Notes under the pieces: generated by a model | Database searches by the model: none | Told to the model about the DNA's origin: nothing | What the model saw: the letters and a program-made list of their open reading frames with translations, nothing else | Assembly (NCBI GenBank): GCA_947623995.1 | Contig: CANQIN010000002.1 | Span: 1-51,336 of the forward strand | Direction: 5' to 3' | Length of the DNA stretch: 51,336 nt | DNA from: an uncultured Bacilli bacterium | Lineage (GTDB): Bacteria > Bacillota_I > Bacilli_A > RF39 > UBA660 | Part shown: positions 1-51,336 of the stretch, one piece after another | Layout: every line of letters begins with the position of its first letter | Numbering within the stretch: position 1 is the first letter of the stretch | Position numbers and translations under genes: made by a program

Positions 1-72
1 AAATTGCCTCTTAACCCTACAAGGGTTTTACGTGCTGAAGCACGTGGCCTGAACCGTCTTTTCGAAACGGTC
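1..72. other. GC-rich multi-hairpin segment at the window edge (possible end of a mobile element or a structured RNA; unassigned)
   Basis: Local G+C is far above the window background. Three adjacent stem-loops can be read directly: AACCC-TACAA-GGGTT (13-27), ACGTGC-TGAA-GCACGT (30-45) and ACCGT..TTCG loop..ACGGT (53-71). Minus-strand ATPase homology stops at this segment. Confidence 0.25.
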
Positions 73-511
73 AAAAAGTCTACTTTACCTACTGGAAAGG
101 AAAAATCTTTTTTATTGATATGAACGCCAAGTAAACTTCCTGCTCCAATAATATAATATTCTGGTGCTTCTTCACAAAAATATTTTAAAGAAGTTAATGC
201 TCTAGTATTTTTTGTATCTCATCAAAAAATATTAAAGTTGTATCTTTATCAATTTTTTTGTTAAAAATTATTTCTAAATTATTAATTATGTATTTTGGAG
301 ATATATTTTCATTAATTATTTTATCCACAATATTATTAGTTTCAAAATTAACATAAATAATATCTTTAAATTGTTCTTCAGCAAACTTTTTTACTAAATA
401 AGTTTTTCCTACTTGTCTTGCTCCATAGAGTAATAAAGGTTTTCTGTTTTTCTTATTTTTCCAAGATATTAAATCATTCATAGCCTTTCTTTGCATAATA
501 TCACCTAGCAA
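72..511 (-). pseudogene. AAA-family ATPase (AAA_14/DUF4143-type), frameshifted and 3'-truncated
   Basis: ORF 194-511 gives a Walker-A N-terminus (LLLYGARQVGKTYL, IFFDEIQ). After an A6 run on the coding strand (plus T6 at 208-213) the homologous sequence continues in another frame as NTRALTSLKYFCEEAPEYYIIGAGSLLGVHINKKDFSFPVGKVDFLT. Similarity then ends near position 72. Confidence 0.6.
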
Positions 512-598
512 TAATATACTCTATAACTCAAAAAGAATAAATATATTTATGATTTTTTCTTGGGTTATTTTGCTTTTGACATTAAAAATAGAACAAAA

Positions 599-1108
599 TT
601 ATTTAACTAATTCGCTTATTAGGACTGGTTTAAAATTTAAAACATCACAGCTAACATTTATATGTTTATTCTTATCGTATAAATTATTATCATATATATC
701 TTCAATTTTTCTTTCATGAATATGACCATGAATGTTAAGATAATTTTTTAGCATACTATCAGGTAAAGGGCGATGAGATAATATAACTTTATATTCATCT
801 AAAATAATAGGAGCATTTTTTAAAACTTTAATTTCACATTCTTCATATGATTTTGTAGTTAAATGATCATGATTACCTTTAATTAAATATATCTTACCAT
901 TTAACTTTGAAACAATATTAGCTAAATCTTTTTTTGAACCTAATAAAAAATCTCCTAAATGATACACAATATCATCTTTTCTAACTATCATATTCCAATT
1001 ATCAATAATTTTTTTATTCATTTCTATAACATCTTTAAAAGGTCTATTACAATATTTAATAATATTACTATGATTAAAATGCGTATCAGATATAATATAT
1101 GTTTTCAT
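599..1108 (-). CDS. Calcineurin-like metallophosphoesterase
   Basis: Motifs ISDTHF, GDF, GNHD and HGHIH are present. I moved the start to MKTYIISD (ATG at 1108), which follows a GAGG SD; the longer track ORF adds an unsupported hydrophobic extension. Confidence 0.8.
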   Translation of the reverse strand: MKTYIISDTHFNHSNIIKYCNRPFKDVIEMNKKIIDNWNMIVRKDDIVYHLGDFLLGSKKDLANIVSKLNGKIYLIKGNHDHLTTKSYEECEIKVLKNAPIILDEYKVILSHRPLPDSMLKNYLNIHGHIHERKIEDIYDNNLYDKNKHINVSCDVLNFKPVLISELVK

Positions 1109-1184
1109 TATAACTACCTCTAATATCATTTTAACAAACATTATAATAAACGTCAAATATTCTAATATCTGATCAAAAAAAATT

Positions 1185-1661
1185 TTATCTTCTAAAATGA
1201 TACTTATCTTTTAATTCTTCAAGTATTTCATATACAACTGGACATACTTTACTGTTATTAACAACGGTAATTAAACTATACAATCTTTCTTCTTTATTTG
1301 TATAAGGATATTCTTGACAAGATTTAGGTAAACAATTTTCAATCTTACAGGTTTTATCATCTAAAAAAGGACAAGGATTGGCAATATATTCACCATATTC
1401 TTCTTGTAAATATTTTTCTTTTAACTTTTCTTTATCATAATTATAAGTTTCACATATTTTATCTAATTCACTTTCATTCATTGAAATACCAATTTTCTTA
1501 CAGCAATTACGGCATTTACTACAATCATATATTTTAAAATATTTCTCATGTAATTTTTTAAAATCTTCATCTAATTGTTTTTCATCAGCATGACATTTTA
1601 AATAACTACGAAACTTATAATTTTCATCAAGTTTATTATCTAATTCTTTTAAATTAACCAT
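1185..1661 (-). CDS. Cysteine-cluster protein, YkgJ/CxxCxxCC zinc- or iron-chelating domain family
   Basis: CSKCRNCC motif plus further conserved Cys residues (CPF, CKIENC, CQEY). The start was chosen at MVNLKEL behind a GGTGAT SD. Confidence 0.5.
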   Translation of the reverse strand: MVNLKELDNKLDENYKFRSYLKCHADEKQLDEDFKKLHEKYFKIYDCSKCRNCCKKIGISMNESELDKICETYNYDKEKLKEKYLQEEYGEYIANPCPFLDDKTCKIENCLPKSCQEYPYTNKEERLYSLITVVNNSKVCPVVYEILEELKDKYHFRR

Positions 1662-1805
1662 TTTAATCACCACTTTTATATATTTTAACACATTAATAAA
1701 TAAAAAAATATAATTGCTTTTAAATTTTAAGAGTAATATAATTTTAATAAGATAAATTTATTTTAAATTTAATTATTCATAAAATATATAGGAGGCTATG
1801 ATATT

Positions 1806-2591
1806 ATGGAATTTATTAAAAAATATAAATTTATATTAATTTGTTTATTAGTGGTTATTCTAGGCTGTTTGATTTATTTCATTTTAATTAGAAAACCAGT
1901 TACAAATGAAACAAGTAATGGCTTAAATTTTAGAATCATCAACAATAATACAGATGAGGATAAAGGTAAATCTTATTTTCTATATTCTGATCAAAATTAT
2001 AGTTATTATTTAAAAGATAATAATCCTGATAAATTATTTATTTTGATAAGTAGTAATGGTATTCTTGAAGATGAAATGTATAAAATTTCTTTAGAAATGT
2101 TTAAAAATAATGAAAAAGAATTTAATATTAATGGTAGTGATTTAAGAATTAATAATGTTAAATATTGTCTTTATAAATGGGAAATTACTATTGATGAATT
2201 TAATGAAAAAATGGCAGTTGAAAAAGTTCCATTAAATAATATAGCTTTTAAAGTTACCGATTATAATGAAAAAGAAAATAGTAAAAGAACTTTATATTAT
2301 ACTGACGAGAATAATGTAAAAATATATAATGAAAATTTAGATAAAGTTGAAGTTAATAACATGGATTTAGCAAAATTCTTAAAAGATAATAATTTGCCAT
2401 CAGATTATGTTTATAATATTTTTAAAGAAGAAGAAAGTAATATCAATAATCCCGTTTATTTAATAGGAGATTCTACTAAACCAACAATGATTAAAGCTAC
2501 TCAATATAAAAATTTAAAAGTTTCATGTTACTATGAAAATAATGAAATATTCTATGTTCTTTCTTATGAAGAAGAAAGAGCATTAGAATAA
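1806..2591 (+). CDS. Hypothetical membrane-anchored protein
   Basis: AGGAGG SD lies 7 nt upstream of the ATG. An N-terminal TM helix (FILICLLVVILGCLIYFILI) is present. No recognisable domain. Confidence 0.6.
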   Translation: MEFIKKYKFILICLLVVILGCLIYFILIRKPVTNETSNGLNFRIINNNTDEDKGKSYFLYSDQNYSYYLKDNNPDKLFILISSNGILEDEMYKISLEMFKNNEKEFNINGSDLRINNVKYCLYKWEITIDEFNEKMAVEKVPLNNIAFKVTDYNEKENSKRTLYYTDENNVKIYNENLDKVEVNNMDLAKFLKDNNLPSDYVYNIFKEEESNINNPVYLIGDSTKPTMIKATQYKNLKVSCYYENNEIFYVLSYEEERALE

Positions 2592-2592
2592 A

Positions 2593-2619
2593 GAGGCCCA
2601 AAAAAGCCCCTTTTTATTT
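2593..2619 (+). terminator. Weak intrinsic terminator after 1806-2591
   Basis: GAGGC-ccaaaaaa-GCCCC (one mismatch) followed by TTTTTATTT. The T-run overlaps the convergent htpG stop codon. Confidence 0.35.
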
Positions 2620-4428
2620 AACTAAAATTTCACTTATTAAATCACTTATTTCAGTAGGATTTTCAATTGGTAATCCTTCAATTAATCTAGCCTCAGCATA
2701 TAATACTTTACTATATTTTTTTAATTCTTCTTGATCATTTTTATATAATTCTTCAAGTTTTTTAACAATTGGATGTTGATAATTAATCTCTAATACTTTT
2801 TCAGCATTAATGTTATTATTAGTAGGCATACTATTCATAACTTTTTCCATTTCAACCGAAATATTACCAACAGTTGATAAGCATACAGGATGATTAGTTA
2901 AGCGACTAGTAAATTTAACTTCTTTAACATCAATTGCTTCCTTCATTAAGTTTAAGACATCTTGATCTTTTTCATTTAAGGTTTTAAGTTCTTCTTTTTC
3001 TTCTTCAGTTTCATTTAGAATATTATCAGAACAAACATTTTTAAATTCTTTATCTTGATATTTATTAATAGCTTTTAAAGTAAATTCATCTAAATAAGTT
3101 GTACATAATAAGATATCTTTATCCTTAGCTATTAAATTTTCTACTTGCGGTAATGATTTAATTTGATCGACACTACTACCACAAGCATAATAAATATCTT
3201 TTTCGTCTTGATTATTTTGAAGATATTCATCTAAAGTAACCATTTTATCTTCTTTAGAAGAATAAAACATTAATAAATCTTGTAGTTTTTCTTTATCCAT
3301 TCCAAAATTATCATAAATACCGGCTTTAATTTGTAAACCAAAAGCTTCCCAAAATTTTAAATAATCTTCACGATTGTTTTTTTGCATACTTAATAATTCA
3401 CTTTTTATGTGTTTTTCAATATTACTAGCAATTGTTTTTAAAACTCGATTTTGTTGTAACATTTCTCGTGAAATATTAAGAGATAAATCAGAAGAATCAA
3501 CAACACCTTTAACAAAGCTAAAGTAATCTGGTAATAAATCACCACACTTTTCCATAATTAAGACCCCATTAGAATATAGTTGCAAACCTTTTTCATATTC
3601 TTTAGAATAATAATCATAACTAGCATGAGAAGGAATATATAACAATGATGCATATTCTAATAAACCTTCAGCTTTAATATGTAAATGACTTAACGGTTTT
3701 TCATAATCAAAAAATTTATCTGAATAGAAGGTATTATACTCTTCTTCACTAACTTCTTTTTTATTACGACGCCACAAAGGGATAAGAGAATTAATTGTTT
3801 CTAACTTTTTATCTTCTTCCATTTTAATTGGATATGTAATATAATCAGAATATTTTTTAATTAAACTTCTAATTTCAAAATCTTCTAAATAACGATTATA
3901 TTCTTCTTCATCTTTAATTGTTAAAATTATATCGGTTCCATAACTTTCTTTGTTAGCTTTTTTAATCTCATAGCCATCTATTCCACTAGATACCCAAGAG
4001 TATGCTTCATTGCTTCCATAAGCTTTAGAAATTACTGCTACTTTAGAGGCAACCATAAAGGCTGAGTAAAAACCAACCCCAAATTGTCCAATAATATCAA
4101 TATTTTCTTTTTTCTTATTTTCATTTTTAAAATCAAATGAACCACTTTTAGCAATCGTTCCTAAATTTTTTTCTAATTCTTCTTTAGTCATTCCAATACC
4201 ATTATCAGAAACAATTAATGTACGTTCTTCTTTATTTACTTTAACGATAATTGCAAAGTCTTTTTTATTAACTTTCATTTTCTTATTAGTTAAAGACTCA
4301 TAATGAAGTTTATCAATAGCATCAGATGCATTAGAAATAATTTCTCTTAAAAATATTTCTTTATTCGTATAAATAGAATTAATCATTAATTCCATCAATC
4401 TTTTAGATTCAGCTTTAAATTCTTTCAT
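2614..4428 (-). CDS. htpG: Molecular chaperone HtpG (Hsp90 family)
   Basis: N-terminus FKAESKRLMELMINSIYTNKEIFLREIISNASDAIDK, plus GQFGVGFYSAFMVA. Full length is 604 aa. Confidence 0.95.
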   Translation of the reverse strand: MKEFKAESKRLMELMINSIYTNKEIFLREIISNASDAIDKLHYESLTNKKMKVNKKDFAIIVKVNKEERTLIVSDNGIGMTKEELEKNLGTIAKSGSFDFKNENKKKENIDIIGQFGVGFYSAFMVASKVAVISKAYGSNEAYSWVSSGIDGYEIKKANKESYGTDIILTIKDEEEYNRYLEDFEIRSLIKKYSDYITYPIKMEEDKKLETINSLIPLWRRNKKEVSEEEYNTFYSDKFFDYEKPLSHLHIKAEGLLEYASLLYIPSHASYDYYSKEYEKGLQLYSNGVLIMEKCGDLLPDYFSFVKGVVDSSDLSLNISREMLQQNRVLKTIASNIEKHIKSELLSMQKNNREDYLKFWEAFGLQIKAGIYDNFGMDKEKLQDLLMFYSSKEDKMVTLDEYLQNNQDEKDIYYACGSSVDQIKSLPQVENLIAKDKDILLCTTYLDEFTLKAINKYQDKEFKNVCSDNILNETEEEKEELKTLNEKDQDVLNLMKEAIDVKEVKFTSRLTNHPVCLSTVGNISVEMEKVMNSMPTNNNINAEKVLEINYQHPIVKKLEELYKNDQEELKKYSKVLYAEARLIEGLPIENPTEISDLISEILVK

Positions 4429-4443
4429 ATCATCATTCTCCTT

Positions 4444-4470
4444 TTAGCACTCAATCTAATTAACTGCCAA
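4444..4470 (-). promoter_or_regulatory. CIRCE-like inverted repeat (HrcA operator) in the htpG leader
   Basis: Minus strand reads TTGGCAGTT-N9-GAGTGCTAA against the consensus TTAGCACTC-N9-GAGTGCTAA. The right half matches 9/9, the left half 6/9, and the spacing is exactly 9 nt. Confidence 0.55.
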
Positions 4471-4475
4471 TTAAA

Positions 4476-4504
4476 ATTATAGACTTCTAATCATCAAAAG
4501 TCAA
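4476..4504 (-). promoter_or_regulatory. Sigma-A type promoter of htpG
   Basis: TTGACT (4504-4499), 17-nt spacer, TATAAT (4481-4476), immediately upstream of the CIRCE-like element. Confidence 0.65.
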
Positions 4505-4505
4505 T

Positions 4506-4532
4506 AAAAAAAGCAGATAATTTTTTATCTAC
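4506..4532 (-). terminator. Intrinsic terminator of the 1534-aa surface protein gene
   Basis: Minus strand GTAGATAA-AAAA-TTATCTGC (7/8 bp) followed by T7. The stem includes the TAG stop codon. Confidence 0.6.
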
Positions 4533-7500
4533 TTATTTAATTTTTTTAAAGAATTTTTAATTCCAAAGACTAATACAATTAAACTTATAACAGCCATCAT
4601 AACATAAGTCATAATATTATCAACAGTTTGAGGATTTGAAACATTATTATCTACTTCTTCATTTTCAACAACTACATCACTTAATATTACTTCTAAATTA
4701 ATATCTTCATTTAATTTAGTATCTAATGTTATTTCTTCTTCATTTTTAATATTTTTAAAGCCTTTAAATTCTTTAGTTTCATCATGTTCCATTAATTTTT
4801 CTAATCTTTGTTTATCTTCATCATTTAAATCACTTAAAGATTGTCCTTCTTCTAATTTAAATTCTTCATCACCAATTGTTACAATAATATAATGTTTAAT
4901 ACTTAAATTTTTATTTTCATTAAGAACAGTATCTAAAAGAATTGTATTACCATCTTCATCAACAAATCTTACAAATCTTTCTTCTTTCATAATTTTTTCA
5001 ATTAATGAAAGTTCTTCACTACTTAAATCACTTAATTTAGAATTTTCATCTAAAACAAATTCATGTTCATTTAATTTAACAATAATTTTATAATTAGCTT
5101 TAACCACTATATCATCATTAACAATCATATCATAATCTAAATCTTCAACAACTTTATTATCTACTACAAATTCTTTAAATTGTTTATTGGTTGCTTCTTT
5201 TAATTTATTTAGAGCATTAACTATATCTTTATCATCACTTAATTTTTTACCTTCTTCTAATTTAAAACTTTCATCTCCAACAGTAACACTATTTTTATAT
5301 AATGCTTTAATTGTTAATGGTTCATTAATATTAGTATTTACTTCAACAGTATTACCATCTAAATCAACAAATCTTGAGAATTCTTTTCTATTTTTCTTTA
5401 AAGCTTCTAAAGCATTCTTAATACTTTCATTACTTTCTAAAGATTTACCCTCAATTAAATCATACACTTTATCATTTATTGTTACTTCTAAAGTAAAGAT
5501 ACTTTTTAAATCTACATTTTCATTTAAAACCGTAGTTTCTAAAACAGTATTACCATCTAAATCTTCAAATTTTAAGAATTTACGATCCTCTTTAATTTTA
5601 AAATTAGATAAATTAGCAAGATCACTTAAACTTTGTCCCTCATCAAGTAATTGTTCTATACCATCAATGCTAATTCTTATTGAATAATTAGCTTTAATGT
5701 TCATATCATCATTTACAACAGTTTCAAAATCAATTTCATTATTAATTACACCATCTACAACATATTCTTTAAATACTTTATTTGAAACATTTTTTAATTC
5801 ATTTAAAGCATCAACAATATCTTTTTCATCATTTAATTTCTTACCTTCTTCGATTTGATATTCTTCATCTTCTACCATAACAGTTTTAAAGTATAAAGCT
5901 TTAATGGTTATATTATCTGTTATAGGAGTAGCAGTTGTTATTGTATTACCATCTAAATCAACAAATCTTGAAAAATCACCATTATACATTAAATCATCTA
6001 AAGCTTGATATAATTCTAAATTTTGGGTAGCATCATTGCCTTCTGCTAAATCAAATTTATCACCAGTATTTTCAATTGTTACAGTAACTCCAAAGATAGC
6101 TTTAAGATTTATATGTTCTTTTAAAGGACTATCTTCACTAACAACATTACCATCTTCATCTTCAAATCTCAAAAATTTACGACCATCTTTAGTTTTAAAA
6201 TTAGATAAATCTTCAATATCACTTAAAAATTGTCCTTCATCTAAAGTTTTATTTTCACCATTAATAGTAACATTAATAGTATATTTAGGAGTTAATACAG
6301 CATTTTCACTAAACTCAGTATCGATATAATACTTATTACCACTAGCTTCAAAATAACTAAAATCTTTATTACCAGGATTTATAATACTATTTAATCTTAT
6401 TTTATCTTCATCAGTATCTTCTCTTAATAATATTTCATTTAATCTGTGATTTAAATCATCAAAGAAGAATACTTCTTCACCAATTTGAATACTCATTCCA
6501 TATTTAGGTGAAAGAGTCATATTTTCATGTAATTCCATATCAACTGGAATACCAATTCCATTCTCATCAATTAAATCAGCAAAATGTCTAGTTCCATCAT
6601 TTTTATATTCATCAATAATAGCCATAATATCTGCACTAGAACTTAAACTATTTCCTTCATCTAAAGTAAATTCTCCTTTATCAGTAATAGTAATGGTAAT
6701 TGTATAAGTAGCTACAATACTAATATCTTCACTAGCAACATAATCATCTAATGAATCATATTCAACACTATTTATTACATATTTTTTAAAATTCTTTTTA
6801 ACAACATCTTTTAAAGCATCTAAAGCACTTTTAAGTTCAGTATCTTCACTTAACATTTTTCCTTCTTCAATTTTATAAATATTCTCACCAATTTCAACAT
6901 TAATATTATAAAGGGCACTTATAGTTAAATTTTTAGTTATAACTTCATTAGTATTTACAGTATTTTTATCAACATCAACAAATCTAGAAAAATCTTTTTC
7001 ACTATCTTTTAAAGTTTCTAAAGCATTCATTATTTCTTCAGAATCTTCTAATTTTTTGCCCTCTTCTAAATCATAAATTTTACTATCAATTGTAATTTCA
7101 TAAGCAAATATAGCAGTTAATTGAATATTTTCATGTAAAGGATCTCTTTCATTTATAGTTTCTCCATTTGCATCTTCAAATCTCATAAATTTAAGACCAG
7201 CTTTAGTTTTATATGTTGATAATGTATCAATATTACTTAAAGATTGTCCTTCATCTAAAGTAATATCTTCAACATCATTAATTTTAACATTAATCGTAAA
7301 TTTAGGAGTTAATACAGCATTTTCATCAAAAACAGTTTCCATATCAACTGTATCTCCATTAGCATCTTCAAAATGCTTAAATGTTTTATTATCAGCTTTT
7401 TTATAATTTTCTAATTTGACTTTATCTTCATTAGTTAAATCACCTAATTTATGACCTTGTTCTTCAAAGAAGAAAACATCATCACCTATTTCGACACTTA

Positions 7501-9133
7501 TACCATATTTAGGTTTAAGAGTCATATTTTGATGTAATTCTTCAGTTAATGGAACACCAACTCCACCTTCATCAACTAAACCAGCATAATGTTTTGTTTT
7601 ATCATTATCGTATCCTTCAACAATTTCTAAAATTCGAGAATTAGAATTTAAAGTTTTTCCTTCATCAAAAGTAAATGTTTCTTCACCAATCTTAATTTCA
7701 ACTTGATATTTAGCAGTTATAGTTACATCTTTATTAAAGATATAATCATCATCAATTTCTTCATCATCTTGGTCTTTAAAACCTACAAATTTTTTAGTAT
7801 CAACACTTTCTAAAGCACTTATTTTATCTTTTACAGCTTCAGTTGCTTTAAAATCTTTAAATTTAGTATTTTCTTCTACTTCAAAATTTCCTTCTACGCC
7901 ATCTATTGTAACATTATAAAGTTTTACATAATTAGAATAAATATCCATATTCTTAGTTAATTCAGTTTCAACATTAAATTCTTTCTTTTCATTAGTATCA
8001 TCATCAATAAATTGATATCCTTTTAATCTATATCCTTCTTTTTCACTTGGTAATTCTTTTTGATTTATTTTAGCATTTTTATCATATGCTTTAACTGTTA
8101 AATTACCTTCATTATCATAAATTCCTACAACAACATAATCAGCATCTACATTATATTTATAAGGAACTGTTATTAATGATTCTTTATTATTTTTAGATAA
8201 AATAATATCTACGCCATTTTCAATATAAATAACATTACTATTATCAGCTGTATTACTTTTGCCAAAATTAAAGATTGCACTACCAGGAGCATTATTTTCA
8301 TCAACAATTTTAGAATTTCCTGTAATATTTAATTTAATATTTGAACAAGGGGTCTCGCCATCTAAAGAGAATATATATTCAGCATTAGGACTTTTCGAAT
8401 CATTACCTGTAACTATTGTATTATTAAGATTAATAGTTAAACCTTTTTCATTTTCAATAGATATTGCTTCTTCATTTTCATGAAGAGAAGAACGCGCACT
8501 AATGTTAGAATCATTAACATTGATAGTGTTATTTTCACCATTTAGAATATCAAAAGCTTTTTGTCCACTTATGTAACTATTATTATAAATATTAATTTCT
8601 ACATCAGAAGCAGCAAGTCTAATACCATCATATAATATTGAAAACATCGAATTATTAATGTCAATTTTAGAACCATTAGCACCATCAATATTTAAAACAG
8701 TTTGATAAACACCTTTATTTAAATTATCGCCGCGACCAATTGTCAGAAATGTAACTTTTTCTAAAGTAAGATTTACTTTTTTATTAACTTTAACATAATT
8801 CCAATTAAGATTCTTAGTTATTGGAACAGCTCTAATATTTTTAATTACAACATTATTTGGAGTATCATCTTCATCATCAATAATAATTTCACTATTAATT
8901 GTAGACCCTTCACCTTCAATAGTAAGATCTTTATTTATGATAATTTGAGTTCCTTCATTACCATAAGTTCCACCAGTTAATCTTAAAGTATCACCAACAT
9001 CAGCATTTTCGATTGCAGTTTTTAATGTTGTTGCCCCAGCATTAACTTTGGTAGTTTTAGCAAAAACACTAGGCATACCACACATCATACCTACACTAAC
9101 AACACTAATAAATTTAACAAGATTTTTTTTCAT
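4529..9133 (-). CDS. Giant repeat-rich surface protein with a candidate sortase-B type sorting signal
   Basis: Signal peptide MKKNLVKFISVVSVGMMCGMPSVFA. The N-terminal ~400 aa are N/G/I-rich and beta-helix-like. About 17 tandem modules of 62-72 aa follow. The C-terminus is NPQTVD, a hydrophobic helix, then KKLNK. Confidence 0.85.
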   Translation of the reverse strand: MKKNLVKFISVVSVGMMCGMPSVFAKTTKVNAGATTLKTAIENADVGDTLRLTGGTYGNEGTQIIINKDLTIEGEGSTINSEIIIDDEDDTPNNVVIKNIRAVPITKNLNWNYVKVNKKVNLTLEKVTFLTIGRGDNLNKGVYQTVLNIDGANGSKIDINNSMFSILYDGIRLAASDVEINIYNNSYISGQKAFDILNGENNTINVNDSNISARSSLHENEEAISIENEKGLTINLNNTIVTGNDSKSPNAEYIFSLDGETPCSNIKLNITGNSKIVDENNAPGSAIFNFGKSNTADNSNVIYIENGVDIILSKNNKESLITVPYKYNVDADYVVVGIYDNEGNLTVKAYDKNAKINQKELPSEKEGYRLKGYQFIDDDTNEKKEFNVETELTKNMDIYSNYVKLYNVTIDGVEGNFEVEENTKFKDFKATEAVKDKISALESVDTKKFVGFKDQDDEEIDDDYIFNKDVTITAKYQVEIKIGEETFTFDEGKTLNSNSRILEIVEGYDNDKTKHYAGLVDEGGVGVPLTEELHQNMTLKPKYGISVEIGDDVFFFEEQGHKLGDLTNEDKVKLENYKKADNKTFKHFEDANGDTVDMETVFDENAVLTPKFTINVKINDVEDITLDEGQSLSNIDTLSTYKTKAGLKFMRFEDANGETINERDPLHENIQLTAIFAYEITIDSKIYDLEEGKKLEDSEEIMNALETLKDSEKDFSRFVDVDKNTVNTNEVITKNLTISALYNINVEIGENIYKIEEGKMLSEDTELKSALDALKDVVKKNFKKYVINSVEYDSLDDYVASEDISIVATYTITITITDKGEFTLDEGNSLSSSADIMAIIDEYKNDGTRHFADLIDENGIGIPVDMELHENMTLSPKYGMSIQIGEEVFFFDDLNHRLNEILLREDTDEDKIRLNSIINPGNKDFSYFEASGNKYYIDTEFSENAVLTPKYTINVTINGENKTLDEGQFLSDIEDLSNFKTKDGRKFLRFEDEDGNVVSEDSPLKEHINLKAIFGVTVTIENTGDKFDLAEGNDATQNLELYQALDDLMYNGDFSRFVDLDGNTITTATPITDNITIKALYFKTVMVEDEEYQIEEGKKLNDEKDIVDALNELKNVSNKVFKEYVVDGVINNEIDFETVVNDDMNIKANYSIRISIDGIEQLLDEGQSLSDLANLSNFKIKEDRKFLKFEDLDGNTVLETTVLNENVDLKSIFTLEVTINDKVYDLIEGKSLESNESIKNALEALKKNRKEFSRFVDLDGNTVEVNTNINEPLTIKALYKNSVTVGDESFKLEEGKKLSDDKDIVNALNKLKEATNKQFKEFVVDNKVVEDLDYDMIVNDDIVVKANYKIIVKLNEHEFVLDENSKLSDLSSEELSLIEKIMKEERFVRFVDEDGNTILLDTVLNENKNLSIKHYIIVTIGDEEFKLEEGQSLSDLNDEDKQRLEKLMEHDETKEFKGFKNIKNEEEITLDTKLNEDINLEVILSDVVVENEEVDNNVSNPQTVDNIMTYVMMAVISLIVLVFGIKNSLKKLNK
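4680..7930 (-). repeat. In-frame tandem array of ~17 modules of 62-72 codons inside the giant protein, with a 5-module higher-order repeat
   Basis: Recurrent pattern (V/I)x(I/V)x...(L/F)xEGxxL.....F(S/K)(R/K)F(V/E)DxDGNT(V/I)....(I/L)xxNxx(L/I)xAxY, which is InlB-B-repeat/Flg_new-like. Modules 2-6 (EIKIGEETFTFDEGKTL...) are re-used as modules 7-11 (TITITDKGEFTLDEGNSL...). Confidence 0.8.
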
Positions 9134-9159
9134 TTTCCCAACTCACTTTCAGTACCATA

Positions 9160-9188
9160 ATTTTATCATTTAAAGAAAAGTTAGTCAA
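9160..9188 (-). promoter_or_regulatory. Candidate promoter of the giant surface protein gene
   Basis: TTGACT (9188-9183), 17 nt, TGa-TAAAAT (extended -10, 9165-9160). Confidence 0.45.
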
Positions 9189-9261
9189 ACAATATCATAA
9201 CAATTCCATGTCAAGTAAATTGGTAATTTATTACATAAAAATGATTAGGATTATTATAATT

Positions 9262-10629
9262 TTAATTTTGAATTAATATAAACGGATTATCAATACTTCC
9301 ATATTCTAGTTCTGGATTAGGATTCGAACTTATTTTTACAGATGATTTTAAATAAACAACTGGTCTAATTTCATAAGCATTAAAAGCATTATACTGTGAA
9401 AAAAGCCCATCTCTTGCAAAACCCATAACTAAACCACCAGAATTTGCAGCTACATTTGGAGTAATACTCCATTCATATTTATTCAATAATATCCATATAT
9501 TATCATTACATCCATTTTTATCATATAAATACATTTCACTATTCAAACAATTATTTCTAATATTTCCACCACTTGCATAACCATAATCTGATGGATACAT
9601 TAAGCCAATTTTTCCAACCCACTCTGTAGTTCTATTAGTTGTATCATTACACAAATTACTATTTCCAGATTTAACACAAAAATCTTTCCCATTATTTTTA
9701 CTTCTTTCATAATCATACAAATAATATGGAAAAGTTATACTAGAAGTCCACTCTAAAGGTATTGTACCAGTATTCCATTTAATATTTGCTATCATACCTC
9801 TTACACTATTATCAATACCAACATTATCCCAAACAGGACATTCTTTAACATTATTATTAATGCCACTATAACATATTCCCCCACGATTTTCTTTATATAA
9901 ATAATCATTATTCAACACTTTTTGAATATCAGATTCACTCCATTCATTAACACCTTTACCATTATTTATATCAGGTGCACTACTATCCCAACTATAATTA
10001 CCCAAACTATCATTTTTAACAATTTTTAAATAACTTCCCATATTTTCAACTTTACTATCATCTTCACTTACTTCAATAATATTATTCATAATACCTAAAA
10101 CTCTCCATAATTCATTATTAAATTTAATATAATTATTAGGACCTACACCTATATATCTTAAATTATTATCTTTAGTACCTAATTTTTCTCCTAACACTTC
10201 TTTACCATCATAAGCTAAATTTACCTTATCAGTTTCACTTAATTTAGATATATAACAAAGTATACTATCACTACCATATTTATCACATAATTCTATTGAT
10301 TCTTTTTTTCTGAAATATAAACTACATTTTGTTTTACTTTTACTTAAATTCTTTACTAATGGTGCCCATTCTTCTTCATGCCAAATGATAGTTGCTCCAT
10401 TGTCACATTCTCCCCTACTAAATATTAAATCTTCAGAATTATCTTTCAAGGGCATTGCATTTAATTTCTCTTTTCCATTATAAAAAGCAAAATATACATC
10501 ATTATTATTAAAATTAAAATTTGTCTTAAAAAGTAAAAAAGAAACTCCTAACAATATAATAATACTTGCACCTATTACTATTAATTTTCTACTATTTATA
10601 TTTTTACTTAAAAAATTTTTCAACTTCAT
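9262..10629 (-). CDS. Paralog family member, class-I N-module with type-c C-module
   Basis: N-terminal basic stretch plus TM helix. The N-module is YFAFYNGKEKLNAMP..GECDNGATIIWHEEEWAPLVKNLSKSKTKCSLYF. C-module motifs are NNLRYIG, NNELWRVLGIMNN, GLMYPSDYGYA, RPVVYLKS and a DNPFILIQN tail. Confidence 0.85.
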   Translation of the reverse strand: MKLKNFLSKNINSRKLIVIGASIIILLGVSFLLFKTNFNFNNNDVYFAFYNGKEKLNAMPLKDNSEDLIFSRGECDNGATIIWHEEEWAPLVKNLSKSKTKCSLYFRKKESIELCDKYGSDSILCYISKLSETDKVNLAYDGKEVLGEKLGTKDNNLRYIGVGPNNYIKFNNELWRVLGIMNNIIEVSEDDSKVENMGSYLKIVKNDSLGNYSWDSSAPDINNGKGVNEWSESDIQKVLNNDYLYKENRGGICYSGINNNVKECPVWDNVGIDNSVRGMIANIKWNTGTIPLEWTSSITFPYYLYDYERSKNNGKDFCVKSGNSNLCNDTTNRTTEWVGKIGLMYPSDYGYASGGNIRNNCLNSEMYLYDKNGCNDNIWILLNKYEWSITPNVAANSGGLVMGFARDGLFSQYNAFNAYEIRPVVYLKSSVKISSNPNPELEYGSIDNPFILIQN

Positions 10630-10652
10630 AAAATCACCTATTCTATGAAGTA

Positions 10653-10685
10653 ATTATAACTCTTAAACCCCCCCCCCTGTGTCAA
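10653..10685 (-). promoter_or_regulatory. Switch promoter P1: TTGACA-CA-G10-TTTAAGAGT-TATAAT (21-nt spacer)
   Basis: -35 at 10685-10680; plus-strand C10 at 10668-10677; -10 at 10658-10653. A conserved leader AGAATAGGTGATTTT precedes the ATG at 10629. Confidence 0.7.
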
Positions 10686-10693
10686 CTATTTTC

Positions 10694-10722
10694 TTGCATT
10701 TTTTTATTATTTTTGCTATGAT
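10694..10722 (+). promoter_or_regulatory. Divergent plus-strand promoter (candidate sRNA promoter)
   Basis: TTGCAT (10694-10699), 17 nt, TGc-TATGAT (10717-10722, extended -10). It lies 8 bp from the -35 of P1. Confidence 0.6.
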
Positions 10723-10728
10723 GTATAT

Positions 10729-10850
10729 AGATGAAGGAAACTTCATACAATAAAAAAGAGATATATCTTGAATCGTTCAGATGTAATCCCAAAGTTTTGG
10801 TTATGCATCCGAAATCAACATATGTTGAAATCAGATGCTTTTGTTTTTTA
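10729..10850 (+). ncRNA. Candidate ~120-nt antisense sRNA convergent with the 33-aa peptide ORF
   Basis: It sits between the promoter at 10694-10722 and an intrinsic terminator, GCATCCGAAATCAACATATGTTGAAATCAGATGC (10805-10838) plus TTTTGTTTTTT. A 5' hairpin ATGAAG-GAAA-CTTCAT occupies 10731-10746. The only ORF from its 5' end runs through the terminator, so it is probably non-coding. Confidence 0.4.
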
Positions 10851-10949
10851 TCTTGCGATTAGTAACTTGATTACTATAATCAACAAGATAATTATAATTA
10901 ACAAAAAGATTATTATGCTATTATATAAAGCAAATTCTCTTTTAGACAT
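10848..10949 (-). CDS. 33-aa hydrophobic peptide (type I toxin-like candidate)
   Basis: SD GGCGGTGAT lies upstream of the ATG at 10949. The peptide is MSKREFALYNSIIIFLLIIIILLIIVIKLLIAR. Its stop codon is overlapped by the T-tract of the convergent terminator. Confidence 0.4.
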   Translation of the reverse strand: MSKREFALYNSIIIFLLIIIILLIIVIKLLIAR

Positions 10950-11027
10950 GTAATCACCGCCTTGCATTTTTAATAGTTAAAAATAAAAGGGGAAAACATC
11001 TGATCAACTCTCAATGTATCCAATATA

Positions 11028-11056
11028 ATTGTAACAAACTTTATTTTATAAAACAA
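11028..11056 (-). promoter_or_regulatory. Promoter of the 33-aa peptide transcript
   Basis: TTGTTT (11056-11051), 17 nt, TGt-TACAAT (11033-11028). The homologous element is at 13039-13067. Confidence 0.5.
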
Positions 11057-11085
11057 TATTTATGACATTTTGCCACACTTATAAA

Positions 11086-11172
11086 TTTAATTTTTTAAAT
11101 AGAAATATCTGATAATAAATGTTGTTTCATTACCTTTAGAATCTACCATAATAGTTCCTTTACTTTTTAGGT
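11086..11172 (-). pseudogene. Orphan copy of the 3' end of the histidine kinase gene (duplication scar)
   Basis: Translates as KSKGTIMVDSKGNETTFIIRYFYLKN*, compared with the true HK C-terminus SNGTIMVDSKDNETTFIIRYFY* at 13104-13190. No upstream HK sequence is present. Confidence 0.65.
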
Positions 11173-11248
11173 TTATTAGATAAATTAAAAATCTAGTATG
11201 TTTTTTTATTTACACACCAGATCCAGATTATACACTATCAACTTAATA

Positions 11249-12619
11249 CTACCGTGCAATGAACGGTGTTCCTTTTTCACCATTTCCATCTATAATTTTT
11301 GTAGAAGATTTTAGATATACAACAGGCAAAATATCACCATAATCACCTTCTCCAGCTGAGCAGCTACCGATACCAAAATCCATACTCACACAAAACACAG
11401 TATTACCATAATCTGCTGCTGGAGTAATTGTAAATGCATCATAGCCTAGCATTAACCAATCATTTGTGTTACAACTATCACTAACATATGAAACCATACT
11501 TTTTCCTAAACATATTTCTCTTACTTCTCTTCCTACAGCATATCCGTAGTCACTAGGATAAATTAAGCCTATATATCCATCCCATGTTGTTGTTCTTTCT
11601 ACTTCATCATTACAATATCTATTATTACTCTCACATTGTTCCTTACCATTATGAGTACTTCTTTCTCCCTCATACATATATTTTGCTGATATTTTGCTAC
11701 TATAATATTTTTCACCTATCGTTCCCGTATTCCATCTTACTTTAGCTATCTTTTTCTTTGCTTCTTCACTTATTCCACTACTTGTAAAATCACATGGCTT
11801 ATAACTACTGTTATTTTTATAACAATATCCATTTTCCCTATTCCAATACAAACTTCTTCCTATTTCTGGGATTCCACTATATATATCTTGAGGATTTAAT
11901 AATTTCATTATATCTGCTTGACTCCATTCATTTACTCCCTGACCATAATTTATTTCTGATTCACTAATATCCCAACTAAAATAACCTATACTTCCTGTTC
12001 TTATTATTTTTAATAAGCTTTCTTGTTGTCCGCCATTATCTAAATTAGTTATATTATTCATGACTCCTATTATTCGCCATAATATTGGATTACCATCACC
12101 ATCACTATCTCCTATATCTATATAATTATTTACATCTGCATCTGCTCCTACATATCTTAGATTTGCATCATTTGTATCATCAACCCATAAATTTGTTGTA
12201 TCTGTTTTAGCTAAATCAATAATATAATCAGCAGCATTTGGCTCATATTCTTTAAAATATAAGCTACATTTGGTTTTACTTTTACTTAAGTTCTTTACTA
12301 TTGGTCCCCATGTTTCACTATCCCATATTATACTGGCTCCATTATCACATTCACCATGGTCAAATACTAAATTTTCTTCATTACCTTTCTGAGGCATTTC
12401 ATCTAATTCTTCATCACCTTTATAAAACGCAAAATAAATATCACTGTTACCAAAATAATCTACTTTTCCCTTCATCATTGGAAACTCTGCACTTTCTGTA
12501 AAAGATGCGAATGTTTTGTATAGAATTAATGATACACTTATTAAGACTATTACACTTATAGTTATTAGTATTGTTCTTCTTCTTTTTTCATTTTTATCAA
12601 CATACTTTTCTAGCTTCAT
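11249..12619 (-). CDS. Paralog family member, class-I N-module with type-a C-module
   Basis: N-terminus MKLEKYVDKNEKRRRTILITISVIVLISVSLILYKTFASFTESAEFPMMKGKVDYF. N-module ..GECDNGASIIWDSETWGPIVKNLSKSKTKCSLYF. C-module motifs NNYIDIGDSDGDGNPILWRIIGVMNN, NGKEQCE, YCNDEVERTTTWDGYIGLIYPSDYGYA and PVVYLKS. Confidence 0.85.
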   Translation of the reverse strand: MKLEKYVDKNEKRRRTILITISVIVLISVSLILYKTFASFTESAEFPMMKGKVDYFGNSDIYFAFYKGDEELDEMPQKGNEENLVFDHGECDNGASIIWDSETWGPIVKNLSKSKTKCSLYFKEYEPNAADYIIDLAKTDTTNLWVDDTNDANLRYVGADADVNNYIDIGDSDGDGNPILWRIIGVMNNITNLDNGGQQESLLKIIRTGSIGYFSWDISESEINYGQGVNEWSQADIMKLLNPQDIYSGIPEIGRSLYWNRENGYCYKNNSSYKPCDFTSSGISEEAKKKIAKVRWNTGTIGEKYYSSKISAKYMYEGERSTHNGKEQCESNNRYCNDEVERTTTWDGYIGLIYPSDYGYAVGREVREICLGKSMVSYVSDSCNTNDWLMLGYDAFTITPAADYGNTVFCVSMDFGIGSCSAGEGDYGDILPVVYLKSSTKIIDGNGEKGTPFIAR

Positions 12620-12642
12620 TTTATCACTCTATTCTTAGAGTA

Positions 12643-12674
12643 ATTATAACCCTTAACCCCCCCCCCTATGTCAA
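12643..12674 (-). promoter_or_regulatory. Switch promoter P2: TTGACA-TA-G10-TTAAGGGT-TATAAT (20-nt spacer)
   Basis: -35 at 12674-12669; plus-strand C10 at 12657-12666; -10 at 12648-12643. Leader AGAATAGAGTGATAAA precedes the ATG at 12619. Confidence 0.7.
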
Positions 12675-12682
12675 CTATTTTC

Positions 12683-12711
12683 TTGCATTTTTTTATTATT
12701 TTTGCTATGAT
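12683..12711 (+). promoter_or_regulatory. Divergent plus-strand promoter (second copy)
   Basis: TTGCAT (12683-12688), 17 nt, TGc-TATGAT (12706-12711). It lies 8 bp from the -35 of P2. Confidence 0.6.
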
Positions 12712-12717
12712 GTATAC

Positions 12718-12856
12718 AGATGAAGGAAACTTCATATAATAAAAAAGAGATATATCTAATTATTCGTGTAATTGGATACTCTCCAAAAAAGTTTTTGTTT
12801 TTTTTGAAAAAGCCCTTTTAACACAAATGAGTGAAAAGGTGCTTTTTCTTTTTATT
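12718..12856 (+). ncRNA. Candidate ~140-nt antisense sRNA, second copy
   Basis: The first ~45 nt match the 10729 copy (the ATGAAG-GAAA-CTTCAT hairpin), then the sequences diverge. The terminator AGCCCTTTTAACAC..GTGAAAAGGTGCT (12811-12843) plus TTTTTCTTTTT ends 5 nt before the convergent peptide stop codon. Confidence 0.4.
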
Positions 12857-12860
12857 CAGT

Positions 12861-12962
12861 TTATTTAAAAATTAATAAAAACATTAGCATAAATACTAAT
12901 AGAAATATTAATGTGAATAAAAATTTGATTATATGATAAAAGATGTGTTCTCTTTTATTCAT
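12861..12962 (-). CDS. 33-aa hydrophobic peptide (type I toxin-like candidate), second copy
   Basis: Strong SD AAGGAGG lies 6 nt before the ATG at 12962. The peptide is MNKREHIFYHIIKFLFTLIFLLVFMLMFLLIFK. Confidence 0.45.
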   Translation of the reverse strand: MNKREHIFYHIIKFLFTLIFLLVFMLMFLLIFK

Positions 12963-13038
12963 AAACATCCTCCTTTCCATAATAATTTAATTATATATGG
13001 TGGAGAGCACCTAACACTTAATTAGATATATCATTATA

Positions 13039-13067
13039 ATTATAGCAAACTTTATTTTATAAAACAA
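13039..13067 (-). promoter_or_regulatory. Promoter of the second 33-aa peptide transcript
   Basis: TTGTTT (13067-13062), 17 nt, TGc-TATAAT (13044-13039). Confidence 0.5.
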
Positions 13068-13103
13068 TATTTATGCATTTTACCACATTTATAAATTTAT
13101 TTT

Positions 13104-14306
13104 TTAATAAAAATATCTGATAATAAACGTTGTTTCATTATCTTTAGAATCTACCATAATAGTTCCATTGCTTTTTAATATAATAGCTTTTGCTAAAGAA
13201 AGCCCTATTCCTATACTTTCTTTTAAAGAAGAATCATAATGATAAAATCTTTCAAATAAATGTTTTTTATCTTCACTACTTAAAACTTTTCCATAATTAG
13301 TTATCTTAACTTCACTATAAAGATTATTTTCTTCTAAATTAATTAATACTTCACTTTTCTTTTTAGAATGTTCAATAGCATTTTTTAAAATATTAGTAAT
13401 TGCTTCTACATTCCAATCTTTATCACAATTAATAGTTGTTTTATTTTTTCCTTTTACAATAATTTTAATATCTTTTAAATCACATAAAGAAGAAACATTT
13501 AAAATTGCTTTATTAATAATGGTAATTAAATTATGAGGTTCACTTTTAAATTCAATCATATTAACTTCTAATTTTGATAATTTTAATAAATTAGTTATTA
13601 AAAATTTCATATTATTTATTTCTCTTTTAATACTTCTTAAAGCTTCTTCTTTTTTAATATCAAGATTTTCTTCATCAAGTATATTATCAACAGTAATTAA
13701 TATGGCTGTTAAAGGAGTTTTTAATTGATGAGTTATATTTTCTAATGATTCTTTTAATTCTAATTTATCTTTTTTAGAATTAATAGCTGTTTCTTTTAAC
13801 ATAACGGTTGTCTTATAAATTTCATCTCTTAATTTAGATAATTCATCTTCACTCATACTTTCTAATTTTAAAGAATAATTCTGATTATTAAGTTCTTTTA
13901 AATAATTAGTTATTTCATTTAATTCTTTATTTCTTTTTCTAAAATATAATCTAAATAAATATATAATAATTAATAAACTTAAAAAGATAAAAGCAAAATT
14001 TAAATAATTAAAATAATTTTTTAAAGAATTATTTTTTAAAATTACTGATTCTTCATTAATATCAATACTATACTTTTTTAAAAATTCTTCATTAAAATTA
14101 TTAGAATTTAAGATGTTAATAAGTTCATTATCTTCAATATGATATTTTTCTTTTACATTATTTATAATACTAACAATTGCTAAATTATAATTTTTAGTTA
14201 AGCTTTTATTTTCTAATGATATTAAAACAACTAAAGTAACACTTAGAGTAAGACTAACAATTAAACTTAAAAGATAATATTTTTTTAATTTAAGATTATT
14301 CTTCAT
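13104..14306 (-). CDS. Sensor histidine kinase (two TM helices, HisKA plus HATPase_c)
   Basis: H-box ITHQLKTPLTAI, N-box NILKNAIEHS and G-box-like GIGLSLAKAI. It overlaps the response regulator gene by 11 nt. Confidence 0.85.
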   Translation of the reverse strand: MKNNLKLKKYYLLSLIVSLTLSVTLVVLISLENKSLTKNYNLAIVSIINNVKEKYHIEDNELINILNSNNFNEEFLKKYSIDINEESVILKNNSLKNYFNYLNFAFIFLSLLIIIYLFRLYFRKRNKELNEITNYLKELNNQNYSLKLESMSEDELSKLRDEIYKTTVMLKETAINSKKDKLELKESLENITHQLKTPLTAILITVDNILDEENLDIKKEEALRSIKREINNMKFLITNLLKLSKLEVNMIEFKSEPHNLITIINKAILNVSSLCDLKDIKIIVKGKNKTTINCDKDWNVEAITNILKNAIEHSKKKSEVLINLEENNLYSEVKITNYGKVLSSEDKKHLFERFYHYDSSLKESIGIGLSLAKAIILKSNGTIMVDSKDNETTFIIRYFY

Positions 14307-14943
14307 CTATCCGATACCCTATTCCTTTCAATGTATTAACAATATCACTATCTAATTTTTTCTTTAAACGATTAAAATAAACCGTTACAGTATGATCATC
14401 AACATCATTGCCAGTTAAATTCCAGATTGTATCAAGTATCATACTCCTTGATACAACATGATTAAGATTTAAAAATAAAAGATTTAAGAGTTGAAGCTCT
14501 AAGGGTGTTAAAGAAAGGGGAATATTATTTTTATAAACAATCATTTTATCAAAATCATAAGTAATATCTTTTACTTTAATAATATTCTTATTTATTTTTA
14601 AAATTTTATTGATACGCGCAATTAATTCTTTGATACTAAAAGGTTTAGTAAGATAATCATCAGCTCCCATATTAAGACCATTTACAATATCTTCTTCAGA
14701 ATCAAAAGCTGTTAAAATAATAGTCGGAATATTAATCTTTTTAATAACATTTTTAAAGAAATCAAAACCATTACCATCAGGCAAAGAAATATCTAAAATT
14801 ATTAAATTAGGTTTAGTAGATTCTAGATATTTCCTTGCTAAAGATAAAGATGTTTTAACAATAAGTTCATAACCATTTTTTTCTAATGATTCTTTAAGAG
14901 ACTTTCCAATATTGATATTATCTTCAATTAATAATATTTTCAT
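14296..14943 (-). CDS. OmpR/PhoB-family response regulator
   Basis: Receiver domain MKILLIEDN..ILDISLPDGNG..LTA..KPF. The C-terminal winged-helix region is LTPLELQLLNLL..GIGYRI. Confidence 0.9.
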   Translation of the reverse strand: MKILLIEDNINIGKSLKESLEKNGYELIVKTSLSLARKYLESTKPNLIILDISLPDGNGFDFFKNVIKKINIPTIILTAFDSEEDIVNGLNMGADDYLTKPFSIKELIARINKILKINKNIIKVKDITYDFDKMIVYKNNIPLSLTPLELQLLNLLFLNLNHVVSRSMILDTIWNLTGNDVDDHTVTVYFNRLKKKLDSDIVNTLKGIGYRIDEE

Positions 14944-14974
14944 CACTCATCACTCCTTTAGTATACTAAAAAAG

Positions 14975-17554
14975 TTAAATATTTTCATTACGAATTGTTT
15001 CAATTATATTTTGTTTCTTTATTTTATTTAAAGAATAGTTCATAATTAAATTAATAATTAAGAAAACTACTACAAAACAGATAATTATACTTAAATAAGG
15101 AATAGGAAATTTAGCCCCTTCACTACTTAATAATTTATGAATTATAAATGATAAGATAAGACCAATAGGAACACCAAATAATAAGGCTTTTACCCCAATA
15201 AAAATACTTTCTAATCTAATCATTTTTTGAAATTCTTTACTAGTCATACCAATTGATTTTAAAATCGCAAATTCTGGTTTTCGTAAATTCATATTAGTAG
15301 TAATTGTATTAAAAATATTAGTTATTCCAATTAATGATATAACAATTATAAAGCCATATAAGAAAATAGCAATTAATGTATATAAGTTTTTCATCATTTG
15401 ATAATTTTCTTCTAAATTATTAAGATTATAATTAGTATCTTTTAACATTACATCAATATCATCTTGTAATTTATTTGGGTCACTTGATAATAAATAAATT
15501 GCTAAGTTTTCATCTTTATATAAACTACTTGCATATTCATTACTAATTACAAGCATTTCGGATAAATAATTTTGAAGTCCAAAAGGTTTTTGATTAGTAA
15601 CATACGCAATAGGAAGATTAAGGTTTTTATCAAAAACATTAAGATTAATTAATTCATTTTGCTGATAATCAAAACTTCGTAATACATATTTTTCCACTTT
15701 ATCATTAGCATCTTGTTTTCTAATTTGTAATTCATCAATTAAGATTCCTTCATCTTTTACTTCATCATAATTAAGATTTAGAGAGTCTAAATATTTACGA
15801 TACTGATAATCTCCTAAAGTAACAAGTAAGATTCGATCACTTTCATAAGATTTAAGATTAAGAAGTTTAATATAATCAGGATTATATTTAGGTTTAATAA
15901 TATCAACATCATTACTAGAAATTACACTATAGTCATTAATGGTATCTAAATTAGTAATATTTTTAATAGTTTCAAAATTATTAATATCAGTAGAAGTTAA
16001 TGATAAATTAAATTCAATACTATTTATTTCATCTTTAACTGCTACAAAAGCAACGTTAATAAATGTTGATAAAGCAATAAAGACAAAGATGGATACAATT
16101 AAAGATATAACCGTTGTCCGATATTTCTTTTTATTTCTTTTTATATTTTTATAAGATATCTCGCCACCAATACCAAAGAAGTGATTAATTAATTTTGGAC
16201 TTCTTAATTTATTACCTTTAATTTTAATTTCTCCACTATTACGTAAAGAAGAAATAGGCGAAATCTTACCTGCTTTACGGGCACTTTTAAAAGCTGAAAA
16301 ATAAACAGTTACAATTCCTAGGATAATCGCAATTAAACAAGCAAGATAAGAGAATTTAAAAACTAATTTTAAATCAGTAGCTAACATATCCTTTAAAAAA
16401 TAATTACTTACCTCTACTAAAATGAAAGATGCTAAAAGACCAAATAATAAACCAAAGATAATTCCAACAACTCCTAAAATACTAGCTTCAAAGAAAACAT
16501 TTTTTCTAATTTGTTTTTTAGTAGCTCCAATACTTTTTAACATACCATATTGTTTAATTTTTTCCGTTATCGAAATATCAAAGCTATTTTTAATACAAAA
16601 AACACTTGAAACAATAATAATTAAACAAACAATAATAATTACAAAACCTAAACCACCAATCCCACTATTATTAATAGGATCAGTTTGCAATGATATTAGA
16701 TAATCATTTATATTAATTTGATATTTAGCTTTCGATATTTCCTTTATAATATCTTTTTTATCATCTTCATGATAAGTTCCATTATAGTATATTTTATAAG
16801 TTTCTTCATCAATACCTAAAATATTAGCTGTGGTATTCAAATAATTTTTTAAGTCTTTTTTCTTATACAATGTATAGACATTAACATTACTATTTATTTC
16901 ATTTTCATTTACATGAGTTATAAATGTGTAACCAGGTGCTTCATAAGATTCAATATTACTAGCTGGTCTTGATATAATTCCAACTATTTTATAAGTAATC
17001 GGTTTAGTATCAATAATTTTTTCATTTCTTTGATAAGGATTATTTTGCTTTAAAATAACATTATCATCAAGATTAATTCTTTTACCAACATCTAAGGTTA
17101 TTTCATCCCCAATATTTAATTCTAAACGCCCATTAGTTTTTAAATGCATGGGAATCACAATTTCATGATCATTTAAAGGTAGTCTTCCATTAACTAAATT
17201 AATTGATAAATTTTCTAAAGAATCATTAGTAAATCCTTTAACAAAAGCATAAGGCTTATCTTCATTTTTTGTGTTTATCTTGGCATATCCAACATCACTA
17301 GTTAAAAAAATCTTTTCTACTTGCCGATTATTTTTAATGTTATCAACTTCTTTTATGGGCACATCATAAAAACTAACATGAAAGTTGCCTCTTTCTTTGG
17401 TTTCAAATAAAACTAAAGATGATAATAAACTTGCATACATTGTACATACAGCCGTTACTAACGCAACAGATAAAGTAATCCCAATAATAGTCACAATGGT
17501 TCTTTTCTTATTTAAGGATAGATTTTTAATTGTTAATTTTTTAAACAGATTCAT
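14975..17554 (-). CDS. ABC transporter permease with two FtsX-type domains (BceB/MacB-like)
   Basis: 859 aa with multiple TM segments. The motif (M/I)LKSIG(A/M)T(K/S)K(Q/E) occurs twice, each time after a large extracytoplasmic region. Confidence 0.8.
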   Translation of the reverse strand: MNLFKKLTIKNLSLNKKRTIVTIIGITLSVALVTAVCTMYASLLSSLVLFETKERGNFHVSFYDVPIKEVDNIKNNRQVEKIFLTSDVGYAKINTKNEDKPYAFVKGFTNDSLENLSINLVNGRLPLNDHEIVIPMHLKTNGRLELNIGDEITLDVGKRINLDDNVILKQNNPYQRNEKIIDTKPITYKIVGIISRPASNIESYEAPGYTFITHVNENEINSNVNVYTLYKKKDLKNYLNTTANILGIDEETYKIYYNGTYHEDDKKDIIKEISKAKYQININDYLISLQTDPINNSGIGGLGFVIIIVCLIIIVSSVFCIKNSFDISITEKIKQYGMLKSIGATKKQIRKNVFFEASILGVVGIIFGLLFGLLASFILVEVSNYFLKDMLATDLKLVFKFSYLACLIAIILGIVTVYFSAFKSARKAGKISPISSLRNSGEIKIKGNKLRSPKLINHFFGIGGEISYKNIKRNKKKYRTTVISLIVSIFVFIALSTFINVAFVAVKDEINSIEFNLSLTSTDINNFETIKNITNLDTINDYSVISSNDVDIIKPKYNPDYIKLLNLKSYESDRILLVTLGDYQYRKYLDSLNLNYDEVKDEGILIDELQIRKQDANDKVEKYVLRSFDYQQNELINLNVFDKNLNLPIAYVTNQKPFGLQNYLSEMLVISNEYASSLYKDENLAIYLLSSDPNKLQDDIDVMLKDTNYNLNNLEENYQMMKNLYTLIAIFLYGFIIVISLIGITNIFNTITTNMNLRKPEFAILKSIGMTSKEFQKMIRLESIFIGVKALLFGVPIGLILSFIIHKLLSSEGAKFPIPYLSIIICFVVVFLIINLIMNYSLNKIKKQNIIETIRNENI

Positions 17555-18224
17555 GACTATCCTCCACTATTTTACCATCAGCAATTTTAATAATTCGATC
17601 AGCACATTTAGCAATTTCCATATTATGAGTAATCATTAATATAGTTTGATTATATTCTTTATTTGATTTCATTAAAAGGGCAATAACTTCTTCACTAGCT
17701 TTTGAATCTAAATTACCAGTTGGTTCATCAGCAAGTATTAAAGCTGGACTCGTTATTAAGGCTCTTCCAATACTTGTTCTTTGTTGTTCTCCTCCCGATA
17801 ATTCATTAGGCAAATGAGCTTTTCTTTTTTCTAATCCAAGTAATTTTAACATTTCATTTATCTTTTCATCACTAACACTTCTTTTATCTAATGAAAGTGG
17901 TAAAGTTATATTTTCAACAACATTTAAAATTGGTAATAAATTATAAAATTGATAAATAAACCCTACTTGTCTTCTTCTAAAAATTGCTAATTTATCATCA
18001 TTTAATTTATATATATCATTACTATCAACAAAAACTTTTCCACTAGTAGGTTTATCTAACCCTCCAATTAAATGTAAAAGAGTCGACTTCCCACTTCCAC
18101 TAGCTCCAACAATAGCTACAAATTCTCCTTTATTAACTTTAAAACTAACATTGTCTAAAGCTGTAACTTTAGTTTCTCCTTTTCCATATACTTTACATAA
18201 ATTTTCAACTCTTAAAATTTCCAT
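17541..18224 (-). CDS. ABC transporter ATP-binding protein (MacB/BceA-like)
   Basis: Walker A GASGSGKST, signature LSGGEQQR and Walker B LILADEPT. It overlaps the permease start by 14 nt. Confidence 0.9.
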   Translation of the reverse strand: MEILRVENLCKVYGKGETKVTALDNVSFKVNKGEFVAIVGASGSGKSTLLHLIGGLDKPTSGKVFVDSNDIYKLNDDKLAIFRRRQVGFIYQFYNLLPILNVVENITLPLSLDKRSVSDEKINEMLKLLGLEKRKAHLPNELSGGEQQRTSIGRALITSPALILADEPTGNLDSKASEEVIALLMKSNKEYNQTILMITHNMEIAKCADRIIKIADGKIVEDSHESV

Positions 18225-18249
18225 AAATAAAATTCCTTTCTAAAATCTA

Positions 18250-18283
18250 ATTATATTTTTCTAAAGTTACAATTTAGTTACAA
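18250..18283 (-). promoter_or_regulatory. ABC operon promoter with an 11-bp-phased direct repeat (candidate response-regulator box)
   Basis: Minus strand reads TTGTAACtaaa TTGTAACttta gaaaaa TATAAT. The repeats are at 18283-18277 and 18272-18266, and the -10 is at 18255-18250. The repeats replace a canonical -35. Confidence 0.45.
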
Positions 18284-18294
18284 ATAAAAAAGAA

Positions 18295-18963
18295 TTATTT
18301 ATTTTTTCTAATTCTTTTAAAACTATTATTATTAATACATTTTCTAATAGTTAAATATTTTTTAGCATTAATATTAAACTCTTCATATTTAACTTTATCT
18401 TTAAAACAATTACATATATATTCTATAAAACTAATATTTTCATCATAATATTTATAATCTTCAATATTAATTTTTTCATTAAAATCAAACTCTATATCAT
18501 CAAAATTAACTTCTTTATAATAATTATATACTTTATCTATTAACATATCTAAATTACTTAATTCTATTATACTAACATCTGTACTATTACATATTTCTTG
18601 TATATCTAAAATTAAAGTATTATATAAATCCATACACTCATAATAAACTTCTTCTTCTAAAATACTTTTATTATTACCTTTAGTATACATAACTACTACT
18701 AAATCTTTTAATTTACTATTAATTACTTTAATTAATTCAATACTTTCTCTATTAGTACTTTTTAAAACTTTTTCTTTACAAATAAAATTTTGTAACTTTA
18801 AATTATATCTTGTTAAAAAACTAAATATTATATGTTTTTTTAAATATTTTAAATCATTATAATATTTTCCTAAATTATCATTAATTATATTTCCTTCTAT
18901 TTCTAATTTTTTTACTTTATCATTTAATTTATTTTGATCTTCATTAGATATAAAATAACTCAT
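18295..18963 (-). CDS. Hypothetical protein (222 aa), no recognisable domain
   Basis: GAGGTGG SD lies upstream of the ATG. The protein is K/N/E/I-rich and very AT-rich at the nucleotide level. Confidence 0.6.
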   Translation of the reverse strand: MSYFISNEDQNKLNDKVKKLEIEGNIINDNLGKYYNDLKYLKKHIIFSFLTRYNLKLQNFICKEKVLKSTNRESIELIKVINSKLKDLVVVMYTKGNNKSILEEEVYYECMDLYNTLILDIQEICNSTDVSIIELSNLDMLIDKVYNYYKEVNFDDIEFDFNEKINIEDYKYYDENISFIEYICNCFKDKVKYEEFNINAKKYLTIRKCINNNSFKRIRKNK

Positions 18964-18973
18964 ACTACCACCT

Positions 18974-19765
18974 CTATAAAAATTTATTTATATTTTTAAT
19001 TATTTCTAATTTTTGATTTTGTTTATCAATTTCTTCATTTAATGTTCTTGCTTCATTAAGAAGAGATATTTTAATTTGTAATAATTCTTTATGATTAAAT
19101 TCATAAATATTAGATAAATCCTCTTTTAATTCTTTTTTTTCTACTTCTAGATTACCTCTAAATGTATGAAAAATCAATACTGTATTTAAAAATTTTTCAT
19201 AAGACCAATCTTTTAATAGGGCAAGTTCACAGATACTGTATATATTAGGAAAAGAGGCAATTTTATCAATATCTTCTTCTTTAACATTTTTAGGCATTTC
19301 AATATTTCTTGGAATTCGAAAGGCAACTTGATTTAAAAAGCCACGCATTTCACTAGCTATATGAGCATAATCAATAATAGTTTCATAACTTAATGAAGGA
19401 TTACTTAATAGATTTGTTAAAATTCGATTATACATTTTATAACATTTTTTTAATGTTTCATATACAGTTCTTTTGATAACTGACATATTATCAGTACCAG
19501 TTTGAACTGATAAAGAATTAACACCATACAATAAATCAGATTTTAAGCCATAAAATATTTTACGATATTCTTTCTTTTTTAAATTTTGATTTAAAATATA
19601 ATCATAACCTAATTTAGCTTGCCAATGGCTTAATTTATAAAAAGGTTTTTGAAAATCTTCTTGTTTTTTTTCTAAAGCTGTTTTAGTTTCTTCTACTTCA
19701 TTTTCATATTCTTTTAACATATTTTCTAATTGTTCTTTAGCTTCTTCACTAATCCAAGTATACAC
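18974..19765 (-). CDS. Hypothetical coiled-coil-rich protein (~263 aa)
   Basis: AGGAGG SD lies 7 nt before a GTG at 19765 (VYTWISEEAKEQLE..). The longer track ORF start lacks an SD. Confidence 0.6.
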   Translation of the reverse strand: MYTWISEEAKEQLENMLKEYENEVEETKTALEKKQEDFQKPFYKLSHWQAKLGYDYILNQNLKKKEYRKIFYGLKSDLLYGVNSLSVQTGTDNMSVIKRTVYETLKKCYKMYNRILTNLLSNPSLSYETIIDYAHIASEMRGFLNQVAFRIPRNIEMPKNVKEEDIDKIASFPNIYSICELALLKDWSYEKFLNTVLIFHTFRGNLEVEKKELKEDLSNIYEFNHKELLQIKISLLNEARTLNEEIDKQNQKLEIIKNINKFL

Positions 19766-19875
19766 AATAATTCCTCCTTTACACAACTACTTTAGTTTAC
19801 CACAAATAAGAAAAAAGCCAAGCTTAAATTTTTAAAAAATTTTCTATACGATATTATATGTGAAAAATTATGTAG

Positions 19876-19898
19876 AAAAAAATCTAGTATAAACTAGA
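19876..19898 (-). terminator. Intrinsic terminator after paralog 19904-21622
   Basis: Minus strand TCTAGT-TTAT-ACTAGA followed by T7. Confidence 0.65.
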
Positions 19899-19903
19899 CT
19901 AAA

Positions 19904-21622
19904 TTAAAAAGCCAAAACAAGTCGAAAACTATCCCATTTTGCTAAACTGCCATATGCTTCATAAGAACGGAATATACCAGAACCAATGCCATCAGTGAAA
20001 TGGCCACCACGTCTAACCCATGGTCCAGCCGAATAGACAATCCAAGCCTCATCGTCATACCAACTGCCTACATATCTTGACTGTGTTAAATACTTCATAC
20101 TTTGGAACGGGCCCATTTCTTTTGTTGCATCTCCTAAAAAGCTTCGATTATATGATGTATTGCTTGTACTATAAGCGTATTTATCATAATATCTTTCATC
20201 GGTTGGTAAGGCAATTCCTTCTGTTACTTCTGAAATATTGTGATTTATTTCTACTCCACTATCATTACATTCTGGACATGTTAATTTTCCTATAAATCCT
20301 GAATTATATGCATTATGCCGTCCTGATGATAATTTTCCAGTATGACCATCTCCTGTTGAATTGTCATCCATTCCAGCCATCATAGTTTCCCAAGATCCTC
20401 CACTCATGTCATATATTCCACTGTAATTTCCAGTTGTACTTGCTACCACACTTGCTTTATTAAAATAATTGGTGTTATACTCACCATCAGCTCCAGGTGA
20501 TGATACACCTCCATATTCATTGCAAGCATCAGGTGTATTACTACATAACTCATTTGTTCCTGTATATCCTGTAGTTGGTTCACGTATTGCAGCATAACCT
20601 GTTAAATAATTGGAATTATTATTGATTCTTACACTTTCATGACTTCCATACACACTATGTTGTAAATAGGCTACGGCTCCCCATTCACTATTTTTCATCA
20701 TATGACTTTTTAAAGACTCTTCATAATGTAATCCCACTATGTATGCTTTTGCTACTTGAATACTTCTCCATGAATATACATTTGGTTTAATTATGACTTT
20801 ATTTGCTGCTTCTATAGAAGCTGCTTCATCACTAGGATTTATCTCTGCAACTTGTGTTCTTTCTGCTCCATCATATCCAGTTTCAAATTTTCCTACCCAT
20901 ATTCCATTGGTATTAAATGATGTGAAGGCTGGATGGGTTAACCATTCACCTTGTTTACTTCCATTTTGTACTTCTTCATCTTTTGTTTCAAATATCACAT
21001 TAATTATTTGTTCTTTATTTGTTTTCGTTGTTAATCCATTATAATTTCCTTCATCAAATATTTGATATCGATATCTGGGGATCCATACAAAATAACTTTC
21101 AATATCTCTTTCTTCTATTGGTTCATTTTCTCCTGGGTCTTCTACACCACTTCTTAATATGACTGCATTTGCCCACTTTTGAGCTCTATAATCATACCAC
21201 TTTTCTTTTTCACTTGCTCTTGTTACTAGTCCATTTTCTTCATTTATTACTATTGGTATTAATTTACTACTTAATTCTGGATCTGCTCCATTTAATTCTC
21301 TATCTATATATTTATTATTAAAATATAAAGTACACTTAGTTTTATTTTTTCTTAAATTCTTTATTAATGGAGCCCATTCTTCACTATTCCATTCAATACT
21401 TGCTCCATTATCACATTCTCCATCTATATAAACTAATCCTTCACTATTTTCTTTACTTGGCATTTCACTTATTTTTTCTTTTCCTTTATAAAAGGCTATA
21501 TCTATATTTTCATTACTATTTTCATTTATTAATAATTTTTCATAGTTTGTAAATGTTAATATATTTAATCCACTTATTAATATCACAATAATTATTAACA
21601 TTATATTTAATTTTTTCTTCAT
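19904..21622 (-). CDS. Paralog family member, class-I N-module fused to an unrelated FGE-sulfatase/SUMF1-like C-domain (type d)
   Basis: N-module IAFYKGKEKISEMP..GECDNGASIEWNSEEWAPLIKNLRKNKTKCTLYF. The C-terminal part has HPAF..GIWVGKFE, GIYDMSGGSWE, RRGGHF and a FRLVLAF end, and lacks the NLRYIG/PSDYGYA motifs. Confidence 0.8.
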   Translation of the reverse strand: MKKKLNIMLIIIVILISGLNILTFTNYEKLLINENSNENIDIAFYKGKEKISEMPSKENSEGLVYIDGECDNGASIEWNSEEWAPLIKNLRKNKTKCTLYFNNKYIDRELNGADPELSSKLIPIVINEENGLVTRASEKEKWYDYRAQKWANAVILRSGVEDPGENEPIEERDIESYFVWIPRYRYQIFDEGNYNGLTTKTNKEQIINVIFETKDEEVQNGSKQGEWLTHPAFTSFNTNGIWVGKFETGYDGAERTQVAEINPSDEAASIEAANKVIIKPNVYSWRSIQVAKAYIVGLHYEESLKSHMMKNSEWGAVAYLQHSVYGSHESVRINNNSNYLTGYAAIREPTTGYTGTNELCSNTPDACNEYGGVSSPGADGEYNTNYFNKASVVASTTGNYSGIYDMSGGSWETMMAGMDDNSTGDGHTGKLSSGRHNAYNSGFIGKLTCPECNDSGVEINHNISEVTEGIALPTDERYYDKYAYSTSNTSYNRSFLGDATKEMGPFQSMKYLTQSRYVGSWYDDEAWIVYSAGPWVRRGGHFTDGIGSGIFRSYEAYGSLAKWDSFRLVLAF

Positions 21623-21649
21623 CTTATAATCACTCTATTCTATAGAGTA

Positions 21650-21681
21650 ATTATAACCCATAACCCCCCCCCCTGTGTCAA
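21650..21681 (-). promoter_or_regulatory. Switch promoter P3: TTGACA-CA-G10-TTATGGGT-TATAAT (20-nt spacer)
   Basis: -35 at 21681-21676; plus-strand C10 at 21664-21673; -10 at 21655-21650. The ATG is at 21622. Confidence 0.7.
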
Positions 21682-21742
21682 TATTTAATTATTATTTTAA
21701 ACCACTTTTAACTATAATTTTTTTAAGAAAATTATTATTCAT

Positions 21743-21778
21743 AAAAAAATCTAAATTGTAATTTAACAAATTAGATTT
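21743..21778 (-). terminator. Intrinsic terminator after class-II paralog 21786-23363
   Basis: Minus strand AAATCTAATTT..loop..AATTTAGATTT (one mismatch) followed by TTTTTTAT. The homologous site at 34728/36329 is the one split by the IS. Confidence 0.5.
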
Positions 21779-21785
21779 AATAGTC

Positions 21786-23363
21786 TTATTCTATCATAAA
21801 TGGATTATCGATACTTCCATATTTCAAATCATTATTCGGATTTTCTAATATTTTAATATTTGATTTTAAATAGGCTACAGGTTTAATATTTCCAAAAGTA
21901 TCAACGCCTCCACTTGTAGCATATCCCTCAGCTGAAACAAAAAATGCAGTATGAGAATATTCTGTTAATGGAGCTGGATTAATAGTCCAAACATTAGTAT
22001 TAGAGCTAAGCCAATCATTTAAATTACAATTTTCTGTATTATAGGTATTTATACTTTTTATTAAACAATTTGTTCTTACATTTCCTCCTACCGCATAGCC
22101 ATAATCCGATGGATGTATTAAACCTATATATCCATCCCATGTTGTTTTTCTTTCTACTTCATCATTGCAATATATTCCACCTGTATTTTCACATTGTTCT
22201 TTACCATTATGATTACTTCGTTCACTTTCATACATGTATTGAGCTGTTATTTTATTTGAATAATCTATTTCACCAACTGTTCCAGTATACCATCTTACTT
22301 TTGCTATCTTACTCTTTACTTCTTCACTTAGCCCACTATTTGTAAATTCACATGGTATATTTAATTCGCTATATGCATTATAACAATATCCTTTTCCTCT
22401 TGTCCAATATAAACTTGCTCCGATTTCTGGTGTTCCACTATATACATCTTGAGGATTTAATAATTTCATTACATCAGCTTGACTCCATTCATTTACTCCC
22501 CAACCATTATTTATATTTGGTGCACTACTATCCCAGCTATAATCTCCTATATTATCTGCTCTTATTATTTTTACTAAACTTTCTTGCTTTTCAATATCAT
22601 CTAAACTTGTGATATTATTCATAACACCAATTACTCGCCATAATATTGGATTACCATCACCATCTCTATCTCCTATATCTATATAGTTATTTGGTTCTGC
22701 TCCAATATATCTTAAATTATTATCTTTGGTATTATCATATGATAAATTTGTTTCTTCGGTTTTGGCTATTTCTTCTATATAATCACTTGCTACTTGTTCA
22801 CCTATTTTTCCTTCAACCACTATTTTTGATTTTGCTATTTCATTTTCTATTCCACTTTCTTTTGTTACTTCTTCTTTTATCCATAATCTTAACTCATAGT
22901 TTACACTTTCTAATTTTCTTAATCTTCCTTCTGTTAATTGACGACTTTCTTTTGCTTCACTTATTTTTGGTATTTCATTTTCAGGATATTTACTTAATAT
23001 TTTAGGTTCTGTTTCTGTTTCTTCTTTATTTAATAATACTTTTATATTTTCACTATTTAATGTTGTTTCATTTAACATTTCTAAATTTATACTATAATCT
23101 ACATAATTTTCACATTCATTACGGATTGTAAATTTATATGGCTCTAGAATTTTTCCTTCTACATCTGTTTTTGGAAATGTATTTGTTAAACTTATGTTAT
23201 CTTCTTTATTTGTTAATTCTATATCTAAACAACTTGTACTTAAGATATTTTCATTTGTTTGTTCTTTTGTTATTACCCATAAAGCATAACTTACTCCTAT
23301 AGTTATTATTATTAACATTATTACCACTAATCCTATATATAATTTCTTTTTATTTTTGGCCAT
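21786..23363 (-). CDS. Paralog family member, class-II (TasA/camelysin-like) N-module with type-a C-module
   Basis: AAGGAGAA SD lies before the ATG at 23363 (MAKNKKKLYIGLVV..). The sequence continues SYALWVITKEQTNENILSTSCLDIELTN..FTIRNECENYVDYS. The C-module closely parallels 11249-12619 (KIAKVRWYTGT, NGKEQCE, YCNDEVERKTTWDGYIGLIHPSDYGYA). Confidence 0.85.
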   Translation of the reverse strand: MAKNKKKLYIGLVVIMLIIITIGVSYALWVITKEQTNENILSTSCLDIELTNKEDNISLTNTFPKTDVEGKILEPYKFTIRNECENYVDYSINLEMLNETTLNSENIKVLLNKEETETEPKILSKYPENEIPKISEAKESRQLTEGRLRKLESVNYELRLWIKEEVTKESGIENEIAKSKIVVEGKIGEQVASDYIEEIAKTEETNLSYDNTKDNNLRYIGAEPNNYIDIGDRDGDGNPILWRVIGVMNNITSLDDIEKQESLVKIIRADNIGDYSWDSSAPNINNGWGVNEWSQADVMKLLNPQDVYSGTPEIGASLYWTRGKGYCYNAYSELNIPCEFTNSGLSEEVKSKIAKVRWYTGTVGEIDYSNKITAQYMYESERSNHNGKEQCENTGGIYCNDEVERKTTWDGYIGLIHPSDYGYAVGGNVRTNCLIKSINTYNTENCNLNDWLSSNTNVWTINPAPLTEYSHTAFFVSAEGYATSGGVDTFGNIKPVAYLKSNIKILENPNNDLKYGSIDNPFMIE

Positions 23364-23403
23364 AACACATTCTCCTTGTATAACTATTATTTTTATTATC
23401 AAT

Positions 23404-23432
23404 ATTATATAACTATTTCTTTATATTCGCAA
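23404..23432 (-). promoter_or_regulatory. Tract-free promoter of class-II paralog 21786-23363
   Basis: TTGCGA (23432-23427), 17 nt, TATAAT (23409-23404). Confidence 0.55.
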
Positions 23433-23435
23433 AGA

Positions 23436-24107
23436 TTATATTGTTTTTTTCACTAATTCACAAATATATTCATGTCCTTTATAATTTAAATAATAATTAT
23501 TTGGTAACATATAAAAATCTTTATGTAATATAACACTAGTAATATCTACAAAATTTATATTATATTTATTTGCTATACCTTTTAATTCATTATTTATTTT
23601 TAAAATATTATCTTTACTTAATTTTAAACTTTCATATAAACTCGTAACAATAATATTACCATTCTTATTAATATTTCTAATCATTTTCATAACTTTATCC
23701 ATATTATCTATATATTCTAAAATATTTTTACTTTTTAATCCTTTAAGATTATTTAATTCATCCATTCCTAAACTAATAGTTATAATTTTAGCTTTACTTA
23801 TAGCTTGTTGAATAGTTAAATTACTATTTTTTAAAATTTCATTATTACTTAATTTATTTAATAGACTTTTACTTGTTTCGTCAACACTTGCAAAATCACT
23901 TATATATTCTCTTAAAATAGTATTATCTTCAAAATAATCTTTTAAATAATCATTGTAACTATAACCTTTAACATTATAAGCAGTAAGACCTAGCGAAATA
24001 CCATCTCCTAAAGCTAAAAAATTCATTTCTTCATGATAAGTTATTTTATAAATAAAAAAAGCCAAAATAGTTCCTGTTAAAATAGTTAAGATGATTTGTT
24101 TTTTCAA
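23436..24107 (-). CDS. Membrane-anchored SGNH/GDSL-like hydrolase (tentative)
   Basis: N-terminal TM helix followed by LALGDGISLG (a block-I-like motif). No other strong motif was recognised. Confidence 0.4.
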   Translation of the reverse strand: MKKQIILTILTGTILAFFIYKITYHEEMNFLALGDGISLGLTAYNVKGYSYNDYLKDYFEDNTILREYISDFASVDETSKSLLNKLSNNEILKNSNLTIQQAISKAKIITISLGMDELNNLKGLKSKNILEYIDNMDKVMKMIRNINKNGNIIVTSLYESLKLSKDNILKINNELKGIANKYNINFVDITSVILHKDFYMLPNNYYLNYKGHEYICELVKKTI

Positions 24108-24208
24108 AATTTCATCACCTATATAATTTTATGCTTCTTTTATTTTTAAAAAACTATTTAACATTATTTTGACTAATTTTTTTTAATAATAAATTTAAAA
24201 TATAATTA

Positions 24209-25465
24209 TTAATTTTCTTCAACTAATTCAATATCTGCCCCAACACTTTTTAATTTTAAAACTATATCAGAATATCCTCTTAATATGTATTCGGCATTTT
24301 TAATAGTTGTTTTACCACTAGCATAAAGCCCCGCTAAAATAAGGGATGCTCCTGCTCTTAAATCAGTAGCTTTAATATTAGCTCCATTAAGTTTAGTTTG
24401 ACCAGTAATAATGGTTGTACTACCATTTATTTTTATTTTAGCATTCATTTTATTTAATTCAGAAACATGACCCATTCTGCTAGAATAAATGGTTTCTTCA
24501 ATAAAACTTGTTCCCCAACATTGAGTTAATAAGGTTGTCATTGGTTGGGCAAGGTCAGTTGGAAATCCTGGATATGGTAATGTTTTAATGTTTATAGGTT
24601 TATAACTAGGTTTACAATTTACTTCTAAACCATTTTTCACTCTTAATATATTAACACCCATATCTTTTAATTTACTAAGTAAAGCTTTTAAATGTTCTTC
24701 AATCAAGTTATCCACAACAAAATTTTTACCTAACATAGCCCCAAGAATTAAATAGGTTCCAGCTTCAATACGATCTGGAATAACTTCAACAATAGCATGA
24801 TGAAGATGATTTACTCCTTCTATTTTAATACTACTAGTTCCAGCCCCAGTAATTTTAGCACCCATATTGTTTAAAAATGTTGCAACATTAACAATTTCCG
24901 GTTCTTTAGCAGCATTGTTAATAATCGTTACCCCTTCAGCTTTTACAGCAGCAAGCATAATATTAATGGTCGCTCCAACACTAGCAATATCTAAATATAT
25001 TTCAGCACCAGTTAATTTATCAGCTGTAATTAAAAAATAATTATCTTTAGTTTCAATTTTAGCTCCTAAACTTTCAAAGCCTTTAAAATGTAAATCAATC
25101 TTTCTTTCACCAAAGTCACATCCCCCAGGAAAGGCTATCTCTACTTTTCGATTCTTGCCAAGTAAAGCTCCCATGAAATAATAAGAGCCTCGTAGTTTAG
25201 AACATAATTCTTCCCCAATTAATTTATTTTCTAAATTACTAGCATCAACACTTATTTCATCTTCTTTATAGGTAGTTTTAACATTTAACAAATTTAAAAT
25301 ATCAATTAAAGCATACGTATCTGAAATATTAGGTACATTATAAATAGTTGCAATTTCATCACATAAAATAGCGGCCGGTAAAAGAGCCACAGCACTATTC
25401 TTAGCACCAGATACGTGAATTGTTCCAGATAAGGTTTTTCCTCCATTAATGATAATCTTTTTCAA
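24209..25465 (-). CDS. murA: UDP-N-acetylglucosamine 1-carboxyvinyltransferase
   Basis: KKIIINGGKTLSGTIHVSGAKNSAVALLPAAIL, with full-length similarity pattern to MurA. The start was set at the TTG at 25465 behind an AAGGTGGG SD; the track ORF's 32-aa extension is not MurA-like. Confidence 0.9.
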   Translation of the reverse strand: MKKIIINGGKTLSGTIHVSGAKNSAVALLPAAILCDEIATIYNVPNISDTYALIDILNLLNVKTTYKEDEISVDASNLENKLIGEELCSKLRGSYYFMGALLGKNRKVEIAFPGGCDFGERKIDLHFKGFESLGAKIETKDNYFLITADKLTGAEIYLDIASVGATINIMLAAVKAEGVTIINNAAKEPEIVNVATFLNNMGAKITGAGTSSIKIEGVNHLHHAIVEVIPDRIEAGTYLILGAMLGKNFVVDNLIEEHLKALLSKLKDMGVNILRVKNGLEVNCKPSYKPINIKTLPYPGFPTDLAQPMTTLLTQCWGTSFIEETIYSSRMGHVSELNKMNAKIKINGSTTIITGQTKLNGANIKATDLRAGASLILAGLYASGKTTIKNAEYILRGYSDIVLKLKSVGADIELVEEN

Positions 25466-25547
25466 ACAAAACACCCACCTTGCATATAATATACCAAATT
25501 TTACCCTATTTTTAAAGGCTTCTTTATTATTGTTGACATTAAATAGT

Positions 25548-25581
25548 AAAAGAAAAAGCATAATCTATAAATAGTTTATGC
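25548..25581 (-). terminator. Intrinsic terminator after paralog 25599-26945
   Basis: Minus strand GCATAA-12 nt-TTATGC followed by TTTTTCTTTT. Confidence 0.5.
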
Positions 25582-25598
25582 AAGATTTTTTTTAAAAT

Positions 25599-26945
25599 TC
25601 AAAATGTTAATCGAAAAGGATTATCTATTGAACCGTAATTATCACTTTCATCTGATTCAATATAGACTTTATTATTTAAATATACAGTTGGTAAAATATT
25701 TGCTTCCTGATTTACATCACCCCAATAAATACCACTCATAGTAGAACTTATAGCAGTTTTATTAGAATTATCAAAATGAGTAGTTAAAAACCAATGACTA
25801 TCAGTATACAACCAATTAATATTTTCAATTGTATAACATGTACTATCAAAATCTAGTAATTTTTTTTCTAAGCAAGTTTCTCTATCATTTGCAACTGCAT
25901 AGCCATAATCTGATGGATAAATTAACCCAACTCCATTATGATATTTTGAATCATTTTCTCTGGTCCATACACTTGGATAGCCACTTTCTTTTACTGAAAC
26001 ACTTCTTTCTTTTTCATACATCGTTGGTGCATTATATATATCATTTGGTTCACCCAAATTCCATATAACATCTTTATCAATCATCAGCCTTGCTTCTTCA
26101 TTTAATCCTTTTGAATTTATATTATCTTGAGTAAAATCACATTCTGTTGGAATAGGATTATTTACATCTTGATAGCAATCACCAATCTCACTATTATAAT
26201 ATATGCCATTTAACATATCTTTTAAAGTTGAAGTTGTCCAATCATTATTATATGTAGATTTATAATCCCAACTATAATATCCTAAATCATCCATAAAGTG
26301 AAAATCTTCATTTTCATCAGTCCAAAATACATTTGAAATTCTTGTTAATTTTACTCTTTGTTCTATTCCACTATCAGTTTGAACGTTTACGAGTCCAATA
26401 ATTCTCCATATTTCATCATTAAATGCTATATAATTATTAGGATCTTCTCCAGCATATCGATATTCTATTTTATTCCAGCCACTATCTATTTCAGTAACAC
26501 TATGATCTACTTTATACAATCCATCACCAGTCTCTACAATAGGAATATCTCTATTTAATTGAAAACCAGTTTGTTCTTTAAAATATAAGCTACACTTTGT
26601 CTTTACTTTTTTTAATCCTTTTACTAATGGGGCCCATTCATTGTTGTTCCATTCAATACTTGCTCCATTATCACATTCACCATGGTCAAATACTAAATTA
26701 TCTGGATTATCTTTTACTGGCATCGTATCTAACTGTTCATCACCTTTATAGAATGCAAAATAAATATCGCTATTACCAAAATAATCAACTTTTCCTTTCA
26801 TCATTGGAAATTCTGCACTTTCCGTAAAACTTGCAAAGGTTTTATATAGAAGTAATGAGACACTTATTAAGACTATTACACTTATACTTATCAATATTGT
26901 TTTTCTTCTTTTCTTACTTTTATCTTCATATTTTTTTAGCTTCAT
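25599..26945 (-). CDS. Paralog family member, class-I N-module with type-b C-module
   Basis: N-terminus ..YKTFASFTESAEFPMMKGKVDYFGNSDIYFAFYKGDEQLDTMP..GECDNGASIEWNNNEWAPLVKGLKKVKTKCSLYF. C-module motifs EYRYAGEDPNNYIAFNDEIWRIIGLVNV, LKDMLNGIYYNSEIGDCY, GLIYPSDYGYA, PTVYL and DNPFRLTF. Confidence 0.85.
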   Translation of the reverse strand: MKLKKYEDKSKKRRKTILISISVIVLISVSLLLYKTFASFTESAEFPMMKGKVDYFGNSDIYFAFYKGDEQLDTMPVKDNPDNLVFDHGECDNGASIEWNNNEWAPLVKGLKKVKTKCSLYFKEQTGFQLNRDIPIVETGDGLYKVDHSVTEIDSGWNKIEYRYAGEDPNNYIAFNDEIWRIIGLVNVQTDSGIEQRVKLTRISNVFWTDENEDFHFMDDLGYYSWDYKSTYNNDWTTSTLKDMLNGIYYNSEIGDCYQDVNNPIPTECDFTQDNINSKGLNEEARLMIDKDVIWNLGEPNDIYNAPTMYEKERSVSVKESGYPSVWTRENDSKYHNGVGLIYPSDYGYAVANDRETCLEKKLLDFDSTCYTIENINWLYTDSHWFLTTHFDNSNKTAISSTMSGIYWGDVNQEANILPTVYLNNKVYIESDESDNYGSIDNPFRLTF

Positions 26946-26967
26946 ATAATCACCTATTCTTAGGTAA

Positions 26968-26998
26968 ATTATAGCATTTACCCCCCCCCCTATGTCAA
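26968..26998 (-). promoter_or_regulatory. Switch promoter P4: TTGACA-TA-G10-TAAATGC-TATAAT (19-nt spacer)
   Basis: -35 at 26998-26993; plus-strand C10 at 26981-26990; -10 at 26973-26968. The ATG is at 26945. Confidence 0.7.
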
Positions 26999-27001
26999 GA
27001 G

Positions 27002-27191
27002 GAGGCTGCTGAAAAAGTGTACATTTTTTGTAAAATTAAAATTCTGAAAAAATCAAATCCCAATTTTTAATTAAATATGTATTAAAAATGGGGAACAACA
27101 TTTGAAATTTGTACATTTTTGCATATTAAGTGGGAGATAAAAAAATAGAAATTTTGATTTTTTGAAATTTTTGGACTTTTTCAGCAGCTTC
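27002..27191. mobile_element. 190-bp MITE-like element inserted at the -35 box of P4
   Basis: Terminal inverted repeats are GAGGCTGCTGAAAAAGT (27002-27018) and ACTTTTTCAGCAGCTTC (27175-27191), 16/17 complementary. The element is flanked by a 9-bp direct repeat TGTCAAGAG (26993-27001 and 27192-27200). It has no ORF. Confidence 0.6.
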
Positions 27192-27230
27192 TGTCAAGAG
27201 ATTTAAGCATGTTATCATTTTTTAGGCAAA

Positions 27231-27253
27231 GAAAAAAGCGATTTCTCGCTTTT
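27231..27253 (-). terminator. Intrinsic terminator of the str operon (after tuf)
   Basis: Minus strand AAAGCGA-GAAA-TCGCTTT followed by a T-run. Confidence 0.7.
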
Positions 27254-27254
27254 A

Positions 27255-28421
27255 TTAGGCATCAATTGATGATACTACACCAGCACCAACAGTACGTCCA
27301 CCTTCACGAATTGAGAATTTAGTACCATTTTCAAGTGCTACAGGCGCAATTAATTCAACAGTCATGTCAACATTATCACCAGGCATAACCATTTCAGTAC
27401 CTTCAGGTAACTCGATAACACCAGTTACGTCTGTAGTACGGAAATAAAATTGTGGACGATAATTTGAGAAGAATGGAGTATGACGTCCGCCTTCTTCTTT
27501 AGTTAAGACATAAACGCTAGCTTTAAATTTGTGATGAGGAACAATACTTCCTGGTTTAGCAAGAACTTGTCCACGTTCAACTTCATCACGAGCGATACCA
27601 CGAAGTAATACACCAGCATTATCACCAGCTTGAGCATAGTCTAGAGATTTTCTAAACATTTCAATACCAGTAACAACTGTCTTCTTAGTATCTTTTAAAC
27701 CAACGATTTCAACTTCGTCATTTAATTTTAATTGTCCACGTTCAACACGTCCAGTAACAACTGTACCACGTCCAGAAATTGTAAATACATCTTCAATACT
27801 CATTAAGAATGGTTTGTCAGTATCTCTTTCTGGTGAAGGAATATATTCGTCAACAGCTTTCATTAAATCTCTAATAGATTGTTCAGCTTCAGGATCTCCT
27901 TCAATAGCTTTAAGAGCAGATCCACGGATAATAGGACATTCAGTATCGAATTCATATTCTCCTAATAATTCACGAATTTCCATTTCTACTAAGTCAAGTA
28001 ATTCAGGATCATCAACTTGGTCACATTTATTCATGTAAACAACAATTTTAGGAACTCCAACTTGACGAGATAGTAAAATATGTTCTCTTGTTTGAGGCAT
28101 AGGACCATCTGCAGCAGACACTACTAAGATTGCTCCATCCATTTGAGCAGCTCCAGTAATCATGTTTTTAACATAGTCAGCATGTCCTGGGCAGTCAACG
28201 TGAGCATAATGACGTTTTTCAGTTTCATACTCAACGTGAGCAGTATTAATAGTAATACCTCTTTCTCTTTCTTCTGGTGCTTTGTCGATATCTGCATATT
28301 CAACATATTTACCAAATAATTTTGTAATAGCAGCTGTTAATGTTGTTTTACCATGGTCAACGTGTCCAATAGTACCAATATTAACATGTTCTTTTGAACG
28401 GTCAAATTTTTCTTTTGCCAT
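27255..28421 (-). CDS. tuf: Elongation factor Tu
   Basis: [18 protein letters not shown] and NKCD motifs; full-length EF-Tu similarity pattern. Confidence 0.97.
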
Positions 28422-28488
28422 TTTTTGTTTCTCTCCTTTCAGTATTTATTTTATCTAATGCTTGAATTAATTTCAAGTATTATTTAGA

Positions 28489-30564
28489 TTAGTTAACGCT
28501 GTTTTTCTTAATTATTTCTTCAGCGATAGATTTTGGAACTTCTTCATAATGGTCTAATTCCATTGTAAAGTTTCCACGACCTTGAGTATTAGAACGCAAA
28601 CTAGTTGCATAACCAAACATTTCAGCTAATGGAACCATTGCTGTAATAGCTAGGGCATTACCACGTGATTCTTGTCCTAGAGGACGACCACGACGACTTG
28701 TTAAGTCACCCATAACATTACCCATGTATTCATCTGGAACAATAACAGTTACTTTCATGATTGGTTCTAATATTACAGGTTTACATTTATTTTTAGTTTC
28801 TTTAACTGCAAGACTAGCAGCAATTTTGAAAGCCATTTCAGATGAGTCAACATCATGATATGAACCATCAAATAATGTTGCTTTAACATCAACCATTGGG
28901 TATCCAGCAAGTACACCACCGGCCATAGCCTCTTGTAAACCTTTATCTGTTACTGGGATATATTCACGAGGAACAACACCACCAACGATAGCATCAACAA
29001 ATTCATAACCTTTGTCTTTATTTGGTTCAAAACGAACCCATACATGACCATATTGTCCACGTCCACCTGATTGTTTAATATACTTACCTTCACATTCACC
29101 CATTTGAGTAATTGTTTCACGATAAGCAACTTGTGGACGACCAATATTAGCATCAACGTTAAATTCTCTTCTCATTCTTTCAACTTGAACCTCTAAATGA
29201 AGTTCTCCCATACCACTGATAATAGTTTGACCAGTTTCAGGATCAGTTTTATAACGGAAAGTAGGATCTTCTTCAGCTAATTTTTGTAAAGCTGTACCTA
29301 ACTTTTCTTGATCAGCTTTTGATTTTGGTTCAATAGCTTCATCAATAACTGGTAAAGGAAATTCCATACCTTTCATAATAACTGGATGTTTTTCATCACA
29401 TAAAGTATCAGCAGTTGTGGTATTTTTAAGTCCTACAGCAGCGGCAATTTCACCACAATAAACTTCAGATATTTCTTTACGATTATTAGCATGCATTTGT
29501 AGGATACGACCAATACGTTCTTTTTCACCTTTAGTACTATTCATAATGTATGAACCACTAGTTAAATGACCAGAATAAACTCTAAAGAAAGCTAGTCGTC
29601 CAACAAATGGATCAGCCATAATCTTAAATGCTAAAGCTGTAAATGGTTCTGAATCACTTGGATGACGCATAACATCTTCACCAGTTTTAGGATCATAACA
29701 TTCAATAGATGGAACATCAGTAGGAGCAGGTAAATAATCAATTACAGCATCTAATAATAATTTAATACCTTTATTTGATAAAGCATCACCACATAATACT
29801 GGATAAAATTGATTAGATAAAACACCTTTTCTAATTGCACTTTTAATTTCTTCAACACTTAATTCTTCACCATTTAAGTATTTTTCCATTAATTCGTCAT
29901 CAAATTCAACAACAGTTTCAATTAAATCAGCTCTTTTAGTTTCAACTAAATCTTTTAAATCAGCAGGTATTTCAATTTCAACAGCATTTTCTTCTTCTTT
30001 ACCATCATATTGATAAGCTTTTCTTGTAATTAAATCAACAATACCATTAAATTCATTTTCAGCTCCAATAGGCCATTCAATAGGTTTAGCATTTGCTCCT
30101 AATCTTTTAGAAATAGTTTCTAGACTATAAGCAAAATCAGCTCCTAATTTTCCCATTTTATTACACATAATCATTCTTGGAACTTTAAATTCATCTGCTT
30201 GACGCCAAACCGTTTCAGTTTGAGGTTCAACACCAGCTTGAGCATCTAAAAGGGCAACAGCACCATCTAATACTCTAAGACTTCTTGAAACTTCAACAGT
30301 AAAGTCGACATGGCCTGGAGTATCGATAATATTAAAACGATATCCTTTCCAATGCGCTGTAGTTGCAGCAGAGGTAATAGTAATACCACGTTCTTTTTCT
30401 TGATCCATCCAGTCCATTTGTGATTCACCATCGTGAGTTTCACCAATTTTATGAATACGACCAGTATGATATAAAATTCTTTCAGTTGTCGTAGTCTTAC
30501 CAGCATCAATATGAGCCATTATTCCAATATTTCTTACTTTATCAATAGCAACATCTCTAGCCAT
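28489..30564 (-). CDS. fusA: Elongation factor G
   Basis: [23 protein letters not shown] and NKMD motifs; 691 aa. Confidence 0.97.
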
Positions 30565-30575
30565 AATTTACCTCC

Positions 30576-31043
30576 TTACCATCTATAATGAGCAAACGCT
30601 TTATTTGCTTCAGCCATTTTGTGAGTATCTTCACGCTTTTTAACAGCACCACCAGTACCATTGGCAGCATCCATAATTTCATTTGCTAAATTAATAGCCA
30701 TACCTTTACCATTACGGTTTTTAGCATAATTAACAAGCCAACGTAAAGCAAGGGTTTGACTACGGTCTTCACTAACTTCAATTGGAACTTGATAATTAGA
30801 ACCACCAACACGACGAGATTTAACTTCTAGCATTGGTTTAATATTTTCTAAAGCACTTTGATATACTTCCATAGCTGGTTTTCCCGTTTTCTTTTCAACT
30901 ATATCAAATGCTTCATATAAAATCTTTTGAGCAGTTCCTTTTTTACCATCTTGCATAATTTGATTGATTAATTTAGTAACAACCTTGGAATTATATACAG
31001 AATCTGGTAATACATCTCTTTTAATTGCTCTTCTCTTACGCAT
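30576..31043 (-). CDS. rpsG: 30S ribosomal protein S7
   Basis: 155 aa, ending ..[10 protein letters not shown]. It occupies the canonical str-operon position. Confidence 0.95.
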
Positions 31044-31061
31044 ATTATTTTCCTCCTTCTA

Positions 31062-31475
31062 TTATTTTTTAGGTTTTTTAGCTCCGTATTTACTACGTCC
31101 TTGTTTTCGGTTTGCAACACCTTGAGTATCAAGAGTTCCTCTAACAACGTGATAACGAACACCGATTAGGTCTTTAACACGTCCACCACGAATTAAAACA
31201 ACACTATGTTCTTGAAGGTTATGTCCTTCACCTGGAATATAAGTATCTACTTCTTTACCATTAGAAAGTCTAACACGAGCATATTTACGTAATGCTGAGT
31301 TCGGTTTCTTAGGGGTTTTAGTACCAACACGAGTACATACGCCACGTTTTTGAGGACTTGGATTATTAGTTTGTTTTCTTTCTAAAGTATTCATTCCGAC
31401 ATTTAAAACGGGACTTTTACTCTTCTTAGTTTTCTTACTTCTTCCTTTTTTAACAAGTTGATTAATAGTAGTCAT
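31062..31475 (-). CDS. rpsL: 30S ribosomal protein S12
   Basis: [12 protein letters not shown].., [10 protein letters not shown] and RGGRVKDL motifs. Confidence 0.95.
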
Positions 31476-31571
31476 ATTTTCTCCTTTCCATTAACACACT
31501 TCCTGGTGTATCAATCATTACTTTAAATAAGGTTTTACCAAATGTAAAACCAAATTTAACAATGTGCATTA

Positions 31572-31601
31572 ACTATACCACTATAGTTTATGAGTTGTCA
31601 A
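31572..31601 (-). promoter_or_regulatory. str operon promoter
   Basis: TTGACA (31601-31596), 18 nt, TGg-TATAGT (31577-31572). A ~90-nt leader follows, containing the hairpin GGTTTTAC-ATTTG-GTAAAACC. Confidence 0.6.
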
Positions 31602-31689
31602 ACAAAAAATAGCAAAAAACCATAATAAATTCTTAAAGAATAAGGAAAATATTTAAAAAAACATCAAATTTTTAAATTAAATATAGTTA

Positions 31690-33015
31690 CTATTGAACTG
31701 ATAATACAAAAGGCGAATTTATATCTCCTGTTCCATCAACAATTTTTGTAGAAGTTGTTAAATATAAAGTTGGCCAAACCATAATTTCGGAATTGACACG
31801 ATAATCACTGCTAGTTACCCAACCTTCATATTCTACATAGAATGCATGATTGGAATCATTAGAATCTAGTGATAAAGTCCATAGACAATAATAGGGACTT
31901 GGAGTTAACCAATCATTTGTATAGCAATTACCTCCATCATAATCATATAAATTTTTGACTAAACAATTATTCCTTACTTCTCCTCCTACGGCATAACCGT
32001 AATCACTTGGATAAATTAAGCCTATTCCATTATGCTTTTCTCCTACATCTGTTTCAATACTCCATTCACTTGGATATGTATTACTACTTCCTGTACTTGT
32101 TCCCCTTTCTTTTTCATAAAATTGTTTTGCTGTTATTGTCTCTGTATCCCATCCACCTATATTCCAGCTTACTTCTTTATCTATCATATTTCTTGCTGTA
32201 TCATCTAATCCTTTTGGTAAAATTGCTCCTGTATTAAAATCACACTGGCTTACTATACCACTACTGCTATTATAGCAATCTCCTATTCCACTTTCATAGT
32301 ATATTCCATTCAGCATATCTTTTAATGACGAAGTATTCCAATTATTAGTATCTGTATCCCAATAATACTGGCCAAAATCCTTTTGGCCTTTTACACCATC
32401 TTGTCTTACTATTTTTAGTCTTTGCTCTATTCCACTTTCAGTTTTTACATTTACTAAACCTATAATTCGCCAGATTTCATTATTAAAGAATACATAATTA
32501 TCTGGATCAGCTCCAGCATATCGATATTCAGTTTGATTCCATTCTTGACCAAGTTCTTCTAAATCATCATGAGTTACGACATAAAGTCCATCTCCACTTT
32601 CTACTACTGGTATTTTCATTCCGCCTAATTCTACACCTACTTGTTCTTTAAAATATAAACTACATTTAGTCTTACTTTTACTTAAATTTTTAACCATTGG
32701 TCCCCATTTTTCACTATTCCATTCGATTGTTGCTCCATTATCACATATTCCATGGTCAAATACCAAATTTTCTTCATTACCATTCTGAGGCATTTCATCT
32801 AATTGTTCATCACCTTTATAGAACGCAAAATAAATATCACTATTACCAAAATAATCTACTTTACCTTTCATCATAGGAAATTCAGCACTTTCAGTAAAAC
32901 TTGCAAAGGTTTTATATAATAGAAAAGAAACACTTATTAACACTATTACACTAATGGTTATTAGTATTGTTTTTCTTGTTTTACTATTCTTATCAACATA
33001 CTTTTCTAGCTTCAT
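31690..33015 (-). CDS. Paralog family member, class-I N-module with type-b C-module
   Basis: Same N-terminus and N-module as 25599-26945 (..GICDNGATIEWNSEKWGPMVKNLSKSKTKCSLYF). C-module motifs EYRYAGADPDNYVFFNNEIWRIIGLVNV, LKDMLNGIYYESGIGDCY and GLIYPSDYGYAVGG. Confidence 0.85.
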   Translation of the reverse strand: MKLEKYVDKNSKTRKTILITISVIVLISVSFLLYKTFASFTESAEFPMMKGKVDYFGNSDIYFAFYKGDEQLDEMPQNGNEENLVFDHGICDNGATIEWNSEKWGPMVKNLSKSKTKCSLYFKEQVGVELGGMKIPVVESGDGLYVVTHDDLEELGQEWNQTEYRYAGADPDNYVFFNNEIWRIIGLVNVKTESGIEQRLKIVRQDGVKGQKDFGQYYWDTDTNNWNTSSLKDMLNGIYYESGIGDCYNSSSGIVSQCDFNTGAILPKGLDDTARNMIDKEVSWNIGGWDTETITAKQFYEKERGTSTGSSNTYPSEWSIETDVGEKHNGIGLIYPSDYGYAVGGEVRNNCLVKNLYDYDGGNCYTNDWLTPSPYYCLWTLSLDSNDSNHAFYVEYEGWVTSSDYRVNSEIMVWPTLYLTTSTKIVDGTGDINSPFVLSVQ

Positions 33016-33038
33016 TTTATCACTCTATTCTTAGAGTA

Positions 33039-33071
33039 ATTATAAACTTTAAAACCCCCCCCCCATGTCAA
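33039..33071 (-). promoter_or_regulatory. Switch promoter P5: TTGACA-T-G10-TTTTAAAGTT-TATAAT (21-nt spacer)
   Basis: -35 at 33071-33066; plus-strand C10 at 33055-33064; -10 at 33044-33039. The ATG is at 33015. Confidence 0.7.
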
Positions 33072-33262
33072 GTTTGAAAATATTACTTTATACCACTCTC
33101 AATAAATTTTCAAAATATTAAATTTTTAAAAAATATGTTGCAATGTACAACAATTAAAAAACGAACTAGCCCTTTAGTTACTTGGGCTTACTCATTTTTA
33201 CTGTCAAAGTCAAGTTAAGATCTAAATTTTTTCTATTTACAATATACTTTAATCTAAAATAT

Positions 33263-34597
33263 TTATGATTCTAAAATAAATGGATTATCAATTGTTCCAT
33301 ATTCTTTTTCAGGTTTAGAATTCGGAAGTATTTTAACATTATTTTTTAAATATAGTGTTGGCCAAACGCCTTTACTGTATAGACCAGAATTACGCACATA
33401 TCCATACAAACCAATATAAAATGCACCACGTGAGTATGAAGAATTAGGTGTTAAAGACCATGAATCGCCATCAATAGGTTTTAACCAGTCAGTTCCAGCA
33501 CATTCACTTTGATAATTTATAATATTATTTTCCCAGTTATATAATTCTTTTGTAAAGCATGCTTCCCTTCCTAAATTACCTCCATTAGTCGCATAACCAT
33601 AGTCACTTGGATAAATTAATCCTATTCCATTATGTTTTCCTAATGGATCATTTTTATTACTCCATTCAATTGGATAATCGCTATTTCCAGTTACACTTCC
33701 CCGTTCTTTCTCATAAAAAACATTTACTAAAACATCATTTTCTGGAAAAACTCCTCCAATATTCCAAATTACTTCTTTATCTATCATTTTTCTTGCAGTT
33801 TCATCTAAGCCTTTTGGCAAATTACTGTTTCCTGTGAAATCACATTCATTTTGAGTATCTTGATTTTCATTAATTACTGGAAAACATTCACCTATCGTAC
33901 TTTCATAATATATGCCATTTAACATATCTTTTAATGTTGAAGTATTCCAATTGTTTACATATCTATCCCAAACATAGTTTCCAAAATTTTTTTGAGCATC
34001 AATACCATCGGTTCTCACAATTTTAATTCTTTGTTCTATACCTCTTGCAGTTGCAACATTTACTAAGCCTATTATTCGCCATGTCTCATTATTAAATTTG
34101 ACATAATTATTTGGATTAGAACCTGCATATCGATATTCTATTTTATTCCATTCTTTATTTATTCCATTTACTTCATGACTTACTTTATACAGTCCATCTC
34201 CACTTTCAATTGTTGAAACATTTTTTATAAAATCTATTCCTGATGATTGCCTAAAATATAAAGCACACTTAGTTTTACTTTTACTTAAATTCTTTACTAA
34301 TGGGGCCCATTCTACTTCATCCCAAAGAACATATGCACCATTGTCACATTTTCCATAATCAAAAACTAAATCTTCATTATTATCTTTATCTGGCATTTCA
34401 TCTATTTGTTCTTCTCCTTTATAAAATGCAAAATAATCTACTTTTCCCTTCATCATTGGAAATTCTTCACTTTCGGTAAAAGATGCAAATGTGTTATATA
34501 ACAAAAAAGAAATACTTATTAAGACTATTATGCTTATAGTTATTAGTATTGTTTTTCTTCTTTTTTTATCTTTATTATTATTCTTTTCTAGCTTCAT
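33263..34597 (-). CDS. Paralog family member, class-I N-module (7-codon deletion variant) with type-b C-module
   Basis: ..FASFTESEEFPMMKGKVDYFAFYKGEEQ.. lacks GNSDIYF. The rest includes GKCDNGAYVLWDEVEWAPLVKNLSKSKTKCALYF, EYRYAGSNPNNYVKFNNETWRIIGLVNV and GLIYPSDYGYA. Confidence 0.85.
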   Translation of the reverse strand: MKLEKNNNKDKKRRKTILITISIIVLISISFLLYNTFASFTESEEFPMMKGKVDYFAFYKGEEQIDEMPDKDNNEDLVFDYGKCDNGAYVLWDEVEWAPLVKNLSKSKTKCALYFRQSSGIDFIKNVSTIESGDGLYKVSHEVNGINKEWNKIEYRYAGSNPNNYVKFNNETWRIIGLVNVATARGIEQRIKIVRTDGIDAQKNFGNYVWDRYVNNWNTSTLKDMLNGIYYESTIGECFPVINENQDTQNECDFTGNSNLPKGLDETARKMIDKEVIWNIGGVFPENDVLVNVFYEKERGSVTGNSDYPIEWSNKNDPLGKHNGIGLIYPSDYGYATNGGNLGREACFTKELYNWENNIINYQSECAGTDWLKPIDGDSWSLTPNSSYSRGAFYIGLYGYVRNSGLYSKGVWPTLYLKNNVKILPNSKPEKEYGTIDNPFILES

Positions 34598-34620
34598 TTT
34601 ATCACTCTATTCTTAGAGTA

Positions 34621-34652
34621 ATTATAAACCTATACCCCCCCCCCTATGTCAA
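34621..34652 (-). promoter_or_regulatory. Switch promoter P6: TTGACA-TA-G10-TATAGGTT-TATAAT (20-nt spacer)
   Basis: -35 at 34652-34647; plus-strand C10 at 34635-34644; -10 at 34626-34621. The ATG is at 34597. Confidence 0.7.
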
Positions 34653-34735
34653 CATTTAAATTATTATTTTAAACCACTTTTTATGTTTATACTATAAATT
34701 TTCTTTTTTTGAAAATTATTATTCATAAAAAAATC

Positions 34736-36328
34736 GGCTCTAAATAATTTAGTGGGGAGCAAAATTTCATTAAAGCATTATAAAATAAGGGTTTGTCCCT
34801 TATTTTTTGCATTCAAAAAAATTTTATGTTTTTTGAATGCTAATAACACTTATTTTTCTATTTTTTTGATTTCTTTCTTTTTTGGTAATTCCACTTATTT
34901 TTCCATTCATAATATACATAATTCTTAATCTAAAAAAATGAAAATTTTTATATCCAAATCCTATTCTTTTTATGACTTTTATTTTATTATTGATGCCTTC
35001 TGTATAACCATTTGAAAACCTTTTATCTATAAATGAATTAACTATATAGGGTAACCAATTTTCTATTGTTTTTGCTGCTTCTTTCATTTCTTCTATTCCA
35101 TAATTTTGTACTGTACTTATCCATTCTTTTAATTCACTTTCTGCATATTCATAAGTTGTTGTATGTAATACATCAAAAAATAATTCTTTTAATAAATATC
35201 CCTTTTGTAATTCTTCATTTATTGCTAGTATCTCTTCTCTTAAATCATACTTTAATATATCTACCATATGTCCATTTTTATATCTTTTGGTATATGTATA
35301 CCAGTCGACTTCATTGCTATATTTTCTGAGTAATGTTACATTTTTTTTATTTTTTAACATTCTGTATTCTTTTGTATTATATCCATAATTTTTTTGTAAT
35401 TTGATTCTTATTTTATCTAGCGCATCCATTACATATCGTGTATAATGAAATCTATCTACTACATATTTAGCTTTGGGAAACATTATTTGCTGTACGAGTA
35501 GATATGGTTCGTACATATCACTTATGACGAACTCCACTGAATGTCTATTTTCAGTATATGTAAAATACTGAATCAGATATTCTTTTTTTCTATTTGGTAA
35601 TATATCTAATACTTTTCTATGAATTGGATCATTGATAATAAATGCATATTTTCCTTCTTTCGTGTCTGCTTTAAATTCGTCAAATGATATAACTCTTGGT
35701 AAATTCTTTATATGCTCTGGATATTTACTCATTGCATTCTCTAATATATTTCTTATCGTTCCTGCTGATACATTATTACTTTCTGCTATATATTTTAAAG
35801 ATAAATTGTAATTCATTAAATCTTTTAATATTTTTTGTTCTAATTTAGTGGATATTGATTTTCCTTTTTCATTTAATGATAATTCTTCTGTAAATCTTTT
35901 ATTACATTTATGACATATAAACCTTTTCTTTACTATATTTATTGTAGTTTCTTGCTCCATTATTTTTAAATATTTAATTTCTATGGGTTTTAATTTATCA
36001 TGTATGCTTTTTGTATATTCTCCACATTTTGGGCATTTATCTTTTTTCTTTTTACTTTCTACATATATTATTTTTTTCACTTTTTTATTTTCCTCTCTTT
36101 CTTCTATTTTTATTATTTTGTATTCTTCTAACTTTAACAATTTTTCAATTTCATTCATTCTTTTTCACCTCCAATTCCTTATTAAAAAATTGCTCATTTA
36201 TTATACAATAAAAAAAGAAGATAACATTTCTATTATCTCCCCACTAGACTGTCTAGCTTTCTTGATAAAACTCCCCACTAGATTTTCTTAACTGGAATTT
36301 TTATCTCCCCACTAAATTATCTAGAACC
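34736..36328 (-). mobile_element. ISL3-family insertion sequence (1593 bp) with an 8-bp target duplication
   Basis: The inverted repeats are GGCTCTAAATAATTTAGTGGGGAG (34736-34759) and the complement of 36305-36328 (GGTTCTAGATAATTTAGTGGGGAG), matching 22/24. The target duplication AAAAAATC is at 34728-34735 and 36329-36336. An uninterrupted homologous site is present at 21737-21760. Three CTCCCCACTA subterminal repeats sit in 34-bp phase (36237, 36271, 36305). Confidence 0.9.
34824..36158 (-). CDS. ISL3-family transposase
   Basis: N-terminal zinc-finger pairs CPKCG..CHKC, a DDE region including the DRFH motif, 444 aa. Confidence 0.9.
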   Translation of the reverse strand: MNEIEKLLKLEEYKIIKIEEREENKKVKKIIYVESKKKKDKCPKCGEYTKSIHDKLKPIEIKYLKIMEQETTINIVKKRFICHKCNKRFTEELSLNEKGKSISTKLEQKILKDLMNYNLSLKYIAESNNVSAGTIRNILENAMSKYPEHIKNLPRVISFDEFKADTKEGKYAFIINDPIHRKVLDILPNRKKEYLIQYFTYTENRHSVEFVISDMYEPYLLVQQIMFPKAKYVVDRFHYTRYVMDALDKIRIKLQKNYGYNTKEYRMLKNKKNVTLLRKYSNEVDWYTYTKRYKNGHMVDILKYDLREEILAINEELQKGYLLKELFFDVLHTTTYEYAESELKEWISTVQNYGIEEMKEAAKTIENWLPYIVNSFIDKRFSNGYTEGINNKIKVIKRIGFGYKNFHFFRLRIMYIMNGKISGITKKERNQKNRKISVISIQKT

Positions 36329-36371
36329 AAAAAATCTAACTTGTAATTTAACAAATTAGATTTAATAGTTT

Positions 36372-37955
36372 TTATCCTAAAATAAAAGGATTATCTATAC
36401 TTCCATATTCTTTTTCAGGATTGGGATTTTCTAATATTTTAACAGTTGATTTTAAATAAGCTACTGGTTTAACATCATAACCATTTAAAGCTCCATGCGT
36501 AATTATCCGTGTTTCATATAGATGATATACATCTAGTGCCGAGTTGTTTAATGGTGTAAGGGTCCAATTATATTCAGAAGTTATTCGTAACCAATTATTG
36601 TTATTGCAATCCTCATCATATGCATCCAAATTTTTTTGAAGACAGTTATTTCTTGCTTCTCCTCCTACCGCATAACCAAAATCTGAGGGATACAGCAAAG
36701 CAATATATCCATCCCATGCTGTAGTTCTTTCTACTTCATCATTGCAAAACGTTCCATATTCACATTGCTTACTTTTATTTTTACTTCTCTCACCATTATA
36801 CATGTAATCAGCAGTCTTATTTCCATTAGGTGTACCAAGGTTCCATTTAACTTTTGATATAAGAGTTTTTGCCTTATCACTCAACCCACTATTAGTAAAA
36901 TCACATTTTTTATTTTCATTATTTATCCAAAAAAAACATTCTCCATCTTTTTGATTCCAAAATAAACTATTATTAGCTTTAATTTCTTCACCAACATTAT
37001 TTGTTTCCATATTATCGTCATATCCAGGATTTAATAATTTCATTAAGTCTGCTTGGCTCCATTCATTTATTCCATATCCATAGTTTATTGTTTGTATGCT
37101 ACTATCCCAGCTATAGATTCCAATACTATCTGCTCTTATTATTTTTACTAAACTTTCTTGCTTTTCAATATCATCTAAACTTGTGATGTTATTCATAACA
37201 CCGATTACTCGCCATAATATTGGTTGTCCTTCACCATCTCTATCTCCTATATCTATATAGTTATTTGGCTCTGCTCCAATATATCTTAAATTATTATCTT
37301 TGGTATTATCATATGCTAAATTTGTTTCTTCGGTTTTGGCTATTTCTTCTATATAATCACTTGCTACTTGTTCACCTATTTTTCCTTCAACCACTATTTT
37401 TGATTTTGCTATTTCATTTTCTATTCCACTTTCTTTTGTTACTTCTTCTTTTATCCATAATCTTAACTCATAGTTTACACTTTCTAATTTTCTTAATCTT
37501 CCTTCTGTTAATTGACGACTTTCTTTTGCTTCACTTATTTTTGGTATTTCATTTTCAGGATATTTACTTAATATTTTAGGTTCTGTTTCTGTTTCTTCTT
37601 TATTTAATAATACTTTTATATTTTCACTATTTAATGTTGTTTCATTTAACATTTCTAAATTTATACTATAATCTACATAATTTTCACATTCATTACGGAT
37701 TGTAAATTTATATGGCTCTAGAATTTTTCCTTCTACATCTGTTTTTGGAAATGTATTTGTTAAACTTATGTTATCTTCTTTATTTGTTAATTCTATATCT
37801 AAACAACTTGTACTTAAGATATTTTCATTTGTTTGTTCTTTTGTTATTACCCACAAAGCATAACTTACTCCTATGGTTATTAATAGTAATACTATTAATA
37901 CAATAGTTATTATTTTAATTTTATTTTTTGGTTTTTCATAACTTTCTAAATTCAC
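36372..37955 (-). CDS. Paralog family member, class-II N-module with type-a-derived C-module
   Basis: Residues ~30-300 are near-identical to 21786-23363 (SYALWVITKEQTNEN... through ..LVKIIRAD), after which the sequences diverge. A GTG start at 37955 or 37964 follows a class-I type GAGTGAT leader. Confidence 0.8.
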   Translation of the reverse strand: MNLESYEKPKNKIKIITIVLIVLLLITIGVSYALWVITKEQTNENILSTSCLDIELTNKEDNISLTNTFPKTDVEGKILEPYKFTIRNECENYVDYSINLEMLNETTLNSENIKVLLNKEETETEPKILSKYPENEIPKISEAKESRQLTEGRLRKLESVNYELRLWIKEEVTKESGIENEIAKSKIVVEGKIGEQVASDYIEEIAKTEETNLAYDNTKDNNLRYIGAEPNNYIDIGDRDGEGQPILWRVIGVMNNITSLDDIEKQESLVKIIRADSIGIYSWDSSIQTINYGYGINEWSQADLMKLLNPGYDDNMETNNVGEEIKANNSLFWNQKDGECFFWINNENKKCDFTNSGLSDKAKTLISKVKWNLGTPNGNKTADYMYNGERSKNKSKQCEYGTFCNDEVERTTAWDGYIALLYPSDFGYAVGGEARNNCLQKNLDAYDEDCNNNNWLRITSEYNWTLTPLNNSALDVYHLYETRIITHGALNGYDVKPVAYLKSTVKILENPNPEKEYGSIDNPFILG

Positions 37956-37981
37956 TATTATCACTCAATTCTATAATTTAT

Positions 37982-38001
37982 ATTATAGCTCATAACGTCA
38001 A
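37982..38001 (-). promoter_or_regulatory. Switch-promoter homolog lacking the G tract (TTGACG-8 nt-TATAAT)
   Basis: Minus strand TTGACG TTATGAGC TATAAT aligns with P3 (TTGACA CA-G10-TTATGGGT TATAAT) once CA+G10 is removed. The leader AGAATTGAGTGATAAT is retained. Confidence 0.35.
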
Positions 38002-38041
38002 GATATTCACATCATTTTAAACCACTTTTTTATTATAAATT

Positions 38042-38072
38042 AAAAAAACAGGTTTTCTTTTTTATAACCTGT
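38042..38072 (-). terminator. Bidirectional intrinsic terminator after htrA
   Basis: ACAGGTT-11 nt-AACCTGT, flanked by A7 on one side and TTTATTTTT on the other. Confidence 0.7.
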
Positions 38073-38079
38073 TTTATTT

Positions 38080-39186
38080 TTAAACACTTTCTGTTAGATT
38101 AATTGTTATTTCAAGAGTATCACTACCTCTTAATACTTTAACTTTAATGCTTTCTCCTACATTATGATTAAATAATAAATATCTTAAATAAGCTATACTA
38201 GTTACTTCTTTACCATCCATTTCCGTAATTATATCACCATCTTTTAATCCAGCTTTGTCAGCAGGACTATCGCTATTAACATCTTCAATAAATACGCCAT
38301 TAGCTATATCTAAATCATTTAATTTTGGATAATATAAATATTGAGCTTCTGCTAAATTACGCATGGTGATACCTAATAATGGCCTTTTTATTGTTTCTCC
38401 TTTTTCTAATTTTTCGGCAAAATTCATTGCTGTTTCAATAGGTATTGCAAAGCCCATTCCTTCAACTCCAGTACTTGCAAGTTTAAGTGAAGTAATACCA
38501 ATGACTTCACCATTAGCATTTACTAAAGGTCCACCTGAATTTCCTGAGTTAATAGCTGCATCAGTTTGTAATACACTCATCATCATATCATTAGTAGTAC
38601 TGTTTGATAATGATACACCTACTAAACGATTTTTACCTGATAAAATTCCTCTTGTAACTGTCCCAGAATATGAATCAGCATCAAGTGGAGCCCCTACAGA
38701 AAATACTGTATCTCCAATTTTAGCATCTTCACTACTTCCTATACTTGCTACTTTATCAGCTTCTTTTTTACTTACTGTTAAAACTGCAATATCAGAATAA
38801 GCATCTTTACCAGCAACCTTAGTTTCAACTAAATTACCATTAGTAAATTCGACAAATATTGAATCTCCTTTTTCAATAACATGATTATTAGTTAAAATAT
38901 AAGCATTATTATCATCAGTTTTATAAACAAATCCTGTACCTGTAGCATATAATTGTTTCTTTTGATATGTTCTTACAACAACAACAGCATCATAAATCTT
39001 ATCTACTGCTTCACTAATACCATTATCAACAATACTAACATTTTTAGTTTCAACTTGTTCACTTACCGTTTTAATAAATGGTTCTGGAAAAAAATACATT
39101 AATAAATATAAACCTCCAGCTCCTAAGAAAAACATTACTACGGCAATTAACCAATACTTTCCATCATTACTTTTTTTATTTTCCAT
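38080..39186 (-). CDS. htrA: HtrA/DegP-family serine protease with a PDZ domain
   Basis: N-terminal TM helix, H..D..GNSGGPL catalytic pattern (TNNHV, DIAVL, GNSGGPLVN) and a C-terminal PDZ-like region (GLKDGDIITEMDGKEV). Confidence 0.9.
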   Translation of the reverse strand: MENKKSNDGKYWLIAVVMFFLGAGGLYLLMYFFPEPFIKTVSEQVETKNVSIVDNGISEAVDKIYDAVVVVRTYQKKQLYATGTGFVYKTDDNNAYILTNNHVIEKGDSIFVEFTNGNLVETKVAGKDAYSDIAVLTVSKKEADKVASIGSSEDAKIGDTVFSVGAPLDADSYSGTVTRGILSGKNRLVGVSLSNSTTNDMMMSVLQTDAAINSGNSGGPLVNANGEVIGITSLKLASTGVEGMGFAIPIETAMNFAEKLEKGETIKRPLLGITMRNLAEAQYLYYPKLNDLDIANGVFIEDVNSDSPADKAGLKDGDIITEMDGKEVTSIAYLRYLLFNHNVGESIKVKVLRGSDTLEITINLTESV

Positions 39187-40112
39187 TATAAATCCACTAT
39201 CCTTTCATAATTAAGAGGAAATCCCATTTCATTTAATACTTTTTCAATAGAAATACTATGTAACTTTTCCTCTAAAATTTTTACTTCATATTTTAATTCA
39301 CTAATTAATAAAGAAAAATCATTCTTTCTTAACATTTGTTTTAATATTATTATAAGCGCGAATAAATCATTTTTACCATAAATATATTCATTATCAATTT
39401 CTGGTATTTTTAAACTTTGATGATATTTAGTATTTTCAATATCATGTTGAGCTTTATGACTATATAAAATATCTTCATGAGCACATAAATTTCTAAAGTT
39501 TGCTAAGATTGGTAAGTATACTAATAAATCATCTCTTGATATTTTAAAATCTTCAGCTATAGACTTTTGATCTTCAAATTTTAAGATTTGATAAAATTCC
39601 CCAACTATCCCAAACGATAAAATTTTAACCACAATCCATAAAGGAATATATCCATATTTATCCATATAATGCATTGTTGCTTGATGTTGTCCCCCATTTA
39701 TTCTTATTTGTCTTTTCATTTTTCTTAGTAAATCATCTACTTGTTTTTTTCTTTTACGATCATTAGTAAAATTCTTAGGATCTAAATATTGTCTTTCTTT
39801 ATATCCATAACGCATAGATAAGTTATAAGCAATAATACTTTTAATATTATTTTCAATAATAAGAAGGTTTTTAAAAATTATATTTCTGATATGGCGATCA
39901 AAATGAAACATCGCATATAGTTCATCAAAATCAGCACCAGGAATAAAACTTTTATCGCTTTCACTAACCATAAATAATAGTCGATAACCATTTAAGAAAA
40001 AATAATTTTCTCTTAGTAAGGTTTCCTTGGCTTCTAAAATATTATTTATGATAAGACCTTTACTTTGTAATATATTAATTTGCTCATCTAAAGTTTTAAA
40101 TGTCTTATTCAT
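39186..40112 (-). CDS. Abi_2 (AbiD/AbiF-like) abortive-infection family protein
   Basis: The N-terminus TLDEQINILQSKGLIINN..ETLLRENYFFLNGYR and the later ..NLCAHEDILY are typical of Abi-like proteins. Its TAA stop overlaps the htrA ATG by 1 nt (TAATG). Confidence 0.7.
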   Translation of the reverse strand: MNKTFKTLDEQINILQSKGLIINNILEAKETLLRENYFFLNGYRLLFMVSESDKSFIPGADFDELYAMFHFDRHIRNIIFKNLLIIENNIKSIIAYNLSMRYGYKERQYLDPKNFTNDRKRKKQVDDLLRKMKRQIRINGGQHQATMHYMDKYGYIPLWIVVKILSFGIVGEFYQILKFEDQKSIAEDFKISRDDLLVYLPILANFRNLCAHEDILYSHKAQHDIENTKYHQSLKIPEIDNEYIYGKNDLFALIIILKQMLRKNDFSLLISELKYEVKILEEKLHSISIEKVLNEMGFPLNYERIVDL

Positions 40113-40266
40113 TGCCCACCTCTTATCCTAAAAGACATTATATCACAAAGTATGTTTTAATTGTAGTTTTTATTAATGACCTTTTTGTTAACATTTTGTG
40201 AAAAATAAGTGAATTTATTATTTAAAAATAATATGATATAATGGATAAGCTTAAAGGAGTGAATTT

Positions 40267-41208
40267 ATGCCATCAATTGTAACTCATCATTTATTTGCTA
40301 AGGATTGTTTACTAAATTATGAAAAAAAAGTTAATAAAGATATTTATTATATCTTTGCTCAAAGTTTTGATAATTTAGCTTATTATCATTTTTTTACGAG
40401 CTTTAATAATGAAATTAAAAATATAGGAAAAATAGCTCAAAGTTCTAAAACAAATGAATATTTTTTAAATTTATTAAATTATATAAAAGATAATAATTTA
40501 AAAGAAGATAAAGACATTATTGGTTATTTATTTGGCAGTATTTGTCATTATGCTTTAGATTCAACTTGTCATCCTTTTGTTGTTTATGAAACAGGTGCAG
40601 TTAGTATTGATCAAAAATATCGTGGTGGTCATGAAAAAATGGAAGTCATGATAGATGCGATTATGTATGAAGAAAAAGAACATAAACCATTATATAAAGA
40701 AAGTTTAAGTGATACTTTACTTCCTAAAGTAAAATTTTCCAATAATTTAAAAAAAGCCTTAGACTTTACTTTTAATAAAACTTTTAAGATAAAAAAAATG
40801 GGTATTAAATATGAAAAGGCTTATAAAACTGGTAATTTCATTTTAAAATATTTTGTAACTGATAAAACTGGTATTAAAAAGAAAATTTATAAAATAAAAG
40901 ATCATTTTGGTAAAGGTAGAATGTACCAATATTTAAGTTTTAATATTAAAAAATTAGATAATAGTTTTCTTAATTTAGAACATAATGAATGGTGCTATCC
41001 TACTGATAATACAATTATTAAAAATAGTTCATTTTTTGATTTATATGATGAATCTATTATTTTTGCTAGAAGGCTTTTTAAAGTTAGTTTAGATTATTTG
41101 AATAATAAAATAGCTGAAAATAATTTAAATAAAGAATTTAAAGATTTAGCTTATTCATCAGGATTAGATTGGCGTTTAAAAAGTAAAACAAAGTATTTTA
41201 AATTTTGA
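40267..41208 (+). CDS. Zinc-dependent phospholipase C-like family protein (tentative)
   Basis: GGAG SD. N-terminus MPSIVTHHLFAKD and HYALDSTCHPFV His-rich motifs. The gene ends with a TGA stop. Confidence 0.45.
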   Translation: MPSIVTHHLFAKDCLLNYEKKVNKDIYYIFAQSFDNLAYYHFFTSFNNEIKNIGKIAQSSKTNEYFLNLLNYIKDNNLKEDKDIIGYLFGSICHYALDSTCHPFVVYETGAVSIDQKYRGGHEKMEVMIDAIMYEEKEHKPLYKESLSDTLLPKVKFSNNLKKALDFTFNKTFKIKKMGIKYEKAYKTGNFILKYFVTDKTGIKKKIYKIKDHFGKGRMYQYLSFNIKKLDNSFLNLEHNEWCYPTDNTIIKNSSFFDLYDESIIFARRLFKVSLDYLNNKIAENNLNKEFKDLAYSSGLDWRLKSKTKYFKF

Positions 41209-41213
41209 AAATA

Positions 41214-41879
41214 TCAATCTTTTTCATTTATAATGGAAATTTGACTATCTGTTAAAATTTGACTAAATTTATCAAGATATTCTTCACTAATTAATTTTTG
41301 TCTTTCATTATTATTGGATAAAAAACCACATTCAATTAGTACCCCAGGTATTTTTAATCTACTATACATATAAGTACTATTAGGAATCTTTTTTATTTCT
41401 CTATTACTTTGTAAATTTTCATTTAAATATTTTTGAATTTTTAGAGCAAGTTCTTTATTTAATTCATTTTCATCATTATAAAATACTTGAGGTCCATAAT
41501 AACTACTATCATTTAAATAATTAAGATGAATTGATAAATAATAATCAGCATTACTATTATTAATTATTTTAATGCGATGATCAAAGTCACTTTTTTTTCG
41601 GCGAGAAGCATTAGGAGTTCCTAAATCATAGTCACCATCACGAGTCAAAATAACTTTGGCTCCATAATTTTCTAATTTTTCTCTTAATTTTAGACTAATT
41701 TTTAAATTAATATCTTTTTCATAAATATTACCTACAACAGTTCCTGGATCAACACCGCCATGACCAACATCAATGACATAAGTTTTATTACTTAAAGGCC
41801 CACTTGCAAAAGAAGGATTAATATATAAAATAGAAGTTAAGATACAAAAACCTAAAAAACTAATTAAATATTTTTTCAT
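41214..41879 (-). CDS. N-acetylmuramoyl-L-alanine amidase (Amidase_3, CwlD-like)
   Basis: Signal or anchor sequence, then VIDVGHGGVDPGT, EKDINLKISLKL, ADYYLSIHLN and GVLIECGFLSN. Confidence 0.85.
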   Translation of the reverse strand: MKKYLISFLGFCILTSILYINPSFASGPLSNKTYVIDVGHGGVDPGTVVGNIYEKDINLKISLKLREKLENYGAKVILTRDGDYDLGTPNASRRKKSDFDHRIKIINNSNADYYLSIHLNYLNDSSYYGPQVFYNDENELNKELALKIQKYLNENLQSNREIKKIPNSTYMYSRLKIPGVLIECGFLSNNNERQKLISEEYLDKFSQILTDSQISIINEKD

Positions 41880-41912
41880 AAATATATTATATGAAAAAAG
41901 AAAAGCTTTTAT

Positions 41913-42809
41913 TTACTTTTCTTTAAGTTCTTTTAAAACTGCTAAAGAAGCAAGAGACCCATCGCTTACGGCTGTTGTTAATTGGCGAAGATTTTTTTTT
42001 CGAGCATCTCCCGCAACAAAGATACCATCAGTTTTAGTATATACTTCATCATGAGCAATAATGTATCCATTATCGTCTAATTGAACGACATTATTAAAAA
42101 TTTCATTTTCGGGTATTCTTCCAATAGCAATAAATAAACCATCTATCTTTAATTCTTTAATTTTTTCTTCTTTATTTTTAATTTTAATACTTTCTAAAGA
42201 TTCTTTGCCATTTAATGAAATAATATTAGAATTTAAAATAAATTCAACATTAGATTTATCTTTAAGTTCTTCAAGATATTTTTCTTCACCACGAAATTCA
42301 TCTCGCCTATGAATTAAATAAACCTTTTTAGCAAGATTAGATAAATAAAGAGCATCTTCTAAAGCAGTATTACCTCCACCTATAACCGCGACAAATTTAT
42401 TTTTAAAAAAATTACCATCACAAGTAGCACAATAAGAAAGTCCTTTACCAATAAATTGTTGTTCATTTAAAATATTTAAGCGACGATTTGAAGCTCCTGT
42501 TGCTATTATTATGGTTTGACTTTGATATTCATTTTTATCAGTTATTACTTTTTTGTCTTCACTAATTTTTAAGACGGTTTCATATTTTAATTCGCCACCT
42601 AATCTTTTTACTTGATTGTATAAATTATTAGCAAATTCAAAACCACTTATTGATATTATACCTGGATAATTTTCAACTTTACTAGCATTTAAAATTTGCC
42701 CACCATAACTTTTAGCTTCTAAAACTAAAACTTTTTTATTTGCTCTTAATAAATAAAGTGCACTTGTTAAACCAGCAGGTCCAGCACCAATAATAATTGT
42801 ATCATACAT
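41913..42809 (-). CDS. trxB: Thioredoxin-disulfide reductase
   Basis: IIGAGPAGLTSALY, redox-active CATCDG and GGGNTALEDALYLS motifs; 298 aa. Confidence 0.93.
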   Translation of the reverse strand: MYDTIIIGAGPAGLTSALYLLRANKKVLVLEAKSYGGQILNASKVENYPGIISISGFEFANNLYNQVKRLGGELKYETVLKISEDKKVITDKNEYQSQTIIIATGASNRRLNILNEQQFIGKGLSYCATCDGNFFKNKFVAVIGGGNTALEDALYLSNLAKKVYLIHRRDEFRGEEKYLEELKDKSNVEFILNSNIISLNGKESLESIKIKNKEEKIKELKIDGLFIAIGRIPENEIFNNVVQLDDNGYIIAHDEVYTKTDGIFVAGDARKKNLRQLTTAVSDGSLASLAVLKELKEK

Positions 42810-42866
42810 TTATATCACCAACTTTATATTATTATTTTGGAACATCTTTTTTTATTATATTCAAAA

Positions 42867-44426
42867 TTAAGATAAAGTAAAGGGATTATCTGTTGTTCCG
42901 TTACCATTAGTTATTTTAACATTTGATTTTAAATATAAAACTGGCTTCACTGATAACTGCGATATTGGGGGAGTAACATAACTTACACATCCATCATAAT
43001 TTACAAACATAGTCCCATCGGTCAATCTAGGATTAATTGTCCATTGTGTTATTCCCTTTTCGTATAACCAATCATTTTCAACACATTCCAAAGAAATTTC
43101 TTCAGACCAAGATCTTAAATTCCTATTTAAGCAAGTATCTCTTTTTACATTACTTCCTCCGCTAGTAGCAAAACCATAATCGCTAACATACATTAAACCT
43201 ATTTTTCCAATCCAATTCATGTTATTTTTATGTTCATTTTCATAAAAATAATTAGGAATAAATCCTCCACCACCAAGTGAACTATTTGTATATATAACAT
43301 TACTTATATATGCTTTAGCATCTAAATTTAAACCAGTATCTTTAAAATCGCAAACTATCGTTTCGCCATTTGTTGGACATTCGCCTTTAATTTTTTCCCA
43401 GTATGCTCCATTATTTAAAATTTGTTGTAAATCAGAAAAATTCCAATCATTTCTGGAATTATTATCCCAACTAAAATTACCTATTGAATCCTTTCTAATA
43501 ATTTTCATATGGCTTCCAACTGTTTGGGATTTACTTTCATCTTCACTTACTTCGGTTACATTATTCATAACTCCGATGATTTGCCATAATATTGGATTCC
43601 CTTCACTATCTCTATCACCTATATCTATATAATTATTTGGATTAGACCCAATATATCTTAAATTGTTATCATCGGTTCCTAATTCTTCTCCTAAACTTTC
43701 TTTTCCATCATATGCTAAGTTTATTGTATCTAAATTTGCATTTTCTTTCATACAGGTTACTGCATCTTTTCCTTCTGCTCCACACTTTGCTACTGCACTT
43801 CCATATACTTCTCCTATATCATTACTTTCTGTTGCTGCATTTATTACATTGATACTTGCTTCAAATGTTTGTCCTTCTACTTCATTTCCAGCAATGTCAT
43901 CTATCCATAAATATAAATTGTAGGTTACTTCTTCTCCATTATTTACTACTCCATCAACTTTTGTTCCTCCACTTAATACTCCTGTGTCTAATATATATGA
44001 TGTCCCTAAATTCTCTACCATTAAATTTTCTAAATCAGTATTTATTCTACTTAATTTACTTCCAACATTTGGTTTTTCTTCACTACTTTTATATAAAGCA
44101 TATTTTATTTTACTTGCATCTAAGGTATTTGTACTTAATGTATTTAATGTTAAGACATAATTATTATTAATAGTACAGGTATTTGTTATGGTAAATGTAT
44201 AAGGATTTGTACTTAATCCTATACTATCATTTACTGGATACGTATTATCTAATTTTATACTTTCACTTTGCTCACTAAATCCTATACTAAAACATCCTAC
44301 ATCCATCTCATTTTCATTTGTTTGTTCTTCGGTTATTATCCACAAAGCATATGATTGGGTTATATATAAACATCCCACTAACATTAATCCTATTATTAAT
44401 AATGATAATTTATATCTTACTTTCAT
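42867..44426 (-). CDS. Paralog family member, class-II (group 2) N-module with a hybrid type-a/c C-module
   Basis: MKVRYKLSLLIIGLMLVGCLYITQSYALWIITEEQTNENEMDVGCFSIGF... The first ~275 aa are near-identical to the 46740, 48574 and 50386 copies. C-module motifs NNYIDIGDRDSEGNPILWQIIGVMNN, GLMYVSDYGFA, PVLYLKS and DNPFTLS. Confidence 0.85.
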   Translation of the reverse strand: MKVRYKLSLLIIGLMLVGCLYITQSYALWIITEEQTNENEMDVGCFSIGFSEQSESIKLDNTYPVNDSIGLSTNPYTFTITNTCTINNNYVLTLNTLSTNTLDASKIKYALYKSSEEKPNVGSKLSRINTDLENLMVENLGTSYILDTGVLSGGTKVDGVVNNGEEVTYNLYLWIDDIAGNEVEGQTFEASINVINAATESNDIGEVYGSAVAKCGAEGKDAVTCMKENANLDTINLAYDGKESLGEELGTDDNNLRYIGSNPNNYIDIGDRDSEGNPILWQIIGVMNNVTEVSEDESKSQTVGSHMKIIRKDSIGNFSWDNNSRNDWNFSDLQQILNNGAYWEKIKGECPTNGETIVCDFKDTGLNLDAKAYISNVIYTNSSLGGGGFIPNYFYENEHKNNMNWIGKIGLMYVSDYGFATSGGSNVKRDTCLNRNLRSWSEEISLECVENDWLYEKGITQWTINPRLTDGTMFVNYDGCVSYVTPPISQLSVKPVLYLKSNVKITNGNGTTDNPFTLS

Positions 44427-44687
44427 TTTTACCAATCCCTATTCTTAAGTTATTTAAAGTATATCAAATTTCTAACGAAAAGTCTTTATATTTTATAAAG
44501 TTATTGGTAAAATCTTGTTATTATAATTTTTTTAAAATAGTAAAAAAGCATAAAAACTATAATATTTAGTTATTTCTTTAAAACTAAATTTATAAAAAGA
44601 AATTTAAAAAGATTGTACATAATATAAATAAGAAATAGATTAAACAATTGACATAATAAACTTTTTTTCGTTTTTTAAATATTTATA

Positions 44688-44879
44688 AAGACAAAATAAA
44701 TATCACTATTACTAAAATAATCTACTTTGCCATTCATCATTGGAAATGAAACATTCTCAGAAAAGGAAGCAAAGGTTTTATAAAGTAAAAAAGAAACTTA
44801 TTAACACAATTACACTTATGCTTATTAATATTATTTTTCTTCTTTTACTTTCTTTATCAACATACTTTTCTAGTTTCAT
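44688..44879 (-). pseudogene. 5' remnant of a class-I paralog (frameshifted, truncated after ~60 codons)
   Basis: It translates from 44879 as MKLEKYVDKESKRRKIILISISVIVLISFFFTL*. A shifted frame continues ..FPMMNGKVDYFSNSDIYFVF, then homology ends near 44688. Confidence 0.7.
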
Positions 44880-44901
44880 TATAATCATCCATTCTACTAT
44901 G

Positions 44902-44932
44902 ATTATAGCTCTTGACCTATCCTCCATGTCAA
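44902..44932 (-). promoter_or_regulatory. Switch-promoter homolog with a degenerated tract (TTGACA-TGGAGGATAGG..-TATAAT, 19-nt spacer)
   Basis: -35 at 44932-44927 and -10 at 44907-44902. The position of the G10 is occupied by GGAGGATAGG. The upstream flank matches P5. Confidence 0.5.
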
Positions 44933-45112
44933 GTTTGAAAATATTATTTTAAACCACTTGCTATATTTGTAATTTATGCAATATACTTTAAAATATCATG
45001 TAATCTAATTTTAATTTACTTACTGATACTTTTTAATAACACTTAATTTATATGTCTACTTTCAAAAAGGGCAAACTCAAAGTTAAGATAATAGTTTTGT
45101 ATTTATTTACCC

Positions 45113-45967
45113 TTAAGTATTTTTCTGTTTTTTTATTAATTTAGAATGAACAACAATTCTACCACCATAATTATTTTGGCATGTTGATAAAGTAAGAATT
45201 TTATCATTTTCATTTACTAAAGTATCTATGGGAGCCACATTACGTTTTTTCATTTCATTAAGCCAATTTTTCTTTTTTTCAATACTTGCAAAATTTGGCG
45301 TAATATAATAAGATTCTTTAGGAATTGTATAAATAGAAAAAATTTGAAAAAGCATATTTTCTTTTAAAGTTGATAAGTATATTACATAATTATCTTTATT
45401 ATTTTGCCATTCTGATGTTAATACAAGATTTAATGATCCAAAAAGTGTTGCATCTAATCTAGAATGACCATATATAACATTATTATCTACTAAATCTATT
45501 AAGTTACCTCGAAAATCTAAAAATATCCAACCAGCTTTATTTTCACTTTTATCAAATGAATGATTCAAATAAAACTCATTATCAGATCCTTGAACAACAG
45601 GATAATTAACAGCAGTATTATTAATTTTTATATAACCAACTGTATTATTATTTTTTAATAATAATTTTGAAAAATTAACTGTTAAAAATGGGAAATTAAT
45701 ATAATAGAAATAATTATCATTTAAATTATTTGGAGGATTAACTAATTGTTGATTTTCATTATTATTTTTAATATCTATAATTTCATTAATTTCATTATTT
45801 ATTTGTCGAATTTTGGAATTATTAATTTGCCAATTTAATATAGTATATATTGAGAAGATAAAAATAAGAAGACACAAAATAAAAATTATATTTTTTAATA
45901 ACTTCTTTTGAGCTTTAACATTATTTTGTTCTTTAAAATAATCTTCTATAGAAATATATTTTTTCAC
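45113..45967 (-). CDS. srtB: Class B sortase
   Basis: N-terminal TM anchor, VIYGHSR and the catalytic TLSTC motif, then a conserved Arg region (GGRIVVHSKL). The start is a GTG behind a GAAGGTGA SD. Confidence 0.8.
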   Translation of the reverse strand: MKKYISIEDYFKEQNNVKAQKKLLKNIIFILCLLIFIFSIYTILNWQINNSKIRQINNEINEIIDIKNNNENQQLVNPPNNLNDNYFYYINFPFLTVNFSKLLLKNNNTVGYIKINNTAVNYPVVQGSDNEFYLNHSFDKSENKAGWIFLDFRGNLIDLVDNNVIYGHSRLDATLFGSLNLVLTSEWQNNKDNYVIYLSTLKENMLFQIFSIYTIPKESYYITPNFASIEKKKNWLNEMKKRNVAPIDTLVNENDKILTLSTCQNNYGGRIVVHSKLIKKQKNT

Positions 45968-46023
45968 TTTTATTCACCTTCTAAAATTGACTAAATAATT
46001 TCTATGAGAAAAGGAGTAAATTT

Positions 46024-46674
46024 ATGAAAAAATTTTTTTTAATCTTTACATTCATAATACTTTTTAGCACCCAAACGGTATTTGCTGCAAGTAATTATGG
46101 AGAAGTAAAAGATATTACAAAACAGGCAGGTGATTCTCTTACTAAAGGAGAAGGAACAATTGAGACAAAGGGCGACACAACAACAATTAGATATGAAGCT
46201 TCAACATTTAAAATGTTGGAAAAAGATGAAAATGCTGCAGATGGAGAAAGACCTGGTCCAGCAGCTTGGATAGGTTTTAAAATTACTGAACCTACTGATG
46301 GAAGTAATTCAAAATTTAAAGTTACAACTCCAGATAATAAAACTATTGAAATAAGTTCTTCATCATATACCGATTATGTAGGTATTACTCCTACAAATTT
46401 AAAAAATGCTCTTTTAAAAGGAACAGTGCTTACTTATAAATATAGTTTTGACTGGGATGAAAATGGCGAGAATGATCAATTTGTTATAATTGAAATTGAT
46501 CCTGAAGAAATTACATTAATTGATACAAGTGGAGAGACGGTTTGGTCACCACAGATTGCTAAAGATTTATTAGAAGCTCAAAATCCAAAAACATCAGATA
46601 TTAACTTATTATTAGTTATTGGTCTTATAATAATTAGTGGATTAGGAATAACTTATTATTTTAAAAAAGCTTAA
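46024..46674 (+). CDS. Secreted protein with an NPKTSD sortase-B type sorting signal
   Basis: Signal peptide ..FSTQTVFA. The C-terminus is AQNPKTSD, then the hydrophobic stretch INLLLVIGLIIISGLGITYYF, then KKA. It is transcribed divergently from srtB. Confidence 0.8.
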   Translation: MKKFFLIFTFIILFSTQTVFAASNYGEVKDITKQAGDSLTKGEGTIETKGDTTTIRYEASTFKMLEKDENAADGERPGPAAWIGFKITEPTDGSNSKFKVTTPDNKTIEISSSSYTDYVGITPTNLKNALLKGTVLTYKYSFDWDENGENDQFVIIEIDPEEITLIDTSGETVWSPQIAKDLLEAQNPKTSDINLLLVIGLIIISGLGITYYFKKA

Positions 46675-46739
46675 AATAAACTTTTAAATAAATGAAAAAG
46701 GAAAACCAGGTGATTTTCCTTTTTTATTATATTTAAATT

Positions 46740-48365
46740 TTAAGATTCTAAGATAAATGGATTATCTATTGTTCCATTTCCATTTATTATTTTAACATTT
46801 GATTTTAAATATAAGGTAGGCCAAACTCCAAAAGCATAATCTATACTTCCTGTATGGCTTACATATCCAGAAGAAAAAATGTTGTATGATCTTCCAGAAT
46901 GAGAAGAATTTGAGGTCAAAAGCCACTGATAATCTTTATTTGGTTTTAGCCAATCATTTAAGGAACAACTTTCAGTATAATAGTCATATATATTCAAGTT
47001 TAAACAAGTTTTTCTGACATTACCACCAACGGCATAGCCGTAATCTGAAGGATATATTAGACCAATACCATTGTGATAATTAGAATCATTTTCTTTAGTC
47101 CATTCGTTTGGATATTCTTGATTATAAACAGCTGTTCCACGTTCATTAATGTATATATTTTTGGAATTTATCCCAACACTATTATAACCTCCCAAACTCC
47201 AGATTATTTCATTATCTATCATTTCTCTAAAGTTTAAATCTATGCCTTTTGGCAAATCTGTTTCAGATCCGCTAAAATTACATGTGTTTTTATTTCCAAT
47301 TTCATTTTGAGCAGTATAACAATCTCCAATTCCGCTTTCATAATATATACCATTTAACATATTTTTTAAACTCGATTTTACCCAATTATTTTCAATAACT
47401 TCTTTTCCATAATCCCAACTGTAATTTCCAAAATCTTTTTGACCAGCTATTCCATCTTGTCTTATTATTTTTAAATGACTACCAGTTATTTCACTTCCAT
47501 CTTCTTGTTCGCTTCTTAAATTGTTCATGACTCCAATAATCCGCCATTTTTCTCCATTAAATGATACATAATTATTTGGATTAGACCCAATATATCTTAA
47601 ATTATTATCATCGGTTCCTAATTCTTCTCCTAAACTTTCTTTTCCATCATAGGCTAAATTTATTGTATCTAAATTTGCATTTTCTTTCATACATGTTACA
47701 GCATCTTTTCCTTCTGCTCCACACTTTGCTACTGCACTTCCATATACTTCTCCTATATCATTACTTTCTGTTGCTGCATTTATTACATTGATACTTGCTT
47801 CAAATGTTTGTCCTTCTACTTCATTTCCAGCAATGTCATCTATCCATAAATATAAATTGTAGGTTACTTCTTCTCCATTATTTACTACTCCATCAACTTT
47901 TGTTCCTCCACTTAATACTCCTGTGTCTAATATATATGATGTCCCTAAATTCTCTACCATTAAATTTTCTAAATCAGTATTTATTCTACTTAATTTACTT
48001 CCAACATTTGGTTTTTCTTCACTACTTTTATATAAAGCATATTTTATTTTACTTGCATCTAAGGTATTTGTACTTAATGTATTTAATGTTAAGACATAAT
48101 TATTATTAATAGTACAGGTATTTGTTATGGTAAATGTATAAGGATTTGTACTTAATCCTATACTATCATTTACTGGATACGTATTATCTAATTTTATACT
48201 TTCACTTTGCTCACTAAATCCTATACTAAAACATCCTACATCCATCTCATTTTCATTTGTTTGTTCTTCGGTTATTATCCACAAAGCATATGATTGGGTT
48301 ATATATAAACATCCCACTAACATTAATCCAATTATTAATAATGATAATTTATATCTTACTTTCAT
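46740..48365 (-). CDS. Paralog family member, class-II (group 2) N-module with type-b C-module
   Basis: ATG at 48365 (MKVRYKL..). The N-terminal ~275 aa are shared with the other group-2 copies. C-module motifs NNYVSFNGEKWRIIGVMNN, LKNMLNGIYYESGIGDCY, GLIYPSDYGYAVGG, WPTLYLKS and DNPFILES. Confidence 0.85.
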   Translation of the reverse strand: MKVRYKLSLLIIGLMLVGCLYITQSYALWIITEEQTNENEMDVGCFSIGFSEQSESIKLDNTYPVNDSIGLSTNPYTFTITNTCTINNNYVLTLNTLSTNTLDASKIKYALYKSSEEKPNVGSKLSRINTDLENLMVENLGTSYILDTGVLSGGTKVDGVVNNGEEVTYNLYLWIDDIAGNEVEGQTFEASINVINAATESNDIGEVYGSAVAKCGAEGKDAVTCMKENANLDTINLAYDGKESLGEELGTDDNNLRYIGSNPNNYVSFNGEKWRIIGVMNNLRSEQEDGSEITGSHLKIIRQDGIAGQKDFGNYSWDYGKEVIENNWVKSSLKNMLNGIYYESGIGDCYTAQNEIGNKNTCNFSGSETDLPKGIDLNFREMIDNEIIWSLGGYNSVGINSKNIYINERGTAVYNQEYPNEWTKENDSNYHNGIGLIYPSDYGYAVGGNVRKTCLNLNIYDYYTESCSLNDWLKPNKDYQWLLTSNSSHSGRSYNIFSSGYVSHTGSIDYAFGVWPTLYLKSNVKIINGNGTIDNPFILES

Positions 48366-48395
48366 ATTACCAATCCCTATTCTTAAGTTATTTAA

Positions 48396-48424
48396 AGTAT
48401 ACAATAATTTAACATTTTTAGCAA
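48396..48424 (-). promoter_or_regulatory. Tract-free promoter of 46740-48365
   Basis: TTGCTA (48424-48419), 17 nt, TATACT (48401-48396). Confidence 0.55.
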
Positions 48425-48552
48425 ATATATTAGTAGTAATTTTAGTAACTCCCTATAAAAATTTTATGTTTAAATCAAAGTAGAAAAAACTAGAAAAACA
48501 AATACAGAAATTAGTAATTTAATTTAGCTATAATTAATTCTCTTTTAGCATG

Positions 48553-48578
48553 AAAAAAAACTTAACAATTAAGTTAAG
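48553..48578 (-). terminator. AT-rich intrinsic terminator overlapping the stop codon of 48574-50178
   Basis: Minus strand CTTAAC-TTAATT-GTTAAG followed by T8. Confidence 0.5.
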
Positions 48579-50178
48579 CTTCTAAGATAAATGGATTATC
48601 CTCTGTTCCATTTCCATTTATTATTTTTATATTATTAATAAGATAAACTACAGGTGCTACTGAACCAGAATCTATATGAGATGTAGCATAACCCATTACA
48701 CCATTATCTCCTGGAGCCAATATCCTATTTACTTTATTTTCATTTGGAATAGATGCTGTTATAGTCCAATACCAACTACTTGATGGTTTTAACCAATCAT
48801 CATAACCGCATTTTTCAGTATAGTACAAACTCATATAATTATTTATGCATAAATTTCTCATACTTTTACCAACGGCATAACCATAATCTGATGGATACAT
48901 TAAACCAATTCCATTGTAAAATTCATTGTCTATCTCTTTAGACCATTCACTTTTATTTTGATTATTATTTCCTGTTTGAATTCCTCGTTCCTTTTTATAA
49001 ATTTCAGCTGGTACAACATCAGTTGTGTCGACGCCTCCAACATTCCATACTAAATTTGTATCTATCATGCTTCTTGAATTACTGTTTATACCTTTTACTA
49101 GCCCACTTTCTTGTGTAAAATCGCAAGTTGTAGGTTCACTAATACTTGTGGTATAACATTCACCGCTTGTACTATTATAATATATTCCATTTAACATATC
49201 TTTTAATGCGGATATTGTCCAATCATTTGATGATTTATTATCCCAATAGTATTTTTCTAAATTTTCTTGGCCAGAAATTCCATTAGTTCTAATTATTTTC
49301 AAACGTTCTACTTTTTCTCCATTTTCATTTTTTACTTTCATGACTCCAATAATCCGCCATTTTTCTCCATTAAATAATACATAATTATTTGGATTTGCAC
49401 CAATATATCTTAAATTATTATCATCGGTTCCTAATTCTTCTCCTAAACTTTCTTTTCCATCATATGCTAGGTTTATTGTATCTAAATTTGCATTTTCTTT
49501 CATACAGGTTACGGCATCTTTTCCTTCTGCTCCACACTTTGCTACTGCATTTCCATATACTTCTCCTATATCATTACTTTCTGTTGCTGCATTTATTACA
49601 TTAATACTTGCTTCAAATGTTTGGCCTTCTACTTCATTTCCAGCAATGTCATCTATCCATAAATATAAATTGTAGGTTACTTCTTCTCCATTATTTACTA
49701 CTCCATCAACTTTTGTTCCTCCACTTAATACTCCTGTGTCTAATATATATGATGTCCCTAAATTCTCTACCATTAAATTTTCTAAATCAGTATTTATTCT
49801 ACTTAATTTACTTCCAACATTTGGTTTTTCTTCACTACTTTTATATAAAGCATATTTTATTTTACTTGCATCTAAGGTATTTGTACTTAATGTATTTAAT
49901 GTTAAGACATAATTATTATTAATAGTACAGGTATTTGTTATGGTAAATGTATAAGGATTTGTACTTAATCCTATACTATCATTTACTGGATACGTATTAT
50001 CTAATTTTATACTTTCACTTTGCTCACTAAATCCTATACTAAAACATCCTACATCCATCTCATTTTCATTTGTTTGTTCTTCGGTTATTATCCACAAAGC
50101 ATATGATTGGGTTATATATAAACATCCCACTAACATTAATCCAATTATTAATAATGATAATTTATATCTTACTTTCAT
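48574..50178 (-). CDS. Paralog family member, class-II (group 2) N-module with a type-b variant C-module
   Basis: Same N-terminal half. C-module motifs NNYVLFNGEKWRIIGVMKV, LKDMLNGIYYNSTSGECY, GLMYPSDYGYAVG, PVVYL and DNPFILEA. Confidence 0.85.
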   Translation of the reverse strand: MKVRYKLSLLIIGLMLVGCLYITQSYALWIITEEQTNENEMDVGCFSIGFSEQSESIKLDNTYPVNDSIGLSTNPYTFTITNTCTINNNYVLTLNTLSTNTLDASKIKYALYKSSEEKPNVGSKLSRINTDLENLMVENLGTSYILDTGVLSGGTKVDGVVNNGEEVTYNLYLWIDDIAGNEVEGQTFEASINVINAATESNDIGEVYGNAVAKCGAEGKDAVTCMKENANLDTINLAYDGKESLGEELGTDDNNLRYIGANPNNYVLFNGEKWRIIGVMKVKNENGEKVERLKIIRTNGISGQENLEKYYWDNKSSNDWTISALKDMLNGIYYNSTSGECYTTSISEPTTCDFTQESGLVKGINSNSRSMIDTNLVWNVGGVDTTDVVPAEIYKKERGIQTGNNNQNKSEWSKEIDNEFYNGIGLMYPSDYGYAVGKSMRNLCINNYMSLYYTEKCGYDDWLKPSSSWYWTITASIPNENKVNRILAPGDNGVMGYATSHIDSGSVAPVVYLINNIKIINGNGTEDNPFILEA

Positions 50179-50208
50179 ATTACCAATCCCTATTCTTAAG
50201 TTATTTAA

Positions 50209-50237
50209 AGTATACAATAATTTAACATTTTTAGCAA
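50209..50237 (-). promoter_or_regulatory. Tract-free promoter of 48574-50178
   Basis: TTGCTA (50237-50232), 17 nt, TATACT (50214-50209). It is identical to 48396-48424. Confidence 0.55.
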
Positions 50238-50365
50238 ATATATTAGTAGTAATTTTAGTAACTCCCTATAAAAATTTTATGTTTAAATCAAAGTAGAAAA
50301 AACTAGAAAAACAAATACAGAAATTAGTAATTTAATTTAGCTATAATTAATTCTCTTTTAGCATG

Positions 50366-50390
50366 AAAAAAACTTAACAATTAAGTTAAG
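50366..50390 (-). terminator. AT-rich intrinsic terminator overlapping the stop codon of the 50386 copy
   Basis: Minus strand CTTAAC-TTAATT-GTTAAG followed by T7. Confidence 0.5.
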
Positions 50391-51336
50391 CTTCTAAGAT
50401 AAATGGATTATCCTCTGTTCCATTTCCATTTATTATTTTAACATTTGATTTTAAATATAAAACTGGTTTAATTGAATATGCTGCAAGGTCTGAATCAATT
50501 GTTGAAACTGTTCCATCATTTTTTATTCGCCAAACTACATAATTATAATATGTTTGCGGTGTCATAGTAAATTGCTGATATTCTAGTGGTGCAAGATAAT
50601 TGCTATCTTTACAATCTGTATTATTCAATTTATCAGTATCTGTTTTTAAGCAAATACTTCTAGAATAATTATTAGTACCACTAGCAGCATAACCATAATC
50701 TGATGGATATATTAAGCCTATTTTACCAGTCCATTTTGATTCATAAGTATTGTCGTTACCAGTTAATCCTCCACGTTCATAATCATAGCATTGTTTAGTT
50801 GAAGTGGAATAATCTGAATAACCCCCAAGATTCCATGAAATATTAGCTATTAAATTTTTAGCTTCATCTTTTAAGGTATCGTTCCAGTATGTTCCACTAT
50901 TTAGTATATCTTTAAGAGTTGATTTTGAATAGTCATTAGTCTGATTTTCATCAAAAACATAATCACCTATTGTTTTAGCTGTTATTATTTTTAAATGGCT
51001 TCCTATGCTTTGTGTTTCACTTCCATCTTCACTTACTTCGGTTATATTATTCATAACCCCAATAATTCGCCATAGTTCATTATTAAATGATATATAATTA
51101 TTTGGATTAGACCCAATATATCTTAAATTATTATCATCGGTTCCTAATTCTTCTCCTAAGACTTCTTTTCCATCATATGCTAGGTTTATTGTATCTAAAT
51201 TTGCATTTTCTTTCATACATGTTACGGCATCTTTTCCTTCTGCTCCACATTTTGCTACAGCACTTCCATATACTTCTCCTATATCATTACTTTCTGTTGC
51301 TGCATTTATTACATTGATACTTGCTTCAAATGTTTG
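50386..51336 (-). CDS. Paralog family member, class-II (group 2), 5' end outside the window, type-c C-module
   Basis: The reading frame is open to the window edge (..QTFEASINVINAATESNDIGEVYGSAVAKCGAEGKDAVTCMKENANL..); the track's M at 51216 is internal. C-module motifs NNYISFNNELWRIIGVMNNITEVSEDGSE, GLIYPSDYGYA, PVLYLKS and DNPFILEA. Confidence 0.8.
   Translation of the reverse strand, partial: QTFEASINVINAATESNDIGEVYGSAVAKCGAEGKDAVTCMKENANLDTINLAYDGKEVLGEELGTDDNNLRYIGSNPNNYISFNNELWRIIGVMNNITEVSEDGSETQSIGSHLKIITAKTIGDYVFDENQTNDYSKSTLKDILNSGTYWNDTLKDEAKNLIANISWNLGGYSDYSTSTKQCYDYERGGLTGNDNTYESKWTGKIGLIYPSDYGYAASGTNNYSRSICLKTDTDKLNNTDCKDSNYLAPLEYQQFTMTPQTYYNYVVWRIKNDGTVSTIDSDLAAYSIKPVLYLKSNVKIINGNGTEDNPFILEA

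Follow-up and report, generated by a model that had tools for sequence, protein, structure and literature searches.

A G10 homopolymer in the spacer of a promoter upstream of the str operon, and a candidate set of contingency promoters in an uncultured gut Bacilli lineage

The window, i.e. the whole stretch of 51,336 nucleotides analysed here, has a G+C content of 26.2% and comes from a low-GC, uncultured gut Bacilli lineage known from rabbit MAGs; its nearest relatives are gut MAGs from rabbit, mouse and human (Hadza, UMGS) that carry the label uncultured Bacilli or Tenericutes. It codes for at least 11 paralogs that align as members of one protein family. The gene for one of these lies directly 3' of a promoter, P5, for which the minus strand at positions 33071-33039 reads TTGACA T GGGGGGGGGG TTTTAAAGTT TATAAT, where GGGGGGGGGG is a run of ten G's. 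Downstream of this gene is the promoter of the str operon, which precedes rpsL, rpsG, fusA and tuf. The features of the region are:

33066..33071, minus strand: -35 hexamer of P5, a perfect TTGACA (sequence read; motif scan)
33065, minus strand: spacer T of P5, between the -35 and G10 (sequence read)
33055..33064, minus strand (C10 on the plus strand): G10 homopolymer tract of P5, a putative slippage site (run scan of the window)
33045..33054, minus strand: spacer stretch TTTTAAAGTT of P5, between G10 and the -10 (sequence read)
33039..33044, minus strand: -10 hexamer of P5, a perfect TATAAT, with a 21-nt spacer to the -35
33016..33038, minus strand: leader of P5 with AGAATAGAGTGAT (ribosome-binding region) and a 6-bp palindrome ACTCTA/TAGAGT, conserved
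31690..33015, minus strand: P5-driven paralog of 441 aa, with the ATG at 33015 and the stop at 31690-31692
31602..31689, minus strand: 88-nt gap from the paralog stop to the str promoter, with a weak all-A/T hairpin only
31572..31601, minus strand: str operon promoter TTGACA-18-TGgTATAGT, matching 11/12 consensus positions plus an extended -10, conserved in relatives

The initial annotation had placed P5, with its G10 run and 21-nt spacer, upstream of the gene at 31690-33015, and its sequence, position and coordinates all proved correct on re-reading. P5 is best explained as a sigma-A (sigma-70) type promoter, and is assigned to the 441-aa gene by its perfect hexamers 23 nt from the ATG. The 23-nt leader from the -10 to the ATG (33015) reads tactctaagaatagagtgataaa; the palindrome lies directly 3' of the -10, and the leader with AGAATAGAGTGAT and the palindrome is kept across the window paralogs and the relatives L008, L010, L083 and L085. 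The tract is located 5' of the -10 and outside the ORF, and P5 is hence distinct from an intragenic frameshift switch. Some copies of the cassette also carry AAGTGGTTTAAAATAATA 10-30 nt upstream of the -35, in the window at about 33075-33100, 34656-34680, 21685-21710 and 44936-44960, and beyond it in L008, L070, L105, L108 and L112; a role as an UP element or as a site for a regulator is possible.

As the initial annotation had supposed, P5 belongs to a set: there are six such promoters in the window, all on the minus strand, and in each of them the G10 run is flanked by a perfect TTGACA and a perfect TATAAT. The other five, together with a decayed seventh copy of the cassette, are:

10653..10685, minus strand: sister candidate switch promoter, G10, 21-nt spacer, driving paralog 9262-10629
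12643..12674, minus strand: sister candidate switch promoter, G10, 20-nt spacer, driving paralog 11249-12619
21650..21681, minus strand: sister candidate switch promoter, G10, 20-nt spacer, driving the 572-aa paralog 19904-21622
26968..26998, minus strand: sister candidate switch promoter, G10, 19-nt spacer, TGc extended -10, driving paralog 25599-26945
34621..34652, minus strand: sister candidate switch promoter, G10, 20-nt spacer, driving paralog 33263-34597
44675..44932, minus strand: decayed seventh cassette copy, with a motif match at 44902-44932, the tract changed to GGAGGATAGG and a 19-nt spacer

The spacers of the six promoters, P5 included, thus measure 19, 20, 20, 20, 21 and 21 nt. 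The histogram of C runs on the plus strand covers lengths of 1-5 nt and then shows six runs of exactly 10 with none between, against about 0.0007 runs of at least 10 expected; apart from these G10 tracts, G/C runs in the window are at most 5 nt long. Likewise, G8 yields 18 overlapping matches versus 0.08 expected, and TTGACA-N14-26-TATAAT yields 7 matches versus 0.86 expected. A chance origin of the association between tract and promoter is excluded. At least two further paralog loci with G10 are found elsewhere in the same genome (L083; L085/L086).

The promoter forms part of a repeated module, D6, which spans the -35 through roughly the first 60 codons of the gene: its upstream boundary coincides exactly with the -35, and the sequences further upstream diverge. 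In the decayed copy, a remnant of the 5' coding module (MKLEKYVDKESKRRK...) lies 3' of the promoter, frameshifted and truncated, and the tract is degraded via G>A/T substitutions. The ORFs driven by the tract promoters are all intact (6/6), and the sole copy with a broken ORF is also the one with a degraded tract. In an A/T-rich genome, this association of intact tracts with intact genes and of a decayed tract with a dead gene speaks for maintenance of the G10 runs by selection. The decayed copy lies upstream of an intact long-type paralog (42867-44435). The GC skew of the plus strand is strongly negative throughout the window (-0.19 to -0.38), and the minus strand carries almost all genes; hence, all G tracts are on the G-rich strand, which is also the sense strand and probably the leading strand. 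Across the loci examined, C-oriented tracts were found in 0 of 56 cases.

Searches of the paralogs against Pfam and NCBIfam recovered no significant family, a sequence profile search of the PDB with a paralog gave nothing at E up to 1, and an exact-protein look-up of the 572-aa paralog (19904-21622) returned no record. The N-terminal TFASFTE motif may resemble SipW-type signal peptides, for which Pfam and NCBIfam gave no confirmation. An AlphaFold model of the P5 paralog (43 homologs, mean pLDDT 86.5) displays an N-terminal helix (residues 9-39), probably a membrane anchor or an uncleaved signal, followed by domains of extracellular type, first beta and then, at the C-terminus, an irregular alpha/beta one. 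In the PDB, a significant fold match was obtained only with 9qa6, the IgA peptidase of Thomasclavelia ramosa (E 7.5e-8, TM 0.34, 314 columns), which has a 291-residue N-terminal C-type-lectin-like domain (PMC12237041); this domain is taken to be the part matched by the paralog, the match being reported without its aligned region. The P5 paralog has no HExxH motif. The family is likely to comprise secreted or membrane-anchored proteins with a lectin-like domain, and we infer a surface location and a binding function. It is large: a cut-off of E up to 1e-3 gives 7,450 cluster representatives, and its C-terminal ~290 residues reappear as modules within multi-kiloresidue proteins.

The initial annotation had further taken P5 for a switch. 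In this strain, P5 has a G10 tract at the consensus level in every assembly found, namely the window and the assemblies of two other samples. For five of the window tracts, all but the one at 21650-21681, one or two further assemblies each (ERZ27249377, ERZ27249363 or ERZ27249368) allowed a comparison, and all read G10, as do L083 and L085/L086 from the same genome, the latter also in one to two further assemblies. The consensus length is hence exactly G10 in 8/8 tracts of this strain, despite spacers of 19, 20 and 21 nt, with the proviso that consensus assemblies of metagenomes report the population mode and leave minority lengths invisible. Close relatives on contigs from different samples of one ENA study, the same study as this strain, are by contrast polymorphic at three loci:

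Locus P0053: G10 in L101, G9 in L102 and L103; the tract is the sole difference in 2,059 nt (L101/L103), while L101/L102 have 2 differences besides the tract (3 in all) over 2,478 nt
Locus P0017: G10 in L108, L110 and L111, G9 in L109; the tract is the sole difference in 1,934 nt (L108/L109)
Locus P0051: G10 in L113, L114 and L115, G9 in L112; the tract is the sole difference in 1,682 nt versus L114 and L115, with 1 difference besides the tract versus L113

Pooled over the three loci, there are 3 tract changes in ~30 nt versus ~5 substitutions in ~6 kb, i.e. a roughly 100-fold excess of tract changes per base. Switching of tract length is therefore well supported for the cassette in close relatives, where G9 and G10 both occur, while P5 itself is seen only as G10 at the consensus level. 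On two unrelated contigs (L040:4186-4235 and L107:1-35), a sequence with the ends CCTTATGTATACATTTTA and TAAAATGTATACATAAGG abuts or partly replaces the G tract; either a small insertion element with the tract as its target or an assembly artefact of the hairpin type at contig ends would account for it.

In more distant MAGs, runs of at least 7 G's are present at 31/57 family gene starts, always on the sense strand. The promoter-type runs (G8-G13) lie 31-56 nt upstream of the start codon. The coding-type runs lie at +79 to +83 (codons ~27-30), within the membrane-helix codons; loci with such a tract ~80 nt after the start are L016, L021, L026, L028, L039, L042, L050, L055, L059-L062, L066 and L078, and also L053:2467 and L080:4919. 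When tract lengths were simulated and the resulting ORF was read, G9 or G12 gave an ORF of 417-509 aa in all 17 evaluable coding-type loci. The states observed are G10 (n=14) and G11 (n=2), which are out of frame and cut the ORF to about 33 aa, and G9 (n=1, L078), which is in frame; genes in the G10 or G11 state would hence carry a truncated annotation. In terms of the predicted reading frames, this pattern is the signature of contingency loci mostly held OFF, one step from ON. Ten of ~52 tracts lie no more than ~120 nt from where a contig stops, and in three contigs the break falls inside the run itself: these breaks fit read heterogeneity at the tracts, although repeated modules could also break assemblies. 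A scan of JGI metagenomes for TTGACA-N13-28-TATAAT-N7-8-AGAATAGAGTGAT gave 0 matches.

Building on what is directly seen, namely the anatomy of the promoter, the association of tract and promoter, the family-wide poly-G, the G9/G10 polymorphism in relatives and the frame switching of the coding type, we propose that P5 probably undergoes phase variation via the homopolymer in its spacer, as one of a set of contingency promoters driving surface-protein paralogs. In this mechanism, slipped-strand mispairing at replication would add or remove one G in the spacer tract; this would alter the length of the spacer and consequently the strength of the promoter, so that the population would come to consist of cells expressing differing sets of paralogs. 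Some P5 transcripts might in addition continue through the 88-nt gap, with its weak termination, and enter the str operon. For this strain, the mechanism predicts that tract length changes and that expression depends on it; which length is ON is likewise a prediction, for which the spacer geometry is the guide.

Several systems with comparable tracts have been described. In Neisseria meningitidis, porA (poly-G) and opc (poly-C) reportedly carry tracts of ~9-14 nt between or beside the -35 and -10 of sigma-70-type promoters, where tract length is said to set spacer length and thereby the level of surface-protein expression. The cassette reported here shares with these a G/C homopolymer in the promoter of a surface-protein gene; the common Neisseria lengths, however, give spacers of 15-18 nt near the optimum, whereas the consensus here is 18-22 nt, and the bearer is a Gram-positive-type, low-GC, uncultured gut commensal with many paralogs that have the same cassette. 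In Mycoplasma hyorhinis, each vlp surface lipoprotein gene reportedly has a poly(A) run in its promoter spacer, with switching shown experimentally. The parallels are a multigene surface family, a low-GC, reduced Bacilli/Mollicutes-like genome and a spacer homopolymer for each gene, an arrangement that in vlp gives combinatorial ON/OFF patterns; the differences are poly(A) and lipoproteins with repetitive regions in vlp, as against poly(G) and another protein family in the present case. The T-tract of Helicobacter pylori sabA is said to adjoin the -35 on its upstream side, outside the spacer. This promoter tract acts as a ‘rheostat’, with output tuned in steps rather than strictly ON or OFF (PMC4081817), and is a possible model for a situation in which the 19-, 20- and 21-nt states are all sub-optimal. 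The contingency loci of Campylobacter jejuni (PMC8437040, PMC13317227) are similar in their lengths (G8-G13), narrow mode, multiplicity and surface-related genes; Campylobacter tracts are mostly intragenic, whereas those of the window are all in promoters, and it is the coding-type tracts of the relatives (G9 in frame, G10 out) that correspond to the C. jejuni mechanism. The nearest example from a gut commensal is the G-tract of the sortase-dependent pilus of Bifidobacterium breve, in which slippage switches a surface structure with the consensus OFF (PMC9187656). It likewise combines a G tract with Gram-positive-type surface proteins, but is intragenic and involves two loci of pilus genes, rather than the promoter spacers of many paralogs of another family.

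The mechanism is of a textbook kind; literature searches retrieved no description of such tracts in this lineage or protein family. Phase variation in gut commensals has mostly been described as invertible promoters of Bacteroides, along with a few intragenic tracts. If the proposed mechanism is true, small-genome uncultured Bacilli would also diversify their surface via poly-G slippage at many loci, and might in this way escape IgA, phages or competitors. The fragmentation of MAGs at genes of this family and the annotation of many members as truncated would then have an explanation as well. The finding also flags a large domain family without a Pfam model as a probable host- or phage-facing surface component.

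An alternative to spacer slippage is that G10 is a fixed cis-element whose length is held by selection, either as a structural feature of a long-spacer promoter or as a regulator site. Such an element would account for the uniform G10 of all eight tracts of this strain across spacers of 19, 20 and 21 nt, with re-assemblies agreeing where available; for G10 as the mode in many species; for spacers that are never 17 nt; for a tract that is always sense-strand G adjoining the -35; and for the same-length interrupted tract before an intact gene in L047 (see below). Since the consensus represents the population mode, uniform G10 is also expected if it is the mutational equilibrium length. A fixed length fits poorly, however, with the three loci where near-identical contigs are told apart solely or almost solely by G9 versus G10, with the G8-G13 range found in relatives, and with a coding-type tract that is out of frame at G10 and in frame again at G9, an arrangement that is sensible only if the tract is mutable. 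We regard this alternative as unlikely.

For spacer slippage, the geometry of the promoter bears on which length is active. By the usual rule a 17-nt spacer is optimal, and the housekeeping promoters in the window have spacers of 17-18 nt. Among ~30 promoter-type cassettes drawn from many MAGs, the consensus spacer ranges over 18-22 nt and is most often 20 nt, with none at 17 nt, four automatic -10 assignments having been corrected by eye in this survey. An alternative -35 at 17-nt spacing in the common cassette, ACATAG, was rejected as it matches 0/6 consensus positions. At 21 nt, P5 shares the greatest spacer length of the window set with one sister promoter, and is hence predicted to be among the weakest of these promoters: by the usual rule its consensus state would be one of low or no activity, with shorter tracts giving a stronger promoter. 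It must lose 3-4 G's to reach the optimum, which makes for an awkward switch. Two relatives are informative in this regard. One (L084:1-110) is a 77%-identical homolog of the P5 gene which has TTGACT-17-TATAAT without a G tract and looks like a constitutive version. In the other (L047:670-740), an intact 442-aa family gene is preceded by an interrupted tract, GGGAGGGGGG, whose total length equals that of G10; this may be a locked promoter, and is a hint that a promoter with a tract of G10 length may already be active.

These data allow two possible accounts. In the first, the population mode is an OFF or low state at every locus and the mutational equilibrium length is G10, in which case the consensus would read G10 throughout. 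In the second, 19-20 nt is workable for a poly(dG) spacer and G9/G10 is a real toggle; the G9/G10 polymorphisms and the interrupted tract of unchanged length before the intact gene of L047 fit this account. Sequence by itself does not choose between the two. A further-reaching reading would be a lineage-wide ‘phasome’ of lectin-like proteins, with G9/G10 toggles in either the promoter spacer or the signal-anchor codons, spacers of 19-22 nt enabled by poly(dG), and P5 feeding the str operon: the poly(dG) run would make the long spacer usable, such that one G suffices to switch. In this full form we consider it doubtful.

The initial annotation had also noted that the paralog ends 88 nt before the str promoter (31601) with no convincing terminator between, and suggested that switching could add read-through into rpsL. 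The gap (31602-31689) and its lack of a terminator are borne out: the most that it can form is a 9-bp stem of A/T pairs only, hairpins that contain G+C and precede a T-run are absent, and the region folds no better than shuffled sequences (z-score -0.06). A hairpin with a T-run follows the stop in most other paralogs and in tuf, and 9/11 other genes examined have a terminator-like hairpin within ~100 nt of the stop (sequences judged by eye). It could be proposed on these grounds that P5 switching matters mainly via read-through, with ON transcripts altering the expression of rpsL-rpsG-fusA-tuf; added transcripts or occlusion of the str promoter would then couple surface variation to translation capacity. 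However, recognisable terminators are scarce over the whole window, at about chance expectation, which makes a missing one weak evidence, and the tied-longest spacer predicts a weak P5. The str promoter, with its 11/12 consensus positions and extended -10, is conserved along with its ~95-nt leader in all relatives with an identical S12 protein, and ~45 nt of the gap nearest to it are common to the relative L091. The gene upstream of it is a different one in L088, L089, L090, L092 and L093, and over the relatives it varies between a short-chain dehydrogenase gene with a clear terminator, an IS transposase gene, the C-terminus of a 572-aa-type paralog and others; in the synteny comparison a family paralog with P5 was found upstream of rpsL in the same strain only. 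Given this variable neighbour, the adjacency of paralog and str operon is strain-specific rather than a conserved design. As the str operon has a strong promoter of its own, read-through from P5 is regarded as incidental, and in view of that near-consensus promoter, the conserved leader, the non-conserved adjacency and the predicted weakness of P5, a meaningful effect on rpsL finds no support. Read-through as the main consequence of switching is accordingly improbable, and any functional coupling of P5 to the str operon, though possible, is just as improbable and likewise unsupported.

The rpsL leader (about 31476 to 31565) contains a hairpin at 31531-31551 (minus strand), GGTTTTAC-loop-GTAAAACC, followed by TTATTTAAAG, which is kept in L088-L093 with loop changes and one G-U substitution. 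It may represent an attenuator or a ribosomal-protein leader; Rfam at gathering thresholds detected no family in the whole window, the rpsL leader included.

It is scarcely credible that errors of assembly or sequencing produced the tract, or that switching proceeds by DNA inversion or recombination instead of slippage: two-colour Illumina chemistry does make poly-G read tails, and the paralogs do share recombining modules with an ISL3 transposase gene at 34824-36158, but the same conserved context recurs in many independent assemblies and many species, for which an artefact is rejected, and an inverton is rejected as there are no credible inverted repeats around P5, with only weak, 70-93% A/T-rich inverted matches around 32700-33400. 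No recombinase-like gene was found among the ORFs flanking P5, which are family paralogs, the ISL3 transposase gene and the str operon. MerR-type promoters have spacers of 19-20 nt with a dyad operator inside and an adjacent gene for a MerR-family regulator. P5 was rejected as a promoter of this type: its spacer, T-G10-TTTTAAAGTT, has no dyad symmetry, and its neighbours are those just listed.

Apart from the tract-bearing genes, the window contains long-type paralogs without a G tract (42867-44435, 46740-48404, 48574-50217, 50386-51216, 21786-23402 and 36372-37964), the 5' halves of which are 86-98% identical at the DNA level while their C-terminal domains differ; this mosaic structure suggests recombination among family members. 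The ISL3-family transposase gene (minus strand; Pfam DDE_Tnp_ISL3, E 8.7e-58) is the immediate upstream neighbour of the promoter at 34621-34652, and in L108 an ISL3 fragment adjoins a family gene. The window also encodes a class B sortase (45113-45967, minus strand), adjoined by a gene for a small protein (46024-46674, plus strand) that ends in NPKTS and a membrane anchor, and a 1,534-aa repeat protein (4529-9133, minus strand) that ends in NPQTV and an anchor. The latter two are probable sortase B substrates, and the presence of the sortase with two proteins bearing NPxT-type sorting signals implies that the organism has wall-anchored proteins.

Follow-up and report, generated by a model that had tools for sequence, protein, structure and literature searches.

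P6, a probable poly-G on/off switch promoter of a membrane-anchored protein family in an uncultured gut Bacilli lineage, with an ISL3 insertion upstream

Here, we describe P6, a sigma-70-type promoter with a run of ten guanines (G10) in the spacer between its -35 and -10 hexamers, located in a 51,336-nt stretch of DNA from an uncultured Bacilli bacterium of the rabbit gut (the window, meaning this stretch at its full length). We consider it likely that the spacer poly-G tract is hypermutable, that P6 acts as a slippage on/off switch for a member of a membrane-anchored protein family, and that the ISL3 element close upstream is a recent arrival that is probably not driving the gene. The switch reading appears well supported for the class of promoters to which P6 belongs and is probable for P6 itself.

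[quoted passage not shown] At G10, the 20-nt spacer of P6, three above the normal 17, would leave the promoter off or very weak, and contraction to about G7-G8 would bring the spacer to 17-18 nt and turn P6 on. The genome has at least seven promoters of this kind, one for each of as many paralogues of the family, and, because each paralogue has a separate tract, cells would display different subsets of the family. The outcome would be stochastic phase and antigenic variation, presumably under host immunity or phage pressure. The ISL3 element would have inserted lately in the U tail of the upstream gene's terminator, leaving the promoter module whole, and probably does not drive the gene behind P6 (G6). 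For P6, we infer the slippage, the control of transcription by tract length, the on lengths and the selective agent.

Anatomy of P6, its sister promoters and their genes

Read on the minus strand, P6 comprises, in order, TTGACA, TA, G10, TATAGGTT and TATAAT, with a spacer of 20 nt (2+10+8), and 23 nt separate its -10 box from the ATG at 34597 of ORF 33263-34597. This reading bears out the arrangement given in the preliminary description, including its 20-nt spacer and downstream ORF, as well as the statement there that the core promoter and the upstream motif AAGTGGTTTAAAAT (34679-34666) are intact. The -35 and -10 boxes are assigned by consensus match. The features of the P6 locus are as follows.

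34666-34679, minus strand: upstream motif AAGTGGTTTAAAAT, 26-27 nt 5' of the -35 box, part of a lineage-specific promoter module
34647-34652, minus strand: -35 hexamer TTGACA of P6, invariant across all six paralogous promoters
34635-34644, minus strand: G10 homopolymeric tract in the P6 spacer (C10 on the plus strand), the proposed slippage site
34621-34626, minus strand: -10 hexamer TATAAT of P6, 20 nt from the -35 box
34598-34620, minus strand: leader TACTCTAAGAATAGAGTGATAAA, short and conserved, with a Shine-Dalgarno-like GAGTGAT and a 7-bp palindrome/hairpin
33263-34597, minus strand: G6, 444 aa, from an unnamed family; a membrane helix at the N terminus precedes a beta-sandwich and an alpha/beta domain that has conserved cysteines

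The AAGTGGTTTAAAAT motif recurs at P3 (21707), at a decayed promoter copy (44959), at a tract-less copy (38027) and at a locus from another metagenome-assembled genome (MAG; L019), and a variant of it is found at P5 (33097). The exact P6 leader sequence had zero matches in a scan of JGI metagenomes. The leaders of P1-P6 have in common a palindrome of 6-7 bp, ACTCTA-AGAA-TAGAGT, across the probable start site and the ribosome-binding site, with matching changes in both arms at P4; in P6, it gives a hairpin (UACUCUA-AGAA-UAGAGUG) with a dG of -6.1 and a z-score of -3.4. The palindrome could be an operator or a 5' hairpin. Its conservation beyond this genome is weak, with pairing kept only in part in other MAGs, and we do not claim a conserved RNA hairpin.

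The window holds six promoters of this kind, P6 included. All six contain a G10 run on the minus strand, 1-2 nt past a perfect TTGACA and 7-10 nt ahead of a perfect TATAAT, and no other G or C run of 6 or more is present in these 51 kb of 26% GC. The number of G10 runs expected from 100 dinucleotide-preserving shuffles was 0.00, so that chance is excluded. Perfect pairs of the two hexamers are confined in the window to the six switch promoters and one decayed copy. When the six regions are aligned, both hexamers, the tract and a block close to the ribosome-binding site are invariant, and the remainder averages 64% identity; the spacers of P1-P6 measure 21, 20, 20, 19, 21 and 20 nt, respectively. 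The sister promoters and the two aberrant copies are listed below.

10653-10685, minus strand: P1, G10, spacer 21 nt, ahead of ORF 9262-10629; G10 in all four runs
12643-12674, minus strand: P2, G10, spacer 20 nt, ahead of ORF 11249-12619
21650-21681, minus strand: P3, G10 in the window, spacer 20 nt, ahead of ORF 19904-21622; G9 in one of four runs
26968-26998, minus strand: P4, G10, spacer 19 nt, extended -10 (TGc), ahead of ORF 25599-26945
33039-33071, minus strand: P5, G10, spacer 21 nt, ahead of ORF 31690-33015
37982-38001, minus strand: tract-less promoter copy (TTGACG, 8 nt, TATAAT) with the AAGTGGTTTAAAAT motif, upstream of the H-type ORF 36372-37964
44902-44932, minus strand: decayed promoter copy, tract degenerated to GGAGGATAGG, with a truncated family ORF downstream

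At 44932, where the gene has decayed, the tract has decayed as well. The decayed member itself (44700-44932, minus strand) stops past the membrane helix, and out-of-frame remnants of an FPMM.GKVDYF motif follow. The ORF behind the tract-less copy begins with GTG, and this copy may be silent or follow a different pattern of expression. The same sample contains a further, seventh switch promoter with G10 and a 20-nt spacer, which lies beyond the window and is flanked by an ftsH-like gene and a gene for a SpoU methylase (L227, ENA ERZ27249377 NODE_1811); its position indicates that the family is dispersed in the genome. A gene 85% identical to G6 from another rabbit sample (P0001, L084) has a resembling promoter with an intact G10.

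The ORFs behind the six promoters, G1-G6, are paralogues with 33-56% identity, except that G3 matches the others over the first ~100 residues only. The AlphaFold model of G6 is confident (pLDDT 85) and places the membrane helix at residues 9-41, next to a beta-sandwich and a larger domain of alpha/beta type that contains conserved cysteines, and the family product is predicted to be membrane-anchored and extracellular. The G6 product had no match among Pfam, NCBIfam and PDB sequence profiles, and a likeness of the C-terminal part to DUF6273 or Fib_succ-type domains was unsupported by domain scans. Homologues of G6 number 2,659, the best 120 of which carry neither a source name nor a Pfam domain. 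Five more ORFs in the window, along with a partial one at its end, have in common with the G-type proteins a C-terminal domain of ~300 residues (30-61% identity between the two types), joined to another N-terminal module, and have no G tract.

21786-23402, 36372-37964, 42867-44435, 46740-48404, 48574-50217 and 50386-51216: H-type paralogues (522-554 aa)

Two of these, 46740-48404 and 48574-50217, arose as a tandem duplication, and the sequences upstream of them are identical. The switch genes G4 and G5 are separated by the str operon (rpsL, rpsG, fusA, tuf; 27255-31475). Elsewhere in the window, the interval 13104-18224 encodes a two-component system (a HisKA/HATPase_c kinase and a response regulator), an ABC ATPase and an 859-aa FtsX/MacB-type permease, a layout that we take to resemble Bce-like modules for peptide-antibiotic sensing and detoxification. 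Three further intervals (4529-9133; 38080-41208; 45113-45967) hold a 1,534-aa secreted-looking protein without a Pfam match, an HtrA-like protease, an Abi_2 protein, a Zn-dependent phospholipase C-like protein and a sortase.

Tract-length variation and spacer geometry

The class of promoters to which P6 belongs varies in tract length. At P3, the unique Logan contig that spans the tract is 157 nt long with C10 in three of four runs of one sample (X1-X3) and 156 nt long with C9 in the fourth (X4), and is otherwise identical. The ENA assembly of one of the four runs also gives G9 at P3 (L218), in a contig one nucleotide shorter than that of the sister assembly over the same region (47,479 vs 47,480 nt), and the sisters L095 and L096 have G10. 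Given that the majority length at P3 flips between replicate runs, both G9 and G10 must be frequent in the sample. Between samples, an identical protein, P0008, is found behind the same orthologous promoter in six samples, with G10 in four and G9 in one (L222), the flanks of the G9 promoter being identical to those of a G10 promoter (L221). In the sixth (L226, ENA ERZ27249295, coverage about 3x), unrelated sequence replaces the -35 box and the tract, leaving GG; either the tract region was deleted or rearranged, or the contig may be misassembled owing to its low coverage. Among 17 clusters of promoters with identical flanks, tract length differs in 4 and is uniform in 13, as judged from consensus lengths.

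The preliminary description named P6 a switch promoter. For the class, this stands, on the 17-nt norm, the G9/G10 differences at P3 and the P0008 promoter, and runs that shift reading frames (below); P6 itself is G10 throughout, in the window and likewise in each of the three readable ENA assemblies of this strain. These three appear to be replicate runs of one sample, so that their agreement says little for fixity. The P6 length was read from these assemblies; the Logan unitig graph breaks at the repeated leader and promoter, and no Logan contig spans 34635-34644. P1, P4 and P5 are likewise G10 in each assembly and run examined (P5 is spanned gap-free by a Logan contig in all four runs), and the P2 consensus is also G10. 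The Logan unitig that spans P2 (12637-12698) has about half the single-copy depth (15 vs about 30) in X1 and X4, a weak hint of length heterogeneity there. Samples X5-X7 were too shallow, and too divergent at P4, for tract comparison.

Related loci amounting to 247 kb contain 36 G-runs of at least 6, every one of them on the gene strand; the lengths are 8, 9, 10, 11 and 13, besides some of 6. The MAG Lapin-022_bin17 has its G run inside the ORF, just past the membrane helix, where G10 breaks the frame with an early stop in at least seven paralogues and a single G9 copy (L075) is in frame (intragenic-tract loci L040, L043, L044, L050, L052, L053, L071 and L075 in this MAG; also L010 and L079). 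This intragenic run appears to be the classical translational form of the switch, and one protein family would then use both transcriptional and translational poly-G switching in different species. In an unrelated organism, three metagenome contigs of 55-57% GC (L194, L197, L216) contain an orthologous locus whose promoter is built in the same way, and the tract lengths among the three are G16, G9 and G10; these lengths are direct evidence, in another organism, of hypervariable tracts.

In the window, the three strong promoters outside the switch class each have a spacer of 17 nt, and the 19-21 nt of the switch promoters compared with this ordinary spacing predicts that they are off or weak at G10. 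Two relatives reach the 17-nt spacer, namely L012, whose tract is G8, and L047, whose tract is G9. The MAG of L012 also contains L005, where a similar promoter has a 20-nt spacer with G11. Across MAG species, the modal total spacer is 20 nt (L005, L006, L007, L011, L019, L025 and P2, P3 and P6 of the window), and this total is reached by different shares of tract and flanks, namely 2+10+8, 3+10+7 and 4+11+5. A mutational mode would be a sufficient cause of uniform tract length and does not obviously cover the conserved 20-nt total, which simple drift does not account for either, nor does an off state defined as any length besides 17. From G10, a spacer of 17-18 nt is two or three successive contractions away, so that these promoters sit farther from the on state than textbook one-step switches. 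One doubtful though conceivable explanation is that 20 nt is a set point by design, the on length plus three guanines, with the promoters parked deep in the off state as a multi-step 'counting' switch, or else a form recognised by a factor. If the counting version were true, firing would be rare and effectively mutually exclusive among dozens of paralogues.

The same 20-nt total bears on another explanation, under which G10 is a fixed-length cis-element, either the site of a regulator or part of a 20-nt spacer realigned by an activator, and P6 is regulated physiologically rather than stochastically. The constancy of G10 at P6, P1, P4 and P5, the recurrence of the 20-nt spacer across MAG species despite differing tract and flank shares, and the conserved upstream motif and start-region palindrome, which could be protein sites, would all fit such an element. 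We nonetheless regard it as unlikely, given the G9/G10 polymorphism within a sample at P3 and between samples at the P0008 promoter, the range of 8-13 among relatives' tracts, some with 17-nt spacers, and the intragenic G10/G9 frame switches, which make no sense for a fixed element. Moreover, MerR-type operators are dyad-symmetric, and the P6 tract is not. A MerR-type activated promoter was considered only because of the recurrent 20-nt spacer, and the dyad operator expected in an over-long spacer of this kind is lacking in TA-G10-TATAGGTT.

The ISL3 insertion upstream of P6

The insertion sequence (IS) upstream of P6 and the structures around it are as follows.

34736-36328, minus strand: ISL3-family IS, 1,593 bp, with 29-nt imperfect terminal inverted repeats, single copy in the strain
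34824-36158, minus strand: ISL3 transposase ORF, 444 aa, in the same orientation as G6
34728-34735: target-site duplication, copy 1, AAAAAATC on the plus strand
36329-36336: target-site duplication, copy 2, AAAAAATC on the plus strand
36332-36363, minus strand: terminator-like hairpin of gene 36372-37964, with a 13-bp stem and a U tail (dG -22.7, z -5.0)
34782-34840, minus strand: two consecutive hairpins inside the IS, past the transposase stop (dG -32 kcal/mol, z -4.75)

The transposase matches the Pfam domains DDE_Tnp_ISL3 (PF01610, 8.7e-58) and Zn_ribbon_ISL3 (PF14690, 1.9e-10), as expected for ISL3; the inverted repeats (34736-34764 and 36300-36328) are 86% complementary, and the 8-bp duplication AAAAAATC is perfect on both sides of the element. 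The repeats and the duplication confirm the start of the element at 34736, which the preliminary description had placed 84 bp upstream of P6 (34736 - 34652 = 84, measured to the -35 box). The IS landed in the U tail of the terminator hairpin of gene 36372-37964, and the same hairpin is found uninterrupted upstream of P3, where the order is terminator, AAGTGGTTTAAAAT motif, switch promoter. Removal in silico of the IS and one copy of the duplication yields a sequence collinear with the P3 upstream region at 90% identity, so that the P6 promoter module is untouched. The contig across the junction (34653-34798) is at single-copy depth and the exact transposase is seen only at the G6 locus, which together point to a recent, single-copy insertion. 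A search for a G6 locus free of the IS found none: wherever the exact G6 protein was seen, the exact transposase was seen too, and vice versa, all within one sample set. The paralogous site at P3 was therefore used to stand in for the empty site.

It is quite improbable, in our estimate, that the IS has taken over G6, by read-through from the transposase gene or from a hybrid promoter at the IS end, and drives it regardless of tract length, leaving this copy unlocked. The transposase and G6 are co-oriented, with 226 bp from the transposase stop to the G6 ATG; the IS separates P6 from the upstream terminator, and a hybrid promoter with a 9/12 match, the only outward one at the IS end, crosses the boundary (TTTAGA, 18 nt, AATAAT; 34744-34715). 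However, matches of this quality are at chance level (37 found vs 38.7 expected), and the two strong hairpins follow the transposase stop, none of 200 shuffles being as stable as the pair. The second hairpin (34782-34806), taken alone, has a 10-bp stem followed by a U-rich stretch and is terminator-like; in the computed fold, this stretch pairs with the 5' end of the folded segment, and a consensus terminator scan did not call the hairpin. The hairpins and the chance-level hybrid promoter weaken the idea of outward transcription from the IS that had been raised earlier, and the tract and both boxes of P6 are still perfectly preserved. Transcription from the IS into G6 is possible but not favoured, and the element, a clean insertion outside the promoter module, is probably harmless.

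Distribution, significance and comparison with known systems

All relatives come from gut MAGs of uncultured, low-GC organisms recorded as Bacilli or Tenericutes; the hosts are rabbit, chicken, mouse and human. A census of the pattern TTGACA-N1-4-G8+-N6-14-TATAAT returned more than 120 metagenome loci, including a large cluster of contigs of 22-28% GC, several of them labelled human gut metagenome (L103, L126, L137, L139, L141-L143, L149, L152, L157, L163, L164, L167, L173, L190 and others). The promoters of this cluster take the forms TTGACA-ACCT-G8-TGTTTTA-TATAAT (spacer 19) and TTGACA-T-G8/9-TATATTA-TATAAT (spacer 16), and the ORFs behind them encode a membrane helix and then YALFSFTKTS-type N-termini, like the H-type genes of the window. 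That the G10 runs are sequencing or assembly artefacts (two-colour poly-G, collapsed homopolymers) might be suspected from the short-read metagenome assemblies that make up all the data, the error-prone nature of G homopolymers and the uniform value of 10, but is scarcely credible, given that the runs lie in the interior of long contigs between unique flanking sequences, recur in both SPAdes (ENA) and Logan assemblies and in rabbit, chicken, mouse and human gut studies, occupy the same promoter or ORF position on the gene strand every time, and that lengths of 8, 9, 11 and 13 assemble without difficulty.

Most of what is known about phase variation through simple sequence repeats comes from a few cultured pathogens, and the promoters described here, as we read them, extend it to an uncultured low-GC lineage of gut commensals. 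In this lineage, the switch would control a very large unannotated family, and the position of the tract, promoter or ORF, differs between related species. No description of such a switch in these lineages was found in the literature searched. If the switch reading is confirmed, these 'dark' proteins would stand out as antigens or receptors at the cell surface that host IgA or phage drives to diversify; the succession of TTGACA, G-tract and TATAAT would be a signature for phase-variable genes in metagenomes, and consensus MAG sequences would hide on/off states at the population level. The IS beside P6 adds little.

Compared with known switches, P6 has the architecture of the porA, tp0126 and vlp type, with a tract of at least about 7 between the -35 and -10 boxes, and precedes a member of a paralogous family whose surface exposure is a prediction. 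By geometry alone, its spacer is 20 nt at G10 against a norm of 17. The heterogeneity of such tracts is seen in the class (G9/G10 at P3 and the P0008 promoter), and P6 is G10 only, in four assemblies.

Neisseria meningitidis porA encodes a surface protein, and the spacer of its sigma-70-type promoter contains a poly-G tract whose length sets the distance between -35 and -10 and, with it, the expression level (as summarised in PMC7864442). A poly-G tract between -35 and -10 ahead of a surface protein gene (predicted in the case of P6) is what the two have in common. However, porA is a single gene of a Gram-negative pathogen with usual lengths at or one step from the 17-nt optimum, whereas the P6 class is a multi-copy array in an uncultured low-GC gut bacterium, is parked at 19-21 nt and has been read from sequence only.

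In Treponema pallidum, tp0126 has a poly-G tract between -35 and -10 with an optimum spacer of 17, lengths of 8 or less being permissive and longer ones silent, and in poly-G promoters of this species one length dominates, with minorities one or two guanines away (PMC7864442). The tp0126/tpr pattern fits the G10 majority, the G9 minority and the on state of about G7-G8 proposed here, and tp0126 and tpr (E, G, J, L) resemble the P6 class in having poly-G in the promoters of a paralogous surface-protein family. They differ in the unrelated phylum and protein family, in the position of the tprE/G/J/L tract, which is just upstream of the start site and not in the spacer, and in resting on fragment-length and reporter data, the P6 class being known from its sequence alone.

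In the AT-rich genome of Campylobacter jejuni, poly-G tracts have a sharp modal length, which is attributed to mutational bias, G8 mostly gaining and G11 mostly losing (PMC3401435). Such a bias offers an explanation for the G10 mode here, and intragenic tracts of C. jejuni switch frame like those of the Lapin-022_bin17 relatives; in contrast to the P6 class, C. jejuni tracts are mostly intragenic, with a mode of G9, and lie mostly in surface-glycan modification genes rather than in one paralogous family.

The vlp genes of Mycoplasma hyorhinis form a multigene surface-protein family in a wall-less low-GC relative of Bacilli, and each gene has its own homopolymer between -35 and -10, which results in independent, combinatorial on/off switching. 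The vlp tract is poly-A of about 17 nt, and Vlp proteins are lipoproteins with repetitive C-termini, unrelated to the G6 family. A family of independently tracted genes is present here as well, with six paralogues that have their own tract in the window and one elsewhere in the genome. Taken with these precedents, the P6 class reads as the known porA/tp0126-type poly-G promoter switch in a new lineage and gene family.

Follow-up and report, generated by a model that had tools for sequence, protein, structure and literature searches.

How can neighbouring genes remain virtually identical over their first halves and yet differ profoundly over the rest? This question is raised by four genes, designated g1–g4, of an uncultured Bacilli bacterium (GTDB lineage RF39; contig CANQIN010000002.1). 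The stretch analysed, referred to below as the window, comprises 51,336 nt and represents one entire contig, which ends inside the shared block of g4. The four genes are class-II members of a paralogous family that has 12 members on the 51-kb contig and occupies 34% of it. More than 1,500 relatives of the family are present in the databases, nearly all of them without a name, and literature searches retrieved no description of it. All DNA considered here consists of short-read, SPAdes-style metagenome contigs, which are repeatedly broken inside the shared block. The features of the locus are collected in Table 1. The sortase encoded between g1 and g2 also matched TIGR03064 (srtB; E = 1.5e-43), although its score of 148.8 bits narrowly missed the cut-off of 153.75 bits, and the nearby 216-aa protein is, judging by its C-terminal motif, a putative sortase B substrate.

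Table 1. Coordinates of genes, repeats and predicted signals at the g1–g4 locus (window positions)
Feature	Position	Strand	Evidence and remarks
g1, class-II gene, 519 aa, C module of a type unique to g1	42867..44426	-	ORF; protein P0007 present in three assemblies
g1 shared block, -10 box and 5'UTR through codon ~267	43626..44463	-	BLASTN self-match; breakpoint at nt 798 of the CDS
Decayed class-I 5' fragment, promoter and ~68 frameshifted codons (MKLEKYVDKESKRRK...FASFSENVSFPMMNGKVDYF)	44682..44958	-	81% identity to the 5' end of a class-I gene
Class B sortase gene, between g1 and g2	45113..45967	-	Pfam Sortase, E = 1.1e-11
Gene for a 216-aa secreted protein, NPKTS followed by a hydrophobic tail at the C-terminal end	46024..46674	+	ORF translation
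Hairpin and T-run, terminator-like, bidirectional, between convergent g2 and the 216-aa gene	46686..46734	-	-14 kcal/mol
g2, class-II gene, 541 aa	46740..48365	-	ORF; AF2 model, pLDDT 85.9
g2/g3 tandem repeat unit	47314..48633	-	93.4% overall to 49151-50445; 100% from the spacer to about +550
Promoter-like site TTGCTA-17-TATACT 5' of g2	48396..48424	-	Consensus scan and alignment; predicted
AT-rich hairpin over the g3 stop codon, then T-run, terminator-like	48549..48582	-	-10.8 kcal/mol
g3, class-II gene, 534 aa	48574..50178	-	ORF; protein P0004 present in three assemblies
Promoter-like site 5' of g3, same sequence as that of g2	50209..50237	-	Consensus scan; predicted
g4, class-II gene, cut by the contig end	50386..51336	-	ORF; complete gene encodes 501 aa (L006 8288-9793, sister assembly)

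Comparison of the window against itself by BLASTN matched positions 43626-44463 to 47565-48401 (98.9% identity, 8 mismatches over 838 nt) and to 49378-50214 (98.4%). The block thus delimited (~0.84 kb) covers the -10 promoter element, the 5'UTR and the coding sequence for the anchor, stalk and linker of the protein. In g1–g4 it starts at the -10 box (-37) and ends at about codon 267, within the codons for NNLRYIG-NPNNY. Mismatches amount to 0.6-2% within the block and to 40-44% directly past it. A gradual decay of identity had been named beforehand as the outcome that would speak against a sharp join; what both 30-nt windows and maximum chi-square analysis revealed was a step, the window identity dropping from 0.97-1.00 to 0.20 at once at 43626, 47565 and 49378. 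Maximum chi-square breakpoints fell at nt 798-801 for pairs involving g1, at 810 for g2/g4 and g3/g4, and at 858 for g2/g3. To the left of the breakpoint, 5-17 mismatches were counted in ~800 nt, compared with 272-318 in ~700 nt to its right; none of 1000 permutations matched the observed value. Open reading frames, BLASTN and breakpoints therefore agree on four genes in which a common 5' block is sharply joined to diverged 3' halves. Over all pairs compared, the breakpoint varies (798, 810, 858, 949), as is expected of homologous tracts rather than of a single fixed site.

Several details given in the earlier note on this DNA can be refined. The block was said to be essentially identical in all four genes, which holds for g1–g3; the 243 nt of the block that g4 retains in the window (51093-51336) are 93-95% identical to g1–g3, although the complete g4 carries the entire block at about 99-100%. 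The leader is shared from -37 onward and not as a whole in g1 and g4, and near-identical spacers are confined to g2 and g3. The array periods (1834 and 1812 nt) were confirmed, as was the threefold occurrence of a 104-aa antisense ORF with one substitution in the ORF list, which is a by-product of the repeated block. In g2 and g3 the repeat unit takes in the spacer and the 5' block; it also extends into the beginning of the C module on one side and over the last ~75 nt of the gene that precedes on the other. For this unit, the unequal crossing-over proposed earlier is plausible.

The proteins begin with a short basic segment and a single hydrophobic helix ending in an invariant (S/T)YA(L/Y)W motif, which would serve as a signal anchor or signal peptide and place the protein at the cell surface. 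A beta-sandwich 'stalk' (residues ~45-200) and a two-helix, cysteine-containing linker follow; the C-terminal 'head' of ~285 aa is predicted by modelling to be DUF6273-like, with a C-type-lectin-like fold. The best PDB match of the model in Foldseek was 9qa6, the IgA peptidase of T. ramosa (E = 3.8e-5, probability 1.0, 332 aligned columns); the match is to the entry as a whole, and the likeness to DUF6273 follows from the published range of this domain, residues 31-322 of the peptidase (PMC12402451). DUF6273 domains adopt a C-type-lectin-like fold with a diversifiable binding surface, and members of the family are probably binding proteins. At the sequence level, no window protein matched the Pfam DUF6273 profile (PF19789) at E ≤0.01; sub-threshold matches were obtained for 5 of 62 homologues (best E = 0.015), and for one homologue, P0048, a precomputed PF19789 match is on record. 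Pfam and NCBIfam scans of the full-length proteins returned nothing for the family, and PDB sequence searches with one protein and with a profile gave chance-level matches (E ≥0.1) to archaeal pilins through the hydrophobic helix.

Other assignments were considered and rejected. The (S/T)YA(L/Y)W motif bears a resemblance to SipW-type signals. The first 70 residues yielded no relevant NCBIfam match even at E up to 10, and the model of the N module matched generic beta-sandwich or CBM entries only (E >0.006); neither a SipW/TasA type nor a TasA-like fold is thus supported. LVGC at residues 16-19 resembles a lipobox in the class-II subfamily, yet its cysteine is not conserved family-wide, and the lipoprotein reading was not adopted. 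Diversification of the heads by a diversity-generating retroelement (DGR) was likewise rejected: no reverse transcriptase was recognised on reading the translated ORFs of ≥120 aa in the window, and the self-BLAST of the window contained no template/variable repeat pair. Differences between heads are spread across the entire C module, and head diversity is that of old paralogues, not of DGR mutagenesis.

The two halves of the genes differ markedly in divergence. Among paralogues, the block has a dS of 0-0.09, with 0-13 differences at 159 synonymous sites, and the C modules one of 0.6-1.2; the alignment shows that the 5'UTR from -37 is also common to the copies. Since synonymous and non-coding sites are homogenised, selection on the protein is not the cause of the uniformity. 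Within the species, identity in the protein matrix is ~100% for N modules and 39-63% for C modules; across species, orthologous C modules are 74-83% and N modules 76-96% identical. The syntenic site of a sister species contains the orthologue of g4 only. For this orthologous pair (g4/x8), dS amounts to 0.32 over the block and to 0.42 over the C module. Blocks of paralogues are thus closer to each other than blocks of orthologues, whereas for heads the opposite is true, the g4 and x8 heads being closer than those of paralogues, for which dS is 0.7-1.2 in this comparison. The existence of head orthologues implies that the heads are older than the species split. The sister species has a homogenised block of its own, which its paralogues x5 and x8 share at a dS of 0.097, and the boundary again lies near +800. 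Paralogue dS values this low, against 0.32 between orthologues, indicate that the block was homogenised after the split, and in both lineages. The proposal that the 5' half is homogenised by gene conversion while 3' diversity is retained is consequently borne out by the dS values, the protein matrix and the sister-species block.

These data might be thought to require no recurrent conversion, if the 5' half had been duplicated recently or if an essential N module were under purifying selection. Both the cross-species conservation of the N module and the clearly recent tandem unit of g2 and g3 fit such a scenario. It is nevertheless extremely unlikely, given the homogenised silent sites and 5'UTR, the attachment of the block to heads that pre-date the species split and the independent homogenisation in the sister species; moreover, had the block spread only once and recently in each lineage, that event would already be gene conversion or replacement. 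Homogenisation is not uniform over the clade, since N blocks within one genome or bin of related MAGs from rabbit gut are only ~89% identical. Among representatives found in a genome collection, which did not include the species itself, the best N module was 83% identical.

The same block is present in at least five genes of the genome, namely the four of the array and one at a distant locus, the smpB-tilS locus (L002), where the sequence between -40 and about +945 does not differ from that of g2. A sixth protein, available as a protein record (P0006), has the same front half as that encoded by the block. Furthermore, the window contains a second, independent pair of genes (21786-23402 and 36372-37964) sharing a block of ~750 nt that is 100% identical, lies within the CDS and is flanked by diverged sequence. 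C-module types are common to class-I and class-II genes (53-64% identity), and the decayed fragment upstream of g1, which matches the 5' end of the class-I gene at 31690-33015, is read as a relic of N-module replacement.

Alternatively, the block could be a collapsed or consensus repeat, with the array or the joins between N and C modules being chimeric short-read products. Of the four assemblies available for the species, three have contig ends within the block: the window in that of g4, another contig in that of g1, while a third starts in g2. Between otherwise identical strains, all differences (47 of 47 and 41 of 41) were located inside blocks and none outside over 15 kb, a pattern that bubble-popping or mis-phasing by the assembler would yield exactly. 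At +156, +258, +297 and +423, the copies within one assembly uniformly carry one allele, and those of a second assembly the alternative allele. Variant patches also swap between block copies across assemblies, and short-read mis-phasing would have the same result. Fine-scale variation within the block is therefore not trustworthy in contigs that break in the repeat, and the '100%' identity of blocks may be somewhat inflated. However, these concerns touch SNP phasing and gene order only. The sequence passes directly from each C module into the block over no more than a few tens of bases, and at least five distinct junctions between block and head must therefore physically exist. One 45-kb contig covers all four genes, the four independent assemblies agree in gene order and C modules, and the same pattern, with a species-specific block sequence, is found again in the sister species, as it is among proteins of other samples. 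We therefore regard an artefact as the source of the overall pattern as very unlikely.

Taken together, these results argue, with a probability of roughly 0.8, for segment-limited concerted evolution, in which the 5' block would be kept uniform by gene conversion and the lectin-like heads are retained. The most plausible route is homologous, RecA-type intragenomic recombination: conversion among dispersed as well as neighbouring copies, with the g2/g3 unit probably arising by unequal crossing-over or tandem duplication. Conversion tracts would stop where homology collapses, just past the motif conserved throughout the family; the heads beyond it are ancient and about 55-60% identical in DNA, which would explain the sharp boundary. 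Selection probably removes convertants in which a distinct head has been overwritten. The outcome would be one promoter, anchor and stalk joined to a repertoire of putative ligand-binding heads, all copies probably being expressed under the same control.

The earlier note had also described the variation as cassette-like, with long identical tracts available for swapping C-modules between expression sites. In its strict form, C-module cassettes would be transferred into one or several expression sites for programmed antigenic or adhesive variation, as in the pilE/pilS, vlsE or MgPar systems. C modules do lie between family-wide conserved joints at both ends, and N and C modules have evidently been shuffled in the past. 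Nonetheless, g1–g3 in the window, the full-length g4 and the distant copy are full-length ORFs that share -10 box, ribosome-binding site and ATG, and no silent partial or promoterless cassettes were found at the locus. It is the constant half that is homogenised, not the variable one, and the four assemblies show the same layout, with no chimeras or rearrangements. Inverted repeats flanking promoters, invertible promoters and a recombinase were not found at the locus, nor were tandem or simple repeat tracts in promoters or 5' coding sequences; phase variation and invertible promoters were discarded accordingly. The cassette reading thus finds no support, and programmed variation is highly improbable. 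Module exchange is supported only as history, by the class-I relic and the C types common to both classes, and present-day switching is not. As for the predicted regulatory signals, the -10 box of the g2 promoter lies within the block and its -35 box outside. The hairpin over the g3 stop codon, which does not satisfy the G+C pair requirement of the terminator scan, has an identical copy 3' of g4 (about 50361-50394).

A broader possibility is that two conserved joints allow a lectin-like head to be transferred as one unit from one stalk, promoter or locus to another. Candidate joints are the NNLRYIG..PNNY motif at the 5' side and YLKS.VKI..G.G..NPF plus the terminator at the 3' side, both conserved family-wide, and the long identical front halves may drive frequent unequal exchange. 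If this were true, the cells of a clonal population would continually come to differ in how many heads they carry and in which combination; antigenic variation would then have a Gram-positive counterpart at the level of domains, one that short-read assemblies have hidden so far. We consider this unlikely.

Under concerted evolution of the 5' block, the locus is a clean natural example of a homogenised segment that includes the promoter, in an abundant, uncharacterised family whose hosts are uncultured, Mycoplasma-like gut Bacilli. The data suggest that these small-genome commensals invest heavily in lectin-like heads mounted on a common stalk, and the head repertoire points to host- or glycan-binding as a key element of their biology. 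The blocks also explain why MAGs of the clade fragment at these genes, and serve as a warning that variation inside such blocks is unreadable from short-read assemblies.

The proposed mechanism is of a kind already known, although the family itself is uncharacterised. Neisseria pilE/pilS, Borrelia vlsE and Mycoplasma genitalium MgPar consist of one expressed gene and many promoterless partial donors, from which the variable part is converted. The present locus resembles them in recombination between repeated segments of surface genes with conserved flanks, but differs in that every copy is complete and conversion affects the constant part. Comparable in genomic setting are the vsp genes of Mycoplasma bovis, vlp of M. 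hyorhinis and vsa of M. pulmonis, clustered multigene families of small-genome, low-G+C, host-associated relatives of Bacilli. These families combine a highly conserved 5' region (promoter or leader and signal sequence) with divergent, surface-exposed C-terminal parts. Their conserved parts are short, however (the leader and ~25-30 codons), their variable parts are mostly tandem repeats, and switching in them relies on poly-A tracts or on site-specific inversion. In g1–g4 the conserved part extends over 0.84 kb and includes a folded domain, the variable part is globular and lectin-like, and no switch element was found.

With respect to the heads, the N-terminal DUF6273 domain of the IgA protease of T. 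ramosa (Thomasclavelia ramosa) is the best structural match of the C module, but the family described here lacks the protease domain. The receptor-binding proteins of phages that are DGR targets ('tentaclins') likewise share DUF6273 and the C-type-lectin-like fold, yet neither a reverse transcriptase nor a template repeat was seen here. With respect to the process, the babA, babB and babC genes of Helicobacter pylori and related Hop outer-membrane adhesin genes undergo gene conversion between loci by intragenomic homologous recombination (PMC4552749). As here, paralogous genes at separate loci, in that case for adhesins, have near-identical end segments and divergent ligand-binding regions. 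The bab products, however, are beta-barrel proteins of the Gram-negative outer membrane and resemble the present family neither in sequence nor in fold. The bab genes share both their 5' and 3' ends, and isolates are documented to show chimeras as well as CT-repeat phase variation. At the present locus, where neither chimeras nor phase-variation repeats were seen, the shared segment is the 5' half only, inclusive of the -10 box, and occurs in at least five copies, four of them arrayed.

The window is a complete metagenome contig with a G+C content of ~25% and almost all of its genes on the minus strand. In genome collections, the nearest relatives found were rabbit-gut 'uncultured Bacilli' MAGs, 'Mycoplasma sp. 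CAG:776/CAG:472' and 'Tenericutes' MAGs, and some of the protein homologues are labelled Candidatus Ventrenecus. One paralogous family of 12 genes makes up 34% of its length. The N-termini of these proteins are of two kinds, class I (MKLEKY...FASFTESAEFPMMKGKVDYF) and class II (...SYALW(I/V)ITxEQTNEN), and the C-terminal motifs NNLRYIG..PNNY, WRIIG, YPSDYGYA and YLKS.VKI...NPF are common to both. Between positions 9262 and 37964, family members are scattered one at a time between core genes (tuf, fusA, rpsG, rpsL, murA, a two-component system and an ABC transporter) rather than gathered in one island. The 572-aa protein, for the C-terminal domain of which no Pfam match was found, suggests that front modules are also paired with other kinds of heads, and the 1534-aa protein is a putative further large surface protein.

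Features of the array and of other loci in the window
Feature	Position	Strand	Remarks
1534-aa secreted protein	4529-9133	-	many internal ~90-aa repeats; C-terminal membrane anchor
572-aa protein	19904-21622	-	class-I-like front (…YFNNKY); different C-terminal domain
ISL3-family transposase gene	34824-36158	-	between two family members; Zn_ribbon_ISL3 and DDE_Tnp_ISL3, as listed for locus L004
g1	42867-44426	-	carries shared block
Decayed class-I 5' fragment	44682-44958	-	promoter and ~68 frameshifted codons, directly upstream of g1 promoter
Class B sortase gene	45113-45967	-	embedded in array
216-aa secreted protein	46024-46674	+	divergent to sortase gene; ends NPKTS and hydrophobic tail
g2	46740-48365	-	carries shared block
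g3	48574-50178	-	carries shared block
g4	50386 to contig end	-	carries shared block

The four class-II genes g1-g4 share a ~0.84-kb front block, which encodes the N module and is followed by a diverged head (C module). The block at 43626-44463 is 98.9% identical to 47565-48401 and 98.4% identical to 49378-50214; the in-window portion of g4 is 93-95% identical to g1-g3, and the full block is present in the complete g4 of a sister assembly. In 30-nt windows, identity drops from 0.97-1.00 to 0.20 in a single step at the block edge. The maximum chi-square method placed the breakpoint at nt 798-801 for pairs containing g1, at nt 810 for g2/g4 and g3/g4 and at nt 858 for g2/g3, with mismatch rising from 0.6-2% on its left to 40-44% on its right, and the observed value was reached in none of 1000 permutations. 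The earlier note was correct in describing near-identical 5' halves joined to diverged 3' halves at a sharp edge. In g1 and g4 the 5' limit of the block lies at -37, precisely at the -10 box (TATACT), and the -35 region and upstream sequence are each gene's own. Sharing between g2 and g3 extends beyond the block on both sides: it takes in the 208-nt spacer together with the final ~75 nt of the preceding gene and, past the block, the opening ~50 nt of the head. Promoter-like TTGCTA-17-TATACT sequences precede g2 and g3, and terminator-like hairpins with T-runs lie 3' of g2, g3 and g4. The 104-aa antisense ORF is a passive by-product of the repeat.

Within the species, N modules are ~100% identical and C modules 39-63%. 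Orthologues of the C modules can be recognised in other species: identities of C and N modules are 82% and 96% for g4 and P0008, its orthologue in a sister species, 81% and 76% for g3/P0009, and 74% and 85% for g4/P0013. Across the wider family, similarities of the two modules are discordant in both directions. Among paralogues, dS is 0-0.09 in the block versus 0.6-1.2 in the heads, whereas between g4 and its orthologue (x8) it is 0.32 and 0.42, respectively. The two sampled paralogues of the sister species have a block dS of 0.097, with the boundary again near +800. This dS pattern and the sister species' own homogenised block indicate that the heads are older than the species split and that homogenisation of the block came later, in both lineages; the main inference of the earlier note, that the 5' half is homogenised and 3' diversity kept, is well supported. 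Since synonymous and untranslated sites are homogenised too, protein-level selection cannot account for the identity of the block, and the spread of tract ends over 798-949 favours homologous recombination over a site-specific mechanism. An independent case of the same homogenisation is provided by a second class-II pair (21786-23402 and 36372-37964), separated by 13 kb in which housekeeping genes lie. The two are 100% identical over ~750 nt (about 22576-23326 and about 37150-37900), wholly within the coding sequence from about codon 25 to about codon 275, whereas their 5' ends and their C modules are diverged.

The locus is present in three more assemblies of the same species, and its gene order agrees in all four; on a 45-kb contig it reads adh_short, g4, g3, g2, the 216-aa gene, sortase B, g1 and a thioredoxin-reductase-like gene. 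A fifth block gene, which matches g2 without differences between about -40 and +945, resides at an unrelated smpB-tilS locus (L002), and the N module of g1-g4 recurs in a sixth protein, P0006. In the sister species the g4 orthologue stands alone at the syntenic locus (L034), so the array differs between species; the genes for the sortase and for the 216-aa protein, from its sequence a likely sortase substrate, are both missing there. In two related rabbit-gut MAGs (L011, about 3001-3600; L012, about 156-760) the class-II N module is closed by a stop codon after ~200 codons and is followed by unrelated sequence common to both (85% identical), which could represent an N-module-only gene or an insertion.

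In three of the four assemblies, from different samples, contigs terminate within the block (window 51336; the end of L001, equivalent to window 44336; the start of L005), and MAG fragmentation in the clade evidently stems in large part from this family. Aligned with ERZ27249368, the window has identical unique DNA (about 15 kb) and all 47 differences sit in blocks, as do all 41 differences from ERZ27249363. At four block sites, every copy within one assembly has one allele, with the alternative allele in a second assembly, and small variant patches sit in different copies in different assemblies. These differences could reflect very recent conversion or, equally, bubble-popping and mis-phasing of a repeat exceeding the insert size. 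Because mis-phasing predicts the same pattern, micro-variation within the block is unreliable and 'ongoing' conversion is unproven. The block-head junctions are local and robust.

Earlier module exchange is evidenced by the decayed fragment, which looks like a relic of a class-I front replaced by the class-II block, by C-module types common to class-I and class-II genes (56% identity between g2 and 33263-34597, 61% between P0006 and 11249-12619), and by relatives that combine a class-II stalk with a class-I-type linker.

No Pfam or NCBIfam match was found for the family proteins of the window. The AlphaFold model of g2 (pLDDT 85.9) consists of a helix (3-34), a beta-sandwich (48-199), helices (204-228) and a compact domain (256-541), and a search of the PDB with it ranked the Thomasclavelia ramosa IgA peptidase first (E 3.8e-5, probability 1.0). 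The N-terminal domain of this peptidase is DUF6273 (PMC12402451), which has a C-type-lectin-like fold and forms diversified binding domains of phage receptor-binding proteins. By sequence, the DUF6273 Pfam model drew weak matches from just 5 of the 62 homologues, with E 0.015 at best, and the N module alone, a generic beta-sandwich, gave no significant structural match. We infer that the family probably comprises membrane-anchored surface proteins with putative ligand-binding heads. Block residues 16-19 of g1-g4 (LVGC; e.g. window 48309-48320, minus strand) are lipobox-like, the Cys not being kept in more distant members; in the (S/T)YA(L/Y)W motif, Y26, A27 and W29 are invariant or nearly so.

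The 'cassette' and 'expression site' idea of the earlier note finds no support, and silent cassettes are absent, every copy being complete. Neither repeat tracts nor invertible promoters were found, inspection of translated ORFs of at least 120 aa showed no reverse transcriptase, comparison of the window with itself showed no template repeat, and SipW/TasA-type processing received no support. The family is undescribed and its lineage uncultured; the kind of mechanism is already known. Among the closest analogues are the vsp/vlp families of mycoplasmas. So are the bab genes of H. pylori, which are gene-conversion-prone adhesin paralogues (PMC4552749).
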